64,000 nucleotides of DNA from Candidatus Amesbacteria bacterium GW2011_GWB1_47_19. GTDB taxonomy: Bacteria > Patescibacteriota > Microgenomatia > CAZETR01 > Amesbacteraceae. The stretch spans positions 7,093 to 71,092 of the forward strand of contig LCNZ01000002.1 in the NCBI GenBank assembly GCA_001002325.1. The letters run 5' to 3'. The notes beneath the pieces were generated by a model. It saw only the letters and a list, made by a program, of their open reading frames with translations. It had not been told where the DNA came from and did no database searches. Numbering within the stretch: the stretch's first letter is position 1; each line of letters opens with the position of its first letter. Made by a program: the position numbers and the translations under genes. Shown here piece after piece: positions 1-64,000 of the stretch.

Positions 1-423
1 ACCGATCATTCCCGCCACAGTCAACGCTTCAGGCAGATGAAACTGGGACAAATACCACAGCCATGGGTTGGTTGTGGCTATCCATACCGGCCACCAACTC
101 CTTACGGCTTCGCCTCGGCTCAATCGGTATATTCCCCATACCAAACCAACCTGAATCAGCCAACCCAGGATCCTCAGCTGCATCTCTCCGGTACCAAACG
201 ATTTAAACCAGACCGCCTCCACAGCCAGCGGTACCACAAATAAGCGGTAGCCGTTATCCCGGAGTACCATTTCCAGAGACGGACTGTCGGTTTTTCCCAA
301 TGAGTACGCTGCGTAGCCAAATTCGGCCTGTTCGACGCTCATCCCGATAGGATTCTTCAAGGCCAAAGCCAGATTCAGAAGTAGTATCAGGGCAACCCCG
401 GTTATTTCAATTTTTTTCTTCAT
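1..423 (-). CDS. N-terminal 141 aa of a membrane protein that runs off the 5' edge; divergent PMT_2/GT39-like paralog
   Basis: Reverse-complement of 1-423 is an open frame starting ATG at 423 (MKKKIEITGVALILLLNLALALKNPIGMSVEQAEFGYAAYSLGKT...), not in the supplied ORF track because it is edge-truncated. It has a TM helix then ..P.G....EQAEFGYAAYSL, matching the P.G...DEAALGYNAYSL loop-1 motif of the four downstream paralogs but with DE changed to EQ. Confidence 0.5.
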   Translation of the reverse strand, partial: MKKKIEITGVALILLLNLALALKNPIGMSVEQAEFGYAAYSLGKTDSPSLEMVLRDNGYRLFVVPLAVEAVWFKSFGTGEMQLRILGWLIQVGLVWGIYRLSRGEAVRSWWPVWIATTNPWLWYLSQFHLPEALTVAGMIG

Positions 424-449
424 GCTCCTGAATATAATATAATGAATTT

Positions 450-2051
450 GTGAAAACCGCGGTTTTGACGGGAATATTGCTCCTGGGACTGATTTTACGG
501 ACCGTTTGGTTGGATAAATATCCTCCGGGGCTGACTCCGGACGAGGCGGCATTTGGTTACAATGCCTACTCCGTCCTCCAAACCGGCAGTGACGAATGGG
601 GTACCCCCTGGTATAGGTTGGCTTTTACCAACCTCAGGTCCTTTGGTGATTATAAACTGCCTATGTATGTTTTTTTGGCCTTGTTCCCGGTCAAGATATT
701 CGGATTAAGCGAATTTGCCGTTCGATTGCCGAATGCTTTGATCGGTACCTTAGCCGTTGCCGCTGTCTATCTTCTGGGGAGTAAACTCTTTTCTGCAAAA
801 ACCGCCCTCTGGGCAGCATTTTTATTAGCTGTCTCCCCCTGGCATATCCAGCTGTCCCGTGGTGCCTTCGAAGCCAATCTGGTCACTTTTTTTCTCCCGC
901 TGGGGATATATCTGTTTCTGACCGGATCCGCTGTCTGGTCGGCGCTGGTACTGGGCCTTAATTTTTATTCATATCATTCTGCCCGGCTGCTGACCCCTTT
1001 GATTGTGATAATTCTTTTGATGTTTAAACTACCGGGGAAAATTAATCGCTTAATTTTCATAGCCGCCCTTTTTATCGTGACCGTCCCCGGCCTTGTGTCA
1101 ATGACTTCCGGAAGCATAGCCCGCGTTTCCGATATTGGCATAACCGGCCCTACCGATAATTGGCGATCTGTTGCCGACAGACGTTTTACCGCCCGCCAAT
1201 CCGGCCTACCGGATGGACTGGCCCGGCTGATATCCAACAAAGTCCAAACAGTGACTTCGCTTTATATACATAATTATCTGACGTATTTTTCTGGACAATT
1301 CCTGTTTACATCCGGTGCGAGTGAAGGGACTTATGGCATGCTACCGGGTAGGGGAGTACTTTATATAATTGAATTACCATTGTTGCTATATTTCCTGGTA
1401 CTACTTATTCGCAAACCGTCCCCGCAAATGTATTTGCTACTGTTGCTGCTTCTTATCTCCCCTATACCCGCCGCTCTGACAAAGGGACCGGGTTATGCCG
1501 CCAACCGGGCAGTTGTAATGCTTCCGTTTTTAATTCTCGCCATCTCATTCGGACTAACTCACCTTATAAAAAACAAACTCCTTACACTAATTACAATAAC
1601 TGTTTACTCCCTTTGTCTTCTCTTTTTCCTGGCTAATTATCTCTATCTCTCTCCCTCTCAAATTGCCCCGGCCATGCTTTATGGACGCCGGGAGGCACTG
1701 ACGAGAGTCGCCTCAATATCAGGTGGATTGGAGGAAGTACGAATCAGCCGATCCTTGTCAGAACCGCACATTTATCTGGCATTTTTCTCTCGTTTCTCGC
1801 CGGCGGAATATCAAATGTATTCTCGGAACTGGCCGGACCCGACGACTTTGGGTCTGAAATTTCTGGATCAGGTGGACGGGTACTCTTTAGATAAATATCG
1901 TTTCGGGAACCTGAATTTTGAGGCTCCGGTAGACCATTCGGTTCTTTATGTCGGCTTACCTTCAGACTTTCCCCCGGACTACCCCGGACTTTTCCGTATT
2001 GATTATCCGGACGGTCGCCCGGCGGTGACCGTAGCCGCAAAAAATCCATGA
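450..2051 (+). CDS. PMT_2/ArnT-like GT-C membrane glycosyltransferase (GT39/GT83 type), paralog 1
   Basis: GTG start. N-terminal TM, then LDKYPPGLTPDEAAFGYNAYSVLQTGSDEWG...FGDYKLP...GLSEFAVRLP, the diagnostic DE loop of protein-O-mannosyltransferase/ArnT family; about 11 predicted TM segments; C-terminal soluble domain. Confidence 0.8.
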   Translation: MKTAVLTGILLLGLILRTVWLDKYPPGLTPDEAAFGYNAYSVLQTGSDEWGTPWYRLAFTNLRSFGDYKLPMYVFLALFPVKIFGLSEFAVRLPNALIGTLAVAAVYLLGSKLFSAKTALWAAFLLAVSPWHIQLSRGAFEANLVTFFLPLGIYLFLTGSAVWSALVLGLNFYSYHSARLLTPLIVIILLMFKLPGKINRLIFIAALFIVTVPGLVSMTSGSIARVSDIGITGPTDNWRSVADRRFTARQSGLPDGLARLISNKVQTVTSLYIHNYLTYFSGQFLFTSGASEGTYGMLPGRGVLYIIELPLLLYFLVLLIRKPSPQMYLLLLLLLISPIPAALTKGPGYAANRAVVMLPFLILAISFGLTHLIKNKLLTLITITVYSLCLLFFLANYLYLSPSQIAPAMLYGRREALTRVASISGGLEEVRISRSLSEPHIYLAFFSRFSPAEYQMYSRNWPDPTTLGLKFLDQVDGYSLDKYRFGNLNFEAPVDHSVLYVGLPSDFPPDYPGLFRIDYPDGRPAVTVAAKNP

Positions 2052-3688
2052 AATATTTTCTCTTAATCTTACTACTTTGTCTCCCTGCGTTCGTGCAGAT
2101 GCTGAGGTTTGGTTTATATACTACCCACGACTTTCATTTCTTCCGTCAGTACGAATTTGATAAGTGTATATCCGATCATGTTTTCCCCTGCCGCTGGTCA
2201 GCGAATGCCGGTATGGGTTACGGAGAGCCGGTTTTCAATTTTTACGGCCAACTGCCTTATGTTTTCGGCCAGATATTCAAATATTTAGGTTTTTCAGTGA
2301 TTGATTCGGTAAAAACGGTTTTCATTCTCTCGCTGGTTCTTTCTTCTGTATTCATGTATCTGCTGTCCCGGCGGTTCTGGGGTCATTTGGGGGGTCTGAT
2401 ATCGGCTTTATTTTATGTTTTTGCTCCCTACCGGGCAATAGATGTCTGGGTTCGCGGTGCTCTGCCGGAAAGTCTGGCATTTGTGTTTTTCCCCCTCATC
2501 CTTCTGTCTCTGGAAAAGTATTTACATCGTCCCCGCCTATTACCGCTTTTAGAGTTCTCGTTATCCTGGGCGGGTTTAGTACTGGTCCACAATCTGTCCG
2601 CCTTTATGTTTTTTCCTTTTGTGATTATCTGGTGGCTATGGCGATCCCGGCAGTCGCGGGGTATCATGTCGGGAATTCCGCTTCTGGCCGCCTTCATCTT
2701 TTCGCTCTTTCTTTCGGCTTTTTACCTGCTCCCGGTCATATTTGAAAGCCGCTTAACGACTGTCAACGACACCACCCGGATTTATTACGAGTACGGTTTG
2801 CACTTTACTTCTTTAAAACAGTTGTTCGTTTCCCGTTTCTGGGGCTATGGCGGGTCAGTTTGGGGACTGAATGATACTATGAGCTTTTCCGCCGGCCACC
2901 TTCACTGGATACTTGCAGTCATTATCGGTTTATATTTGCTCATGAAACGTCAAATCAAATCACCATTAACTAATAACTATTTACTGTTCACCGGTCTCGG
3001 TATCTTCGCCCTTTTTTTAACTCACGGCAAATCCGATTTCATCTGGCGCCTGGTTCCTTATATCCGTTTCGTCCAGTTTCCCTGGCGATTTTTAACCATC
3101 ACTGCCCTTTTCCTCGCCCTTGCCAGCGGGAGTATCGCCCGCATCCTTCCCAATAAATTTATCCCCTATATACTACTACTGTTACTGTTGACCAATTTTA
3201 TGTTCTTCCGTCCGGATATCTGGCGTCCGATTTCTGATTCAGTCCAATTTTCCGGTGTTTTGTGGGACGAGCAGCGAGCCTCATCTCTCCAGGATTACTG
3301 GCCGAAATCGGCTCCGCTGAAGCCTCGGGAATTTGCCCCCTCTCTGCCGGAGTTCACAACGGGGCAGGGTCAGGTGGCAGTATTTCATAAATCTTCCCAC
3401 TCAGCTCAGGCGCAGATTACCGTTTCTTCCCCCCGGGCGGAAGTCCTTTTTCCCATTGTCTATTTTCCGGGATGGACAGCCCAAATTTCCGGCCGCAGGT
3501 TTCGGGTCATACCCTCGGGAGATTTAGGCAGGATTACCGTTCTTTTACCTGCCGGTAGTTACCTGGTACAGCTGAGGTTTACCGATACCCCCGTTCGGCG
3601 TATCGGCAATTTAGTAAGTCTGGTCTCCGGAATATTATTGCTGTCCGCCTTGCTGATTATCAAAAAACCGTCTTATGCAAAAAGTTAA
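2048..3688 (+). CDS. Polytopic membrane protein with C-terminal beta-rich extracytoplasmic domain (GT-C-like; YfhO/PTPS-related-like, family uncertain)
   Basis: ATGA overlap with the upstream gene. Many hydrophobic helices; N-terminal loop YTTHDFHFFRQYEF...AGMGYGEPVFNFYGQLPY; C-terminal about 120 aa hydrophilic domain followed by a final TM. No WWDYG OST motif. Confidence 0.55.
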   Translation: MKYFLLILLLCLPAFVQMLRFGLYTTHDFHFFRQYEFDKCISDHVFPCRWSANAGMGYGEPVFNFYGQLPYVFGQIFKYLGFSVIDSVKTVFILSLVLSSVFMYLLSRRFWGHLGGLISALFYVFAPYRAIDVWVRGALPESLAFVFFPLILLSLEKYLHRPRLLPLLEFSLSWAGLVLVHNLSAFMFFPFVIIWWLWRSRQSRGIMSGIPLLAAFIFSLFLSAFYLLPVIFESRLTTVNDTTRIYYEYGLHFTSLKQLFVSRFWGYGGSVWGLNDTMSFSAGHLHWILAVIIGLYLLMKRQIKSPLTNNYLLFTGLGIFALFLTHGKSDFIWRLVPYIRFVQFPWRFLTITALFLALASGSIARILPNKFIPYILLLLLLTNFMFFRPDIWRPISDSVQFSGVLWDEQRASSLQDYWPKSAPLKPREFAPSLPEFTTGQGQVAVFHKSSHSAQAQITVSSPRAEVLFPIVYFPGWTAQISGRRFRVIPSGDLGRITVLLPAGSYLVQLRFTDTPVRRIGNLVSLVSGILLLSALLIIKKPSYAKS

Positions 3689-5279
3689 AAATTGGCCATA
3701 TCTGCTTCTGTTATTGGTCATTTCCGGTCTTTTTTTACGCCTGGTCAGGCTTCCGGATTTCCCGCCCGGTCTTAATTGGGACGAAGCCAGTCTGGGATAT
3801 TCCGCCTATTCACTGTTAAAAACCGGTCATGACGAATGGGGATCTGCATCCCCTTTAATTTTTCGCGCTTTCGGGGATTACAAACTCCCCAGCTACATCT
3901 ACCTGGATGTTGTCCCCGTCGCATTTTTGGGATTAAATCCGTCGGGAGTGAGATTGCCGTCGGTTCTGGCAGGTACCTGCTTGATTCTCATGTCTTTCCT
4001 GTTGGCTCGGCAAATTTTTAAAGACGATCGGATAGCCTTGCTGACGGCACTGCTGGTGGCCATCGAACCGTGGTCGCTGTTTCTTTCCCGGGTGGGCCTT
4101 GAAGCCAATCTGGCAGCATTTCTTATTTGTGCCGGGATTGTTTTTCTGTTGCGGCACAAAATCACACCTGGCCTGTTGTTTTTGGGTTTATCTGTCTGGA
4201 CATACAACAGCGCCCGTCTCTTCACCCCTCTGTTTCTGTTGGCATACTGGGTCATCCGCCGTCCCAAACTATCAACGGTAAACTATTTACTATTAACTGT
4301 ATTTTTCGTACCCATGCTTCTTCAGCTTTTTTCCCCGTCCGGCCAAGCCCGGTACAAATGGGTGTCCTTAATCGACCAGGGGGCAATCAACCGCATCAAT
4401 GAACTTCGTCTGAATTCGGATTTGCCCGAGACCCTTTCCCGAATTTTCTTTAATAAAGTATCCTATTCACTATTCACTTTTACTGTTAATTACCTAAAAC
4501 ATTTCTCCCCGGATTTTCTCTTTTTTTCCGGCGGTAGCAACTACCAGTTTAATATCCCCGGATATGGGTTACTTTCGTTAATAAACCTCCCCTTCTTTTA
4601 TCTGGGCCTCCTGCACTTACCCGGATTTCACGATCGTAAAAATCGCGTCATTTTTCCCCTCTTAGCCTGGCTATTCCTGGCTCCCATTCCCGCCAGTTTG
4701 ACTCGGGACGCTCCTCATACCCTGCGGGCTATTACCCTGCTGCCTTTACCAATGCTTATATCGGCTTTCGGTGCAGTTAAGATTTGGGATAGATTAAAAA
4801 CTCATTTGCCGAATTATTTTCCCATTGTCTGGCTTGTCTGTTTAATCCTAAGTCTGGAATACTACACGACTACTGTCACTCCGGCTTACCGTACTGCTTA
4901 TTCCTGGTCCTGGCAATACGGCTATCGGGACATTGTTGCATATGTCAGAAACCATTATTCCGAATACGACCGGGTCATAGTTAGCAAAAGATATGGAGAA
5001 CCGCATATCTTTTTCCTGTTTTATTGGCCCTGGGACCCGGTTGCCTACCGGACAGATCCTGATCTGATCCGATATTTTAAGAGCGATTGGTATTGGGTGG
5101 ATAGTTTTGCCAAATTCAGGTTCGTCAACGATTGGGATTTGGTGGAATACGTAAGTCAGCCCCATCCAGGTCAAAAGTATTTAACCGTTTCCTCGCCGGA
5201 CAACGCCGCCCCCGGTACACCCCTCGGTCAAATTAATTTCCTCGACGGTCAGCCGGCTTTCATAATTAAAGAAAACTGA
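3675..5279 (+). CDS. PMT_2/ArnT-like GT-C glycosyltransferase, paralog 2
   Basis: LPDFPPGLNWDEASLGYSAYSLLKTGHDEWG...FGDYKLP motif; same architecture as 450-2051; overlaps the upstream gene by 14 bp. Confidence 0.8.
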   Translation: MQKVKNWPYLLLLLVISGLFLRLVRLPDFPPGLNWDEASLGYSAYSLLKTGHDEWGSASPLIFRAFGDYKLPSYIYLDVVPVAFLGLNPSGVRLPSVLAGTCLILMSFLLARQIFKDDRIALLTALLVAIEPWSLFLSRVGLEANLAAFLICAGIVFLLRHKITPGLLFLGLSVWTYNSARLFTPLFLLAYWVIRRPKLSTVNYLLLTVFFVPMLLQLFSPSGQARYKWVSLIDQGAINRINELRLNSDLPETLSRIFFNKVSYSLFTFTVNYLKHFSPDFLFFSGGSNYQFNIPGYGLLSLINLPFFYLGLLHLPGFHDRKNRVIFPLLAWLFLAPIPASLTRDAPHTLRAITLLPLPMLISAFGAVKIWDRLKTHLPNYFPIVWLVCLILSLEYYTTTVTPAYRTAYSWSWQYGYRDIVAYVRNHYSEYDRVIVSKRYGEPHIFFLFYWPWDPVAYRTDPDLIRYFKSDWYWVDSFAKFRFVNDWDLVEYVSQPHPGQKYLTVSSPDNAAPGTPLGQINFLDGQPAFIIKEN

Positions 5280-5280
5280 A

Positions 5281-6918
5281 ATGGGTAGAAAAATATTATT
5301 AATTTCGGTTCTTATTCTTGGACTTGGCCTCAGGCTGATTCGGCTGGATAACCGTCCGGCAGGATTCACTTGGGACGAAGCGGCCTTGGGTTACAACGCT
5401 TATTCGCTTTTATTCACCGGCAAGGACGAACACGCGGCATTAATGCCCCTGGTTTTTAAATCCTTCGGTGATTACAAACCCGGTTTATATATTTATTTCT
5501 CAGTTCCCGCGGTAGCCATCTTTGGCCTTAACGAATTTGCCACCCGTCTGCCCTCCGCTATCTTCGGCACCCTGCTTGTCCTCGTTGTTTATTTGATAAG
5601 TAAAGAATTAGAAAGTTTATTGAAAATTGAAAATTGTAAATTGAAAATTGCACCAGCAGCAGCCTTGCTGATGGCGGTAAACCCCTGGGCTATCCACTTC
5701 TCCCGCGGGGCCTGGGAAGCCAACCTTGCGCTGTTTCTTACCACTTTGGGTGTCACGTTTTTTATCCGGGGAATCAAAAATAATTCTCATTTCCCCTATC
5801 TCATTTCTGCTTTCTTCCTCGGTCTGACACTCTGGTCCTACCAGGGGGCCAAACTTTTCACTCCGCTGCTACTTTTATCCCTGATCGTCGTTTACCGGCC
5901 TGTTATTAGTATAAAAAAAATGCTCTTACCATTGGGACTATTTCTTGTATTACTATTTCCGATTCTGGCAGGATTCGGAAACCAATCCGGCCGACTCAAA
6001 GTCTTCAGCGTATTTTCCTATACCCGCACCCGGGAATATGTATCCCAAATACTTACCCAGGATCAAACAACCCGTCCCGGGTGGGCTTATTACCTGTATC
6101 ACACTGAACTGCTGGATCAGTTACGCGGCATCGCCCAAAGATATCTTAACCATCTGTCACCCCGATTTTTGTTCGTGGACGGCGACTGGTCTTCGCTTCG
6201 CCACTCCACTCCCTACCAGGGATATCTTTTTTACCCCCAACTATTAATTCTTTTGATGGGTTTATACCTGCTGATAAAAAACTTTTCCCATCCATTGTCA
6301 AAGTTTGTCATCATATGGTTGTTTTTGGCACCGGTCCCGGCCGCCCTTTCCCGGGATATTGTTTCCGGCGTCAGATCTCTGCCTTTGATCATTCCCTTAA
6401 CAATCATTTCCGGCATCGGCTTAGCCAAAATTTCCCGTTATTCAACTCTGTTACTCTGTTTCTCTGTAACTCTGTTACTTTTCTTTATCTATTTCCTGGA
6501 TCTCTATTTCATCCATTCGCCTCAGTTTACCGCCCGGGACTGGCTATACCCTTATCGCCCTGCATTTTCGCTCATCAGGCCCTATCTCTCATCATACCGC
6601 CGCATTTATTTCACCGATCAACTCGGCCAGCCCTATATTTTCTATCTTTTTTACAACCAGGTATCCCCCGCATACTACCAGTCCCAAAATGCCTTCATCC
6701 CCAATCCCTCAGGAGACGTCGGTCGGGTCGACCGGGTTGATAATCTGGTATTTGCCCCGGTTTACTGGCCTTCTTTGCGTTACGAAAGTTCTGCGTTGTT
6801 CATCGGAGGCCAGTATGAATTACCTGAATCAGACCTAAACCAGCCCGGCCTGGAGCGGATTGCCGAGATTACTTACCCCAACGGAGATCCGGCACTCAGG
6901 ATTGTCGGTATACCATGA
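5281..6918 (+). CDS. PMT_2/ArnT-like GT-C glycosyltransferase, paralog 3
   Basis: LDNRPAGFTWDEAALGYNAYSLLFTGKDEH...FGDYKP motif; carries an in-frame AT-rich heptamer repeat insert (ESLLKIENCKLKIA) in the loop after TM3. Confidence 0.8.
   Translation: MGRKILLISVLILGLGLRLIRLDNRPAGFTWDEAALGYNAYSLLFTGKDEHAALMPLVFKSFGDYKPGLYIYFSVPAVAIFGLNEFATRLPSAIFGTLLVLVVYLISKELESLLKIENCKLKIAPAAALLMAVNPWAIHFSRGAWEANLALFLTTLGVTFFIRGIKNNSHFPYLISAFFLGLTLWSYQGAKLFTPLLLLSLIVVYRPVISIKKMLLPLGLFLVLLFPILAGFGNQSGRLKVFSVFSYTRTREYVSQILTQDQTTRPGWAYYLYHTELLDQLRGIAQRYLNHLSPRFLFVDGDWSSLRHSTPYQGYLFYPQLLILLMGLYLLIKNFSHPLSKFVIIWLFLAPVPAALSRDIVSGVRSLPLIIPLTIISGIGLAKISRYSTLLLCFSVTLLLFFIYFLDLYFIHSPQFTARDWLYPYRPAFSLIRPYLSSYRRIYFTDQLGQPYIFYLFYNQVSPAYYQSQNAFIPNPSGDVGRVDRVDNLVFAPVYWPSLRYESSALFIGGQYELPESDLNQPGLERIAEITYPNGDPALRIVGIP
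5620..5650. repeat. In-frame AT-rich heptamer tandem repeat (TTGAAAA/GAAAATT, about 4.4 copies) inside PMT_2 paralog 3
   Basis: ttgaaaattgaaaattgtaaattgaaaattg read directly; encodes LKIENCKLKI, which is absent from paralogs 1 and 2. Confidence 0.8.
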
Positions 6919-8570
6919 AACGATACTTGCTTATCCTGATTTTGTTATTGGCTGCTGTTTTACGTCTGACAGCCTTGTCCCGCTATCCGGTCGGATTCAA
7001 TGCCGACGAAGCCGCCTTGGGATACAACGCCTATTCTCTATTAACCACCGGTAGGGATGAGCATGGCCACCTCTGGCCAATAAACCTCGAATCGTTTGGT
7101 GATTTCAAACCTGCCCTCTATGCGTATCTTTTAATCCCGTTCATCAAAGTATTCGGTTTGAGTGAATTTGCCGTCCGTCTCCCATCCGCCCTGGCCGGGA
7201 TATTTTCAGTTTGGCTGATATATCTGTTAACTAAGGAGTTATTTACCTCTCCCTCGTCTCCCCCTCCTGAATCAGGAGGGGGATGGGGGGTGGTACAGAA
7301 GATACCGGTTATTGCAGCATTTATGCTGGCGATATCGCCGTGGCATCTTCATTTTTCCCGGGGAGCCTGGGAAGTCAACCTGGCCACCACCTTCATTTTG
7401 TCCGGAGTTTATTTTTTTATTCTATATCAGAAAAATCACAAATTTTTGAATTTTGAATTTTGTGTTTTGAGTTTTGCTCTGTCCATGTACACCTACCAGT
7501 CTACCCGCATTATTGCTCCGCTCTTGGGTCTGGGCTTGGCTTTGATGTATTTCAAATCTCTGATCCGGTATCCCAAACAGTTGCTTCTGGCTTTTCTCAC
7601 CCTGGTTTTTATACTTTCCCCCTTAATGCTGTCTATTATCCGTTCTGATGCTTCCTCCCGCTTATCCGGCGTCGGCCTTCTGGCAGATGACGGGCCCGTG
7701 AACCGCGTAAACCAGCTACGCGGTCAGCATTCAGCCTTAAATTCACTTTTATCCCGTGAGCTGCACAACCGTCCCGTTATCTACACTATTCAATTTATGA
7801 AAAATTATCTAGACCATTTCAACGGGGATTTTCTGTTTATAACCGGCGACCTGATACCCCGTAATCGTATTCCGGAAACAGGACTTCTGTATCTGACCGA
7901 TTTTCTACTTCTGGTTTTGGGAGTTTTTTATCTCTTCCGCCGGTCCAGACCACACACCCGCATCATTTGGTTGTGGCTGGCTGTCGCCCCGGTGGCTTCC
8001 GCTCTGACTTTTCAGACCCCCCACGCTCTCCGGGCCCAAAATCTGGTCATCCCGCTAACTATAATTTCCACCGCTGGAATTTATTTCATAATTTCTAAAG
8101 CACGTTACTCAAAAGCCCTGTTACTCTTACTATTTACTATTTACACATTTCAATTCACCCGTTACCTCCACCAGTATTATATCCACTATCCCCAAACTTA
8201 TCCTTATGCCTGGGAATACGGTTTTAAAGAACTTGTAAGCTATGTGGAATCGGTTAAGGACGGGTATGATCAGATCCTGGTTACCGACAAATACGATCAG
8301 CCCTACATCCTTTTTCTGTGGTATTCCCGTTACCCTCCAGCCAGATTTCAGGGTACACATCAACTGACTATTCGTGATAAGTTTAACTTTTCCACCGTCA
8401 GGGCTTATGACAAATACAAATTTACGGATACTTCCTGGGACAAAGTTCGGGATATCCACGGCACCCTTATCGTTGCCGCTCCGGATGACATTCCGGAAGT
8501 CGGGGTGCATGTGGTAAAAACTATTTATTTCCCCGGCGGTTCACCAGCATTTAAAATTGTTTCAAATTAA
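6915..8570 (+). CDS. PMT_2/ArnT-like GT-C glycosyltransferase, paralog 4
   Basis: LSRYPVGFNADEAALGYNAYSLLTTGRDEHG...FGDFKP motif; ATGA overlap with the upstream gene; in-frame insert SPSSPPPESGGGWGVV at the same loop as paralog 3. Confidence 0.8.
   Translation: MKRYLLILILLLAAVLRLTALSRYPVGFNADEAALGYNAYSLLTTGRDEHGHLWPINLESFGDFKPALYAYLLIPFIKVFGLSEFAVRLPSALAGIFSVWLIYLLTKELFTSPSSPPPESGGGWGVVQKIPVIAAFMLAISPWHLHFSRGAWEVNLATTFILSGVYFFILYQKNHKFLNFEFCVLSFALSMYTYQSTRIIAPLLGLGLALMYFKSLIRYPKQLLLAFLTLVFILSPLMLSIIRSDASSRLSGVGLLADDGPVNRVNQLRGQHSALNSLLSRELHNRPVIYTIQFMKNYLDHFNGDFLFITGDLIPRNRIPETGLLYLTDFLLLVLGVFYLFRRSRPHTRIIWLWLAVAPVASALTFQTPHALRAQNLVIPLTIISTAGIYFIISKARYSKALLLLLFTIYTFQFTRYLHQYYIHYPQTYPYAWEYGFKELVSYVESVKDGYDQILVTDKYDQPYILFLWYSRYPPARFQGTHQLTIRDKFNFSTVRAYDKYKFTDTSWDKVRDIHGTLIVAAPDDIPEVGVHVVKTIYFPGGSPAFKIVSN
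7259..7283. repeat. Perfect 10-bp GC-rich hairpin (tccccctcct GAATC aggaggggga) inside the paralog-4-specific insert
   Basis: Inverted repeat read directly; lies in the codons for PPPESGGG, a segment absent from paralogs 1 and 2. Confidence 0.8.
7443..7476. repeat. In-frame heptamer tandem repeat (TTTTGAA-like, about 4.5 copies) inside PMT_2 paralog 4
   Basis: tttttgaattttgaattttgtgttttgagttttg read directly. Confidence 0.8.
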
Positions 8571-8571
8571 T

Positions 8572-8991
8572 ATGAATCTAGTTGAATTAGCCAAAGTGAT
8601 ATTTACTGGCGATAAAGGGACTATAATTATTCAGGATCGTACAGGACATAGCAAGATAGGGGAAAAATTGGGATTCTTTGGTGGTGGTATTAAACAGGAT
8701 GAAACTCCGGAACAGGCACTCCGTCGCGAATTACTCGAAGAATTAAGATATTCCCCTGAAATATTAAATTTCTTCATTAAGCAAAATACTATCTGCAAAA
8801 TTACCGGGAAATTTTACGGTTGGAAAGTCATTGAGCATATATTTTTATCTCCCATAACTCCAGAACTATTGGGATCACCATGTCTTGAAGGAGGAGGTAT
8901 TAAAGAATTATTACTTGCAGATGCACTCAAACTTCCGGATTTTTGGGAAGGGGACCATAAAATCTTAGAAATTTTGTATGAAAAAGATTAA
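8572..8991 (+). CDS. Nudix hydrolase (possibly NDP-sugar hydrolase)
   Basis: Nudix box G-x5-E-x7-REuxEEx: GGGIKQDETPEQALRRELLEELRY. The track ORF starts at a TTG at 8557; the in-frame ATG at 8572 (MNLVELAK) is preferred. Confidence 0.7.
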   Translation: MNLVELAKVIFTGDKGTIIIQDRTGHSKIGEKLGFFGGGIKQDETPEQALRRELLEELRYSPEILNFFIKQNTICKITGKFYGWKVIEHIFLSPITPELLGSPCLEGGGIKELLLADALKLPDFWEGDHKILEILYEKD

Positions 8992-9778
8992 ACTTTCCGT
9001 CGTCCTGGCTGTTTATAACGAGGAGGCAAATCTTGCCCGGTGCCTGGAATCCGTAAAAGACATCGCCGGAGAGATAGTTATTGTTGACGGGGGCTCAACG
9101 GATAAAACCGTGGAAATAGCCAAACGGTTCAAAGCCAAAATTATCCGGACAGACAATCCTCCCAACTTCCACATCAACAAAAACAAAGCCATCGATGCTG
9201 CGGCAGGGGAGTGGATTTTGCAGTTGGACGCCGACGAAGTCGTTTCTCCTGAATTATCCCGGGAAATAAAATCTATAACCTATAACCTAAAACCTAATCA
9301 CTATGCAGGATACTGGCTAAATCGCAAAAACTGGTTTCTGGATCGCTTTCTGACCAAAGGCGGCCAGTACCCTGATCCCACCCTGCGCCTGTACCGGCGG
9401 GGTATGGGTCGTCTTCCTGCCATAGATGTCCATGAGCAGGCCCGGGTTAATGGTCCTACCAGTCATCTCAAATCCGACCTGCTGCATTACCGGGATACCG
9501 ATTTTGCCAGATATCTTTCGGGCTTTAACCTCTATACCACTTTTATAGCAGAACAACTCAGACAGCAGGAAATACATTTTAATTTGTCAAACGTATTTCT
9601 CTATCTCTGTTTCAAACCTCTGTCGACTTTCTTAAAGATTTATTTCAGGCACCGGGGATACGTTGACGGTTTCCCGGGGCTTGTCTTTGCTCTATATTCC
9701 GGCCTGGTCCATCCGGTTTCCTTTATTAAATTCTGGCAAAAAACCTTTTATCCGGACCAGTATTCGAAAAAATTATGA
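8978..9778 (+). CDS. GT2-family glycosyltransferase (WaaE/KdtX-like, soluble about 260 aa type)
   Basis: LSVVLAVYNEEANL...IVIVDGGSTDKTVEIA...QLDADE (DxD); typical GT-A N-terminal half. Confidence 0.8.
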   Translation: MKKIKLSVVLAVYNEEANLARCLESVKDIAGEIVIVDGGSTDKTVEIAKRFKAKIIRTDNPPNFHINKNKAIDAAAGEWILQLDADEVVSPELSREIKSITYNLKPNHYAGYWLNRKNWFLDRFLTKGGQYPDPTLRLYRRGMGRLPAIDVHEQARVNGPTSHLKSDLLHYRDTDFARYLSGFNLYTTFIAEQLRQQEIHFNLSNVFLYLCFKPLSTFLKIYFRHRGYVDGFPGLVFALYSGLVHPVSFIKFWQKTFYPDQYSKKL

Positions 9779-10845
9779 TCCGTATCGGTTTCATCACCCC
9801 ATCTTCATCTTCAGGACACCCCGCCCGGGGAATCGGATTTTATTCTCGCCAGTTGTTATCAGCTCTCAAACTCCGGGCAGGAACGTACGGGATGCAAGTC
9901 GAATCCGTAGAAAATTTCGATAATGTCATCGGCAGATACAATCTGATTCATCAGCCTTATTTTGATCTCTTTTCCCCCTCCCTGCCTCTGGTTCCCCCTG
10001 TCAAAACCATTGTCACCATCCATGACGTCATTCCGCTGGAATACCCCTTACATTATCCTCCCGGTATCAAAGGGCGGTTAGGATTGGTTTGGGAAAAAAC
10101 CGCCATCCGGTCGGTATCTCGGATTATTACCGATTCCTATGCTTCGGTAAAAGCCCTGGTTAAATATCTGCACCTTCCCCATGCCAAAATAAAACTGGTT
10201 TATCTGGCTCCCGGCGACCAATTCCGACGTATTACGGATAAAATCCGTTTGTCGTCTGTCCGCAATAAGTACCATCTACCCCGAAAATTTGTACTTTTTA
10301 TGGGAGATATCAATTGGAATAAAAATCTCCCCGGATTGGTAGAAACCTGCCTCAATCTAAAAATCCCCCTTGTGGTGATAGGTAAAAGTGCCGCCGAAAT
10401 TGAAAAATTGAATTTATCCCACAAAGAGCTTTCTCATCTCTCACCTCTCATTTCTCACCTCTCAGATCCCAACTTGATCCGTCTGGGATTTGTTCCCGAT
10501 GAGGATCTGGCGGCGATATTCAGTCTGGCCGGAATTTACTGCCAACCTTCGTTTGCCGAAGGCTTCGGTTTGCCGGTTGTCCAGGCCATGGCCTGTGGCA
10601 CACCGGTGGTCTGCAGCCGGACCCATTCCTTACCTGAATTTGCAGGTGAAGCTGCTGTCTATTTTGACCCTTTTTCAGTCCCGGATATGACTCAAAAAAT
10701 CAAATCCGTGATGACCGATTCTGGTTTACGAAAGACGCTATCCGAAGCCGGAATAATACAATCATCCCGTTTTACCTGGGAGCAAAGTGCCGACCACACC
10801 TTGCAAGTTTACCGGGAGGTAATAAAATCAGGTTTGTTGCCATGA
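9775..10845 (+). CDS. GT4-family (GT-B) glycosyltransferase
   Basis: C-terminal EGFGLPVVQAMACGTPVVCS motif of group-1 glycosyltransferases; contains internal short tandem repeats (EIEKLNLSHKELSHLSPLISHLS). Confidence 0.8.
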   Translation: MIRIGFITPSSSSGHPARGIGFYSRQLLSALKLRAGTYGMQVESVENFDNVIGRYNLIHQPYFDLFSPSLPLVPPVKTIVTIHDVIPLEYPLHYPPGIKGRLGLVWEKTAIRSVSRIITDSYASVKALVKYLHLPHAKIKLVYLAPGDQFRRITDKIRLSSVRNKYHLPRKFVLFMGDINWNKNLPGLVETCLNLKIPLVVIGKSAAEIEKLNLSHKELSHLSPLISHLSDPNLIRLGFVPDEDLAAIFSLAGIYCQPSFAEGFGLPVVQAMACGTPVVCSRTHSLPEFAGEAAVYFDPFSVPDMTQKIKSVMTDSGLRKTLSEAGIIQSSRFTWEQSADHTLQVYREVIKSGLLP

Positions 10846-11993
10846 ATTTTGCCCGAATAGTCAGGTTATTCGTCGCCTGGCAGTTGCTGATTGTTATCAT
10901 CACCGCCGCATCGTTTAGTTGGTTGCCCCTGCGTGCTACTTTTATCGGCGGTTCCGACCAAGCCAGTCTGGCAAACCCCCAGCCATATATCCGGAATCCT
11001 CTGCTATACTCACGGGCAAATTTTGACGGTATCCACTATGTGGACATCGCCCGTAAAGGTTATGGTTATGCCCAACAGGCGTTTTTCCCCCTATACCCCA
11101 AACTTATAACTCTGCTTTCACCTTACGTCCACCCACCCGCGTTAGCCGGAATTTTGGTCTCTCTGGCTGGTTTCCTAGCAGGTTTGGTCTTTCTTTCCCG
11201 ACTCATGACCCTGGACCATCGTCCTAAAATTGTTTTTTGGACTATTTTGGCTCTGCTGGTTTTCCCAACCAGTTTCTTTTTCGGGTCGGTCTATACCGAA
11301 GGCCTGTTCTTCTTTTTTAGCGTCAGTGCCTTTTATTTTGCCCGTTCCCGGCGCTGGTGGGTTGCCGGTATTATAGGATTATTGGCTTCGTATACACGTT
11401 TTATTGGGGTCTTCTTATTGCCTGCCCTGCTCATAGAATGGTGGACGGCCTACTCCGGTTCCGAAAAGGGTCCCAAACCAGCAATCGCCGACCTCATGAT
11501 CCTGTTTTTTATTCCCGTGGGACTGGTAATTTTTATGCACTATTTAATCCACACCACCGGTGATCCTCTGGCCTTTTTGCATGTTCAGAAACTTTTCGGA
11601 CAGGGCAGGAGCGACGAAATAATCCTGATCTATCAGGTGTTCTGGCGTTATCTGAAAATGATTTTTACGGTCAACCGGGCGGATCCGTTGTATCTGACTA
11701 TCTGGCTGGAACTAATCACCGGTATTCTTGGTACTGTATCTTCAGTTATTTTATTTTTCCGTTCCCGTCCGTCGTACGCTTTCTTTAATCTGGCTTCATT
11801 TCTCACCCCCACTCTCTCCGGCACTTTCACTTCAGTCCCCCGCTATTTGTTATTGTGTTTCCCTAGCTTCATTCTTTTAGGCGAATGGTTGGGAAAGACC
11901 GACACAGTATGGCGTCGGTCATATCTGTTCTTCAGCTTAATTCTATTGGTGTTATTTACATCCCTCTTCGTTCGGGGTTACTGGGTCTCTTGA
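10842..11993 (+). CDS. GT-C membrane glycosyltransferase, PIG-V/GPI-mannosyltransferase-2-like
   Basis: Multi-TM; FDGIHYVDIARKGYGYAQQAFFPLYP resembles the conserved luminal-loop motif of Mannosyl_trans2 family proteins. Family assignment from memory, not searched. Confidence 0.55.
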   Translation: MNFARIVRLFVAWQLLIVIITAASFSWLPLRATFIGGSDQASLANPQPYIRNPLLYSRANFDGIHYVDIARKGYGYAQQAFFPLYPKLITLLSPYVHPPALAGILVSLAGFLAGLVFLSRLMTLDHRPKIVFWTILALLVFPTSFFFGSVYTEGLFFFFSVSAFYFARSRRWWVAGIIGLLASYTRFIGVFLLPALLIEWWTAYSGSEKGPKPAIADLMILFFIPVGLVIFMHYLIHTTGDPLAFLHVQKLFGQGRSDEIILIYQVFWRYLKMIFTVNRADPLYLTIWLELITGILGTVSSVILFFRSRPSYAFFNLASFLTPTLSGTFTSVPRYLLLCFPSFILLGEWLGKTDTVWRRSYLFFSLILLVLFTSLFVRGYWVS

Positions 11994-12017
11994 TGGTATT
12001 TACATGTATTATAAACT

Positions 12018-12899
12018 ATGTCTATGACTAAAAACCCTTGCGAAAACATCATTATTGGAGGAAATGGATTTATAGGAACATACATCACAGAACTATTAAC
12101 AAAATCGGGTAACAGTTCGAGGATTATAGATTCCCATGCTCATGCGGATTCACAAGCAGAACAGGTCGCTATTACTATCGGACCTGAATGTAACGATCAG
12201 GAATTAAAAAGCGCAATAGCCGGGAAAAGAATATTCATTCTCGTAGGTCAGATAAAACCTGATTTTAATGAAGATTATGAACTAGCCGCATTAAAGAAAC
12301 TATTCAGTTGCGTCGACTTCAAAATGACCAGACAAATTATCTACACATCTTCAGCCTTAATATACGGGGACACCAAAAAACCTGCAGTGGAAACAGACCC
12401 CATCAATCCGGTCGATTCATATAGTAGATTTAAATCAAAAAGTGAGGATTTATGTAAAATGTATTTTAATCAAAAAACCGGAATCAATTTGCTTATAACC
12501 AGATTAAGTAATGTCTATGGGGGTGTTAAAAACAGGGGATTTATCGGTTTAATAATAAATAAATCCAAGAATGAGATTAAGCCAACAATAGATATTAACG
12601 GAGATGGTAAACAAACCAGAGACTATATTCATGTAATTGATGTCGCAAACGCTATTTTATCAATTGCCGGAAACGAAGTGAATGACATTGTAAATGTGAG
12701 CTTCGGGATTAGCTGGTCACTCCTCGAAATAATTGATAAGTTTAATAATTTATCACCGAATAATATTCATACAAATATAAAAGGCAATTTATTAAATGAA
12801 GTGAAACAGAGCCGGATTTCCAATCAAAAATTGAGAGATATTTACGGATACACTCCTGCAATATCCCTGGATAGGGGGCTCGAGCTTAGTTTGCTTTAG
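12018..12899 (+). CDS. NAD-dependent epimerase/dehydratase (extended SDR)
   Basis: IIIGGNGFIGTYI Rossmann motif; YSRFK (YxxxK) catalytic dyad; first gene of the AT-rich block. Confidence 0.75.
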   Translation: MSMTKNPCENIIIGGNGFIGTYITELLTKSGNSSRIIDSHAHADSQAEQVAITIGPECNDQELKSAIAGKRIFILVGQIKPDFNEDYELAALKKLFSCVDFKMTRQIIYTSSALIYGDTKKPAVETDPINPVDSYSRFKSKSEDLCKMYFNQKTGINLLITRLSNVYGGVKNRGFIGLIINKSKNEIKPTIDINGDGKQTRDYIHVIDVANAILSIAGNEVNDIVNVSFGISWSLLEIIDKFNNLSPNNIHTNIKGNLLNEVKQSRISNQKLRDIYGYTPAISLDRGLELSLL

Positions 12900-12904
12900 C
12901 GTAT

Positions 12905-14326
12905 ATGATGAGAGACAAAATAAAAAAAGTAATAATCGTCGGTTGCGGTGCAGCAGGCCGTCTTTTATTACACGATATAGTACAAAATCATAAAACTATT
13001 TCATGTCTGGGTTATGTGGATGATCTGAAAAAAAGCAATAGTGTTCGTATTTTAGGTCCGATCAGGAATCTGGTTGAATTAGTGGAGAATTACCGGGTTG
13101 ATGAAATCTTAATAGCGGTACCTTCAAGTAATGGCAAACTGGTAAGGCGTGTTTTGCTGCAATTAATTTCAACTCGAATTCCTATAAAAATTGTTCCCAG
13201 AACCCAGATGGTTATTAAGACTGGTCTGGTCAGATATGCAGATTTAAGAGAGGCTGAGGCGCAGGACTTTTTGGGTCGTCCGTTTATTAAACATAATATT
13301 GAAAAACTTTCCGCCTGGTACAAGGATAAAGTGGTGCTTATAACCGGTGGAGCAGGTTCTATCGGTTCTGAAATAGTCAGACAGTTGATGGAGTTAGGTA
13401 CAAAAAAAGTTATAGTATACGACTTTTCTGAATATCTGATGTTTAATCTGGATCAGATGTTAAAAGACGTAGGAATGCGAGACAAGTGCGAATTGATCAT
13501 AGGAAACATTTTAAATGCAAATAAAGTATCCCAGATCTTTAAAAAAGATAAGCCCAATATTGTAATTCATGCAGCAGCATATAAACATGTCTATTTAATG
13601 GAAGACAATTTGGATGAGGCGATAATAAACAACATTCAGGGTACTAAAACAATCACGGATCTGGTAATTCAGAATCAAATTTCTAATTTTGTATTTATTT
13701 CGACAGACAAAGTAGTTAATGCCTCCAGCATCATGGGAGCTACCAAGAACTTATGCGAGCTTTATATCAGACATTCATACCACGGTCAAAAAAAGCTGAT
13801 ATTTAATATTGTTAGGTTTGGAAACGTGATAAATTCAAATGGATCAGTTTTACCGCTCTTCGAAAAGCAGATAAAGGAAAGGAGCGAAATCACTGTAACT
13901 GATAGAAAAGTAAAAAGGTTTTTTATGTCAACTAGAGAAGCTTCACAGCTGGTGATAGAAAGCACTGCTTGGGGGATAAAAAATTCAATACATGTTTTAG
14001 ATATGGGTGAATTATTAAGCATTTATGAAATTGCCTTATGCACTATCAGAAGCAGAAACCTAATTCCGGAGGTAGATGTCAAAATTAAGTTTATCGGTCT
14101 TCGGAAGGGAGAGAAAATGATCGAGGAGCTGTATACTAACCGGGAAAGAGGTAATTTAATTGACACAAAAATACCGCGTGTATTTGGGTTAGAGAAACTG
14201 GTGCTTCACAACAACAAAATCATTGCACTGGAAGAAGAACTGATAAATTTAGCCAGGAAATGCAACATTAAAGGAATAAAGCGAATATTGAATGAAGAAT
14301 TTCCCACACTTTCAAAGGCCCACTAG
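12905..14326 (+). CDS. Polysaccharide biosynthesis protein CapD/PglF/WbpM-like UDP-sugar 4,6-dehydratase (soluble form)
   Basis: N-terminal CoA-binding-like domain (KKVIIVGCGAAG...ILIAVPS), then VLITGGAGSIGSEI and HAAAYKHVYLMEDNLDEAIINNIQGT, characteristic of CapD/FlaA1/PglF. Confidence 0.8.
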   Translation: MMRDKIKKVIIVGCGAAGRLLLHDIVQNHKTISCLGYVDDLKKSNSVRILGPIRNLVELVENYRVDEILIAVPSSNGKLVRRVLLQLISTRIPIKIVPRTQMVIKTGLVRYADLREAEAQDFLGRPFIKHNIEKLSAWYKDKVVLITGGAGSIGSEIVRQLMELGTKKVIVYDFSEYLMFNLDQMLKDVGMRDKCELIIGNILNANKVSQIFKKDKPNIVIHAAAYKHVYLMEDNLDEAIINNIQGTKTITDLVIQNQISNFVFISTDKVVNASSIMGATKNLCELYIRHSYHGQKKLIFNIVRFGNVINSNGSVLPLFEKQIKERSEITVTDRKVKRFFMSTREASQLVIESTAWGIKNSIHVLDMGELLSIYEIALCTIRSRNLIPEVDVKIKFIGLRKGEKMIEELYTNRERGNLIDTKIPRVFGLEKLVLHNNKIIALEEELINLARKCNIKGIKRILNEEFPTLSKAH

Positions 14327-15793
14327 CTTAATAAGAATCGTTCCCCGATATTCCTGATTATCGTAGTTTTCGGTAGCCGGAATGACAAATATTTTCAACA
14401 CCCGGTAATTATTCATTAAATACGGATTTTTGATATTTTCTGGTGAATAAACCACCTCTTTCCAGTCACCTAATGAAAAATTGGCGTCATTTTCAAGATA
14501 ATTCGTTATAACTATATATTCAACATTATTAATCTTACCTGGATAAGGTTTTATCATTTCCGGCGCCAATGGAAACCACATTGTTGTTAAACCGTGATAC
14601 CAGGCAGCCCATGCATCAAGATTTGTGATGGTCAATTTTCCACGAGGAATATTTTGTGCCATTACGTCTGCAATTGCTTTATAGGCTGGAGGCTGATTTG
14701 TATTAAACTGTTGGCGACGATATCTTGAATCCAGTGTGATGTAACCGATCATTGGCAATGACACGATGAATATCAACAGACCAGCAAATAGATACTTTAA
14801 ACGTAGGTTTTTTGCCAATTCGACCAAGGATATTGCCGCACATATAAAAATCAATGGTAAAACGGGATGGACATACCTGGCAATGGGTAGGGTTAGGGAG
14901 GCGGCAATAATTAAAAGCAGACCACTTATTAAAGTATATATATAAAAACCCCGTAACTCTCGTTGTTTTATTAAGGCAAACACCCCGTACAAGAATAAAG
15001 CCAATATTATCGGATTAACGATTCGATCCGGAAATTTAAGAAAATTATACAAGTTGTATACTGTTTTAGCCGCTAGTTTCCTGGTAGTAATCCGGTCAGA
15101 TGGAGCGCCACGCATATAAGCTCCGTTGTTATCGCTGGGTGTGGAATAGATGGAATTAAAATAGAATGCAGGGGAAACGAATGGATATCTGCTGGAAAAT
15201 GGTATACCTGTCAGAATAATAATTCCGGCTACAGCCAGTACTAATAAGCGTCGGCGGGAAAATATTAATACCAGTATAAAAAGAGAAACCGCAATAACTA
15301 TGGATTGAGCTCTGGTAAAAAACATTAACGTTACCGGAACCAATGACAACCATTTTCGTTTTGGATTATAAAGATACAGAATAACCGCGAGTATTATTTC
15401 CAATGACAAGAATATTTCACTTGTGCTGTTTCTAGCATAATCCAGGAAGTACATATTTCCCAACAGAAAAACAACCGCAGTTATCCCTGCTTGGATAGAA
15501 TGTAGCTTTTTACCGATTAAATAGACCAAAACAGCTATCAACAACCAAACACCAACTCCAAAAATGACAACTGTAGAATCACTTAATGGAAATATCCGAA
15601 AAACTATCGACAACACCCAAGAGGTCAAAGGATGAAAACCGGGAGAAAACGCATCACCCGGAGTATACTTTGACAGAAGAACCGGATTGAAGAGACTATG
15701 GTGTATGACCAAACCGCGGCCGTAATTAAAATTTATTGCTGCTTCCGCATATTTTACCGAGTCTGAAAAACTTAACCAAAAATTAAACGTCAT
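14312..15793 (-). CDS. Polytopic membrane protein, putative GT-C glycosyltransferase
   Basis: About 12 hydrophobic helices over the N-terminal 360 aa; C-terminal about 120 aa soluble domain; no WWDYG. Convergent 15-bp overlap with the PglF-like gene. Confidence 0.5.
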   Translation of the reverse strand: MTFNFWLSFSDSVKYAEAAINFNYGRGLVIHHSLFNPVLLSKYTPGDAFSPGFHPLTSWVLSIVFRIFPLSDSTVVIFGVGVWLLIAVLVYLIGKKLHSIQAGITAVVFLLGNMYFLDYARNSTSEIFLSLEIILAVILYLYNPKRKWLSLVPVTLMFFTRAQSIVIAVSLFILVLIFSRRRLLVLAVAGIIILTGIPFSSRYPFVSPAFYFNSIYSTPSDNNGAYMRGAPSDRITTRKLAAKTVYNLYNFLKFPDRIVNPIILALFLYGVFALIKQRELRGFYIYTLISGLLLIIAASLTLPIARYVHPVLPLIFICAAISLVELAKNLRLKYLFAGLLIFIVSLPMIGYITLDSRYRRQQFNTNQPPAYKAIADVMAQNIPRGKLTITNLDAWAAWYHGLTTMWFPLAPEMIKPYPGKINNVEYIVITNYLENDANFSLGDWKEVVYSPENIKNPYLMNNYRVLKIFVIPATENYDNQEYRGTILIKLVGL

Positions 15794-15805
15794 AAAAAAA
15801 TCGAA

Positions 15806-17290
15806 ATGATAGCTTCAAAATACTTGATGATAACCTGTATCTGCCTAACTATAGTTTATTCTTTTTATTTTCTCAATAAAATTAAGTTGGATAATACGGC
15901 CTACTGGAGCGGGGATACTATAGTTTACCAGTCTATTGCAGTAAATTTAGCCACAGGTCATGGTTATAAATATGGAATCATAGAACCATTCGAGAAATAT
16001 AAGTTTGGAAAAGGTCTCTTCAATCCAAAAGCAGACTTAAAAGAGGAACTTACTGACTGGGGTAAAGAAGGTGGACATGATTATTTTTTTACTACCCCGG
16101 GTTACATTTTATTTCTGGGATCAATTTACAAAATATTCGGTATTAGCCCGTTTATAGCCAAAGTAATACAAAATATCTTCATGATCACCATAGGTTCTTT
16201 TTTACCCTTCATTGGCTATATTTTTTGGAAAAGATCAGGACTCGTAAGTGGGATCATATCCGGTTTTATCTATCTCAATCACTTTTTTAGCCTTGAGGCT
16301 CCAGGCTCGCTTGCTGTTGCTAATGAAATACTCACCGAGCCTTTGATCTCTTTTTATCTTTTCTTAATGATCATTGTGTTTATGTATTGGTCAATCAAAA
16401 AGTCTTTTATAACGACGTTTAGTTTTGGAGTCTTGCTTGGTATCGGTGTACTGGTCAAGGGATCAAATATATTTATTCCCCTTCTGTTCTTAACCTATTT
16501 CTTTATTCTTATTTTTATAAAAAGGAGTTTAAGTTTGGCACATCTTTCTGTATTATTGTCGGGAATTATTATTTCTATTTTGCCATGGTCTATATATGCC
16601 ACCAAATCTTCAGATCAATTAATCTTAATTTCCACCCAAAGCAAACCGGCACTATTTGACGGAAATAATGAATACACAGTTATCGACGGAGCTTGGCACC
16701 CGGAGGGATACATTGACAATCCAAATAGTTTTTATCGGCAACCATGGCTGCAAAAATATCCGGATTTAATAAAGGTTGCCATATTTTATTATTATCATCC
16801 CAGAATATTTTTGCCTGTATTTCTTAAAAAGTTATTTTATGCATACCGATTATTTCCTTTTTTTAAAATTTCATTGACTCTGATAATTAGTTCAATCCTA
16901 ATTAATTATTTCTTGAATAAAAAGTTCAAAATAGTCATGTTGATGATAACTTTGCTTTGTTTGATAAATATATTCATTTTTCCCTATCCGGTAACTGGCA
17001 TGCCATTTATGAGCCAAATCTCTACTAGTGGTTCCTTATTAACCGTTTTACTTACAGTAGCCATGCTATTAGCGTATCGCAAAAAAATTATTCACACCAT
17101 AGACATACCTGCACCTATGATAATAATATTCGTGAATTATTTACTGATTACCCTGATGATTTTCGGTTACCCTAGATATATTCAGGTTATGAATTTTGTA
17201 TTTATTCTTGTATCGGTTAAACTCCTCATGGATTTTATAAAAGAATTCTTTTCTACCTTTTATTCTGTTTTCTTTACATCAGATGGTTAA
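15806..17290 (+). CDS. Polytopic membrane protein, putative ArnT/PMT_2-like GT-C glycosyltransferase
   Basis: N-terminal TM then loop DTIVYQSIAVNLATGHGY (D..Y...A..L..G.GY pattern of PMT_2); many TM helices. Confidence 0.5.
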   Translation: MIASKYLMITCICLTIVYSFYFLNKIKLDNTAYWSGDTIVYQSIAVNLATGHGYKYGIIEPFEKYKFGKGLFNPKADLKEELTDWGKEGGHDYFFTTPGYILFLGSIYKIFGISPFIAKVIQNIFMITIGSFLPFIGYIFWKRSGLVSGIISGFIYLNHFFSLEAPGSLAVANEILTEPLISFYLFLMIIVFMYWSIKKSFITTFSFGVLLGIGVLVKGSNIFIPLLFLTYFFILIFIKRSLSLAHLSVLLSGIIISILPWSIYATKSSDQLILISTQSKPALFDGNNEYTVIDGAWHPEGYIDNPNSFYRQPWLQKYPDLIKVAIFYYYHPRIFLPVFLKKLFYAYRLFPFFKISLTLIISSILINYFLNKKFKIVMLMITLLCLINIFIFPYPVTGMPFMSQISTSGSLLTVLLTVAMLLAYRKKIIHTIDIPAPMIIIFVNYLLITLMIFGYPRYIQVMNFVFILVSVKLLMDFIKEFFSTFYSVFFTSDG

Positions 17291-18587
17291 ACCGAATAAA
17301 GAGCTGAAGAACTGGTACTACCACCGGGATTTAATAAATTATTATGCGTTTAACTTAACACCCCAATGTAGTATTTTAAACATTCACCATGGTAATGATA
17401 TTTTCCGCGATTCATTAAAATATAAGAATTATAAATCAGTTAACATTTCAAAAAAGTCAATATTTCCTGATAAAAAATTTGACTTTATTTTTATTTCTGA
17501 TTCTTTAAGTGTTGTCAGAGATATTCAGTCTTTGTTTCACAAGCTAAAGAAATGTTCTAGTCCCAACACCAGACTCATAGTCAATTATCATAATTATTTC
17601 TGGTTACCCTTTCTGAAAATAGCTGTGAAGCTTGGAATTAAAGACCCGCAAAAATATACGAATTGGTTAAATACTGACGACGTGATTAATTTGCTGTCTA
17701 TTGAGAATTATCAAATCATAAAAGTCGGGCAACGGTTATTGATACCGGTTTATATCCCGGTAATTTCTTATTTCATAAACAGGTATATTGCATATTTTCC
17801 GGTTATTAATAAATTATGTTTTACAAACTACCTTATTTCCCGGCCTGTAAATGATAATAAAATCTATGATCAAACCGTAAGCGTGATCATACCCGTCAGA
17901 AATGAGAGTGGGAATATTGAAAATACTATTAAGCGGCTTCCAAAGCTAGGTAAACACACAGAAATAATCTTTATAGAGGGTTATTCCTCTGACAATACCT
18001 GGGATAAAATTATCCGTGTTCAGAATAAGTACAAGAAATTGGATATAAAAGTCTTTAAACAGCAGGGTATAGGTAAGGCGGATGCTGTTCGACTTGGATT
18101 TATTAAAGCCAGAGGTAATATTCTAATGATTCTTGATGCAGATTTAACCGTACCTCCGGAAGAATTGACCAAATTTTATGAAGCTATTAATAAAGACAAA
18201 GGCGAATTCATTAATGGCTGTCGGTTGGTATATCCGGTGCAAAAAGAAGCAATGCAATTTCTTAACACAGTTGCCAACCACCTCTTCTCCACCATATTAT
18301 CATGGATATTGAATATAAAAATAAAAGATACACTATGTGGTACAAAAGTTATCTCAAAGAAGAACTATCTTCATATTGCCCGTAACCGTAAGTACTTTGG
18401 GGATTTTGATCCGTTCGGTGATTTTGATTTGATATTCGGAGCCGCGAAATTAAATCTGAAATATACTGAAATACCCATTCATTACCAATCACGTAAATAT
18501 GGACATACCAACATCTCCCGCTTCAAACATGGCTGGTTGTTACTGAAGATGACTATATTTGCACTATTCAAGTTAAAATTTGTCTAA
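17283..18587 (+). CDS. Dpm1/GtrB-like GT2 polyprenol-phosphate glycosyltransferase with about 190-aa N-terminal extra domain
   Basis: C-terminal half: VSVIIPVRNESGNI...IIFIEGYSSDNTWD...ILMILDADLTVPPEEL (GT2 DxD). N-terminal domain of unknown function (FDFIFISDSL...NTRLIV). Confidence 0.7.
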   Translation: MVKPNKELKNWYYHRDLINYYAFNLTPQCSILNIHHGNDIFRDSLKYKNYKSVNISKKSIFPDKKFDFIFISDSLSVVRDIQSLFHKLKKCSSPNTRLIVNYHNYFWLPFLKIAVKLGIKDPQKYTNWLNTDDVINLLSIENYQIIKVGQRLLIPVYIPVISYFINRYIAYFPVINKLCFTNYLISRPVNDNKIYDQTVSVIIPVRNESGNIENTIKRLPKLGKHTEIIFIEGYSSDNTWDKIIRVQNKYKKLDIKVFKQQGIGKADAVRLGFIKARGNILMILDADLTVPPEELTKFYEAINKDKGEFINGCRLVYPVQKEAMQFLNTVANHLFSTILSWILNIKIKDTLCGTKVISKKNYLHIARNRKYFGDFDPFGDFDLIFGAAKLNLKYTEIPIHYQSRKYGHTNISRFKHGWLLLKMTIFALFKLKFV

Positions 18588-19120
18588 TGCTGATCAATTT
18601 CTTAAAAAGATATTCATACAAACAAATCCTTCTTCTATTCATAGAAGACCACCTTCAGTTTCTCCTGGGTCCGTTACCGTCGTACGAAGGTATTATTGCC
18701 AGAAGACTCATGTACAAAATATTTCTCAAATTAGGTAAGGGGAGCATTATTTACCACCACGTAATATTCACTCACGGTTTTAATATCAAAATAGGTAATT
18801 ATTTTTCACCAAACTGCGGCACCCATATTGATGGTAGAGGAGGTGTGGAAATTGGCGATTATGTCCTGATCGGACCAAATGTTTTTATTGCTTCATCAAA
18901 CCATGTAGTCCGCACGAGAGAGCCCCGTATAAATTTTCCTCATATTCCCAAACCCACGTATATAGGTTCAAATGTCTGGATTGGGGCCAACACGGTTGTA
19001 TGTCCTGGGGTTAAGATTGGTGACAACAGTATTGTGGCCGCCGGTAGCATAGTAACAAAGGATGTAGCACACAACGTTATTGTTGCTGGAAATCCTGCCA
19101 GGGTAACACGGACTTTTTAG
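18587..19120 (+). CDS. Hexapeptide-repeat (left-handed beta-helix) sugar O-acetyltransferase
   Basis: Repeated [LIV]G..x..[LIV] hexapeptides: IGDYVLIGPNVFI...IGSNVWIGANTVVCPGVKIGDNSIVAAGSIV. Confidence 0.8.
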   Translation: MLINFLKRYSYKQILLLFIEDHLQFLLGPLPSYEGIIARRLMYKIFLKLGKGSIIYHHVIFTHGFNIKIGNYFSPNCGTHIDGRGGVEIGDYVLIGPNVFIASSNHVVRTREPRINFPHIPKPTYIGSNVWIGANTVVCPGVKIGDNSIVAAGSIVTKDVAHNVIVAGNPARVTRTF

Positions 19121-19121
19121 T

Positions 19122-20441
19122 ATGATAAATGGATTCAAAAATATTTTATTAAACAAGACGGATGATCTTCATAAACTGATATTTAGTCAACCCATGGGAA
19201 AAGAAATGACAAGTTTTACCAGGAATCTAACATGGACAGTTTTTGGCCTGGGTACATCCTCAGCTATTATCTTCGCGATTAACCTCCTTGCCGGAAGATT
19301 ATTAGCACCCGTTGAGTACGGAAAATACAATCTGGTTCTCAGTTTGTCACAAATTATTATGGTGTTTTCAGTATTTGGTATAGATATGGCTGCTGTAAAT
19401 TTCATTGCCAAATCAAAGAGTGAAACGGATAAGAAAGTTGTCGTATCAACTTCTCTTATGTTAATAACACTTAACTTAATCATGGTTGTTATCGGGACAA
19501 CTCTGTTTTTGAAACTGACCGATATTGCTGATTATTTTGAAATTAGTATGGTGATTTCGATTTTGATATATACAGCTCTATACTCATTTAGAAATGTTAC
19601 TGACGGAATCATGAGAGGATTACATAAATTTAAAGCTCAGTCGCTCTTGAGAATGGTTGAAGTTGGGGTTACCTTATTAACATTCTATTTAATGTTCTTT
19701 ATTGTCAAAAAATATGTATACACCGCTAATCTATTTGCTACACTCACGGGTGTTTTTGCCCTCGTTATCATCTATATCATCTATATAAAACACTATTTAT
19801 TCAAGTTTGACAGAATAATATTAATAGACTTAATGAAATACGGTGGGTTATTTTTCACTAGTGGAGTCGCCGGGGTCGTCTTTGGTCAATTAGACAAAAT
19901 TATTGTAACCACGAGTCTGGGAATTAGCTCATTTGGTTTGTACAGTGCATATTTCACAGCCTCAGGATTGGTTTCAATCAATTTGGCCGGGGTTGTAATC
20001 AACGTCTTTTTCCCAGCTGTATCAAAAGAGCCTAATAAATTACCGATTTACCATAAGTTAAATAGATTAACTGCTTACACAATCTTACCCTTGTTTATGT
20101 TAATGGTAATAATTGTCAGTGTGGCAATGAAAATATTTGGATCAAAATATCAATTTAATTTGGAATATATTCTGCTTTTCAGTATTTTGTCGGTACTTCA
20201 GTTCTTTTATTCCATCAATAATTCATTAATTACCACAATTTCGAGAAATTTATTTATCAAGTCAATTGTGTTTTCAATCCTGATTAGCACGTTCTATTTA
20301 TGTGGATATCTGATATTTATATGTTTATCTTTAATAACTATCACGACCGTAGTAACTTTAATGATCTCTTATGTCATATGCTTGATGTGGATGCAGCGGA
20401 TTATATTAAGGAATTACTTCGGATCTGGTCTGATAAAATGA
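19122..20441 (+). CDS. Wzx-like oligosaccharide flippase (MOP superfamily polysaccharide biosynthesis protein)
   Basis: About 12-14 TM helices, about 440 aa, typical PST-family organisation; sits within the sugar cluster. Confidence 0.65.
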   Translation: MINGFKNILLNKTDDLHKLIFSQPMGKEMTSFTRNLTWTVFGLGTSSAIIFAINLLAGRLLAPVEYGKYNLVLSLSQIIMVFSVFGIDMAAVNFIAKSKSETDKKVVVSTSLMLITLNLIMVVIGTTLFLKLTDIADYFEISMVISILIYTALYSFRNVTDGIMRGLHKFKAQSLLRMVEVGVTLLTFYLMFFIVKKYVYTANLFATLTGVFALVIIYIIYIKHYLFKFDRIILIDLMKYGGLFFTSGVAGVVFGQLDKIIVTTSLGISSFGLYSAYFTASGLVSINLAGVVINVFFPAVSKEPNKLPIYHKLNRLTAYTILPLFMLMVIIVSVAMKIFGSKYQFNLEYILLFSILSVLQFFYSINNSLITTISRNLFIKSIVFSILISTFYLCGYLIFICLSLITITTVVTLMISYVICLMWMQRIILRNYFGSGLIK

Positions 20442-20489
20442 CATCTTCTTAATATATAATGCAGCGTTAAAGAGAGCTTAATCAAAAAA

Positions 20490-21320
20490 ATGAAATTGTC
20501 ACCCGAAGCTAAAACAGTAGTTGAATTAGTTAGAGAATGTGGATTGATTGCCCGACAACAAAGATTGGGGGATTTATCAGTGGAGGATGTGGCTGGTAAA
20601 GGTTTGATCTCAAAGGGGGATCTAAAAGTAGATGGATGGATAAAACATAGAGTTGGTTCGCTATTCCCCGGCTACGTTACTCTTTCTGAAGAATCAGAAA
20701 ATGAATTATCTTTTTCACAGTTACAGATGGAAAACGTAATCGTAGCTGACCCCATCGATGGAACGAGGTGGTACAAAGACGGTGGAAACTTATGGACGAT
20801 TTCCCTGGCATTAGTTGTCCACGGAGTTATTAATATCGGTGTAATCCATCAACCCGACACAAACACTCTTTGGTTGGCCGAAAAAGGCCAAGGTGCCTAT
20901 AGAAAGCGCAACGGGAAACGACCCGAACCAATTAAAACTCTAAATGAGACAAAACTTTCTAGAGTGAAAATTGGGGTTGGGAGTAATATGTCAACTGTTG
21001 AAACCAGACGAACGATGTTAGGATTGTTAAATTACCTAATAGAAGACAGTCGTGGGCCATATATTATGGCAAGTACAGCATTGGAATTAGCTCTGGTCGC
21101 CTCAGGTATCGTATTGGCCGGAGATATCCATCCCCAGGCTAAACCCTGGGACAAAGCTGCTGGCATGCTTATAATTGAAGAAGCGGGTGGTGCGGTTGGT
21201 GGATGGCCGGGCAGGGAAACAGTATTCGAAAATGGTTTAGTTGCCGCCGCTAACTTAATGTTATATAATCAGCTCGTTGAATTAGTAAAAGCGGCAGAAT
21301 GTTATGACAAAGGAAAATAA
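20490..21320 (+). CDS. Inositol monophosphatase-family phosphatase
   Basis: VADPIDGTRWY (DPIDGT) and WDKAAGMLIIEEAGG motifs of the IMPase/FBPase/CysQ fold. Confidence 0.75.
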   Translation: MKLSPEAKTVVELVRECGLIARQQRLGDLSVEDVAGKGLISKGDLKVDGWIKHRVGSLFPGYVTLSEESENELSFSQLQMENVIVADPIDGTRWYKDGGNLWTISLALVVHGVINIGVIHQPDTNTLWLAEKGQGAYRKRNGKRPEPIKTLNETKLSRVKIGVGSNMSTVETRRTMLGLLNYLIEDSRGPYIMASTALELALVASGIVLAGDIHPQAKPWDKAAGMLIIEEAGGAVGGWPGRETVFENGLVAAANLMLYNQLVELVKAAECYDKGK

Positions 21321-21519
21321 ATCATTTGAAAGAAAATTAATGGATAGGTTTGACTTTGAAATCGATGGTGGATCTACTTTGATAATTCCCGATGACACAA
21401 GTTTCGTAGGTTTGATGTTTGCACGAATAATTGCAAATAGATTTATGGTAGATTTTGTTGAAAAAAAGAACGGAACAAGGCTGAGTTTTAATGGTTGGAA
21501 AATATGGCACAGGGGATAA
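21304..21519 (+). CDS. Small hypothetical protein (71 aa)
   Basis: Fills the gap between flanking genes with short overlaps; no recognisable motif. Confidence 0.3.
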   Translation: MTKENKSFERKLMDRFDFEIDGGSTLIIPDDTSFVGLMFARIIANRFMVDFVEKKNGTRLSFNGWKIWHRG

Positions 21520-22112
21520 ATAAATCTCCTGCTTTTATTATTGATAGGGATGGGGTTATTAACCGAATGGTGAATTATTCGGGTCAGTGGGATTCACCCC
21601 AAAAACCCAAAGATGTCCGGTTGGTCGATGGTATAGTAGACATTTTGCACTGGTTAAATGAGAGACATATTCCGATAATCGAAATTTCCAACCAGCCTGG
21701 GATAGCCAAGGGTAAAATGACACAAGAAACCTCAGACGCAATTGAAAACAGGGTCCACCAGCTGTTGGCATCCCGGGGTGTCAGAATTGATAAAACATAC
21801 ATTTGCCCCCATCATCCCAAGGGTGTAGTGCCGGAATTGACACGTGAGTGCGATTGCCGTAAACCCAAAGCGGGCTTATTTATTAAAGCGGCTAAAGATT
21901 TAGGTATAAACTTCTCAGAAAGTGTAATGCTTGGCGATAAAGCCTCTGATATTCAAGCGGGAGATGCTGTGGGCTGTAAAACCGTACTGTATCTTCACAA
22001 TGAAGACCAACCGGAAAAAATCGAACAGACCAAAAGGGCCCGTGCTGACCATCAAGTCACCCGAGTTCAAGAAGTACTTGAAATATTACCTAAAATTTTT
22101 AAATTAGTTTAA
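21495..22112 (+). CDS. gmhB: HAD-IIIA D,D-heptose 1,7-bisphosphate phosphatase (GmhB-like)
   Basis: FIIDRDGVINR, CPHHP...CDCRKPKAGLF, MLGDKASDIQAG: the GmhB/HisB-N signature including the Zn-binding Cys/His cluster. Confidence 0.8.
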   Translation: MENMAQGINKSPAFIIDRDGVINRMVNYSGQWDSPQKPKDVRLVDGIVDILHWLNERHIPIIEISNQPGIAKGKMTQETSDAIENRVHQLLASRGVRIDKTYICPHHPKGVVPELTRECDCRKPKAGLFIKAAKDLGINFSESVMLGDKASDIQAGDAVGCKTVLYLHNEDQPEKIEQTKRARADHQVTRVQEVLEILPKIFKLV

Positions 22113-22851
22113 AACTCCTATCTTTCTTCGCATCAAGGTAAGCTTGATCGAATTGGTTAAGTGTCTCAGTCAGCCTCTTTGACTCCAGCGATTTCTGCAA
22201 TACTTCAGATGTAACGGTTACAATATGAGCCCCTAATGAAAAGGCGATTCTAATTTGTTCTGAAGACCTGACGCTTCCAATAATCACTCTAACATTATTC
22301 AAATTTTGGTTTCTAATATAATTTAATAGAGAAATCAATGTCTCTTGTGCTCCAGGACCTTCCTGATATTTAGACTTGCTTTCTTCAGATCTTCCCCAGA
22401 ATAAGCTTATATATTGAGCACCTGCTTCTGCAGCTAGAGCCAGCTGGGCGAAGCTAATACCAACCGTGGCGTTAACTGTAATTCCTTTTTTAATCATGTT
22501 TCGGATCATCCCAAAACTCCTTCCATCGGGTAATATGGGGATTTTAATAACTGCATTGCTAGGATATTTTGCATGGTATTTGTCAGCCAGCGAGTACATA
22601 TCGGAATCAGACATTTTGGAATAGGGAATCTCGACAGATACCGGGAAGTTATCACCCACCAGAAAGCATATTTTATGAAGATGCTCTGGAATATTAACCA
22701 CGCCATCTTTCTGAAGTATCATAGGATTTGTGGTAATTCCTTTGATTACGGAACTCCATTTTTTTATCTCCTCTAGCTTACTAGAATCAAGAAAAAAACC
22801 TGAAATTCCGGAAAGCCGGTTACTTTTTTCCATTCGCTTTTCCATTATCAA
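22099..22851 (-). CDS. Transaldolase / fructose-6-phosphate aldolase family (TalC/FSA type)
   Basis: FFLDSSKLEEIKKWSSVIKGITTNPMIL aligns with YLDTSDV...GVTTNPSI of FSA/short transaldolases; about 220-aa TIM-barrel size. Start may be an internal Met (22845 or 22833). Confidence 0.75.
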   Translation of the reverse strand: MIMEKRMEKSNRLSGISGFFLDSSKLEEIKKWSSVIKGITTNPMILQKDGVVNIPEHLHKICFLVGDNFPVSVEIPYSKMSDSDMYSLADKYHAKYPSNAVIKIPILPDGRSFGMIRNMIKKGITVNATVGISFAQLALAAEAGAQYISLFWGRSEESKSKYQEGPGAQETLISLLNYIRNQNLNNVRVIIGSVRSSEQIRIAFSLGAHIVTVTSEVLQKSLESKRLTETLNQFDQAYLDAKKDRSFKLI

Positions 22852-23461
22852 AATCCTTAATCATCTGTCGTAATGTAAATATTATTCCATGTGTGAGTAC
22901 GACATGAAATGCTTCTATAGCCGGTGTGCCGTAGACTTCATTTATGACTGGAACTACCAGGCAGACATTAGCCATTTGTTTCATAGCTCCTCCATCAAAT
23001 CCGGAAAATCCCAGGATTTTTGCACCTCGCGATTTTGCTAATTTCATTGCTGCTACCATATTCTGAGACCAGGGACCGGCATCTCCCATACCACTTCCTC
23101 CGTGTACCGAGAATCCCACTAAAACATCGTTCTTTGCCAACCAAGGTTCCAGTTGTTCGGCAAAAACTGTTCCCCAACCGCTATCATTCGTCCAGGCGCT
23201 AACCAATGGAATATTATCTACCAGCGACATGGCCTTGAACCGTTTCTTGTGAGGGATGATTGTGGTTTTTGCTAAATCAGATGCAAAATGGGTAGCTGTC
23301 GATGCGGAACCACCGCACCCCATCACAAATATTGTTCCGGAATTCTTCCAAGTCTCAAATAGAATATCTATTGCTTTATCCAATTCTTTTCCGCTTCCCA
23401 AAAATGTTGCGGACTTGATGATTTCAAAAAAATATTCTTTAAAAGTGAATTGTTGATTCAT
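22820..23461 (-). CDS. gmhA: SIS-domain D-sedoheptulose 7-phosphate isomerase (GmhA)
   Basis: IFVMGCGGSASTATHFASDL...VLVGFSVHGGSG...ILGFSGFDGGAMKQMANVCLVVP...IEAFHVVLTH: GmhA-specific pattern. Confidence 0.8.
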   Translation of the reverse strand: MNQQFTFKEYFFEIIKSATFLGSGKELDKAIDILFETWKNSGTIFVMGCGGSASTATHFASDLAKTTIIPHKKRFKAMSLVDNIPLVSAWTNDSGWGTVFAEQLEPWLAKNDVLVGFSVHGGSGMGDAGPWSQNMVAAMKLAKSRGAKILGFSGFDGGAMKQMANVCLVVPVINEVYGTPAIEAFHVVLTHGIIFTLRQMIKDFDNGKANGKK

Positions 23462-23481
23462 AAAGAAGTATCCCTATAATA

Positions 23482-24492
23482 TCACACCCTTTTAACATTC
23501 TCAGTTCTTTCAACTTGCCTGTAAATGTTTTCAATTATTTTCATCGTTTCCAATCCGTCAGATCCGGTTCCCAACAATTTTTCTTTCCCTGAAATAGCAT
23601 TCTTAAAATTAATCCACTCTCTTTTCCACGAAGGATCAGGTTCGGAAAACTTCCAAACCCGTTCCTTTGGAGCCATACCGGGTGTTCTGAGACCTAATAC
23701 CAGGGTCTCAGTACCATAAGACCCACCCAAGCCGTTTACTTTTAAATAAGCTTCCGTTCCATAGACTTCGAAAATAAATCTATTTTTCCATTCTGTCCAA
23801 CTTGCATGGAGTTCGGCAATACCGTTTTCTCCCCTAAGCAATAAAAAGGCATTGTCTTCGACTCGCACCGGCCAATATGAAGTCGTCAATTCTGCCTTAA
23901 TTGATGAAAACGTTCCCATAAACCACAATACCAAGTCAATTAGATGTGATCCCTGGTCTATTAATTCTCCGCCACCGGATAACATTGGATTCATCCGCCA
24001 CTCTTTTTCATATCCTGGCCTCCCCCCGATACCGTATGTAGATTTTATATACATTATATTGCCGATCTTACCTTTCACAAAAATCTTATAAGCTTTAAAT
24101 ATCGCCGGATGAAATCGGTGGTTATAGCCAGTTTTGTAAATCAAACCTCTTTTTCTTGCCTCATTCACACAATTCGTTATTTCTTTGACATTCAACCCTA
24201 AAGGTTTTTCGCATAGCACATGTTTTCCGGATATTAAAGCAGATTTGGAAATTTCTGCCAAACGGTTATGAGTAGTAGAAACTATAACTGCATTAATATG
24301 TAGATCAGAGACAACATCTTGCCAATTGTCTGAATATTTACAATTGTTCAATCTATTGGACAAGGATTCGGCTTTGGATATGTCAGTATCAGCCACCCGG
24401 AATACAGTATCCCTTCCCAGCAGCTTTATAACTTCAGCTCTTTTTGTTCCAATTATACCTGCCCCGATAATACCAATTTTCATTATATTCAA
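23482..24492 (-). CDS. Gfo/Idh/MocA-family NAD(P)-dependent sugar oxidoreductase
   Basis: MKIGIIGAGIIGTKRA Rossmann N-terminus; EKPLGLNVKE motif; C-terminal alpha/beta domain. Confidence 0.75.
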   Translation of the reverse strand: MNIMKIGIIGAGIIGTKRAEVIKLLGRDTVFRVADTDISKAESLSNRLNNCKYSDNWQDVVSDLHINAVIVSTTHNRLAEISKSALISGKHVLCEKPLGLNVKEITNCVNEARKRGLIYKTGYNHRFHPAIFKAYKIFVKGKIGNIMYIKSTYGIGGRPGYEKEWRMNPMLSGGGELIDQGSHLIDLVLWFMGTFSSIKAELTTSYWPVRVEDNAFLLLRGENGIAELHASWTEWKNRFIFEVYGTEAYLKVNGLGGSYGTETLVLGLRTPGMAPKERVWKFSEPDPSWKREWINFKNAISGKEKLLGTGSDGLETMKIIENIYRQVERTENVKRV

Positions 24493-25475
24493 AAATTTAC
24501 TAAGGTTTTGACCCCTTCATTATCAAAATGTATCAGCATTTCTGTTAAACCGGCCTTTGACATGGATTTTCTTAATTTTGATTTATCTCCTGGACAACAA
24601 AATAATAAAAATCCTCCCCCCCCCGCTCCGATTATCTTACCCCCGAGAGCACCGGCATCTTTTGCCTGTTCGTACCAATTATCTATTTTCACACTGCTTA
24701 TCGCCTTTGATAATTTTCTTTTATATTGCCAATGTACATCCAACAATTTTCCGAATTGCTCTATTTTGCCATTTTCCAAAGCTTTAAAAATTTCATCACC
24801 TAATTCTTTTATAAAATGCAGATTATTTATTACCTGAGAATCATTTTTAGTAGTAGATCGATTTTGTTTGGAAAGAATCTTCCCGCTGGCCCGGCTGATT
24901 CCGGTAAAAAAAAGTACAAAACTATTTTCTAGATCTCTTAAAGCGTGGGGAGACACGTCAGGTTTAATAACCTCCACCTGCCCTTTTTTATTAATTTCCA
25001 TCCTGGTCAATCCGCCAAAAGCAGCCATATACTGATCCTGTTTTCCCACCGGTTTTTTTAGAATCTCAATTTCAATTTTGCATGCATCTTCAGCCAATCG
25101 TCTGGAACTTACTACTTCCCCCTTTAAATCATAAAGAGCTTTCAAAGTAGATACCAGGAAACTTCCCGATGAACCCATTCCAGTGCCATGAGGTAGATCA
25201 GCCACCCATGCCAATTCAACATTTTTGGTCACGCCCGTCAATTTCAAAGCTTCCTTAGCCAAGTCATGATTTACCTCGTTAACAGAGTCAACGGTTTCCG
25301 AATCGGAATATTTTAACCGGATTAATTTATCACTTACCGGTCGATTGGCAGTAGTATAAATATACTTATTGATGGATACTGATATTAATCTACCCCCGAA
25401 TTTTGTGTAGTAAGAAGGAAGATCGGTACCCCCACCTCCGAGGGGTATTCTGAATGGAGCGCGTACCATAATCAT
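24489..25475 (-). CDS. hddA: GHMP kinase, D-glycero-alpha-D-manno-heptose 7-phosphate kinase (HddA-like)
   Basis: RAPFRIPLGGGGTDLPSY and PHGTGMGSSGSFLV (GHMP motif II); the context with GmhA/GmhB/HddC supports heptose kinase. Confidence 0.75.
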   Translation of the reverse strand: MIMVRAPFRIPLGGGGTDLPSYYTKFGGRLISVSINKYIYTTANRPVSDKLIRLKYSDSETVDSVNEVNHDLAKEALKLTGVTKNVELAWVADLPHGTGMGSSGSFLVSTLKALYDLKGEVVSSRRLAEDACKIEIEILKKPVGKQDQYMAAFGGLTRMEINKKGQVEVIKPDVSPHALRDLENSFVLFFTGISRASGKILSKQNRSTTKNDSQVINNLHFIKELGDEIFKALENGKIEQFGKLLDVHWQYKRKLSKAISSVKIDNWYEQAKDAGALGGKIIGAGGGGFLLFCCPGDKSKLRKSMSKAGLTEMLIHFDNEGVKTLVNF

Positions 25476-26185
25476 AAATTCTTTCTCCTGATGTGTTCAC
25501 TGGTCTTTAACAGGGAATCAAATGTTCCCATATCTGACCAATAGTCATTTTTCTTCAACAATATTAACTGTCCAATTTTAAGATATTCATTATTTAGATC
25601 CGTTATTTCTAATTCTCCCCGGGTTGACGGTCTAATTTTATCTATCATATCAAATACCCGGTTATCATAAAAATGTGGCCCCGTCACTACCAGGTTAGAA
25701 TTAGCCTTTTGCGCTTTTTCTTCAATCGATATTAATTTACCCCGACTGTCATATTTCGGAATTGCAAAACGATTGAATTCGGATGTTTTCCGTAAAAAAG
25801 ACATGGCGCCTGTGGCGAAAGCAGACACTTCGGATTTAAAATCATTTTCGTAATAATTATCACCCGCACAAACCATTATTGATTGATTTTGTGTAAATTT
25901 TCGGCATCTCAAAATAGCGTCGGACATTCCTGCTGGTGTCGGTTGTTCAACGTAGGTCAGCCGGACATCCCATTTCGCCGGTATATGATTCATCAACATT
26001 CTTATCTGGTTTCCGTGTGGTGGACCGCTAATAACCGCAATATCTTTTATTCCGGAGGAAAATATTGTGTGCAAGGGATAAAAAAACATCGGCAGGTTCC
26101 AAACCAGTAAAGCGTGTTTATTTACAGCCTTCGTAACTGGATTCAATCTGGTGCCTGTTCCCCCGGTCAGAACAATACCTTTCAT
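25472..26185 (-). CDS. hddC: Sugar-1-phosphate nucleotidyltransferase (HddC-like GDP-heptose pyrophosphorylase)
   Basis: MKGIVLTGGTGTRLNPVT (G-x-G-T-R-L) N-terminal signature of RmlA/GlmU-type NTP transferases; about 237 aa. Confidence 0.75.
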   Translation of the reverse strand: MKGIVLTGGTGTRLNPVTKAVNKHALLVWNLPMFFYPLHTIFSSGIKDIAVISGPPHGNQIRMLMNHIPAKWDVRLTYVEQPTPAGMSDAILRCRKFTQNQSIMVCAGDNYYENDFKSEVSAFATGAMSFLRKTSEFNRFAIPKYDSRGKLISIEEKAQKANSNLVVTGPHFYDNRVFDMIDKIRPSTRGELEITDLNNEYLKIGQLILLKKNDYWSDMGTFDSLLKTSEHIRRKNL

Positions 26186-26187
26186 TT

Positions 26188-27309
26188 CTAGATATTTTTG
26201 ACTTTTCTGATAACTTTTTGTCGAATCATATTTTTCATTGCTTCATTTGAAACATCCTCTATCCTGCCTTGGGTAAGTAACCAATCCCGATATGCCGCCA
26301 GTGATTTTTCCAGACTAACCTTTGGAATCCAACCCAATTTATTTAATCGGGATATATCAGATACCGTAGAGCGGGTATCACCAACACGAAATATTCCTGG
26401 AATTTGTGGTTCAAGCTTGCTATTAAATACTTTTAACATAGTCCGGGCAAACTCAATAGCGCTATATGCTTTACCGCCACCTACGAAGAATATCTCATTA
26501 TTTGCTCTGGGATCTTCAAGCACAATCAAATTAGCCCGGGCGACGTCAGCACAATTAACATAATCCCTTAATCCCATTCCGTCTTCAACCAATATTGGAG
26601 GTTTATTATTAAGAATTCTCATAGCAAACACTCTTAAGATTCCGGAATAGGCGTTGTAGATTGAATTGCGTGGTCCCTGAACATAAGTATATCTCAAACA
26701 TACCGTGGGTATTAAATATTTTTTTCCTAATGTTTGAGCTAATAACTCAACTGCATACTTGGATATACCATATGTCGTAATAGGCCGACATATATCTTCG
26801 GTCATTAGTACATTTTTGCATTCCCGCTTACATGTCGGACATCTAATTTCCCATTGCCCCGTTTCCAATTGTTCAATCGGTCTGGGTTCAGCCCAGAATT
26901 CTCCATGATTTTTACAATTCCATTTTCCGTCTCCCGCCACTGCTTGCGAGGAGGCAAAAACAATCTTTTTTATTGGTAACCTATTAGCTAATATAAGCTC
27001 AAACATTAGAGCCGTGCTTTCGGTATTTGTGTGGATAAAATGGCCAAAATCTGGCATGTAATCCTGATATGCCGCCATATGAAAAACGGCATCGACACCC
27101 CTCAAACTTCGGTATAAATCTTTGGGGCTACTGACATCACCGAGAATAAATTCAGCTTCTGGGGGGATATAACCGGGCTTGCCTTTAGGATGAACTCTTC
27201 TTTGCAGAGAATCCAGAATTCTTACCTTATACCCTTTCGATATCAGCAAGTCGACAGTATGAGATCCGATAAAACCTGCGCCTCCGGTAACTAAAACATG
27301 CTTATACAC
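26188..27309 (-). CDS. NAD-dependent epimerase/dehydratase (extended SDR) with an inserted Cys-rich zinc-ribbon-like segment
   Basis: VLVTGGAGFIGSH; YGISK (YxxxK). Insert KWNCKNHGEFW...IRCPTCKRECK (C-x2-H ... C-x2-C-x3-C). The track ORF extends to 27447, but the N-terminal 46 aa look non-SDR; GTG at 27309 giving MYKHVLVTGGAG is preferred. Start uncertain. Confidence 0.7.
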   Translation of the reverse strand: MYKHVLVTGGAGFIGSHTVDLLISKGYKVRILDSLQRRVHPKGKPGYIPPEAEFILGDVSSPKDLYRSLRGVDAVFHMAAYQDYMPDFGHFIHTNTESTALMFELILANRLPIKKIVFASSQAVAGDGKWNCKNHGEFWAEPRPIEQLETGQWEIRCPTCKRECKNVLMTEDICRPITTYGISKYAVELLAQTLGKKYLIPTVCLRYTYVQGPRNSIYNAYSGILRVFAMRILNNKPPILVEDGMGLRDYVNCADVARANLIVLEDPRANNEIFFVGGGKAYSAIEFARTMLKVFNSKLEPQIPGIFRVGDTRSTVSDISRLNKLGWIPKVSLEKSLAAYRDWLLTQGRIEDVSNEAMKNMIRQKVIRKVKNI

Positions 27310-27336
27310 AGCGCATATTATATAATAATTTTCCGG

Positions 27337-28182
27337 ATGAAAAAAAAGATCGCTATCGTCACTGGTGGTGCGAGAGGTATAGGGGCAGCCATAGCTCAGA
27401 GGATTGCCGGAGAAAATTACCACGTGGTCATATGTTCCAGATCTCAACAGGAAATTGATGATTTTATTAAGACTATGTCCCGATTGAAGTTACAATTATC
27501 CGGATTAGTAACTGACATCTCGAAATTTGGCCAATGTCAGAGATTATTTAACTTTATTCAGGGATTAAATGGAGAACTGGAAATATTGGTTAACAATGCC
27601 GGGATTTACGGACCTATAGGTAAGCTGGAAGAAAATTCGTATTTGGAATGGGAAGATACTATCAGGATTAATTTGCTCGGTACAGTTTACTGTACTCAAC
27701 TGGCAATTCCCATTATGCAGAAAAGAAAATCGGGGAAAATCATCAACATCTGCGGTGGGGGAGTGGGAGGAAAGGATCCTCTGGCTCGATTTTCAGCTTA
27801 TTATACATCCAAAACCGCCATAGCAGGATTTACTGAGGTAACAGCGGCTGAATTGGCCGAATACAATATTCAGGTTAATTGTATCGCTCCGGGTGCTGTA
27901 AATAGTCGTTTTACAGTCTACTTAATTTCTCAGGGGCGAAACAAAGCCGGAGATGAAATGTACACCAAAGCCATAAAGCAAAAAAAGACTGGAGGAGATT
28001 CTCCGGAATTAGCGGCAAGACTTGTATCATTTTTAATTTCAAATAAAGCAAACCATATCTCAGGCTGCTTACTAAGTGCTAAATGGGATAAGAAGGGGGA
28101 ACTGTCGGACTCTCGCACTTTCACTCCAAATCTATACAAATTAAGAAGAATTGACAACCGGAACTTCTGGGATCATGAATAA
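27337..28182 (+). CDS. Classical SDR oxidoreductase
   Basis: MKKKIAIVTGGARGIGAAIA; NNAG; YYTSK (YxxxK). ATG at 27337 is preceded by TATAAT at 27319-27324; the track ORF starts earlier (27298). Confidence 0.75.
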   Translation: MKKKIAIVTGGARGIGAAIAQRIAGENYHVVICSRSQQEIDDFIKTMSRLKLQLSGLVTDISKFGQCQRLFNFIQGLNGELEILVNNAGIYGPIGKLEENSYLEWEDTIRINLLGTVYCTQLAIPIMQKRKSGKIINICGGGVGGKDPLARFSAYYTSKTAIAGFTEVTAAELAEYNIQVNCIAPGAVNSRFTVYLISQGRNKAGDEMYTKAIKQKKTGGDSPELAARLVSFLISNKANHISGCLLSAKWDKKGELSDSRTFTPNLYKLRRIDNRNFWDHE

Positions 28183-28195
28183 ACATAATGAGGAT

Positions 28196-29476
28196 ATGGA
28201 GATCGGAATTTTAGGACTTTGGCACCTGGGATGTGTTTACTCTACGGGACTGGCAAAATATGGTTATAAAGTTACGGGGTTCGATACAGATCAGCAAATT
28301 GTAGCCAGGCTCAATAAATCAACCCCACCGGTTTTTGAGCCCAATTTGGTTGAAGAAATTAATAATCATTTAAACAAAAACCTTACCTTCACCAGTGATC
28401 CAATTAAAGCCATAAAGCATAAAAAATATGTTTTCATCACTTTGGATGTTCCGGTAGATAATCATGACAAGTTAATAATTCGACCATTAAATAACCTAAT
28501 CAGATTAGTATTGCTCCATTGTTCTCCTGGTACCGCCGTTGTGGTTTCCAGCCAAGTCCCGGTGGGAACCATGCGAAATTTACATCAAAAACTTATGCAA
28601 AAAAACGGTTCCCTTGGTATATGCTTTCCTGAAAATGTTAGGTTGGGTCAGGCTTTTAAGACATTTCTAAAACCCGATAGGATTGTACTGGGAATCGACG
28701 CAAAATCTTCATTGATTAATTTCAAGAAAGATTTTCCCATATTTAATTGCCCGGCTCTGGATATGAGTTTTGAATCAGCTGAAATGGTAAAACACACTTT
28801 AAATTCTTATTTAGCAGTGATGATCAGCTTTGCCAGCGAAGTATGTGATATTTGCGAATTGATCGGTGCGGATTATTCAAAAGTTCTTTCCGCCCTCAGG
28901 TCGGATTCCCGTGTTAGTCCGTCAGCTCCTTTAAACCCCGGCATCGGTTTTGCCGGAGGCACTATTGGCAGGGATATTCAGGTCTTGAAAAGCATCACGG
29001 CCAAGCTGGATTATTCACCCAAATTAATCAAAACTGCATATCAGGTTAATCAGGATAGACTGGATAAGTTGATAAACAAGACACAATTCTTATTAGGAAA
29101 TATTAAAGGTAAAAATATCGGCCTTTTAGGTCTGACTTACAAACCGGGTACTGACACTCTTCGGCGGTCAAAATCTCTTGAACTTGCGCATAGGCTGATC
29201 AGCAAGGGCGCAGCGGTTAGGGGATACGATCCGGCTATCAAACCGGCAGTAAAATTACCGGTAAAAATTGATGTAGCCGAAAACTTAGCGTCATTTTTCA
29301 ATCAGCTGGACCTGGCGATCACTATGACCCCATGGCTGGAATTTAAAAATATAACTGCAGATGATCTCAAACCTATGAAAAAATATTTGGTGTTGGACGC
29401 CCTAAATATTCTCAGTCCGGACTTGAAAAAACAACTACCCTCTTTAAAATACCTTCGTACCGGAGTAAGTCAATAA
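28196..29476 (+). CDS. Nucleotide-sugar dehydrogenase (UDP-glucose 6-dehydrogenase / UDP-ManNAc dehydrogenase family)
   Basis: MEIGILGLWHLGCVYSTGLA N-terminal Rossmann; central catalytic domain; C-terminal GLTYKPGTDTLRRSKSLEL UDP-binding motif. Start trimmed to the ATG after the upstream stop. Confidence 0.75.
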   Translation: MEIGILGLWHLGCVYSTGLAKYGYKVTGFDTDQQIVARLNKSTPPVFEPNLVEEINNHLNKNLTFTSDPIKAIKHKKYVFITLDVPVDNHDKLIIRPLNNLIRLVLLHCSPGTAVVVSSQVPVGTMRNLHQKLMQKNGSLGICFPENVRLGQAFKTFLKPDRIVLGIDAKSSLINFKKDFPIFNCPALDMSFESAEMVKHTLNSYLAVMISFASEVCDICELIGADYSKVLSALRSDSRVSPSAPLNPGIGFAGGTIGRDIQVLKSITAKLDYSPKLIKTAYQVNQDRLDKLINKTQFLLGNIKGKNIGLLGLTYKPGTDTLRRSKSLELAHRLISKGAAVRGYDPAIKPAVKLPVKIDVAENLASFFNQLDLAITMTPWLEFKNITADDLKPMKKYLVLDALNILSPDLKKQLPSLKYLRTGVSQ

Positions 29477-29481
29477 TTCAA

Positions 29482-30198
29482 TTATTTATCTGATGAATAG
29501 TGATCCCGGGTAAAATTCAAATTGGCTAAATTTCCAGTGTCGTACCATTTCTTAAGTTCGATAGCTTTGAATTTAATTCCCTTATTCACCATTAATTGCA
29601 TTGCTGCACAATCATTTAGCGACGAGTCGTTTGGATTTGCATTATACAATTTTCCCAAAGCGGACCAAAAATCCTTATAATCCTTTAGACCTACTAGTCC
29701 GATGTGAAATAAGTCCCATTCCGATGCCCCCTTGCGATTCATTTGCTTCATATATCCGTCTTTAATGGTAAAAGAACTCAAGTATTTAGTGTTAAATAAC
29801 TCGGGATCCAATCCTTTCGACCCCCCGTTCCAGTTGAATTTTTCCGGTGAAGGAAGGGAACCTTTTATTATCGTGTCGTTGCAGTGGAATATAAAAGGGC
29901 ATTGGAGTTTGTCTTTTGCCCTGAGCATTGAGTAACCTAAACTACTTCCGTCTCCCTGGTATTTATCTACCCATACAAACGTAAATTTCCTTCCCGGATA
30001 GGCTTTTATTAAATAGTCCCTGATCTTATATCCAAAATACCCCAGAGTGATTACAGATTCAATATCTGGAGAATATAGGTCGACTATATAATTTATTACG
30101 GGTCGCTTATTTAATAGAACCAACGATTTGTTGGTTTTGGCTGTCAATTCACCCAATCTGGATCCGGTGCCGGAAGTGGTAATTAATATTTTATACAT
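29482..30198 (-). CDS. Stand-alone nucleotidyltransferase (paralog of the N-terminal domain of 34355-35923)
   Basis: MYKILITTSGTGSRLGELT...LGYFGYKIRDYL...FVWVDKYQGDGSSLGYS...LQCPFIFHCNDTII is colinear with MKYKVLITTSGTGFRMGSL...LGYYGQYVKDFL...FIWVDKYTGRGSSLVYS...LQCPFIYHAGDTLV. Confidence 0.7.
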   Translation of the reverse strand: MYKILITTSGTGSRLGELTAKTNKSLVLLNKRPVINYIVDLYSPDIESVITLGYFGYKIRDYLIKAYPGRKFTFVWVDKYQGDGSSLGYSMLRAKDKLQCPFIFHCNDTIIKGSLPSPEKFNWNGGSKGLDPELFNTKYLSSFTIKDGYMKQMNRKGASEWDLFHIGLVGLKDYKDFWSALGKLYNANPNDSSLNDCAAMQLMVNKGIKFKAIELKKWYDTGNLANLNFTRDHYSSDK

Positions 30199-30332
30199 AA
30201 CAACATAACCTTTATTAGTTTAACACCTGCTCTTAAAGTTGAAGAGGTGATACTGGAAAGGTCTGTCAAAATTATATAAGAGATGCTAATAACAAACCAG
30301 CATTTTACAGACGTCAGCTTGAATCTTATAGC

Positions 30333-30566
30333 ATGACCATAACACAGATTACTGGAGTCGGATCGAATGTTGTCCAGGCAGCTTATGAATTAACGACAAG
30401 ATATTATTCCCAGGGATTAAGAGGTTATGAGCTTTTAGGCACAGTAAAAAGTAATATATTACGTCAACAGATAAAACGTCGCGGTAATCACAATTTAGAC
30501 CCTGACACAAATGATGTTATCCGACAGATTTTTGACGAGGTTTTAGATCAGGCACGGGGTAAATAA
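30333..30566 (+). CDS. Small hypothetical protein (77 aa)
   Basis: Isolated ORF preceded by a 134-bp AT-rich intergenic region; no recognisable motif. Confidence 0.35.
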   Translation: MTITQITGVGSNVVQAAYELTTRYYSQGLRGYELLGTVKSNILRQQIKRRGNHNLDPDTNDVIRQIFDEVLDQARGK

Positions 30567-30574
30567 TTTTGTCT

Positions 30575-31258
30575 TTATATTCGATTCAAAAAATTCCAGG
30601 TGTTTTCGGCATTTACAGACCCGACCGTCATTTGTAAAGGTTTAAAGCGCAAGGCAGGACGAATTCCGCTCATTTTGTAATATTGGGTCATATTACTCTC
30701 GTCTGGTAATTTTGTAAGTCTGGCAACAGAAATATGCAGAATATTAGTCAAGGGCAAGGGAGAGAATCCTTCTCGTATACCATCACTAGATACGGTTTCC
30801 CTAGCACTTAATATCACTTGCGGAATATTTGTGGCCGCTATAACAGTATTCCCGCCTTTATCCACGAACATATAGTCAAAACTAAGGGTTAACCCTGGAA
30901 GACGCCTTATATTGTTTTCACCCAAAATTATTTTTCTCATCTTCTCTTCCTTCTCGGGTATTACTGCATCCTCCCTTTTTATCTCAAGCACGGTTGAGTG
31001 TAATGGGAAGTCTATACCAGCCATAAACAATTCTGCCCCCGTTGACTCTGCCACCTTTTGCAAAGGTTCAGTAATCCGCTTTAAAAACTCCTGCTGAGAA
31101 CTCTCATCAAAAGTAAGAGTGATACCAAATCTTTTTCTCAACTCTTCTTCTGGAAAAGATTTAAATTCCACAAACTCGCCCTGCAATGCACCCTGGTAGC
31201 CGAGTCTTGCATTTCCAATATATTTTACAATTGTCGGTAATCTAGTAATTGTTTCCAT
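30575..31258 (-). CDS. 2H-phosphoesterase-superfamily protein (LigT/cyclic phosphodiesterase-like)
   Basis: Two H-x-[TS]-x motifs about 90 aa apart: FPLHSTVL and ILHISVAR. The track start is a TTG at 31294; internal ATG (METITRL) at 31258 is preferred. Confidence 0.5.
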   Translation of the reverse strand: METITRLPTIVKYIGNARLGYQGALQGEFVEFKSFPEEELRKRFGITLTFDESSQQEFLKRITEPLQKVAESTGAELFMAGIDFPLHSTVLEIKREDAVIPEKEEKMRKIILGENNIRRLPGLTLSFDYMFVDKGGNTVIAATNIPQVILSARETVSSDGIREGFSPLPLTNILHISVARLTKLPDESNMTQYYKMSGIRPALRFKPLQMTVGSVNAENTWNFLNRI

Positions 31259-31265
31259 CGGCCGT

Positions 31266-31294
31266 ATTGTACTAAGCAATTTAATAAAATGCAA
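31266..31294 (-). promoter_or_regulatory. Sigma70-like promoter candidate TTGCAT-17-TACAAT (minus strand) for the 2H-phosphoesterase gene
   Basis: The -35 abuts the repeat copy; the -10 lies only about 7 nt from the ATG, so the transcript would be near-leaderless. Confidence 0.35.
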
Positions 31295-31363
31295 ACTTAC
31301 GTTGTATTTTCCTTTAATACCAAACTTCCAAAAAGAATAAAATATGGAAGTGAATTAGGCTTG
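31294..31363. repeat. Copy 1 of about 70-bp direct repeat containing a 7-bp inverted repeat (ACTTCCA N13 TGGAAGT)
   Basis: aacttacgttgtattttcctttaataccaaacttccaaaaagaataaaatatggaagtgaattaggcttg; about 85% identical to 31766-31837. Confidence 0.8.
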
Positions 31364-31444
31364 AAGTGGATAGGGATACAGTTCACCTTTGAACCCTTGG
31401 GATAATGTGCTACCCCTTAGGTTTAATTGGCATGATTTTTTTAG

Positions 31445-31726
31445 CTAATCCAGATGATGTTTATACGCTCTCATGTCACGGGTTTTGACACCTCTAACCG
31501 CTGCTTTCCTGATTTGACGGTTGCGTTCACTAAAGTTCTCATCAATCCCGTCTTTTATTGCACCTCGTTCGACGATTTCTTCCATCGGACCGTCCGAGTC
31601 ACCATATGCACTCCGGGCAACTAAATTCGCTAACATATTTCCAAAAATCCGAAGCGTAGCATCAACCATGATTAACGGAATCATCAACATACAACCACTC
31701 TTCTCTGGGTTTTCTCGGCTAGCCAT
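31445..31726 (-). CDS. Small hypothetical protein (93 aa), basic C-terminus
   Basis: ATG start; flanked on both sides by the two copies of the about 70-bp repeat; no recognisable motif. Confidence 0.35.
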   Translation of the reverse strand: MASRENPEKSGCMLMIPLIMVDATLRIFGNMLANLVARSAYGDSDGPMEEIVERGAIKDGIDENFSERNRQIRKAAVRGVKTRDMRAYKHHLD

Positions 31727-31738
31727 ATTACTAAATGG

Positions 31739-31767
31739 ATTTTATCACATTATAAGACTATATACAA
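31739..31767 (-). promoter_or_regulatory. Sigma70-like promoter candidate TTGTAT-17-TAAAAT (minus strand) for the 93-aa ORF
   Basis: Same geometry as the site upstream of 30575-31258: the -35 overlaps the first 2 nt of repeat copy 2, and the -10 is 12 nt from the ATG. Confidence 0.35.
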
Positions 31768-31837
31768 CTTACGTTGTATTTTCCTATAATACCCGACTTC
31801 CGAAAAAAGAATATAATCTGGAAGTGAATTAAGCTTG
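31766..31837. repeat. Copy 2 of the about 70-bp direct repeat
   Basis: aacttacgttgtattttcctataatacccgacttccgaaaaaagaatataatctggaagtgaattaagcttg. Confidence 0.8.
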
Positions 31838-32074
31838 GCCGGAGTCGATTACCCCGCTCACTCTACAGTATTAGAATTTCAAGATTCCGACCAGTCGGTT
31901 TCACCCCAAACCTCAGAAGCCTTAAAAAAAGCTACTTCTTCCACCAGGCTTTCATTAGAGAGAATACCCTTGAGCCGTTTCCAGCATCCCTGAAGAAATT
32001 ACTCGGGCCGGCGACAACCTGGTTGCCATTGGAAATACTCAACAATTAGATCCTCTCCGTAACCTGGGACTTCC

Positions 32075-32992
32075 TCACCGGACCCCAACCCTGAAATCAA
32101 CATATCCGCGATAACACTCCTGAGCTAGAGTTAAAAGCTTCCCATGTATATCCGGATTGCAGGCACCGATAGCCACAGACTTCGTCTCCGCGGTGACCGG
32201 GTTATCTTCTAAATCTGTAGCCACTCCGCCGGCCTGTTCAGTCGCAAAGGCCCCGCATCTCACATCCCACTCACCTCCGATTGCGTGCGTAATCCAAGCG
32301 TGTCCTCTGGTAATAGCCTGACGTTGATTATTCACATTGCTGCCGGCCGACAATAAACTAATATCCGCGTCTAAAATATCCGGCAATCTGGCAATCATCG
32401 CCGAGTAGGGCCCGGCTGTAGTCGTTCGCAAAGTAGTATCCATAAATACGGTCGCCCTTTTTTTGTCCGGTTGCGGCATATGAACTTTCTCAATATGTTC
32501 CCCAGTGGGTATTAGTTTTTCATCTAGACCTACCTGGTATACCAAGCCTGTTTGACAAACTAATAACTCGCGCGAAAAAGGATCACAAATTGCACCCGCC
32601 AGAGGGCAGCCGTTTTCTTCTACAATCACTGTAGTTGTAGAGCCGGCAAGCCCGCCCTTATAAATACCGGTTCCATCCAGCGGATCAAAGATCCACCTTC
32701 GCCTACTTTCGCTTTTGCCTGAAGTACCTGATTCTTCTCCGGTAATTAAATCATGAGGGTATTTGTTAGTAATAATGTTTGCAATAACCGCCTCTGAAAT
32801 TCGATCTGCCTTTGTTTGCCACGTATTATCATGAGTCTTCAAAATCGCCACTAAATCTCCTGACCGGTGAAAACGCACTAATTTACGGCCACCCAAGATA
32901 GCCGCTTCAGCACAGACGATCGCATCTTTAGAAAATCCTAAATTCGTCAGTAACTCAGTTGGTCTGGCTTCTTCTTCCCTTAAGTTTCGCAC
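32075..32992 (-). CDS. Inositol monophosphatase-family phosphatase (second copy)
   Basis: WIFDPLDGTGIYKGG and GEWDVRCGAFATEQAGGVATDLEDNP motifs. Confidence 0.75.
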   Translation of the reverse strand: MRNLREEEARPTELLTNLGFSKDAIVCAEAAILGGRKLVRFHRSGDLVAILKTHDNTWQTKADRISEAVIANIITNKYPHDLITGEESGTSGKSESRRRWIFDPLDGTGIYKGGLAGSTTTVIVEENGCPLAGAICDPFSRELLVCQTGLVYQVGLDEKLIPTGEHIEKVHMPQPDKKRATVFMDTTLRTTTAGPYSAMIARLPDILDADISLLSAGSNVNNQRQAITRGHAWITHAIGGEWDVRCGAFATEQAGGVATDLEDNPVTAETKSVAIGACNPDIHGKLLTLAQECYRGYVDFRVGVR

Positions 32993-32993
32993 A

Positions 32994-33629
32994 GTGGAAA
33001 GGATTATATCACACTATAAGTTTAGTATACTTATTATTTATACCCCGGAAAGTAATCGTGATACAATCGATTCTATGGTCAAACCCCGGACCAGATTAAT
33101 ACTCAAAGAGATTAAACAGGTCCTAGATCACGTCGATGAGAAACAAGCCATAGATTTTATTAATGTCATTTTAAGTGCCAGGAGAATCGTTGTTTGTGGC
33201 GCGGGCAGAGTCGGAATTGCAACCAGTGCATTCGGTATGCGCTTATCACAATTAGGTTTGTCCGCCTTTAGTATAGGAGACAGTAATGTGCCCAGTATCG
33301 GTAAGCGGGATGTCTTACTAACCGCATCAGGTTCGGGAGAAACACAAACCATAATCGATATCACCTCAAGAGCAAAACAAAATGAGGTAAAAATCGCCTT
33401 AATAACAGCTAGCCCCAAATCAAGACTTGCCCAGATGGCTGATTGCATACTCATACTCAACTCCCCGACAAAATATAGCGATCATAAAAGTATTGAAACC
33501 AAACAGCCAATGACTGCACTAAATGAACAATGTCTCTGGATATTTTATGATTCTTTAGTTCTAGAACTCATGGAAATTATGGGTGAAACTAGTCAAAGTA
33601 TGTGGGCTAGACACTCGACTTTAGAATAA
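32994..33629 (+). CDS. SIS-domain sugar-phosphate isomerase (PHI/HxlB-like or SIS-only arabinose-5-P isomerase)
   Basis: RIVVCGAGRVGIATSAFGMRL...DVLLTASGSGETQ...KIALITASPKS, a single SIS domain with no CBS pair. Confidence 0.7.
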   Translation: MERIISHYKFSILIIYTPESNRDTIDSMVKPRTRLILKEIKQVLDHVDEKQAIDFINVILSARRIVVCGAGRVGIATSAFGMRLSQLGLSAFSIGDSNVPSIGKRDVLLTASGSGETQTIIDITSRAKQNEVKIALITASPKSRLAQMADCILILNSPTKYSDHKSIETKQPMTALNEQCLWIFYDSLVLELMEIMGETSQSMWARHSTLE

Positions 33630-33656
33630 AAAATTATTGTTATAATTATTAAACAA

Positions 33657-34358
33657 ATGAATAAATCATTAAAAGTAAAAACTTCGGACAGGAATTATTG
33701 GCTATCTGCTTCTTTGATTTGCGCAGATGTCAACAATCTTGCGGATGATGTAAGAATATTGGAACTATCGGGTATGGACTTTTTACACATTGACGTTATG
33801 GATGGCATGTTCGTTCCCCGATTCGGCATGTTTCCCGAACAGGTCGCCGGTATCAGGAAAATCTCTTCACTTCCGATGGATCTTCATTTAATGGTAGAAA
33901 ATCCGGAGCCTTACTTTGAAACGTTTCGTGATGCCGGCGTTGATTATATAAGTGTGCATGTTGAAGTTTGTAGGCATTTAAATCGCACGGTTTCTCTCAT
34001 CAAAAAGTTAGGCTGCAAAGCCGGATTAGCAATTAACCCTGCTACTCCAATTGAATTTCTGCCATATGTCCTGGATGATATCAAAATGATTAATCTTATG
34101 GGTATAAATCCTGGCATAGTAGGTCATAAGTTAATCGGGTTTACTTATGAAAAAATTCGTAGATTAAAATCAATTGTCGGCGAGCGGGATATTTTCATCG
34201 AGATTGATGGAGGTGTTACAACCGAATCCGCTTCCGAGATGATTCAAGCCGGTGCGAACATGTTAGTGTGTGGTTCGTCAACTGTCTTTAGAAAAGAAAT
34301 GTCTATCACCAAGGCAATTGAATCATTAAGGGTAAATATCGAAAAGTCCATTAAATGA
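33657..34358 (+). CDS. Ribulose-phosphate 3-epimerase-family protein (Rpe-like)
   Basis: LHIDVMDGMFVPRFG, DLHLMV, INPG..G, EIDGGV, VCGSS: the Rpe catalytic His/Asp pattern on a ribulose-phosphate-binding barrel. Confidence 0.75.
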   Translation: MNKSLKVKTSDRNYWLSASLICADVNNLADDVRILELSGMDFLHIDVMDGMFVPRFGMFPEQVAGIRKISSLPMDLHLMVENPEPYFETFRDAGVDYISVHVEVCRHLNRTVSLIKKLGCKAGLAINPATPIEFLPYVLDDIKMINLMGINPGIVGHKLIGFTYEKIRRLKSIVGERDIFIEIDGGVTTESASEMIQAGANMLVCGSSTVFRKEMSITKAIESLRVNIEKSIK

Positions 34359-35923
34359 AATATAAAGTTTTGATAACCACTTCTGGTACGGGGTTTAGGA
34401 TGGGTAGTTTGGTCGAAGATACAAACCAAACCCTTATAAAAGTCGGCGAAAAACCTATTTTGTCCCGCATAGTTGAATCCTACCCCCAAAATATTACTTT
34501 GGTGATCACACTGGGCTATTACGGTCAATACGTCAAGGACTTCTTGGAAATTGCGTATCCGGATAGAAAGTTTGAATTTATATGGGTTGATAAATACACC
34601 GGTAGGGGTAGCAGTTTAGTCTATTCAATATCAAAAGCTTCTGCCAAGCTTCAATGCCCGTTTATTTATCACGCGGGTGATACATTAGTCAAAGAAACGA
34701 TTCCGCCACCAAATGCTAACTGGAATGGGGGAATGCTTAATTTAAATCTTTCACAATATCGCTCTTTCGACATCCTTAAAGATAAGGTAGTTAAGTTTTA
34801 CGATAAAGGTGTGGATGATACAGATTATGTTCACATCGGTCTATTAGGTATCAAAGATTATGAATTATTTTGGAAAAGTTTGAGATCAATTCTAAAAGCA
34901 AGCAATCCTGATATCACTTACTTAAGTGATGTTCATGTTTTAGCAAAAATGCTGGAGTTAGGTACCGAGTTTAAATTAGAGAAATATGAAACCTGGCACG
35001 ATGTTGGTTATCCTGAAGGATTATATAAAGCCAGAGTTGATTATAGAGATAAATATACCGTCCTAGACAAAAAGAGTGAAGCCATATATTTCGTCGGTAA
35101 TAAAGTTATAAAATTTTTTTCAGAATCAAATGTAGTCAGTGATCGGATAAAACGGGCAGAGTTATTATCTGGTTTAGTACCTAAAATTGTTAACGAGAGA
35201 TCTAACTTCTATGCATATTCATATGTAAAAGGTGATTTATTTGCAAATATTGTAAACAAAAATAATTTTTTGGATTTATTAAAATGGGCGTCTAAATATT
35301 TATGGCAGCCGCTGAAAGATTTAGACAAAAATGAATTCGTAAAAGCTTGTATCAAATTCTACAAAGAAAAAACATATGAGCGGGTAAAAATGTATCTTAA
35401 AAAGAAAATAATTAACGATAAAGCAGATAGAATTAACGGATTAGACACTCCATCAATTTCGGATGTTTTATCAAAAGTGGATTTTATTGAAATATGTCAG
35501 ACCGAACCATACAGATTTCATGGAGACTTTATTCTGGATAATATATTAAAAACTGAAAATGGATTTTGTCTACTGGATTGGAGACAGGATTTCGGTGGTA
35601 GAATCGATATGGGAGATCGCTATTATGATTTGAGTAAGTTGAGCCATAATTTATTAGTCAATCATCGAAAAGTAAATGGACATCAATTCAAAATAATAGA
35701 ACAGGATCGTGATATTACCTGTGAGGTTGAAAGAGAACAGAGATTTATAGATTGTGAAAATATACTTTTTGACTTCATTAATCAAAATAATTACAATGCT
35801 CGGCGGGTTAAAGTATTAAGAGGTATAATTTGGTTGAATATGTCACCTTTACATGAACCTCCTCTCGATGACTTTTTATATTATTTTGGTAAATATCATC
35901 TTTGGAAGAGCCTGAATGAATAA
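34355..35923 (+). CDS. Bifunctional nucleotidyltransferase (N-terminal) / APH-ChoK-type kinase (C-terminal) fusion
   Basis: N-terminal VLITTSGTGFRMG NTP-transferase fold (paralog of 29482-30198). C-terminal FHGDFILDNIL (Brenner HxDxxxxN catalytic loop) and LLDWRQDFGGRIDMGDRYYDL (DFG-like Mg-binding D) of aminoglycoside/choline/sugar-1-kinase family. Confidence 0.7.
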   Translation: MKYKVLITTSGTGFRMGSLVEDTNQTLIKVGEKPILSRIVESYPQNITLVITLGYYGQYVKDFLEIAYPDRKFEFIWVDKYTGRGSSLVYSISKASAKLQCPFIYHAGDTLVKETIPPPNANWNGGMLNLNLSQYRSFDILKDKVVKFYDKGVDDTDYVHIGLLGIKDYELFWKSLRSILKASNPDITYLSDVHVLAKMLELGTEFKLEKYETWHDVGYPEGLYKARVDYRDKYTVLDKKSEAIYFVGNKVIKFFSESNVVSDRIKRAELLSGLVPKIVNERSNFYAYSYVKGDLFANIVNKNNFLDLLKWASKYLWQPLKDLDKNEFVKACIKFYKEKTYERVKMYLKKKIINDKADRINGLDTPSISDVLSKVDFIEICQTEPYRFHGDFILDNILKTENGFCLLDWRQDFGGRIDMGDRYYDLSKLSHNLLVNHRKVNGHQFKIIEQDRDITCEVEREQRFIDCENILFDFINQNNYNARRVKVLRGIIWLNMSPLHEPPLDDFLYYFGKYHLWKSLNE

Positions 35924-36443
35924 AATGAAAAACTTTATTATCGATGTCGACGGAGTGTTGACTGACGGCCAGTTCCATTACTCAGCAGAAGGAAAAATAA
36001 TGAAAGTATTTGGTCCAGACGACGCCGACGCTTTAGCCCTACTTAAAGAAAAAATGTATATCCATATGATATCCGGCGATAAAAGAGGCTTTCCCATAAC
36101 CAAAAAAAGGGTAGCCGAAGACATGAAATTCCCACTGAATCTGGTAAGTACCTTTGAGAGGATAGAATGGATAAAAAATAAATTTAATCCCAGCGAGACC
36201 ATCTATATTGGAGACGGTATTTACGACGCCTTAGTTTTTAAAGAGGTAGGCTACTCAATAGCTGTTGCCAACGCTTGTGACATTGCCAAAAAATATGCTG
36301 ACTTCGTTACGGTTAGAAAAGGCGCGGAAGGGGCGGTAGCTGAAGCGGCCTTACATATTATGGACAAGTTCTTTGAACCGATAGATTTAAATAATTTGAA
36401 ACCAAAACACGGTTCAGGCGTCTGGAAATCTGGCAAACAGTAA
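35916..36443 (+). CDS. HAD-IIIA KdsC-family sugar-phosphate phosphatase
   Basis: FIIDVDGVLTDG, ISGDKR, YIGDGIYD, VRKGAEGAVAEA align with the E. coli KdsC motifs LDVDGVLSDG / ITGRK / YVGDDLID / GGRGAVRE. Confidence 0.75.
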   Translation: MNKMKNFIIDVDGVLTDGQFHYSAEGKIMKVFGPDDADALALLKEKMYIHMISGDKRGFPITKKRVAEDMKFPLNLVSTFERIEWIKNKFNPSETIYIGDGIYDALVFKEVGYSIAVANACDIAKKYADFVTVRKGAEGAVAEAALHIMDKFFEPIDLNNLKPKHGSGVWKSGKQ

Positions 36444-36459
36444 ATCACGGGAAACGGTT

Positions 36460-37320
36460 ATGTCTAAATTACTTACAAAACTTTGGCAGATCTTTGAACA
36501 GGTAGTGTTTCATTATTCTTACCCCAGATACAATTACCCCTTATATTTCGTAGCCAAGCGCTATTGTAAATTCTACGAAAACAACGAAAATGGGAACCTC
36601 TCTACTAACGGCGAATTATTCTTTATTACCAGTATACTAAAACAAATTGACCCAGAGGTTTTATTTGATATCGGTGCCAATAAAGGAGAGTATTCGCAAT
36701 TAATATTAGATCAATTCCCTGATTGTATTATTCACTGTTTCGAACCCGATAGCAGGGTATTTTCCATACTTAAGACCAAATATAAAAATATTAACAATAT
36801 TAAGTTAAATCACTTGGCAGTATCCGATCACAACGGTAAAGCAAAATTCTATCTAAACAAGGACCCTGGACTGAATTCTTTATTTGACATGAATAATATC
36901 GGTTATCATTATGACAATATGCTTTCAACGGTAAGTCTTGAAACTATAGATAATTACTGTAAAACTCATTATATTAAAACTATCGATTTTGTAAAAATCG
37001 ATGTTGAAGGAGCTGAGCTGTCGGTTTTAATGGGAGGACCAAGAATGTTATCGGGTAATAGAATAAAAATGATTCAGTTTGAATACGGACATGCAGCCAT
37101 ATCTTCCAAGACCTTCTTAAAAGATATATATGATTTACTGTTAGGTTACAACTATACTATTTATAAAATTATGCCCCTGGGTTTGCTTCATCAGCCTTAT
37201 TCACCCTATAATGAGCACATCGCTTTTGCCAATTACCTGGCTGTAAATTCGAAAGTCAAAATCAATTCTGAATATTTAATAAATCGACCAGATATTTATC
37301 GTCAAGTTCCCATAATATGA
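36460..37320 (+). CDS. FkbM-family methyltransferase
   Basis: LFDIGANKGEYS...CFEPDSRVF...IDFVKIDVEGAELSVL, the defining FkbM pattern. Confidence 0.8.
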   Translation: MSKLLTKLWQIFEQVVFHYSYPRYNYPLYFVAKRYCKFYENNENGNLSTNGELFFITSILKQIDPEVLFDIGANKGEYSQLILDQFPDCIIHCFEPDSRVFSILKTKYKNINNIKLNHLAVSDHNGKAKFYLNKDPGLNSLFDMNNIGYHYDNMLSTVSLETIDNYCKTHYIKTIDFVKIDVEGAELSVLMGGPRMLSGNRIKMIQFEYGHAAISSKTFLKDIYDLLLGYNYTIYKIMPLGLLHQPYSPYNEHIAFANYLAVNSKVKINSEYLINRPDIYRQVPII

Positions 37321-38447
37321 TTACCGTTTTCTGCAACGTATATATAAATTCTCTGGAAAAGCTATCACTTTTTAAAGATACATTCAAAAATGTATTTCCT
37401 ATCAGCGATAACTGGCTTATCAATATCCGCGGTAAGTATAAAGACCAAGTAATTAAACAAATAAAAAAGATTCCGGGTAACAATCGCCAATGCACTTTTT
37501 TTCAAAATCTTAACGATGACGATTGGGCAGAAAGCGCTAGAGAAATGATAAAGGATGCAAAATATGACCACATCTATATATATCTGGAAGATCATTTTTT
37601 ACAGCAACCACTTTCACATTTCCGAAATGTAATAAATGATGCTATAAGGATACAAACGGACTTCATCCCCTACTCCTTTTTTGATATTGGAATGAGTACT
37701 AAGAGCGTTGAAATCTATAATCCGACAACCAGCCGGTATTTCGAAACATTTATATTGACACCCGAACTATTACCCCTGATACGCTCCTTCAACCCAAATT
37801 TCTATCCAATCTCTCTGGTAGGAATATATTCCAAGACATTATTAATTAAAGTCCTGAAAGCTGAAGATAAGAAAAAGTTGTTAGTTCATCCTTATATACA
37901 ATTATTCATGCAAAATGTTTTATTCACATATCCACGAAACCGTCGTTTAATTTTCTTTTTGAACAAAGTATTACAGATTTATAGGCTAGTGCTAAATACC
38001 CCAAAAAGCCCAATGAATATCGAAAGATCAATTCATGATATCGAGTTAAGTTTACTGCCAATAAAAATAAGTATTTTAAAGCAGGAATTGTTTGCAAACT
38101 GGGATGATGATAACGGTAGTTTAAACCTCAGTTTAATTAAGAGAGGTCTGTATCCAAAAAAACTTTTATGTACAGATAAGAACAACAACAACTCCGGTGC
38201 TAAATTATCCCGAGTTTTGAATTTGTCTAAAGGTGGTTGTTACTCCGCTCAGTACCATCCTGAAATAGGTCGAATAGTAAATATTCCTAAAAAGGAGATA
38301 TCAGTTATTCAAGGAAGTCTGATTATAGAGGGGATGGGAGAAAGGTATATTGCGAATTCTGGTAAAAAGATGAATATTTACGCAAATATACCGCATAAAA
38401 TAACAGCTCGAAAAATTACGAAATATCGGTCTTCAATCTACTTCTGA
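37317..38447 (+). CDS. Hypothetical protein (376 aa), no recognisable family
   Basis: Soluble, AT-rich; contains HIYIYLEDHF (possible acidic DxD-like site). ATGA-coupled to the FkbM gene upstream and followed directly by a GT2. Confidence 0.5.
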   Translation: MITVFCNVYINSLEKLSLFKDTFKNVFPISDNWLINIRGKYKDQVIKQIKKIPGNNRQCTFFQNLNDDDWAESAREMIKDAKYDHIYIYLEDHFLQQPLSHFRNVINDAIRIQTDFIPYSFFDIGMSTKSVEIYNPTTSRYFETFILTPELLPLIRSFNPNFYPISLVGIYSKTLLIKVLKAEDKKKLLVHPYIQLFMQNVLFTYPRNRRLIFFLNKVLQIYRLVLNTPKSPMNIERSIHDIELSLLPIKISILKQELFANWDDDNGSLNLSLIKRGLYPKKLLCTDKNNNNSGAKLSRVLNLSKGGCYSAQYHPEIGRIVNIPKKEISVIQGSLIIEGMGERYIANSGKKMNIYANIPHKITARKITKYRSSIYF

Positions 38448-38450
38448 TAT

Positions 38451-39254
38451 ATGACAGCTCCGTTGGTCTCGGTAGTCTTGGCATCATATAATAACGCCGG
38501 ATTAATTTCGGAATCCATTCGAAGTATACTCAATCAAACTTACTCCAACTTCGAGGTAATAATTGCTGATGACGGATCTGATGACGATAGTCAAAGTATT
38601 ATTAATAAGTTTGCTTCCGCATATCCCAGAATTAAAACCATTTTAAGCAAACAAAACGAAGGTATTTCAAATAATCGGAATAAGGCAATCAGAAAAGCTA
38701 CAGGTACATACATAGCAATTGTTGACTCAGATGACATCTGTTTACCAACTAGGTTATCAGAACAAGTCAAATATTTGGAGAATCACGCGAACGTGGGAGT
38801 CTTGGGTACCAAATGGTACGTTTTTACAGATAATCCGGATAACTTTGTTAAAGGTAATTTAAGCATTAATGATATTAACGCTGGAAAAGTACCTGTTCAT
38901 AATCCCACAACTATGATTAGAAAACAGATTTTTGATAATTATGGACTATTCGATTCCCGCATCCGCTACTGTGAGGACGTTGAATTGTACTACCGCTGGT
39001 ATAGTCAGGGTGTAGTTTTCAGAAATTTGAATAGATATTTAACAAAGTACAGGGTAGCTCATGGAAACAATACAGGTGAAAACATCAATGCTCTTTTGTA
39101 TTGGCAACTTTTCAAATTAAATATGATGGCGATTACAAAATATAAAATAAGATTTTCTTTATCTGGATATTTATTTACTCTAAAATTATTTTTATATTGC
39201 CTGTATCGTTCCTTACGATTAAATCATATATATTCTGTGACTAGAGATATATGA
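38451..39254 (+). CDS. GT2-family glycosyltransferase
   Basis: VSVVLASYNNAGLI...EVIIADDGSDDDS...AIVDSDD (DxD). Confidence 0.8.
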   Translation: MTAPLVSVVLASYNNAGLISESIRSILNQTYSNFEVIIADDGSDDDSQSIINKFASAYPRIKTILSKQNEGISNNRNKAIRKATGTYIAIVDSDDICLPTRLSEQVKYLENHANVGVLGTKWYVFTDNPDNFVKGNLSINDINAGKVPVHNPTTMIRKQIFDNYGLFDSRIRYCEDVELYYRWYSQGVVFRNLNRYLTKYRVAHGNNTGENINALLYWQLFKLNMMAITKYKIRFSLSGYLFTLKLFLYCLYRSLRLNHIYSVTRDI

Positions 39255-40345
39255 TTACGAAAACAATCTGCTTAGTCAATTTAAACGCTTACTGTTTGTT
39301 TAATCAGAAAAGCGAAGCCCCTATGGGAGGTGCAGAACTGGACATGTATACCTTGGCTCAGGGTCTTAAAAAAAAATATAACGTTACATTTATCACAGGC
39401 GATTGGGGTCAGAACCCTGAAGAAACCGTCCATGAAATCAGACTTATCAGATCAGTCAACTTAAAAGGTAACTATTTGTCAGGCTTACTGAAATTTATTA
39501 TCGCCCTTATCAAAGCAGATTCAGAGATATATATTTCTTCAGGAGCAGGACCGGAGGCAGGTCTGATTTGTTTATATAGTAGATTGTTCGGAAGAAAATA
39601 TATTTATCGGTCTGTCTCATCATTTGATTGTGATAACAGCTATATTAAAGGACACAGGCTATTGGGGTTAATATATTTATTTGCGGTAAACAATTGTAAT
39701 AAATTTGTAACCACCGTTAAAAATCAAAAAAAGCTATTATCTATAAGTCACCCGGGGGTCATACCCCGTGTTACCCATATTAATCAGGGACTAAAGATTT
39801 TCAAACGTAAAAATAATAAAAAGGCCGGTGTACTATGGGTTTCTCGCTGTGTCCCGTCTAAACATCCGGAATTGTTTATTGATTTAGCTAAGAGATATAA
39901 GAATTTAAAGTTTACCATGATTTGCCCCAAACAAGGAGGATTAGACAGCTTTTACGAAGACGTTAAATCACAGGCCATGCTGGTACCTAATTTAAAATTT
40001 ATCAATTACGTACCTTTTAAACAAATTCAGAAGTTCTATGACCGGTCATATATTTTTATTAATACATCCGACTTTGAAGGTTTTACATATACATTAATCC
40101 AATGCGGACAGGCTGGAACCCCGGTAGTTTATTATAGGGTAAACCCGGATGGAGTAATTACTAAACACGATTTAGGATATTTCTCTAACGGGAATTATCG
40201 ATTAATGTGCAGCCAAATCAGCACTCTATCCCGTAAAAATACTTTATGGAGGAATAAATCAGAAGCGATATCGAAGTATTTCCTTAAATTTCATGATATA
40301 GACAGCTTGATACCGAAGTGGACGAAAATATTTAACTCTCTGTAA
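39251..40345 (+). CDS. GT4-family (GT-B) glycosyltransferase
   Basis: N-terminal GGAE; C-terminal FINTSDFEGFTYTLIQCGQAGTPVV (E-x7-E region). Confidence 0.65.
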   Translation: MITKTICLVNLNAYCLFNQKSEAPMGGAELDMYTLAQGLKKKYNVTFITGDWGQNPEETVHEIRLIRSVNLKGNYLSGLLKFIIALIKADSEIYISSGAGPEAGLICLYSRLFGRKYIYRSVSSFDCDNSYIKGHRLLGLIYLFAVNNCNKFVTTVKNQKKLLSISHPGVIPRVTHINQGLKIFKRKNNKKAGVLWVSRCVPSKHPELFIDLAKRYKNLKFTMICPKQGGLDSFYEDVKSQAMLVPNLKFINYVPFKQIQKFYDRSYIFINTSDFEGFTYTLIQCGQAGTPVVYYRVNPDGVITKHDLGYFSNGNYRLMCSQISTLSRKNTLWRNKSEAISKYFLKFHDIDSLIPKWTKIFNSL

Positions 40346-40352
40346 AATTAAT

Positions 40353-41195
40353 ATGAGTCTGGATTTACATACATATGAGCTTACCTACTCAACCGGAAAT
40401 CACTTTAGTTTTGGAAAAAATTGGCAGAATTTCCTTAACTCTATTGATAACCTGCGAATTAATAAGTCTAAGATATCCCTATCTGAGTTTCTTGGAGGTG
40501 AGAAAAATATTAAAGGTAAATCGTTTATTGACTTCGGCAGCGGAAGCGGATTGTTTTCTTTGGCTGCATATCTATTAGGGGCATCAAGAATCGTTAGTGT
40601 AGATATCGATAATGCATCTTTAGAGTGTACTGAAACATTGAGAAGTAATTATGGCAGACCAACAAATTGGTCAATTACTAAGGGTTCGGCTTTGGATAAA
40701 CAGTTTATCAAATCTCTTGGAAAATTTGATATTGTATATTCATGGGGAGTACTTCACCACACCGGGGACATGTATCAAGCGTTAAATAATGTATCAAGCT
40801 TAATCGCACCAAGAGGTATATTTTATGTTTCTATTTATAATAAAACTACCAGTTGGCTTCAGGGTGGTCCTTCCTGGCAGTGGTTACGGATCAAAGCTAT
40901 TTATAATTCTTCAAATTCGGTTATTAAACAATTGATGCTATCGTGTTACACCTTGGTTCAGATTATAGGTTTAATATGTATCGCTCGAATAAACCCTGTT
41001 TCCTATATTTATAATTACAAAAACAACCGGGGTATGAGTTGGAAACACGATCTGATTGACTGGTTGGGTGGCTATCCTTACGAATATGCTACGCCGGACG
41101 AGATCATTAAACATCTGAAAATTTTACACTTATCGTGTATAAAGGTAGTTCCTACAAAAAATACCGGCTGCAATGAATTCTTATTTGTTCGGTGA
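40353..41195 (+). CDS. Class I SAM-dependent methyltransferase
   Basis: FIDFGSGSGLFSL (motif I), VSVDID (motif II acidic). Confidence 0.75.
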   Translation: MSLDLHTYELTYSTGNHFSFGKNWQNFLNSIDNLRINKSKISLSEFLGGEKNIKGKSFIDFGSGSGLFSLAAYLLGASRIVSVDIDNASLECTETLRSNYGRPTNWSITKGSALDKQFIKSLGKFDIVYSWGVLHHTGDMYQALNNVSSLIAPRGIFYVSIYNKTTSWLQGGPSWQWLRIKAIYNSSNSVIKQLMLSCYTLVQIIGLICIARINPVSYIYNYKNNRGMSWKHDLIDWLGGYPYEYATPDEIIKHLKILHLSCIKVVPTKNTGCNEFLFVR

Positions 41196-43190
41196 ATCGA
41201 TATATCTGTAAATACTTACATCATTATTGTCAAATACTTTTTCAAAATATGGCGATCTTTCGAACTTATCAAGTTTGGCTGGAATAAAGTTCATTCCATA
41301 CCACCAATCATACCTACTAAAAAAACTTTTCTGTTTAACTTTTGAATAAAGTATGTAAATGTTTACCTGTTTATGATTCTTGCCTTTGAATAAATAATTA
41401 TAATTATTTATTTCTTGATCAAGCGTTTCAAATCTTTTTAAGTAGTTTTTGCACAAGTCATTATAAGCAAGTGCTAATTGTTTAATATTAAAGTTGTTAT
41501 TTTGATCGACCGTTAAAGATACCAATTTATTTCTTTCTTTAATCAGAGACTCATCATAATTTTTATAATTGCTGAATATTTTTATCAATTGTGGATTTAA
41601 TGTATCTTCATTGAAATATTTAACTAGATTTTCGTCTAATAAATCAATTACCCAAAAATTACCGTATTCATTAATAGCAGGAAAGTTGCCGAATTGGGTA
41701 ACAACAAGACTTACCCCCTGTTGGTTATTAATATATTTTATAGCTTCAATTTCCTTGTGATTAATAGTATAAAAAGTGGGAAGGAAATTTACATATATGG
41801 TTGCTGCAATGGATCCAATCCATAAAAATATACCTACCTTTAACAGTTTTGGATATTTTTGTATGTTTCCAATGACAACCGGGGTCAAGAGTATCAAACC
41901 GATCGATAAAAGAGGAAATGCGCGAGATGGTAAAAAAAGAAATCCTAAACGGGGTAGTATCTCTAAAATCAATATATATATAAAACAAAAAGATAAGACT
42001 AAGATAATGTAATAATCAATCAATATCTTTTTTAGGATATAAAAATATACGAATAAAATGGATAAATATGGGAGTAGAAAAGCGATATTCGCGGCATAAG
42101 TCACAACCCCGAAATAATTCCTGAAAGGATTGAATCCTGCATAACTTTTTCGAAAGAATCCAAACAGGAAATTAATATGTATCCAAAAATTTGTATCTAA
42201 GTAAGGAATTATGGCTACAGTAGATAAAAGTGTCATTACCAGAAAAATCTTCTTATTACTTCTTGAAAGCAATCTGTACTTTATAATTAATCCCAAAACC
42301 AATAGCGGTAAGAACACCAGAATTGTATAGTGCAATTTCCAGCCGGTGGCGATTGTAATCAACAGAACAATTAACCATTCATACCAGTACTTGGTCTTAA
42401 TTAGCTTATAGAGTAAAAATATTACAAATGGCGATAAGACATAAATAAAAGTTTGTGGTCTGACAAAGCTCATTTCCATTATCAGCATGGGGACAGAGAA
42501 TAATGTTAATAAAGACAATTGAGACCTTGCATCGTCGGAGTAAGTATTAATGACATTATAAAAGCCGATTATTAGACCGATTCCGAATATCCAAACCATT
42601 CCAAAACGAAACAAGAATGTTAAATCAATTCCGGTTAAAAGATTTAGAAAAATAATTTGTGATTGCATCATAGGCTGATAACCTTCAGCTACCAGTGGAA
42701 ACAAGTTTGCTCTCCATTCAGGGTATTTAGAAGAATTTAGAGCCTCTTTAACAGCACTGAAGAAATATGAAGCATCAGGAGAAATAATATTACCCTGTCT
42801 ATTTATTATAAAAAAAATAAGTAAACAGTATACAAATACAGAGGATATTAAAAGGAAAGTCTTATGATTAAATACCCATAAATAATTAACCTCGTTTTGT
42901 CGGTAAAAGACTTTGCTCATTACGGCGTCAACTATTGCCAGGATTATAATCACTACGGTATACAACAACAAAGCGGTTAAACTATTCAGAGGAAATAATA
43001 GGGGATTTATCTTATGAATAAAAAAACCTATCAATGGAACTGTTATCATTGACAAAATAACTGCAATCCACCCATGCTCAACTGCGTTTAATCGGTTTCT
43101 ACGGAATATTATTCTGACTAGGTATATACCCGGCAACCAAAAAAATACAAACGATCCTATAATGATTCTTAATATCGATATTGGAAACAT
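41181..43190 (-). CDS. Large polytopic membrane protein (669 aa) with about 220-aa C-terminal soluble domain; candidate polymerase/GT-C-like
   Basis: About 14 TM helices; very AT-rich; no WWDYG; convergent 15-bp overlap with the methyltransferase. Confidence 0.5.
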   Translation of the reverse strand: MFPISILRIIIGSFVFFWLPGIYLVRIIFRRNRLNAVEHGWIAVILSMITVPLIGFFIHKINPLLFPLNSLTALLLYTVVIIILAIVDAVMSKVFYRQNEVNYLWVFNHKTFLLISSVFVYCLLIFFIINRQGNIISPDASYFFSAVKEALNSSKYPEWRANLFPLVAEGYQPMMQSQIIFLNLLTGIDLTFLFRFGMVWIFGIGLIIGFYNVINTYSDDARSQLSLLTLFSVPMLIMEMSFVRPQTFIYVLSPFVIFLLYKLIKTKYWYEWLIVLLITIATGWKLHYTILVFLPLLVLGLIIKYRLLSRSNKKIFLVMTLLSTVAIIPYLDTNFWIHINFLFGFFRKSYAGFNPFRNYFGVVTYAANIAFLLPYLSILFVYFYILKKILIDYYIILVLSFCFIYILILEILPRLGFLFLPSRAFPLLSIGLILLTPVVIGNIQKYPKLLKVGIFLWIGSIAATIYVNFLPTFYTINHKEIEAIKYINNQQGVSLVVTQFGNFPAINEYGNFWVIDLLDENLVKYFNEDTLNPQLIKIFSNYKNYDESLIKERNKLVSLTVDQNNNFNIKQLALAYNDLCKNYLKRFETLDQEINNYNYLFKGKNHKQVNIYILYSKVKQKSFFSRYDWWYGMNFIPAKLDKFERSPYFEKVFDNNDVSIYRYIDSPNK

Positions 43191-44284
43191 CAGATACAGG
43201 ATAATAAATAGAAGGTTAATTTATTACTCAAAAGATGAATATTATATTTGGAACTCATCAGAGCTTTTCCCATGGACCCCGCTTTCTTGGCTATATCGAT
43301 GTTAGAGATCAGATAAAGTAACTGTTGTTTTAAGATCAAAGCGTCCTGAGATCGAACTAAATATCCGTTATAGTTGTTAACTATAAGTTCCCGGTTTTCA
43401 GGAATATCTGTAGTAATTACCGGTATACTGCTGGCCATTGCTTCCATAATAGCATTGCTCATACCTTCGAAGAGTGTAGGTAAGACAAATATATCCGATG
43501 CGGATAATATGCTCGAAACGTCAATCCGGTCTCCCATGAATAATACTCTTGAACGGGAAGGATAATTCGCAATCTGTTTTTCTAAGGTGGTATGCATTTC
43601 CCCATCACCCACTAGAAACAGCCATACACCGGGGTGTTTTTTATATACTTCATCAAATGCCTGCAATAAATATTTATGTCCTTTATTTGGTAACAAGTTT
43701 GCAACACAAACTATAACTTTATCTGTATTTGTTATATGAAAGTGATTCCGATATCTGCTGCGAATGATATTTGACTTTCGATATTTTTTAAGATCTATCC
43801 CGTTGGGAATAACGGTAATCTTATCGGCTTTTACTCCCAATTTGGTGACATAAAATTTTTTAACGGACTCTGAATTAGCTAAATAGTTCTTTACAAAAAA
43901 AGAAGTTAATCTTTCGAATATCCTTATAGGTAGATATCTTGGATAATTATATGTGGTTCGTAAAAAAGGTATTATTCTGCAATTAGTCAAATTGCCAAGC
44001 AGTATTCTTCCCCAAAAATCCGCATGGAATAAGTAGGTAATCACCAAACTCGGATGAATTTTATTTACCGTCGGTAATAAATCAAAAATTGAATTAAGAT
44101 TAGTGACTTTAATCCCTTCAATTCGAAAACTGGAGGCTAATATACCCTCTGACTTGAGCGTAATTATTTCATGATCAAATAGATTTACAAGAGGTAAGGT
44201 GCGTAATAGCATATTTTCACAGCCTCCGTTGCTTAGTGATTGAATAAGGTGCAGTACTCGGGGTTTGTTATCCATGTGTACCAA
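43190..44284 (-). CDS. GT4-family glycosyltransferase
   Basis: VLPTLFEGMSNAIMEAMASSIPVITTD C-terminal GT-B motif. Confidence 0.8.
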   Translation of the reverse strand: MVHMDNKPRVLHLIQSLSNGGCENMLLRTLPLVNLFDHEIITLKSEGILASSFRIEGIKVTNLNSIFDLLPTVNKIHPSLVITYLFHADFWGRILLGNLTNCRIIPFLRTTYNYPRYLPIRIFERLTSFFVKNYLANSESVKKFYVTKLGVKADKITVIPNGIDLKKYRKSNIIRSRYRNHFHITNTDKVIVCVANLLPNKGHKYLLQAFDEVYKKHPGVWLFLVGDGEMHTTLEKQIANYPSRSRVLFMGDRIDVSSILSASDIFVLPTLFEGMSNAIMEAMASSIPVITTDIPENRELIVNNYNGYLVRSQDALILKQQLLYLISNIDIAKKAGSMGKALMSSKYNIHLLSNKLTFYLLSCI

Positions 44285-45335
44285 TGCAAGTTATACCGGC
44301 TTCTGGATGCTCATATGCTTTTATTTTTTTTAACCCGACCCTTTTATACCACCCGATTACCTCCTCCACTAAAAAATAATTGCATTTCGGTGTGGCAAAA
44401 ACATCGAAAGTATCATTTAACTTCATATTAAAAGGAAAATTTCGATAATATCCGAATGGGGGATTCTTAAAGTGTTCGGTCAATAAATTTATCATGTGCA
44501 CACCAAAGGCGGGGATATAGCAGATATAATACAGCAACTCTTTAGGGAGTCGGCTGGTTATTTTTCTGACGGGTTCATAGAAATACAAAGCCCGATTATT
44601 GTGTCTTCGATTATAGACCCAAACTATTAATTGCCCCTCTTTTTTTAGTAGCTTTGGCAATTTACTGAAACCCATATAAGGATCCGATAAATGATGTATT
44701 ACTCCTATAGAGTGTGCCAAATCAAAAACCCTCCCGAATGGTAAATTATAGATATCGCATTGAACAATGGCTACATTTGTCAAATTACGGGTAAGTTGAT
44801 AAGCGACCTCCACGGTATCTCCCAGATCTACACCAAATACCACCTTAGCCCCGATCAATGCTGGTTGTTTGGTAAATCGTCCAGATCCACAACCTACATC
44901 GATAATTGTTTTATTAGAAATCAATTTCTCATCGACAAATGGACCCGTAAAATGTAAGTAATTTTTTTGCTCAAAACTGTTTTCCCGATAGATATTTTTC
45001 CATTCAAAGGTAAAACTTTCTGCTGTCTTTCGTTGGTGAATGGAAAATTTATCTGAATCAGCTACACTCAGTAACACCTGCTTCCATTGTTTCGATACCG
45101 GAGTGGGTAATTTTCGGCGATATGTTTCAAAAAAATTGAAGTATCGTCGAAGCAGATCCGATTTAGCACCATTAACCAAAAGTCTGGGCACCCCGTTGAT
45201 TATTGGATACCACCAAGATGAAAAAAACAGAAGTCCATCTATTATTTCATTGTCGATTTGTTTAAATACCAGCTTTTGGGATATATTTTCACCTGTTAAT
45301 GGATCAACAAGATATTTTAAGAATTTATTTTTCAT
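44268..45335 (-). CDS. Class I SAM methyltransferase with N-terminal Cys-less Trm112-like domain
   Basis: YLVDPLTGENI...YPIINGVPRLL (Trm112/zinc-ribbon-like fold lacking Cys), then IIDVGCGSGRFT motif I. Confidence 0.7.
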   Translation of the reverse strand: MKNKFLKYLVDPLTGENISQKLVFKQIDNEIIDGLLFFSSWWYPIINGVPRLLVNGAKSDLLRRYFNFFETYRRKLPTPVSKQWKQVLLSVADSDKFSIHQRKTAESFTFEWKNIYRENSFEQKNYLHFTGPFVDEKLISNKTIIDVGCGSGRFTKQPALIGAKVVFGVDLGDTVEVAYQLTRNLTNVAIVQCDIYNLPFGRVFDLAHSIGVIHHLSDPYMGFSKLPKLLKKEGQLIVWVYNRRHNNRALYFYEPVRKITSRLPKELLYYICYIPAFGVHMINLLTEHFKNPPFGYYRNFPFNMKLNDTFDVFATPKCNYFLVEEVIGWYKRVGLKKIKAYEHPEAGITCIGTHG

Positions 45336-47218
45336 TAAAAGAAGGATCTAAACCAAAGCTCCAATGTTAATAATGCCCAAATTCTGTAAGAGAAATTCAA
45401 TTGAGTATGTTTATGTTGTACCAGTAGCTGTTTTATATAATCACGGTTAAATAAACCACGATTTGTAGTTTTTTTTGATAACAATACATCATTAGTATAG
45501 TCGTAGAGATCGGACTTAAACCACCTATTAACCGGCACGCCAAACCCCATCTTGGGTCTAAACATAACTTTATCCGGGATTATCCCCCTCAACGCCTCTT
45601 TAAGAATATATTTCTTATTATTCCAAAACCTCAGTTTTAAATTGAAAGGCATTTTTGCTGTTAGTTCCAGCATTTCATGGTCGAGAAAAGGAGACCGCCC
45701 TTCCAAAGCTACGGACATACCGGCAATATCAACTTTTACCATCAAATCGTCCGGCAAATAAGTATTTATGTCTGCATATAATGTTTGATCTAATTTACTA
45801 ATGTTTTTTACTTCATCAAATTTACTTTCAATCAGATCAAAGCTGTCATGGTTTTTGGTTAATGATTTAAATTTAGATAAATATAGTTTATCTTTCGATT
45901 CATTATCAAAATAACACATAAACAACAGGACGCGTTTCCTGTAATCCTCATCCATCGCCGAGGTAAAACGCCTCACCCGGTCAAGGTAGGCTGTTTTTAT
46001 AAATGATGATAGACTTCTGCTCATGGGTGAGAGTACCTTATTTAGAAGTGAAAAATGTTCGTACCACAAGCCTAAGGTTTGATAATGATATCCGGGATAT
46101 CCGGCAAAATTTTCATCTCCTCCATCACCGTTTAATGCCACCGTAACGTGCTCTCGGGTAAGTTTGGATACAAAATAAGTGGGTAGCGCGCTACTGTCGG
46201 CAAAAGGCTCTTCGTACTGTTTGACTAAATATGGAAGGATCTCTATGGTATCCGGTTTGACAATGTACTCAGTATGATCAGTCTTGAATAGTTGAGCAAT
46301 TATTTTGGCGTAAGGCAACTCATCAAATTTCTTTTCATTAAATCCGATGGAAAATGTTTTTACCGGTCGGTTGCTATATTTAGCCATCATGGCGACAACA
46401 GCGCTGCTATCTATCCCGCCGGAGAGAAATGCTCCTAAAGGCACATCGGATATCATCCGTAATTTTGTTGACTCTTCCAGCTTAGATAATATTATTTTTT
46501 TCCATTCATTTTCAGTAAAGTTCATTTTTTTTGAATAATCCAGCTTCCAGTAACGTTTATTCACCAACTTACCGGTCTTTATGTCCAGTAACAGGTAATG
46601 ACCCGATTCCAGTTTACTGATTCCTTTGAATCCGGTGAGAGGAGATGGACAATATTGATAGGTTAAATAATGATGGATTGCGATATAGTCCGGTTCCCTT
46701 ATGTATTCCGGTTGTGTCAGGATTGCCTTAAGCTCGGATGCAAAGATGAAAACCTTACCGTCTATATAATACTTAAAAGGTTTCTTGCCAACGCGGTCAC
46801 GGGTACAGAATAAAGTATCGTTTTTTTGATCATAAATTACAAAAGCGAACATCCCTCTCAAATGACTGAGGCATTCAATTCCGTATTTATCGTATAATGC
46901 CATAATAACTTCGGTATCTGTGTGTGATTTAAATCGGTACCCTTCTCTAATCATCTCTCGTCTTTTCTCCAGAAAGTTATATATCTCACCGTTAAATACG
47001 ATCTGGTATCTGTTTATATAACTCATCGGCTGATGGCCAAGGGCCGATAGATCTATGATGGACAAGCGGCGATGTCCTAAACCCACCTTACGGTCATTCG
47101 ATATAAAAGCTCCCTCATCATCTGGCCCCCTATGCTTTATGGCTTTTGTCATTTGAGCAATTTCCCGCGCGGAGACTGACTTTCCTGTAAAACTGACCTT
47201 TCCTGCTATCCCGCACAT
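45335..47218 (-). CDS. Asparagine synthase (glutamine-hydrolysing) homolog; WbpS-like amidotransferase
   Basis: MCGIAG (Ntn Cys2) glutaminase domain; LSGGIDSSAVVAMM PP-loop of the synthetase domain. Confidence 0.85.
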   Translation of the reverse strand: MCGIAGKVSFTGKSVSAREIAQMTKAIKHRGPDDEGAFISNDRKVGLGHRRLSIIDLSALGHQPMSYINRYQIVFNGEIYNFLEKRREMIREGYRFKSHTDTEVIMALYDKYGIECLSHLRGMFAFVIYDQKNDTLFCTRDRVGKKPFKYYIDGKVFIFASELKAILTQPEYIREPDYIAIHHYLTYQYCPSPLTGFKGISKLESGHYLLLDIKTGKLVNKRYWKLDYSKKMNFTENEWKKIILSKLEESTKLRMISDVPLGAFLSGGIDSSAVVAMMAKYSNRPVKTFSIGFNEKKFDELPYAKIIAQLFKTDHTEYIVKPDTIEILPYLVKQYEEPFADSSALPTYFVSKLTREHVTVALNGDGGDENFAGYPGYHYQTLGLWYEHFSLLNKVLSPMSRSLSSFIKTAYLDRVRRFTSAMDEDYRKRVLLFMCYFDNESKDKLYLSKFKSLTKNHDSFDLIESKFDEVKNISKLDQTLYADINTYLPDDLMVKVDIAGMSVALEGRSPFLDHEMLELTAKMPFNLKLRFWNNKKYILKEALRGIIPDKVMFRPKMGFGVPVNRWFKSDLYDYTNDVLLSKKTTNRGLFNRDYIKQLLVQHKHTQLNFSYRIWALLTLELWFRSFF

Positions 47219-47248
47219 ATCAAACAGAGTAAATTATATATTAAATTA

Positions 47249-48016
47249 ATGAACAAAAACTTTTACAGGGTTAAATTGAGTTTACTTCAAAGATATCTTA
47301 TGGATTATGCGGTCAGCATATCAGATAAAAACGATGCAGTTCTTGATTATGGATGCGGGGGTGGTGAGATGGTAGGTGATGGCTTAAATAAAAAACTTAA
47401 TATCTTTGGAACGGATACGTTCTATGAAGGAGGTAAGTCAAAAGAACTGGCAATCAGTTTGGGTTTACTGGGAAAAAAAGTGTTTAGTATGAAAAGGAAC
47501 AGGATACCGTTTCCGGATCGCAGTTTCGATCTGGTGATCTGTAATCAAGTGTTTGAGCATGTAAAAGAACTAAACGTCGTGCTGAAGGAAATCAACAGAA
47601 TTTTAAAAACAGGGGGTATCTTATTGAGCGCTTTTCCCACGAAAGAATGTGTCTACGAAGGGCACTGCGGCATACCCATGATACACTGGTTTAATAAAGA
47701 ATCGAGGTTGAGATTTGGTTATGCTCTATTATTAAGAAAAATAGGTTTTGGATATTTTAAGGAAAATAAAAAACCTGAGCGATGGGTAATGGATTTCTTA
47801 AATTGGTTGGATAAATATACAACTTACAGAACCCGTAAGGAAATATTTAGCTTGTTACGACGATACTTTAGTCAAAACGTCTTAATAAAAGACCAGTTTT
47901 ATAAATCAGTCCTTAGGAGTAAAAACATCCACATATTTGACTTTATGTTTGAGTACAAGTTTTGTAAATGGTTAATTAATAATTGTGAGGAGTGTGTAGT
48001 CTTATCAAAGAAGTAA
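47249..48016 (+). CDS. Class I SAM-dependent methyltransferase
   Basis: VLDYGCGGGEMV motif I; DLVICNQVFEHV motif; about 255 aa. Confidence 0.7.
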   Translation: MNKNFYRVKLSLLQRYLMDYAVSISDKNDAVLDYGCGGGEMVGDGLNKKLNIFGTDTFYEGGKSKELAISLGLLGKKVFSMKRNRIPFPDRSFDLVICNQVFEHVKELNVVLKEINRILKTGGILLSAFPTKECVYEGHCGIPMIHWFNKESRLRFGYALLLRKIGFGYFKENKKPERWVMDFLNWLDKYTTYRTRKEIFSLLRRYFSQNVLIKDQFYKSVLRSKNIHIFDFMFEYKFCKWLINNCEECVVLSKK

Positions 48017-48039
48017 ATCTATGGAATTTAAAATAATTA

Positions 48040-48801
48040 TTATTTTCTGAGTACAACGTTAAAAGACAATATTGTTAAATCATCCCGGGTGTACGTGTTT
48101 AACAGATTATTATCTAAATCACCTTTATATCTCATAATACTACCCATCTTAATTATTTCCAGTCGATGATTGTCAAACAGGGACAGATAATTGCTATACC
48201 TTTTACGGTTTACGTAGACCCCCGTTTTTCCGCAAAGTAATTTAAACAAAAACTCAGGAAACTTCAAGAACATCAGGTTTTCATTGTCAATCAGATGATC
48301 TCTCAAATCAACTTGATGATTCATAAACCCCCCCTTTTTTAAAACCCTCATCATTTCCCTGAAACACAGTTCCAGATCGTGTACATGCTCAAGCACTGCA
48401 CAGGAATAGATTATATCAATAGAATCGTCCTTTAATGGATAGCCCGAATTTTGTCCTATCGATATAAACTCTATTTTTTCTTTGTGTTGATCGCCTGTTA
48501 CCCCCAAATGGTCTCCTTCATCCACAGCATAATACTTTTTCGCACCGTCTTTTATACAAAGCTGCCCAAATCCGATTGATCCACCAGGCCCCAATTCGAG
48601 GATGGTCTTATTTTCAATATTTGTGAATTTATTTATCACACTCCTGAAGGCGATATATTGCTTTTGGTTATACTCCACATGAGAAGATCCGAACCAGTAA
48701 GAATTGGTTATATATTTCTCGACAATAGTTCTCATCCCCGGGAAGAGTGAATAAGTGAGATTTTGGACCAATGTTAAGGGTATCTTAAGATAGATATTCA
48801 T
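48040..48801 (-). CDS. Class I SAM-dependent methyltransferase
   Basis: ILELGPGGSIGFG motif I; AVDEGD motif II; CAVLEHV. Confidence 0.7.
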   Translation of the reverse strand: MNIYLKIPLTLVQNLTYSLFPGMRTIVEKYITNSYWFGSSHVEYNQKQYIAFRSVINKFTNIENKTILELGPGGSIGFGQLCIKDGAKKYYAVDEGDHLGVTGDQHKEKIEFISIGQNSGYPLKDDSIDIIYSCAVLEHVHDLELCFREMMRVLKKGGFMNHQVDLRDHLIDNENLMFLKFPEFLFKLLCGKTGVYVNRKRYSNYLSLFDNHRLEIIKMGSIMRYKGDLDNNLLNTYTRDDLTILSFNVVLRK

Positions 48802-49943
48802 ACTAACGTTTTAATTAATAGGTTGTATTTATCGATACTATTCTGCCAGTTAAAATTAGCTTCGACAAATTTTTGTTGATCTTTTGAACTTGATAATTCT
48901 TTAATATTTTCACACATATCAACAATACCGGCTTTGATGGCAGCGGAACTGGACTCCTTAATTAGTATCCCAAAATTATTATCATTCAAAATTTCTTTTG
49001 CACCCTCACCGGGAGTTGCTACTATTCTGCATCCGCAATATATGGCTTCTAAAAGCGAAGTAGACAACCCCCCTCCACTAAAAGAGGAATGAATATAAAC
49101 GTCACTTATTTTTAGGAAAGAGATCACTTCTTGTCTGGTGATCTTACCTGTGAATAATACATAATTATCTGCAATATTTTTAAGCCGGTCCAAATCTTCC
49201 CCATCTCCCATTATTATAAAAATTATCCTCCTTTTTAATGGTTCTGACATTCCTTTTATAGCCTTAATGGTATTTTCGACTCCTTTCCATTTGTATAACC
49301 TCCCTGAAAATGAAAGAAGAATTTTTCCTTTATATTTTCTTCTGAAATAAATTCTCGGTTTAACTTTATTGATAAAACCAAAATTGATACCCCGATATAT
49401 CAGTGGGCTGGCTCTTTTATCAAACCGTTTAATAAAACTTTGAACCGCTTGAGATATTGAGACATTAATATCTGATGACGAAATCATTAATCTGCCCAAT
49501 GTTTCATCATATATTCTGGCTAATAAAGTACTGAATTGACTGCTTAACCTCACAAAATCCGACCCGTGTTCAATATGCATCCACTTGGTATTTTTAAGTT
49601 TCGAAAATAAGAAAGCCATGGGCGTAGTCACAAAAAACCTTGTTCTGGAAATTACTACATCGAATTTTTGTTGAAATAAAGTCATGAACAATTGCCAAAA
49701 CCTCAACGACCATAATTTGGGTAAAGGATAGTTCGGAATAATTTCAAAAGCCGGAAACCTGAATACTTTTACATTTTTATACCTGTTCTCGATCTCCTTA
49801 GCATCAATAGGTATCCGTGGTGTGAAGACGCTAATTTCGTATCCCAATCGCGCTAAATGATAATTAAATTCGTCTGCATGATTTTCTAATCCGCCAATAT
49901 GAGGCGGATAGTAAGGAGAGAAAACTAAAATTTTCATACCCAA
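48798..49943 (-). CDS. GT4-family glycosyltransferase
   Basis: MKILVFSPYYPPHIGGLENH N-terminus; C-terminal E-x7-E region. Confidence 0.8.
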   Translation of the reverse strand: MGMKILVFSPYYPPHIGGLENHADEFNYHLARLGYEISVFTPRIPIDAKEIENRYKNVKVFRFPAFEIIPNYPLPKLWSLRFWQLFMTLFQQKFDVVISRTRFFVTTPMAFLFSKLKNTKWMHIEHGSDFVRLSSQFSTLLARIYDETLGRLMISSSDINVSISQAVQSFIKRFDKRASPLIYRGINFGFINKVKPRIYFRRKYKGKILLSFSGRLYKWKGVENTIKAIKGMSEPLKRRIIFIIMGDGEDLDRLKNIADNYVLFTGKITRQEVISFLKISDVYIHSSFSGGGLSTSLLEAIYCGCRIVATPGEGAKEILNDNNFGILIKESSSAAIKAGIVDMCENIKELSSSKDQQKFVEANFNWQNSIDKYNLLIKTLV

Positions 49944-49945
49944 CT

Positions 49946-50290
49946 TTATCGCCGATGAGTCTTTTTATCTGATCCTTTGATAGCTTCCTGTCGAACAAAG
50001 TCTGAAAATTTCTTCTTAATCTGTTGATTATCTACGTAATTTTTATAAGAGGTTATCCAAAGCGCAACGAATGACAAAACCATTATCAAATCCATTACTC
50101 TGACAACCCCCAAACGATACGTAATCTTTTCTAATAAATCTGGAAATAGTATTGACGCTAGAAAGAAAAGCCATATTAATGACCACACAATCAACTCGTT
50201 CACAAAAATTATTCTCTTCTTATATACAAGAAATACCCAAAACAACATGTACAGTCCAAAACAAAACAACCCCAACTGAAAAATTACCAT
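49946..50290 (-). CDS. Small 3-TM membrane protein (DUF2304-like partner of Dpm1-type GT2)
   Basis: 114 aa, three hydrophobic helices; immediately downstream of and overlapping the Dpm1-like GT2 at 50284-50958. Confidence 0.55.
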   Translation of the reverse strand: MVIFQLGLFCFGLYMLFWVFLVYKKRIIFVNELIVWSLIWLFFLASILFPDLLEKITYRLGVVRVMDLIMVLSFVALWITSYKNYVDNQQIKKKFSDFVRQEAIKGSDKKTHRR

Positions 50291-50958
50291 TTTAATCTAA
50301 GTTTCCACAAAAATAACTCACCGACCAATTTTATGCCGTCTTGAATCGTAATTCCAGTTGCAGAACGTTTATCAAGATATATCGCATCTATTAGCAGCTC
50401 CTGACATCGTAATTTATTAATACCTGCATGAACGACCATTTCAATATCCGAAGAGTAATCTGAAGCCTTCCAACTTATCTTAGAATACACTTTTGATTGA
50501 AATGCCTTATAACCGCACGCCACATCTCTCAGTCTCAAACCAAACAAGCCGCTGGTGAATCTGCTTAAAACTCGATTAAAAATTAGCCGGCCGAATGGCA
50601 TTCCTTTATGCATTCTCCTGGCGCCGAAAATCATTTGATTACCTTGATCCAGCAAGCGAATAAATTGGGGGATTTCTTTAGGATCATGCTGGCCGTCCGC
50701 ATCCATCAGAATAATTGACTTAGCACCGGATTTAATGGCCAATTCGCACCCCGTTTTTAAAGCCATTCCCTTTCCTAAATTAACCCGGTGCCGGGCAACC
50801 ATAATGGCAGGTGGTAAAAATTTTTCGATAGGAAATTTGGAACCGTCATCAACCACAATCACCCGATTCAGTGGGTGATATGATTTTAATTTTCGTATCG
50901 TTAGCGGTAGATGCCGTTCTTCGTTATATGCCGGAATAACTATGTAAATATTTTTCAT
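50284..50958 (-). CDS. Dpm1-like GT2 polyprenol-phosphate glycosyltransferase
   Basis: IYIVIPAYNEERHL...VIVVDDGSKF...IILMDADGQHDP, about 224 aa with no TM. Confidence 0.8.
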   Translation of the reverse strand: MKNIYIVIPAYNEERHLPLTIRKLKSYHPLNRVIVVDDGSKFPIEKFLPPAIMVARHRVNLGKGMALKTGCELAIKSGAKSIILMDADGQHDPKEIPQFIRLLDQGNQMIFGARRMHKGMPFGRLIFNRVLSRFTSGLFGLRLRDVACGYKAFQSKVYSKISWKASDYSSDIEMVVHAGINKLRCQELLIDAIYLDKRSATGITIQDGIKLVGELFLWKLRLKW

Positions 50959-51037
50959 TTCGAGCCTCGATAATATTGTATTATAGTAATAGTTTATTAA
51001 AAAAGCAGACTCAATAAATAAAGACTATCATTTAATT

Positions 51038-51643
51038 ATGACCCCTAGCTCGTTTACAAAAAAATACTTCGATGATATCAGCCTCATATTATCTCAAATA
51101 GACAAATCTGTACTGGACAAACTGGTTGATCTATTGTGGGAAATTTACATTGAGCGAAAACACATGTTTTTTATCGGAAATGGCGGTAGTGCCAGTCTGT
51201 CTTCCCACTTAGCTGCTGATCTGGGTAAAAACACCATCTCTCATTCATCAACCGTTCCCCGATTCCAAACGCAGTCATTAACAGACAATGTTGCATGGAT
51301 TACAGCATTGGCCAATGATTTAAAATACCGGGATATTTTTGTCGAACAATTGAAAAACTTAAGCAATCCCGGCGATTTATTATTCGTTATCAGCGGCAGC
51401 GGAAACAGCCCTAACTTGGTACAGGCTGTAAAATGGGCGCGATTAAACAAAATTAAGACCGTTGGTTTATTGGGTTTTGATGGAGGTAAACTTAAAAATC
51501 TGGTTAAGTTTATGGTATTAGTGCCATCATTGAGTTATGAGTATGTGGAAGGTGTCCACGCAGTGATTGCCCACTACTTGGTTGCTTCATTAAAGTTTAG
51601 ATTTAACCGGCGTCTTTCCACTATTACCTCCAATAAGATCTGA
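51038..51643 (+). CDS. SIS-domain phosphoheptose isomerase-like protein (second GmhA-like copy)
   Basis: MFFIGNGGSASLSSHLAADL...LLFVISGSGNS...VGLLGFDGGKLK...VEGVHAVIAHYL. Confidence 0.7.
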   Translation: MTPSSFTKKYFDDISLILSQIDKSVLDKLVDLLWEIYIERKHMFFIGNGGSASLSSHLAADLGKNTISHSSTVPRFQTQSLTDNVAWITALANDLKYRDIFVEQLKNLSNPGDLLFVISGSGNSPNLVQAVKWARLNKIKTVGLLGFDGGKLKNLVKFMVLVPSLSYEYVEGVHAVIAHYLVASLKFRFNRRLSTITSNKI

Positions 51644-52566
51644 TCAATAGGAGTCTCCGGGACAAAACCGATTGATTTAATAAGTTTTTTGACACTCGGA
51701 ACTCTCCTCGACATATCATTGAATCCTTTCTCAAATACTTTGGCAAAAGGGACAAGCTTAATCCTGGATCGGGAACCGGTTAGGTGTTTGATCTTTTTAG
51801 CCAGTGTCAGAATGGATATTTCCTGAGTTGATCCGATGTTAAATACTTTTCCGATAGCATATTCATTTTCAGTCAGAGCAGAGAGCGCGTTAACCGCATC
51901 CTTAACAAAAGCAAAACACCGGGTCTGAGAGCCATCTCCATACACTGTCAATGGTTTACCGGATAATGCCTGTTCCACCAGTCTGGGAATTACCATTCCG
52001 TACGTCCCAACTTGTCGCGGACCGACGGTATTAAATATTCTGGCAATTATCACCGGTAGTTTCTTTTCCTGGAAATATCCCATCGTAAGAAATTCATCAA
52101 CAATTTTCGTAGCGGCATATCCCCACCTTCTGATGTGTGTCGGACCGATTATTCGGTTATCATCCTCTTCAAACGGGACCTTATTGCTCATGCCGTAAGT
52201 TTCCGAAGTCGAAGCCACCATCACCCTGATATTCTTAAGCTTCGCAGCTTCTTCCAGTACATTTCCTGTACCTTCCACATTTACCACAATTGATTCAATC
52301 GGTTTGTCCACCACCAGTTGTGCTCCTACCACTGCGGCCAGATGGATTACCCAGTCGGCTCCTCTCATTGCACTTACTAAGTCCGGCCGTTTCAGAATAT
52401 CCCCCTTAAAAAACTTGAACCTGTTTTTATTCGCCAGAGTTGATAAATTACTCAGTCTTCCGGTTGATAAATTATCCAGGATTGTTACGTAGTGACCTTT
52501 TTCGTGTAATAATTCTGCCAGATGACTTCCGATAAATCCGGCACCTCCGGTAATCAGGTAATGCAT
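51574..52566 (-). CDS. NAD-dependent epimerase/dehydratase (extended SDR)
   Basis: MHYLITGGAGFIGSHLA; YAATK (YxxxK). Start trimmed to Met47 of the track ORF, whose N-terminal 46 aa are low-complexity and overlap the divergent gene. Confidence 0.7.
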   Translation of the reverse strand: MHYLITGGAGFIGSHLAELLHEKGHYVTILDNLSTGRLSNLSTLANKNRFKFFKGDILKRPDLVSAMRGADWVIHLAAVVGAQLVVDKPIESIVVNVEGTGNVLEEAAKLKNIRVMVASTSETYGMSNKVPFEEDDNRIIGPTHIRRWGYAATKIVDEFLTMGYFQEKKLPVIIARIFNTVGPRQVGTYGMVIPRLVEQALSGKPLTVYGDGSQTRCFAFVKDAVNALSALTENEYAIGKVFNIGSTQEISILTLAKKIKHLTGSRSRIKLVPFAKVFEKGFNDMSRRVPSVKKLIKSIGFVPETPIDQILLEVIVERRRLNLNFNEATK

Positions 52567-53700
52567 ACGATTTCCAAGATTAGCATAATTTTTCCCAAAA
52601 TTCTGAACTGGCTGATTCTGGGATTGATCGGAATTTCCTTGATCATTTTTATTATCTCCCATAGGAGAGTATATTCCACGGTTTACGATACCCGTTTTTG
52701 GCAAAATGAATTCCCAAAAACCCAGCTGGTGATCGGTGATAAAGCGGACAGATTTTATTCCGATACAGAGTTATACGCGATTTTAGGATACAAATACGCT
52801 CTGGGCCAGAATCCCGTAACCATGCATCCCGAAGTTCCTCCCTTGGGTAAGCAAATTATCGGCGCCGGAATTATTCTTTTTAGAAATCAAAATCTGGCCA
52901 GCCTGCTTTTGGGTTTGGGGGGACTGTCTTTGTTGTATTTGATCGGCCTTAAAGTTTCGCCCTCCCGGACTGTAGTCTTACTGACCGTCCTGCTGGTATC
53001 CTTGGACCGGGTATTTCACACTTTGATATCCGACTCTTATATTGATACTCCCCAGTTATTCCTTTTTCTGCTCTCTTTGTATCTATTCTTGAGCTCACTA
53101 ACCAATCAGCGACGGTTTATCTTGGCAAGTCTATCGCTGGGATTGATGATGGCTACAAAGTTTTATTTTAACGGTTTACTGTTGCTGGCTGTTTATCTGA
53201 TCTATCTCACATTGCAAAGGAATTTTCGGATTTTTATGGGCTTCACACTTTCGCTGCCGGCTGTCGCTATAGGATATCTGCTACCCTACACGTATTCTTT
53301 CATTACCGGTTTCGGACTTACGGACTGGATTCGGCTCCAGCGCTGGATGACTTCCTGGTGGGCGGGTAATGCCCGCGTTCCCTGGGGAGGTATTTTTTCT
53401 ATCATCTTTACCGGTAATTGGCATACCTGGTGGGGTAATCGGGATATTATTGCGGTAGGGGAGTGGACCCCCCTCTGGCCTCTGGCTGCTGTTCTCGGTT
53501 TCATTTCAATTTTTCAGATTATTAAAAACAGAAATTACCCCGGTTTATTGTTATGGCTCTGGTGTATTTTTTACCTGCTGTTTCTCTCCGTCACCTCACC
53601 CTTCCCCCGTTATCTGATTCTTCTTATGCCTTTTCTGTATCTGCTCACTCTGGATTTTATCCGGCAGCTATTTTCTAGGCTGAATAAAACAAAGACATGA
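52561..53700 (+). CDS. Polytopic membrane protein, putative GT-C glycosyltransferase
   Basis: About 10 TM helices; loop DTELYAILGYKYALGQNP. The ATG at 52561 sits back-to-back with the minus-strand ATG of the epimerase (ATGCAT); the start could be further upstream. Confidence 0.55.
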   Translation: MHTISKISIIFPKILNWLILGLIGISLIIFIISHRRVYSTVYDTRFWQNEFPKTQLVIGDKADRFYSDTELYAILGYKYALGQNPVTMHPEVPPLGKQIIGAGIILFRNQNLASLLLGLGGLSLLYLIGLKVSPSRTVVLLTVLLVSLDRVFHTLISDSYIDTPQLFLFLLSLYLFLSSLTNQRRFILASLSLGLMMATKFYFNGLLLLAVYLIYLTLQRNFRIFMGFTLSLPAVAIGYLLPYTYSFITGFGLTDWIRLQRWMTSWWAGNARVPWGGIFSIIFTGNWHTWWGNRDIIAVGEWTPLWPLAAVLGFISIFQIIKNRNYPGLLLWLWCIFYLLFLSVTSPFPRYLILLMPFLYLLTLDFIRQLFSRLNKTKT

Positions 53701-54971
53701 AGCAGATATTATCCCGCGGCTGGTATCTTGCCCGCTCGGCAACCGCCCGCTCCGCCTACACCCTATTGGCCGGTAACCTCACCGACTCAATTTTGGCCTT
53801 TTTGTTCACCCTTATCAGTTTCCGCTTGTTGTCCACGGCGGATTTCGGAATATTTTCAGCCGTTAATAACTTCGTATTTACCTGTGTTCTGGTCCTGGAT
53901 TTGGGGATTGGTGGATCGCTTTTGCATTTTATTCCCTATTGGCAAAGCCACCGCCTCCGGGAAAAGGAAGCATCATATATATGGTCGGGAATAATCTTCA
54001 GGGTAGGCGCTGCGGTCGCAGCGGGCACATTCCTGTTGGTTTTCTCCCATCAGATAGCGGGATTTTTCCGGACGCCGGATGTACTGGTCCCGGTTATCGC
54101 CGGGATGTCACTGATCACTATTTCAATTCTCGACGTGTTGGTATTTGCCCTCCAGGGATATAGAAAATTTTTTCACTCTGTCCTTGCCGCCAATATTTTT
54201 TCTTGTCTACGGTTTCTGTTTGTGGCTGTGGTTTGGATTACTCTTCTGCCGTACAGTGTAGTCCTGGCCACCCTAATATCGGCCGTCTCACCGGTTTTGA
54301 GCATTTTCCTTTCCCGTCGTTGGCTCAGACTTCCCTCCTTTACTCTGCCCCGGCCCGGAGTTTTTCGCTCCCTTCTGGGTTTCAGCGGCTGGATGGCCCT
54401 CTCTAAAATTAGCTCTACTATCGCTACCCGCATGGATATCCAGATTATTATTCTGTTTTTAGGACCGGCTCTTGCGGGAGTCTACTCGGTAGCTGCCCGT
54501 CTGGCGAACTTTTACCCGGTCATGTTTGTCAGTATTACCTCAATCCTGGCTGCCAGACTAATTCGGATTTCGGATCGCCGGCATGCGAAAACTTTTTTGG
54601 GTAAAACATTAGTGGCTTTTTGTCTAATCGGCTGCGCCATGTTAATCGGAGCAGCCGTAGCCAGTCCCTTGATCGGTTTACTTTTCGGCCGGTCCGCTCT
54701 GCCTGCAGCCCCGTTCTTCCGGGGATTAACTTTAGCCTATTTGCCTATGCTATTTTCTGTTTTACCTCTGGGAATGGTTATTTATTATTTCAAACTTCCC
54801 CGATTGGCAGGTTGGCTGGGATTAACTCAACTAATGATCACTTTGACAGGGAATTTGCTGCTGACTCCGGTGTGGGGGCCTTTCGGTCCTGTAATATCCA
54901 TTGGTGTGGCCAATGCCCTTGTTCTTTTGATGGGTTTAGTTATAGTTTATAGACTATGGAAATCGGCATAA
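53697..54971 (+). CDS. Wzx/MOP-family polysaccharide flippase-like membrane protein (second)
   Basis: 424 aa, 12-14 TM helices, ATGA-coupled to the upstream gene. Confidence 0.6.
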   Translation: MKQILSRGWYLARSATARSAYTLLAGNLTDSILAFLFTLISFRLLSTADFGIFSAVNNFVFTCVLVLDLGIGGSLLHFIPYWQSHRLREKEASYIWSGIIFRVGAAVAAGTFLLVFSHQIAGFFRTPDVLVPVIAGMSLITISILDVLVFALQGYRKFFHSVLAANIFSCLRFLFVAVVWITLLPYSVVLATLISAVSPVLSIFLSRRWLRLPSFTLPRPGVFRSLLGFSGWMALSKISSTIATRMDIQIIILFLGPALAGVYSVAARLANFYPVMFVSITSILAARLIRISDRRHAKTFLGKTLVAFCLIGCAMLIGAAVASPLIGLLFGRSALPAAPFFRGLTLAYLPMLFSVLPLGMVIYYFKLPRLAGWLGLTQLMITLTGNLLLTPVWGPFGPVISIGVANALVLLMGLVIVYRLWKSA

Positions 54972-56230
54972 TCGGGGCAGGTTTTGTCGGACTAAGTGCG
55001 GCATATCATCTCGCGAAATCAGGTCATCAGGTTACAGTGTTTGAAAAAGAAGCTCAATCCGCCGGCTTGGCTATGGGTTTCAAAGAACCCGAATGGCAAT
55101 GGAGTTTAGAAAAGCACTATCACCATTTTTTTGTCTCCGACCACCATATCCGGAACCTGGCGGCTAAAATCGGCCACCGCGTAAATTTTGTCAGACCAAT
55201 AACCTCCACCTATCTCGACGGCGAAATATTCCAGCTCGATTCCCCCTTAAGCTTACTCCGTTTCCCCAAATTGACGCTTTCCGGGAGGCTGCGTATGGGC
55301 GCGGTTTTGGCCTATTTAAAATTATCCCCAGATTGGCAATCACTCAAAAATATCCCTGCTTCAGTATTTATTCCCAAATTCATGGGTCAAAAAGCTTGGG
55401 ACATAGTCTGGAAGCCGTTATTCAAAGGTAAATTCGGCAAATATTATAAACAAATCAATTCCGCCTGGTTTTGGGCTCGTATTCATCCCCGTTCCTCGTC
55501 GCTGGGTTATCCCGAAGGCGGCTTCCAGGCTTTGGCTCTGCATTTACAAAACGTTGCTCAGGCCGCCGGAGCTGAATTTGTTTTTTCCACCGGCATCAGT
55601 CGCGTTTCCCCGGCTGGTAAAAACCGGCTGCGCATTTCTACCGATACCCAAAAGTATTTTGACTTTGACAAAGTTATTTGTTCCCTGACCACGCCGTTTT
55701 TTACCCGGATAGTTGATTTGCCGGCCGACTACCTGGCCCGACTCAAACCTCTTATAGGATTGGGTGCAGTGAATCTGATCTTATCTTTAAAACAGAAATT
55801 CCTCCCGGGCGTCTATTGGTTAAACATCAACGAACCGGGCTTCCCCTTTTTGGCCGTTGTCGAACACACCAATTATATGAGCCCCGAATATTACAACGGC
55901 GATCGGTTGGTTTATATCGGTAATTACCTGCCGCCTGAACACCCCTATTTCCAAAAAGACAGCCCGGCGTTATTGAAAGTATTTACTCCTTATCTTAAAC
56001 AAATCAATCCGGATTTTTCCCAGAATTGGGTCAAAAAATCCTGGGTTTGGAAAGCCTCTTTTGCCCAACCGATCGTGACCAGCGGTTATTATCACCAAAT
56101 ACCTCCCATGATTACTCCGGTTAAAAATCTCTTTTTAGCCAATATGCAGCAGATTTATCCGTGGGACCGGGGAACAAACTATGCGGTAGAATTGGGGGAG
56201 AAAGCCGCTCGCCATGCATCATCAGCTTAA
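54956..56230 (+). CDS. FAD-dependent oxidoreductase (amine-oxidase/protoporphyrinogen-oxidase-like fold)
   Basis: MEIGIIGAGFVGLSAAYHLAKSGHQVTVFEKEAQSAGLA (GxGxxG plus acidic residue of the FAD beta-alpha-beta fold). Confidence 0.65.
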   Translation: MEIGIIGAGFVGLSAAYHLAKSGHQVTVFEKEAQSAGLAMGFKEPEWQWSLEKHYHHFFVSDHHIRNLAAKIGHRVNFVRPITSTYLDGEIFQLDSPLSLLRFPKLTLSGRLRMGAVLAYLKLSPDWQSLKNIPASVFIPKFMGQKAWDIVWKPLFKGKFGKYYKQINSAWFWARIHPRSSSLGYPEGGFQALALHLQNVAQAAGAEFVFSTGISRVSPAGKNRLRISTDTQKYFDFDKVICSLTTPFFTRIVDLPADYLARLKPLIGLGAVNLILSLKQKFLPGVYWLNINEPGFPFLAVVEHTNYMSPEYYNGDRLVYIGNYLPPEHPYFQKDSPALLKVFTPYLKQINPDFSQNWVKKSWVWKASFAQPIVTSGYYHQIPPMITPVKNLFLANMQQIYPWDRGTNYAVELGEKAARHASSA

Positions 56231-57479
56231 ATCTCTGATTCAAACCGCCACTTTCCGTCAATCGGTCATTACCCTGGGCAGTACCGTTACCAGCGGAGGC
56301 TTGGGAGCCCTGTTTTTCTTTATCCTCGCCCGGTTTTTGGGTAGTCAGCAATACGGTGCCTTCTCCACCGCCTGTGTTTTGATTATTATGCTGTCTTCCG
56401 TTATGGATCTGGGAACCAGCCAGGGATTGGTAAAATTTTCCCGCAAGTATGCCGGGGATCCCGAAAAAAGCGAGGCGGTCATCAAATCAACTTTACTCAT
56501 TAAACTCGTCTCGGGATCAGTTATTTCAATGATTCTCTTGTTTTTTGCAGTTCCCCTGGCCGGCAATATTTTTCACCATCCGGAATTGGCCCCCTATTTT
56601 TCCGTCTCCGGTCTGGGGATTATGGGATCATTGCTGTTTTCTTTCGCTTATTCCCTGGCCCAGTCCCGGGGTTTATATATTCTCTGGGGAAGCATTTTTG
56701 TCTGGCCGAATTTTCTCAGGTTGTTGGCACTTCTGGTTCTCATCCGGTTCGGATGGCTTACGGGGATATCCGCACTCTGGCTCTATATAATCACCCCTTT
56801 TGTCGCCTTCATCGGCAGCCTGTTTTTTACGGACCGGAAATTCATTTCCGTATCGTTTCAGCCGGGGTTAATCGGCGAATTTTTCAGTTTTAACAAGTGG
56901 ATTACTCTGACATCAGTCATATCCACCGTCGGCTCCAGGGTGGAAGCATTATTAACCGCCGGTTTTTTGACCCTTTCAGCCACCGGCAATTACGCTCTGG
57001 CCGTGCAGATGGTTACCCTGGTTCCCCAGCTTAGCTCCGCTTTCGGGGCGGTTACTACACCAAAATTTGCCTCATTTACCAATATCCGGGATAACCGCCG
57101 TTATCTTGTCAAAACCACTCTGCTCACCATGCTGGCTGCCGCCGGTGTGATCCTATGCCTTATCCCCGCCGCCTGGATTTTAATCAGATTGATCGGAAGC
57201 CAATATCAACAGGCTTTTACTCCCTTTTTACTACTTTTAGGGGGTATGGCTTTATTTCTGGCCTCGTCTCCCTTACGGGACAGTCTTACCTATTATTTCG
57301 GCAGACCCGGATTTTTTGCTCTTTGGAGTTTGATTGCCCTGCTTATTACCGTCTGTCTTTCGCTCTGGTTGATCCCGGCGCTGGGTATTATCGGATCGGG
57401 CGCGGTGGTTCTGATAATTCAGATTCTGGGGGTGTTAGCCGCCTGGATTTATTACCGCTGGATTTCCCGACACCAATGA
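56214..57479 (+). CDS. Wzx/MOP-family polysaccharide flippase-like membrane protein (third)
   Basis: 421 aa, 12-14 TM helices. Confidence 0.6.
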   Translation: MHHQLKSLIQTATFRQSVITLGSTVTSGGLGALFFFILARFLGSQQYGAFSTACVLIIMLSSVMDLGTSQGLVKFSRKYAGDPEKSEAVIKSTLLIKLVSGSVISMILLFFAVPLAGNIFHHPELAPYFSVSGLGIMGSLLFSFAYSLAQSRGLYILWGSIFVWPNFLRLLALLVLIRFGWLTGISALWLYIITPFVAFIGSLFFTDRKFISVSFQPGLIGEFFSFNKWITLTSVISTVGSRVEALLTAGFLTLSATGNYALAVQMVTLVPQLSSAFGAVTTPKFASFTNIRDNRRYLVKTTLLTMLAAAGVILCLIPAAWILIRLIGSQYQQAFTPFLLLLGGMALFLASSPLRDSLTYYFGRPGFFALWSLIALLITVCLSLWLIPALGIIGSGAVVLIIQILGVLAAWIYYRWISRHQ

Positions 57480-58309
57480 CCGGACCTTCGCTGACCGTCC
57501 ATTGTCTGGTAAAAAACGAACAGCGCTGGATCTGGTTTGCCCTCAAGTCAATATTAGATTATGCGGACGAGATATTGGTTTGGGACACAGGCTCCACGGA
57601 CCGGACTGTGGAAACAGTGAATGGTTTAAACTCTCCCAAAATTAAATTTAAACAGATGGCCGTATCATCCCCGGAAGAACACACAGCTCTCCGCCAGCAG
57701 ATGTTAAAGGCTACACATTCGGATTGGTTTTTTATTCTGGACGGGGATGAAGTCTGGTGGAGAGAATCGGTTAGACAGGTCAGGGAAGCCATTAAAAATA
57801 ATCCCGGTATGGCGGGAATTATCACCCCTTTTTATAACGCAGTCGGTGATGTGTTTCACCATCAAACTCCTGACGCAATTCATTATCGCATCCACGAGTT
57901 TTTCGGGGGTTTCACCATCCGGGCCATCAACCGCCGCCTTCCGGGTTTGCACCTGGCCAATCCCCACGGCCGCCAGGAATACCGCACCCGCGGGATTGCC
58001 CTGCAGAATCTACCCCGGCACCGCTTGTTGTTTGTTGATGCTCCGTATCTTCATCTGACTCATTTGCACCGGTCCGTGGGCAGGTCCCACGATAGGTCAA
58101 CCTTAAAGAGGGTAATGAAGTATCGTTATGAATTGGGGACAAACTTCCCCCATGATTTTGTATTCCCTGACGTTTTTTATCTTACCCGGTCGGATACTGC
58201 CCCTTCCCCTTTCATCCGCCGTTCGGTATTCTACACTACAATTGCCGCTGCCATCACCCCTCTCAGATGGATAAAATCCCGGGTTACTCCTCACCGCGAA
58301 AGCTATTGA
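57476..58309 (+). CDS. GT2-family glycosyltransferase (WaaE/KdtX-like)
   Basis: LTVHCLVKNEQRWIW...ILVWDTGSTDRTVE...FILDGDE; resembles 8978-9778 and 60707-61477. The track ORF (57155) overlaps the flippase; trimmed to the ATG in the ATGA overlap. Confidence 0.7.
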   Translation: MTGPSLTVHCLVKNEQRWIWFALKSILDYADEILVWDTGSTDRTVETVNGLNSPKIKFKQMAVSSPEEHTALRQQMLKATHSDWFFILDGDEVWWRESVRQVREAIKNNPGMAGIITPFYNAVGDVFHHQTPDAIHYRIHEFFGGFTIRAINRRLPGLHLANPHGRQEYRTRGIALQNLPRHRLLFVDAPYLHLTHLHRSVGRSHDRSTLKRVMKYRYELGTNFPHDFVFPDVFYLTRSDTAPSPFIRRSVFYTTIAAAITPLRWIKSRVTPHRESY

Positions 58310-58313
58310 CCTT

Positions 58314-59057
58314 GTGAATACTCAGTCTCAGTATCCCGGACACCATATTTTGGATGATGCCGGACCCATGGCGGGTTACTCCCGCTGGGTTATGAATATG
58401 TTCAAAGATTATTGGGGGAAAGATATTTTGGAAATCGGCAGCGGCATCGGTACCATGTCCGCCCTGTTGCCTGCCGGCGCATCCGTTACCCTTACCGAAA
58501 CAGATCCGGCTTATATTTCCGTACTCAGGAAAAAATTTGATTTTCCGGTCTATCGCTGGGATGCCCAAAATCCTCCTCCGCGGCCATTGTCGTCATCCGG
58601 TTTTGACGTGGTTTTTACAGCCAACGTTTTAGAACACATTCCCGACCACCGGGCGGTACTAAAAAGTATTTTTAAACTGTTACGCCCCGGTGGCCGGCTT
58701 TTAATTTACGTCCCGGCCAAACAAATAATTTTCGGCACCCTGGACCAAGCATTAGGTCATTGCCGGCGATATGAAAAAGATGAGTTTATCAAATTGCTTT
58801 CGGATCTTAAATTTAGCATCATTACAGCCCGCTACTGCAATCTGCCGGGATTTTTCGGTTGGTGGGTGGTAGGGAAAATTTTGCGATTACACCGCTCACG
58901 GTTACTCGCCAAAGTATTTGATATTATTTTTACCCCATGGCTGTACTTTGAAGAACGGCTCAGCCTGCCATTCGGTCAGAACCTGATAGTTGTGGCTGCC
59001 AAACCAGACCATACTTCATCACACACCCCAGGGCTGTCATACCATCCTTCCAGTTGA
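58314..59057 (+). CDS. Class I SAM-dependent methyltransferase
   Basis: ILEIGSGIGTMSALL motif I; VVFTANVLEHIPD; LLRPGGRLLIYVP. GTG start; an internal Met start is possible. Confidence 0.7.
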   Translation: MNTQSQYPGHHILDDAGPMAGYSRWVMNMFKDYWGKDILEIGSGIGTMSALLPAGASVTLTETDPAYISVLRKKFDFPVYRWDAQNPPPRPLSSSGFDVVFTANVLEHIPDHRAVLKSIFKLLRPGGRLLIYVPAKQIIFGTLDQALGHCRRYEKDEFIKLLSDLKFSIITARYCNLPGFFGWWVVGKILRLHRSRLLAKVFDIIFTPWLYFEERLSLPFGQNLIVVAAKPDHTSSHTPGLSYHPSS

Positions 59058-59697
59058 TTTTCTTGCCCTCATCATATCCCCTGCCGGAATAACTGATACC
59101 CACTTCATAAATTTTATAACCCATTCTGGAGACTTTAATGGTAAATTCCGGCTCAAATCCGAAACGGTTTTCCGCTATGGTAATGTTTTTAGCCACTTCT
59201 CTGGTAAAGGCTTTATAACAGGTTTCCATATCCGTGAAATTCATGTTGGTGACGGCATTGACCAGCAGTGTCAGCAGTTTATTTCCCACCATATGCCAGA
59301 AATACAATACTCGGTGCGGCCGGAAAGAAATGAATCTCGAGCCGAATACGACATCCGCTTTTCCCTCCTTGATAGGCTCAACTAATAGTTTATATTCATT
59401 CGGGTCGTATTCCAGGTCTGCGTCCTGAATGACGACTATGTCTCCCGTGATTAATTTCAACCCGTCTCTGATTGCCGCCCCCTTACCCTGATTTTTGGCT
59501 TTAGTTATCAGTTTTATTTTTTTGTCCCGCAGCTTTTTCAATTCTCTGTCAGTACCGTCGGTTGAAGCATCATCTACAATAATCACCTCCTTCAGTATCC
59601 CGTCGACTTTAGCCCTCAGCACCCGGTTTACCAGTTCTATCACCGTGCCGACTTCATTGTATACTGGAATTATTACCGACAGCTTCATTGCAGGCAA
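58960..59697 (-). CDS. Dpm1-like GT2 polyprenol-phosphate glycosyltransferase
   Basis: MKLSVIIPVYNEVGTV...VIIVDDASTDGT...IVVIQDADLEYDPNEY; convergent overlap with the upstream methyltransferase. Confidence 0.8.
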   Translation of the reverse strand: MPAMKLSVIIPVYNEVGTVIELVNRVLRAKVDGILKEVIIVDDASTDGTDRELKKLRDKKIKLITKAKNQGKGAAIRDGLKLITGDIVVIQDADLEYDPNEYKLLVEPIKEGKADVVFGSRFISFRPHRVLYFWHMVGNKLLTLLVNAVTNMNFTDMETCYKAFTREVAKNITIAENRFGFEPEFTIKVSRMGYKIYEVGISYSGRGYDEGKKINWKDGMTALGCVMKYGLVWQPQLSGSDRMAG

Positions 59698-59708
59698 TTA
59701 TATCTTAA

Positions 59709-60719
59709 ATGAAAATTTCTTTTTTAAGTGTTGGTAGCGGTCAGGTTAATCGTGGGGCTGAGTCGTTTGTTCATTATCTCGCCAACCACCTCTCGCGGCT
59801 CGATCATCAGATCACCGTACATCAGAACGGTGACCCCCTGATCAACTGTACTTATCGTACCGAATCGTACCACCTGGATTCATTTTCTATCCGCGATTTT
59901 ACCGCCCAAGTTCTCAAAAACATCGGTAGTCCGGACATTCTGATTCCCGTAAATGGTCGTTGGCAAAGCGGGCTTTGCCGCCTGTGGGCTTTCAGAAATA
60001 AAACTAAAATGGTTATATCTGGGCAATCCGGACTCGGTTTGGATGACCGGATAAATCTGTATACCTGTCCTGACGCTTTTGTTGCCCTCTCGAATTATCA
60101 ATTAAATTGGGCCAAAAGGATAAACCCCTTCGTCCGGGTGGTCAGAATTCCGAATGGAGTAGATCCGGAAATTTTTCATCCCTCTGCCGAAAAAGTGAAT
60201 ATTGAATTACCCCGACCTATAATCTTGTGTGTCAGCGCCTTGGAAGAAAATAAACGCCTGCATTTGGCTGTAAAGGCAGTAGCCGGTATGCGCCGGGGGT
60301 CACTGTTAATTATCGGTCGCGGCAGTCTGATAAATCCGCTTACGAGTTTGGGAATGCGTCTGCTGCCGGGTCGTTTTTCAATCATGTCATTGCCCCAACA
60401 TTTAATGCCCGGGGTGTTTACCGCGGCTGACTTATTTACTTATCCCACGGTAGCCTGGGAGTCATTTGGTATCGCTTTGTTGGAAGCCATGGCTTCCGGA
60501 TTGGCGATAGTAGCCAACAACGACCCAATCCGCAGGGAAATAGTTGGTGATGCCGGCTTGTTCGCCGATCCCTCGGATTCCGGAGCATACACCTCTACCC
60601 TGAACCAGGCGCTGTCTTATCGGTGGGGTAAAAAACCTCTTCTGCGGGCTCAAAAATATGCCTGGAGTAAAATTGTCCTGGATTACGATAAACTATTCAA
60701 AACTATATGCTATCGATAA
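59709..60719 (+). CDS. GT4-family (GT-B) glycosyltransferase
   Basis: C-terminal TYPTVAWESFGIALLEAMASGLAIVANN motif. Confidence 0.7.
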   Translation: MKISFLSVGSGQVNRGAESFVHYLANHLSRLDHQITVHQNGDPLINCTYRTESYHLDSFSIRDFTAQVLKNIGSPDILIPVNGRWQSGLCRLWAFRNKTKMVISGQSGLGLDDRINLYTCPDAFVALSNYQLNWAKRINPFVRVVRIPNGVDPEIFHPSAEKVNIELPRPIILCVSALEENKRLHLAVKAVAGMRRGSLLIIGRGSLINPLTSLGMRLLPGRFSIMSLPQHLMPGVFTAADLFTYPTVAWESFGIALLEAMASGLAIVANNDPIRREIVGDAGLFADPSDSGAYTSTLNQALSYRWGKKPLLRAQKYAWSKIVLDYDKLFKTICYR

Positions 60720-61477
60720 GTATCATCGCAAAAAACGCTTCCCGGACTCTGCCTGCATGTATTCAAAGCACCCGGGGATTGTGTGACGATGTGGTCGTGG
60801 TCGTAGACTCTTCAACTTGGGATGACACCGTCAAAACGGCTTCCGGTCTCGGCGCCAGGGTATATGTCAGGAAATTTGACAACTTTTCCTCCCAAAAAAA
60901 TTTCGCCGTTTCCAAATGCCGTTACCGCTGGATATTGGCGTTGGATGCAGATGAAACAGTCACGCCTCGGCTGGCGGAAGAAATAATGCAAGTGTTGCCC
61001 GGCACCCGGTACTCGGCATTTTCAATTCCCCGCATAAATTATATTTTTGGCCGGCCGATTTGTCATACAAATTGGTCTCCCGAAACAGACCGGCACATTT
61101 GGTTGTTTGACAAAACCAAAGCAGGTTGGTCCTCCGCTGTTCACGAACAGGTCCTGGTAACCGGTCCGGTGGGTCGGCTCAAAAATCCTAAAACCCACTT
61201 AAACTATCAGTCGGTGGAGCAATTCATCGCCAAAATGAACCAATATACCAGCCTCGAAATAAATTCCGGTAAACGCTCTTTGACTGCCCGCCTGATCCGC
61301 TCCCACTGGTTGAGAGTCTTTTTTCAGCCTAAGTGGAAATTTATCCGGCATTATTTTCTTTACTTGGGTTTTCTCGACGGCTGGCACGGTCTGTTCCTGA
61401 GTTATCTTATGGCCATCTACGGATTAACTTTAACCGTCAAGTCATGGCAAAAACAAACAGGTATTTACCGATCCTGA
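60707..61477 (+). CDS. GT2-family glycosyltransferase (WaaE/KdtX-like)
   Basis: LSISIIAKNASRTL...VVVVDSSTWDDTV...LALDADE. Confidence 0.75.
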   Translation: MLSISIIAKNASRTLPACIQSTRGLCDDVVVVVDSSTWDDTVKTASGLGARVYVRKFDNFSSQKNFAVSKCRYRWILALDADETVTPRLAEEIMQVLPGTRYSAFSIPRINYIFGRPICHTNWSPETDRHIWLFDKTKAGWSSAVHEQVLVTGPVGRLKNPKTHLNYQSVEQFIAKMNQYTSLEINSGKRSLTARLIRSHWLRVFFQPKWKFIRHYFLYLGFLDGWHGLFLSYLMAIYGLTLTVKSWQKQTGIYRS

Positions 61478-62832
61478 TCATCCTCCTTTTGGGATTGGGA
61501 CTGAGGCTGATCAACATCAATCAAAGCTTTTGGTTGGATGAAGCCAGCCAGGCTAATCTTTCCTCGCTGCCTCTGCATCAGATATGGTATGGAAGGGGAG
61601 GGGACTTCCATCCGCCCCTATTTTACTTTTTGGTCCATACCTGGCTTATATTTGGCCGTTCAGAAATTTGGCTCAGAACTTTACCCCTCACTTTCGGGAT
61701 AGCCAATATTTTCATTATTTACCTGTTGGCCAGGGATTTATTTCCTCAAATGGAATCAAAAATTAGATATCTGTCGGCATTATTGTTAGCCATATCACCG
61801 TTTCATATTTATTATTCCCAGGAATTACGGATGTATTCGTTGCTCTGTCTGTTGGGAACAATGTCTATGTACTTTTTCTTCCGCCGTCGCTATCTGCTCC
61901 TGAGCGTATTCAATACCCTGCTTTTATATACTCATTACTCAGCCATATTCCTTATCGCAACCCAGCTAATTTACGTAGTTATGTATTCCCGAAAAGAATT
62001 AAAATCATTCACTTTCTCATTTCTCCTTTCCGCTTTCTCGTATCTGCCTTGGTTGCCCCAATTCTATCGCCAGCTGAATTCGGGACTTAACATCGACACT
62101 TATTTGCCGGGGTGGCGTCAGGTACTCAGTATTTCTCCCCTCAAAGCTTTTCCGGTAATAGTATTCAAACTGGTCGCCGGGCGTATCAGTTTTATCTCCA
62201 GAATCGTATATGGGATATATATAGTTTTTGTCTTCACCGTCACCTTTCTGGCATTGGTCATATCACCCCGTCCCAAACGCCAGCTGGTTATCTGGGTCTT
62301 TTTTCCCGTGATACTGCTGCTTTTGACGTCACTGGCACTGCCTCAAAATCAGCCCTTCAGGGTAATTTATGTTTTACCGGGTTTTATCTTACTTTTTGCC
62401 CGGGCTTGCATCCGCTATCCCAAGTTGATTGTGACTCTTGTTTGTTACATTTTTATCGTGGGCGATATTGCTTACTTCACCCGTCCTCGTCTCCAGCGGG
62501 AAAACTGGCGTGATGCATCTGCTTTTTTATCCCGACAGCAGACAGCCGTCGTGGTAAAATTTTCGGATAGATTCGCTCCTCTGGCCTGGTATGCTCCGGA
62601 TTTACCCGTGGTTGGGCCGGTATCGACTTTTCCCGCTGCATACCAACCGGTTTTTGAGAAACTCGGTCCGGCGTTAGCCACCTCAACCCGGGTTTATCTG
62701 CTGCAATACTTGACAGATCTCACAGACCCCCACAGGGAAGTAGACCGGGTTATAGAAAACCTGGGTTTCAGCCAAACCAAAATTCATGATTTTTCGGGTG
62801 TTGGTTTTATTTACGAATATTCCCGGCAATGA
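61444..62832 (+). CDS. PMT_2/ArnT-like GT-C membrane glycosyltransferase (sixth family member in window)
   Basis: MAKTNRYLPILIILLLGLGLRLININQSFWLDEASQ...: TM then WLDEA loop-1 motif. The track ORF start (61333) overlaps the upstream GT2; trimmed to the internal ATG. Confidence 0.7.
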   Translation: MAKTNRYLPILIILLLGLGLRLININQSFWLDEASQANLSSLPLHQIWYGRGGDFHPPLFYFLVHTWLIFGRSEIWLRTLPLTFGIANIFIIYLLARDLFPQMESKIRYLSALLLAISPFHIYYSQELRMYSLLCLLGTMSMYFFFRRRYLLLSVFNTLLLYTHYSAIFLIATQLIYVVMYSRKELKSFTFSFLLSAFSYLPWLPQFYRQLNSGLNIDTYLPGWRQVLSISPLKAFPVIVFKLVAGRISFISRIVYGIYIVFVFTVTFLALVISPRPKRQLVIWVFFPVILLLLTSLALPQNQPFRVIYVLPGFILLFARACIRYPKLIVTLVCYIFIVGDIAYFTRPRLQRENWRDASAFLSRQQTAVVVKFSDRFAPLAWYAPDLPVVGPVSTFPAAYQPVFEKLGPALATSTRVYLLQYLTDLTDPHREVDRVIENLGFSQTKIHDFSGVGFIYEYSRQ

Positions 62833-64000
62833 TCTTCATCCTTCTGCAGCTTTTACATGCCGGTATTCTTCTTCGTCTCGAGTCCTTTATCTATCCCGAA
62901 TTCTTTGTCTATCCTTACCTGACGCTATCCGGATTGGTCCCGTACCGCCAGATAATAGATCAGCATTTTCCGGGTTTATTTTTCCTGCCCGTCAATTTCG
63001 CTTCGCTCGGATTCAACACGCCGGTATCCTTCCGGACACTTCTCATACTTATGGTGCTGTTTCAATCTGCCCTGATCGCTGTAATTGCCCGCAGAGTCTC
63101 CCGCAGCCGGTTGGCTGCCGTTTTCTCGGTAATTGCTTATACTGTCTGGCAGCCGGTTTTTTTCGGCAATCACTTGTGGTTGGAATCTTTTATTTCACCT
63201 CTTTCGTTGTCTGCATATTTTTTCTGGACGGGACATAATTTATTTTGGTCGGGCTTATTCCTCGGTCTGGCAGTTTTATTCAAACAATCACTTCTATTAC
63301 CGCTCGTTTGTCTGACTGCGTACCTGCTTTTCAGGCATCGTCTGGTGGAAGCAATCAGGTTTTTTTCAGGTGGTTTAGCGCCATTGTTTTTGATTTCTGT
63401 TTACTTCTCCGCCCGGGGATTGTTCCCCGATTTTTTCTTTTGGACGGTAATGTTTAATCTGGTTTATGCCGTCAGGTCTTTTTCGTTGCCTTCATTGTCT
63501 ATCATATTGCAGCTCGTCCTGCCTGTAGTGTTGGTTATTTCATCAATGATCCTGGTCAAACCCCGGCACCGCCTGATGGGATTGGCAGTCTGGGGACTGT
63601 TGCTCATCCCCGGAGGTCTGTCCCGTTTTGATTTTACCCGCATCCAGGCTGCCGTACCCTTTCTTTCATTACTGACGGGAATCCTCTTAGCCTATCTGAT
63701 TTCAAAAAGAAAATGGTCGGCACTCAGCCTGATCGCTCTTTGTCTTGGTTTTTATATCGGTTTATTTTATCTGCGCCAGGCTAATTGGGGGCAGTACCGG
63801 TTTTTTAATAATGAAACTTTGATTCTGGCGGAAAAAATAAAAACTTTGTCGCAGCCGGGAGATATAATTTTCCTGTTGGGAACCCAACCTCATTTATATT
63901 TTTTAACACGGACGCTACCCCCCGGTAATTTCTTTGCTTATCAGTTACCCTGGTACTTGCCTCTGACTACAAACCGGACTTTGTTTACTCTGGCTGACGA
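62829..64000 (+). CDS. Polytopic membrane protein running off the 3' edge (GT-C/DUF2029-like?)
   Basis: Open frame from the ATG in an ATGA overlap at 62829 to the window end (at least 390 aa, no stop), many hydrophobic helices; not in the supplied track because it is edge-truncated. Confidence 0.6.
   Translation, partial: MIFILLQLLHAGILLRLESFIYPEFFVYPYLTLSGLVPYRQIIDQHFPGLFFLPVNFASLGFNTPVSFRTLLILMVLFQSALIAVIARRVSRSRLAAVFSVIAYTVWQPVFFGNHLWLESFISPLSLSAYFFWTGHNLFWSGLFLGLAVLFKQSLLLPLVCLTAYLLFRHRLVEAIRFFSGGLAPLFLISVYFSARGLFPDFFFWTVMFNLVYAVRSFSLPSLSIILQLVLPVVLVISSMILVKPRHRLMGLAVWGLLLIPGGLSRFDFTRIQAAVPFLSLLTGILLAYLISKRKWSALSLIALCLGFYIGLFYLRQANWGQYRFFNNETLILAEKIKTLSQPGDIIFLLGTQPHLYFLTRTLPPGNFFAYQLPWYLPLTTNRTLFTLAD

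What the first reader, a model, noticed from the sequence alone, without database searches (positions are those of the whole stretch)
34355..35923. Nucleotidyltransferase fused to an APH/ChoK-fold kinase, with a stand-alone NT paralog at 29482-30198
The N-terminal 230 aa are colinear with the separate 238-aa NT at 29482-30198 (same TSGTG.R.G, LGY.G, VDKY.G.GSSL.YS, LQCPF.FH motifs). The C-terminal about 290 aa carry the HGD....N catalytic loop and DxG-type metal-binding Asp of the protein-kinase-like small-molecule kinases. Known pairs of this kind act as separate proteins (LicA/LicC, AmgK/MurU). The domain order NT then kinase in a single polypeptide is unusual.
Basis: seen in the sequence. 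Interest (0 to 1): 0.55.

Follow-up and report, generated by a model that had tools for sequence, protein, structure and literature searches.

The report
Fused sugar-activating enzyme with backup partner
This is a real two-domain enzyme (nucleotidyltransferase plus small-molecule kinase) at the centre of a conserved but uncharacterised gene cassette, mostly in tiny CPR bacteria, that probably builds a nucleotide-activated rare sugar for the cell surface; the separate copy of the transferase nearby is a regular partner that appears to take over when the fused copy loses key catalytic residues.

Summary
ORF 34355-35923 encodes a 522-aa protein. Its N-terminal ~230 aa form an RmlA/MurU/LicC-type nucleotidyltransferase (NT) that is 45% identical to the stand-alone NT at 29482-30198. 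Its C-terminal ~290 aa form an APH/choline-kinase-fold kinase with invariant K253, H389-G-D391-x4-N396 and D408. The fusion is not an artefact: the architecture is the norm in a family of at least 414 clusters at 50% identity, mainly Patescibacteria (CPR).

The gene is translationally coupled inside a conserved cassette: PHI-like SIS isomerase, Rpe-like epimerase, NT-kinase, KdsC-like HAD phosphatase, then methyltransferases and glycosyltransferases. All four core genes are present in 45 of 59 adequately flanked loci. The logic matches the heptose (GmhA/HldE/GmhB) and MupP/AmgK/MurU routes, so the likely product is an NDP-activated rare sugar of unknown identity.

The new result concerns the NT signature. 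The fused NT loses its NTP-phosphate-binding residues (here K25Q) almost only in genomes that also carry the stand-alone NT (19/22 vs 5/48 loci, p = 8e-10; a prospective test scored 6/6). This suggests the catalytic role is handed over to the stand-alone copy.

The family is uncharacterised. I rate it a new variant of a known kind, of moderate interest.

The parts
34355..35923 (+). NT-kinase fusion gene (522 aa)
   Evidence: ORF. More than 2300 homologues, and the top 120 are full-length. AF2 model pLDDT 93, pTM 0.91.
34355..35044 (+). N-terminal nucleotidyltransferase domain (res 1-230). It has G11, G13, R15, D109, K151, W214-x-D216-x-G218, but Q25 in place of the signature Lys.
   Evidence: Foldseek: MurU 4y7u 4.9e-13, LicC 1jyk 4.5e-12. 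PDB profile hit to LicC 9.6e-8. Motif table.
35045..35920 (+). C-terminal APH/choline-kinase-fold kinase domain (res 231-522) with K253, H389-G-D391-x4-N396 and D408
   Evidence: AF2 pLDDT 95. Foldseek: APH(2'')-IIa 3.3e-5, choline/ethanolamine kinases, maltokinase, FN3K. Invariant residues. 414 clusters with E<=1e-30.
29482..30198 (-). Stand-alone NT paralog ('S-type') with an intact G-x-G-x-R...N-K...D signature
   Evidence: 45% identical to the fused NT. It has its own family of 333 hits of ~231-250 aa and forms separate clades in the NJ tree. Its presence correlates with degenerate fused NTs.
32994..33629 (+). SIS-domain isomerase, 6-phospho-3-hexuloisomerase-like. The true start is probably 33075, giving 184 aa.
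   Evidence: TIGR03127 178 bits against cut-off 160. Present in 51/62 loci with enough upstream sequence. Start inferred from the 184-aa homologues.
33657..34358 (+). Ribulose-phosphate 3-epimerase-family enzyme. Its stop codon overlaps the fusion's ATG (ATGA).
   Evidence: PF00834 201 bits. TIGR01163 215 bits against cut-off 212.6; AlsE model 172 bits. Overlap. Present in 53/62 loci.
35916..36443 (+). KdsC/YrbI-like HAD phosphatase. Its start overlaps the fusion's stop by 8 nt.
   Evidence: TIGR01670 76 bits, below cut-off 107. Overlap. Immediately downstream in 50/65 loci and somewhere in the locus in 58/65. Fused to the NT-kinase in P0097.
36460..37320 (+). FkbM-family methyltransferase. 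TylF- or other SAM-methyltransferases occupy this position in other loci.
   Evidence: PF05050 67 bits. TylF genes follow the HAD in L001, L003, L077, L079 and L080. TylF is fused to the NT-kinase in P0004.
37317..38447 (+). Conserved unknown 376-aa protein (accessory). Some homologues carry a Cupin_2 domain and one is fused to SIS.
   Evidence: No Pfam or NCBIfam hit. 105 homologues; PF07883 in some; P0355 carries SIS. Recurs downstream of the cassette at 41-44% identity.
38451..41195 (+). GT2 glycosyltransferase (38451-39254), GT1 (39251-40345) and a SAM methyltransferase (40353-41195): probable users or modifiers of the product
   Evidence: Pfam. The same trio recurs at 42-55% identity in L004, L019, L034 and L069.
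32075..32992 (-). Inositol-monophosphatase-family phosphatase, divergent from the cassette. An occasional partner of the stand-alone NT.
   Evidence: PF00459 80 bits. HAD-IMPase-NT order in L073. IMPase lies beside the cassette in L081 and L083.
30575..31294 (-). Unknown 239-aa protein between the IMPase and the stand-alone NT
   Evidence: Only a weak DUF5788 hit. A homologue follows the HAD in L015. Two H-x-S/T motifs are seen in the sequence; databases do not support a 2H assignment.

Best explanation
The 522-aa protein is a genuine bifunctional enzyme. It is the core of a translationally coupled cassette that makes a nucleotide-activated rare sugar for a methylated surface glycan.

Proposed route (inferred):
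1. The Rpe-like epimerase and the PHI-like SIS isomerase reshape a central ketose phosphate. Fructose-6-P is most likely; Ru5P/Xu5P or sedoheptulose-7-P are not excluded.
2. The APH-fold kinase domain phosphorylates the anomeric position.
3. The KdsC-like HAD removes the terminal phosphate. This happens either after the kinase, as in the heptose pathway, or before it, as in MupP/AmgK/MurU.
4. An NT couples the sugar-1-phosphate to an NTP.
5. The methyltransferases and glycosyltransferases downstream use or modify the product.

In this genome the fused NT domain has Gln instead of the signature Lys that binds the NTP beta-phosphate (K25Q). The stand-alone paralog at 29482-30198 keeps the full signature. 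Across relatives, loss of the Gly/Arg/Lys signature in the fused NT occurs almost only where the stand-alone NT is present, while the rest of the fused domain stays conserved. The stand-alone NT therefore probably performs most or all nucleotidyl transfer here. The fused NT domain is probably kept for another role, such as a scaffold for the kinase, sugar-phosphate binding or regulation.

Shown: the folds, the catalytic motifs, the synteny, and the motif/paralog association.
Inferred: the substrate, the step order, the nucleotide used, and the hand-over of activity.
For: Fold and motifs:
- AF2 models have pLDDT 93 and 95.
- The NT half matches MurU, LicC, RmlA and GalU.
- The kinase half matches APH(2''), choline/ethanolamine kinases, maltokinase and FN3K.
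- K253, HGD391xxxxN396, D408, D109, K151 and D216 are invariant.

Operon:
- The rpe stop overlaps the fusion's start (ATGA), and the fusion's stop overlaps the HAD start by 8 nt.

Synteny:
- The HAD is immediately downstream in 50/65 loci.
- SIS and Rpe are both present in 51/62 loci.
- All four genes are present in 45/59 loci with adequate flanks.
- Identity among these relatives is only ~45-50%.

Rosetta-stone fusions:
- NT-kinase-HAD (P0097), TylF-NT-kinase (P0004) and NT-kinase-GatZ/KbaZ-like (P0167).

Surroundings:
- Flippases, GT1/GT2 enzymes and many methyltransferases surround the cassette.

Known analogues with the same logic:
- MupP (HAD) -> AmgK (anomeric kinase) -> MurU (NT) (PMC5371407).
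- A classical SIS_2 / GHMP-kinase / HAD / NT heptose-type set lies in the same window.

Hand-over of NT activity:
- The fused NT deviates at G11/G13/R15/K25 in 22 loci, and 19 of these hold a stand-alone NT. Among 48 canonical loci only 5 do. Fisher p = 7.6e-10.
- Prospective test: 6/6.
- Reverse test: 10 of 11 fusions that share a contig length with a stand-alone NT are degenerate, against 1 of 96 canonical ones. p = 1e-7.
- Stand-alone NTs have R15 in 24/24 and K25 in 23/24.
- In FKP's homologous NT, R80A loses almost all activity and Lys89 forms a salt bridge to the beta-phosphate (PMC11982464).
Against: - No member of the family has been characterised, and none was found in the literature.
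- The sugar, the nucleotide and the step order are all unknown.
- The window's protein keeps R15 and differs only by K25Q, which may reduce activity rather than abolish it.
- In five loci both NTs are canonical.
- The fused NT domain as a whole is barely more diverged where the stand-alone NT is present (NT/kinase identity ratio 1.00 vs 1.03, p = 0.04). It clearly still does something, possibly catalysis with altered chemistry.
- Locus counts are not phylogenetically independent. My rough collapse by clade still gives p ~5e-4, but the clade counts were estimated by eye from the NJ tree.
- The best sequence-profile PDB hit of the NT half is LicC, a phosphocholine enzyme.
- NCBIfam's rules assign the SIS and Rpe proteins to RuMP/pentose-phosphate enzymes, so they could in principle be housekeeping genes that happen to be linked.
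Confidence: 0.6

Rival explanations
1. LicCA-type enzyme. The kinase phosphorylates an amino-alcohol or another small non-sugar alcohol (choline, ethanolamine), and the NT makes the CDP-activated form used to decorate a glycan or lipid.
For: - The NT profile's best solved relative by sequence is LicC (1jyk, 9.6e-8).
- LicC is also among the top three by fold.
- Choline/ethanolamine kinases rank alongside APH enzymes for the kinase half.
- A LicCA fusion is documented (PMC8590670).
- Some source annotations call relatives 'choline kinase'.
Against: - The gene's start and stop overlap an Rpe-family epimerase and a sugar-phosphate-type HAD. A SIS isomerase lies upstream, and the four-gene set is conserved in 45/59 loci.
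- Fusions to a HAD and to a GatZ/KbaZ-like ketohexose-phosphate enzyme exist.
- No LicB or LicD Pfam hit was found among the 40 window proteins scanned.
- Structural similarity to choline kinases is no better than to APH or maltokinase (TM ~0.5, 10-14% identity).
Confidence: 0.1
2. Both NT copies are active and do different jobs. They might make two different NDP-sugars or use different nucleotides. On this view the changes at R15/K25 in the fused NT reflect altered specificity or mechanism rather than loss of function.
For: - The fused NT domain stays under purifying selection where the stand-alone NT is present (ratio 1.00 vs 1.03).
- D109, K151 and D216 remain invariant in the degenerate copies.
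- Many changes are the conservative R15K.
- The stand-alone NTs form old, separate clades rather than recent duplicates.
- In five loci both copies are canonical.
Against: - R15 is replaced by G, A, D, P, S, L, Q or H, and G13 by S or D, in different lineages. This scatter is typical of relaxed constraint, not of a new specificity.
- The equivalent R80A mutation in FKP abolishes activity.
- If the stand-alone NT had an independent job, its presence should not predict loss of the fused NT's signature.
Confidence: 0.2
3. The two domains are not consecutive parts of one pathway. The kinase modifies something else, such as a finished glycan, an antibiotic-like molecule or a nucleotide-sugar, and the fusion is only a regulatory or co-expression convenience.
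For: - The kinase half's top structural hits include antibiotic kinases: APH(2''), APH(3') and macrolide phosphotransferase.
- It is not close to any known sugar anomeric kinase (TM ~0.5).
Against: - The fusion is maintained across at least 414 clusters at 50% identity, with a conserved linker.
- pTM 0.91 for the full-length model suggests a fixed two-domain assembly.
- The constant partner is a phosphatase, which completes the kinase/phosphatase/NT logic.
- All known NT+kinase fusions (FKP, LicCA, HldE) act in one pathway.
Confidence: 0.07
4. Artificial fusion created by a frameshift, sequencing error or mis-assembly.
For: None found.
Against: - The top 120 homologues, from independent assemblies, are full-length at ~520-530 aa.
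- 71 genome loci encode the same architecture.
- The junction residues are invariant.
- A 100%-identical protein is present in an independent JGI record (P0001).
Confidence: 0.01

Closest known systems
MupP / AmgK / MurU anabolic MurNAc recycling route (Pseudomonas)
   Same: It uses the same three enzyme classes: a HAD sugar-phosphate phosphatase, an APH-fold kinase acting on the anomeric hydroxyl, and a small RmlA-like NT (PMC5371407). MurU is the top structural match of the NT half (4y7u, 4.9e-13).
   Different: - Here the kinase and NT are fused, whereas AmgK and MurU are separate proteins.
- The HAD is KdsC-type rather than Gph-type.
- The route is fed by an epimerase and an isomerase (de novo) rather than by cell-wall salvage.
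- The NCBIfam MurU model scores only 18 bits against a cut-off of 250.
- The kinase half is not demonstrably close to AmgK.
ADP-/GDP-heptose pathway (GmhA, HldE or HddA+HddC, GmhB)
   Same: The logic is identical: SIS isomerase -> C1 kinase -> HAD phosphatase -> NT. In HldE the kinase and NT are fused although they catalyse non-consecutive steps (established knowledge). A classical set of this type lies in the same window at 21495-26185.
   Different: - HldE's kinase has the ribokinase/PfkB fold and its NT is cytidylyltransferase-like, with the kinase N-terminal. HddA is a GHMP kinase.
- Here the kinase has the APH fold, the NT is RmlA-like, and the order is NT then kinase.
- This cassette has an additional Rpe-like epimerase.
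- Its SIS is PHI-type rather than GmhA-type.
FKP, L-fucokinase/GDP-fucose pyrophosphorylase (Bacteroides fragilis)
   Same: It is a single polypeptide with an N-terminal NT and a C-terminal anomeric sugar kinase that feeds surface-glycan synthesis. The NT catalytic Arg, Lys and Lys correspond to R15, K25 and K151 here (PMC11982464).
   Different: - FKP is 949 aa.
- Its kinase has the GHMP fold.
- Its NT carries a beta-helix extension.
- It is a salvage enzyme acting on free fucose, with no phosphatase, epimerase or isomerase partners.
LicCA (Treponema denticola) and LicC/LicA
   Same: It has the same two superfamilies in one polypeptide: a LicC-type NT plus a choline-kinase/APH-fold kinase (PMC8590670). 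LicC is the best PDB sequence-profile hit of the NT half.
   Different: - LicCA activates choline.
- This family is embedded in sugar-phosphate genes.
- Identity to LicC is only ~15%.
- No licB or licD partner was detected.

Membership tests
RmlA/GlmU/MurU/LicC-type nucleotidyltransferases (Pfam NTP_transferase clan) | Rossmann-like alpha/beta NT fold | tested here: met
   Foldseek: MurU 4.9e-13 (TMt 0.72), LicC 4.5e-12 (TMt 0.79), RmlA, GalU.
RmlA/GlmU/MurU/LicC-type nucleotidyltransferases (Pfam NTP_transferase clan) | N-terminal signature G-x-G-x-R ... K that binds the NTP phosphates | tested here: not met
   The fused copy has G11, G13 and R15 but Q25 where at least 89% of relatives have K. 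The stand-alone copy at 29482-30198 meets it fully.
RmlA/GlmU/MurU/LicC-type nucleotidyltransferases (Pfam NTP_transferase clan) | Metal and sugar-phosphate residues (the D of GDT, the K of DKG, the D of WxDxG) | tested here: met
   D109 is 65/65, K151 64/65 and D216 65/65. Equivalence to RmlA/FKP residues is inferred from motif position.
RmlA/GlmU/MurU/LicC-type nucleotidyltransferases (Pfam NTP_transferase clan) | Score above the curated Pfam or NCBIfam cut-off | tested here: not met
   The fusion has no PF00483 hit. The paralog scores 17.6 bits against 21.2. All NCBIfam NT models score far below their cut-offs. 27/39 relatives hit PF00483 at E<0.01.
APH / choline-kinase (protein-kinase-like) small-molecule kinases | Bilobal kinase-like fold | tested here: met
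   Foldseek probability 1.0 to APH(2'')-IIa, choline/ethanolamine kinases, maltokinase and FN3K. TM is only ~0.45-0.5.
APH / choline-kinase (protein-kinase-like) small-molecule kinases | Catalytic loop HxDxxxxN, downstream metal-binding Asp, and ATP-binding Lys in the N-lobe | tested here: met
   H389, D391, N396, D408 and K253 are invariant in 39 sequences.
APH / choline-kinase (protein-kinase-like) small-molecule kinases | Score above the Pfam APH gathering cut-off | tested here: not met
   20.8 bits against 23.2. 26/39 relatives hit at E<0.01.
LicCA / LicC+LicA choline activation | Association with choline uptake and transfer genes (licB, licD or CPT), and choline as substrate | tested here: not met
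   Neighbours are SIS, Rpe, HAD, methyltransferases and glycosyltransferases. No LicB or LicD hit was found among the scanned window proteins. The substrate cannot be tested with these tools.
HldE-type bifunctional heptose kinase/adenylyltransferase | PfkB (ribokinase) kinase domain plus cytidylyltransferase-like NT domain | tested here: not met
   The domains here have the APH fold and the RmlA-like fold. Only the pathway logic is shared.
MurU (NCBIfam NF045761) / AmgK | Equivalog-level similarity to MurU and AmgK | tested here: not met
   The MurU model scores 18 bits against a cut-off of 250, and only for the paralog. Identity to the MurU structure is 18%.
Any of the above | Demonstrated enzymatic activity and substrate | not testable with these tools
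   This needs biochemistry.

The most novel reading that the evidence does not exclude
The cassette encodes a previously undescribed de novo route to a nucleotide-activated rare sugar that is widespread in CPR/Patescibacteria surface-glycan loci. One candidate is a C3-epimeric hexose such as D-allose or D-altrose, made from fructose-6-P via a ketohexose-6-P and later O-methylated. The route would be built from a non-homologous enzyme set that mimics the heptose pathway. Within it, the fused NT domain has repeatedly become a conserved pseudo-enzyme domain wherever an ancient stand-alone NT paralog is present.
Probability: 0.3. Interest if true: 0.65.

Novelty: new variant of a known kind. Interest (0 to 1): 0.5.

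Why it matters
CPR/Patescibacteria make up a large share of bacterial diversity, and almost nothing is known about their surface glycans. This cassette is one of the most conserved elements of their glycan loci, and it also occurs in some Bacteroidota.

No member of the family has been characterised. It falls below every curated model's threshold, so pipelines label it 'hypothetical' or give it misleading names such as 'choline kinase' or 'dTDP-glucose pyrophosphorylase'.

Identifying the product would add a new nucleotide-sugar pathway. It would also give a compact kinase/NT (plus phosphatase) tool for chemo-enzymatic synthesis of NDP-sugars.

The systematic pairing of a degenerate fused NT with an intact stand-alone paralog is a clean natural example of a catalytic domain turning into a retained pseudo-enzyme domain. 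It warns against inferring activity from domain architecture alone.

Tried and rejected
- Sequence searches of the PDB found nothing for the kinase half, either with the single sequence or with the family profile.
- Literature searches for a characterised member or a described cassette found none. Searches for mutagenesis of the signature Arg/Lys in RmlA or GlmU found nothing usable; the FKP paper served instead.
- The hypothesis that the conserved 376-aa protein downstream is the transferase that uses the product was rejected. Its relatives carry cupin domains and one is fused to SIS, which points to an accessory isomerase or epimerase.
- The idea that the whole fused NT domain decays when the stand-alone NT is present is only weakly supported (ratio 1.00 vs 1.03, p = 0.04). 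The loss is confined to the signature residues.
- The 239-aa neighbour looks like a 2H phosphoesterase by its two H-x-S/T motifs, but neither Pfam nor the PDB supports this.
- The promoter/terminator scan gave fewer sites than shuffled sequence and was uninformative.
- The apparent stand-alone kinase P0143 starts 37 nt from a contig end, so it cannot be told apart from a truncated fusion.
Full report
**1. The observation**

The ORF at 34355-35923 (+) exists and encodes 522 aa. Its first ~220 residues align with the 238-aa ORF at 29482-30198 (-) at 45% identity, E = 7e-63.

The C-terminal half carries H389-G-D391-F-I-L-D-N396. In an alignment of 39 family members K253, H389, G390, D391, N396 and D408 are invariant. 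The conserved metal-binding Asp is D408 ('LLDWR'). The window protein's 'DFG' at 412-414 is not conserved.

Curated models are marginal. Pfam APH scores 20.8 bits against a cut-off of 23.2, and there is no Pfam NT hit for the fusion. NCBIfam gives only weak NT hits. Across the family 27/39 members hit NTP_transferase and 26/39 hit APH at E<0.01.

Structure prediction settles the fold question.
- The full-length model has pLDDT 93.2 and pTM 0.91. Its NT half matches MurU (4.9e-13), LicC (4.5e-12), RmlA and GalU.
- The kinase half modelled alone has pLDDT 95. It matches APH(2'')-IIa (3.3e-5), choline/ethanolamine kinases, maltokinase and fructosamine-3-kinase, but only at TM ~0.45-0.5 and 10-15% identity.

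The kinase half is therefore a deeply divergent member of the APH/ChoK superfamily with no close solved relative.

**2. The fusion is not an artefact**

A search of 5.8 billion proteins found 2307 hits. The best 120 are all full-length (~520-530 aa, 45-51% identity), and most come from Patescibacteria/CPR MAGs.

An exhaustive search with the kinase half alone found 414 clusters at 50% identity with E<=1e-30. About three-quarters of the top 150 are ~505-550 aa with the kinase at residues ~230-520. Linker residues L237 and K239 are invariant. Seventy-one genome loci encode the same architecture.

**3. Context**

The gene is translationally coupled on both sides.
- The stop codon of an Rpe-family epimerase (33657-34358) overlaps its ATG (ATGA).
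- Its own stop overlaps the start of a KdsC-like HAD phosphatase (35916-36443) by 8 nt.
- Upstream lies a SIS isomerase that passes NCBIfam's 6-phospho-3-hexuloisomerase cut-off (178 bits against 160). Its real start is probably 33075.
- Downstream lie an FkbM methyltransferase, a conserved unknown protein, GT2, GT1 and another methyltransferase.

Synteny across relatives that are only ~45-50% identical:

| Feature | Loci |
|---|---|
| HAD immediately downstream | 50/65 |
| HAD anywhere in the locus | 58/65 |
| SIS and Rpe both present | 51/62 |
| All four genes present, adequate flanks | 45/59 |

Further fusions tie the partners together: NT-kinase-HAD (P0097), TylF-NT-kinase (P0004) and NT-kinase-GatZ/KbaZ-like (P0167). 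The last of these hints that ketohexose phosphates are the substrates. The surroundings are always glycan loci with flippases, glycosyltransferases and many methyltransferases.

**4. Mechanism**

The enzyme set (isomerase, epimerase, kinase, phosphatase, NT) has the logic of two known routes. One is the heptose pathway: GmhA, then HldE or HddA, then GmhB, then the NT (established knowledge). The other is MupP (HAD) -> AmgK (APH-fold anomeric kinase) -> MurU (PMC5371407).

The same window carries a classical heptose-type set on the other strand: SIS_2 at 22820-23461, a GHMP kinase at 24489-25475, an RmlA/HddC-like NT at 25472-26185 and a HAD at 21495-22112. The cassette is therefore a second, non-homologous implementation of the same scheme.

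I infer the following route:
1. A central ketose phosphate is epimerised and isomerised.
2. The kinase domain phosphorylates C1.
3. The HAD removes the terminal phosphate.
4. An NT forms the NDP-sugar.

The order of kinase and phosphatase is open. The many invariant basic residues in the kinase's substrate region (R264, R267, K339, R343, R410, K428, H431, H437, H500) weakly favour a phosphorylated substrate, which would mean the kinase acts first. The identity of the sugar and of the nucleotide is unknown. A C3-epimeric hexose such as allose or altrose, made from F6P, is one possibility. It is consistent with the Rpe/AlsE-like epimerase and the TylF-type O-methyltransferases, but it is not demonstrated.

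**5. The stand-alone paralog**

The stand-alone NT is not a chance duplicate. An NT of this type sits beside the cassette in about 20 of the genome loci. These NTs form their own clades, distinct from the fused NT domains, in an NJ tree. They belong to a family of 333 hits, nearly all 231-250 aa.

Catalytic positions:

| Position | Fused NT | Stand-alone NT |
|---|---|---|
| R15 | 51/65 | 24/24 |
| K25 | 58/65 | 23/24 |
| D109 | 65/65 | 24/24 |
| K151 | 64/65 | 23/24 |
| D216 | 65/65 | 24/24 |

Deviations in the fused copy coincide with presence of the stand-alone NT.
- After adding six loci chosen prospectively because their fusion lacks R15, all six of which had an intact stand-alone NT beside the cassette, the table is 19/22 deviating loci with the paralog against 5/48 canonical loci. 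Fisher p = 7.6e-10.
- A reverse test gave the same answer. Of 11 fusion homologues that share a contig length with a stand-alone NT, 10 are degenerate, against 1 of 96 canonical ones. p = 1e-7.

The window's protein belongs to this class: it has K25Q, with the paralog 4 kb away.

In FKP's homologous NT domain, R80A loses almost all activity, Lys89 forms a salt bridge to the NTP beta-phosphate, and Lys187 assists attack by the sugar-1-phosphate (PMC11982464). By motif position these correspond to R15, K25 and K151.

The fused NT domain as a whole is hardly more diverged when the paralog is present (ratio 1.00 vs 1.03, p = 0.04). The loss is therefore specific to the NTP-phosphate-binding residues, and the domain is retained for some other role.

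Caveats:
- The counts are not phylogenetically independent.
- K25Q alone may only weaken activity.
- Five loci have two canonical copies.

**6. Comparison with what is known**

NT-kinase fusions in this order are documented. FKP has the NT at the N-terminus and a GHMP kinase at the C-terminus. LicCA combines a LicC-type NT with a choline kinase.

The protein is not a member of MurU, HldE, FKP or LicCA by their defining features (see the membership table). It works like them.

No characterised member of this family, and no description of the cassette, was found. Source annotations are 'hypothetical' or generic.

**7. Verdict**

This is a real, widespread and uncharacterised bifunctional enzyme family. 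I rate it a new variant of a known kind. Interest is moderate (0.5). It rests mainly on a probable new nucleotide-sugar route in CPR bacteria and on the systematic hand-over of the NT catalytic signature to a stand-alone paralog.

Noticed in passing
window 450-8570 (and 61333-62832): Tandem array of five ~535-550-aa ORFs on the + strand. Four of them are 31-34% identical paralogs, and the ORF at 450-2051 matches PMT_2/PMT (GT-C glycosyltransferase-like). A sixth, weaker relative lies at 61333-62832.
   Followed up: partly
window 52522-57479: Run of four ~420-aa ORFs. The ORF at 53697-54971 is a Polysacc_synt (Wzx-like flippase) protein, and it is 24% identical to the ORF at 56214-57479. This looks like a tandem array of divergent flippase paralogs.
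   Followed up: partly
window 1-12000 and 52000-64000 versus 12000-52000: There is a sharp compositional contrast. The flanks have GC 0.44-0.49 with strongly negative AT skew (down to -0.31). The central ~40-kb glycan island has GC 0.32-0.43 with AT skew near zero.
   Followed up: no
window 20490-26185: A classical heptose-type nucleotide-sugar set: IMPase (20490-21320), GmhB-like HAD (21495-22112), transaldolase/FSA (22099-22851, -), SIS_2 (22820-23461, -), GFO/IDH/MocA oxidoreductase (23482-24492, -), GHMP kinase (24489-25475, -) and an RmlA/HddC-like NT (25472-26185, -). This means two parallel isomerase/kinase/phosphatase/NT systems in one locus.
   Followed up: partly
window 30575-31294 (-): An unknown 239-aa protein with two H-x-S/T motifs (PLHSTV, ILHISV) about 88 residues apart, as in 2H phosphoesterases. 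Pfam and PDB searches give no support. A homologue follows the HAD in L015.
   Followed up: partly
window 37317-38447: A conserved 376-aa protein with no Pfam or NCBIfam hit. It has only ~105 homologues. Some carry a Cupin_2 domain and one (P0355, 469 aa) is fused to a SIS domain. It is possibly an extra sugar-phosphate isomerase or epimerase of the pathway.
   Followed up: partly
window 41181-43190 (-): A 669-aa polytopic membrane protein with no family hit, lying convergent to the cassette operon. It may be a GT-C or polymerase-like enzyme.
   Followed up: no
L083:3027-5720 (P0167) and neighbours: A variant in which the NT-kinase is fused to a GatZ/KbaZ-like domain. It is flanked on the other strand by a stand-alone NT, an IMPase, a KdsC-like HAD and a shikimate-dehydrogenase-like gene. 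No SIS or Rpe is present on the 8.8-kb contig.
   Followed up: partly
P0259 (724 aa): An NT-kinase homologue with an N-terminal GIY-YIG + NUMOD3 homing-endonuclease module. It could be a gene-call fusion or a mobile endonuclease inserted just upstream.
   Followed up: no
L078:1-17020: In one relative the cassette is surrounded by seven B12-binding radical-SAM genes, which suggests unusual (C-)methylation or other radical chemistry on the glycan.
   Followed up: no
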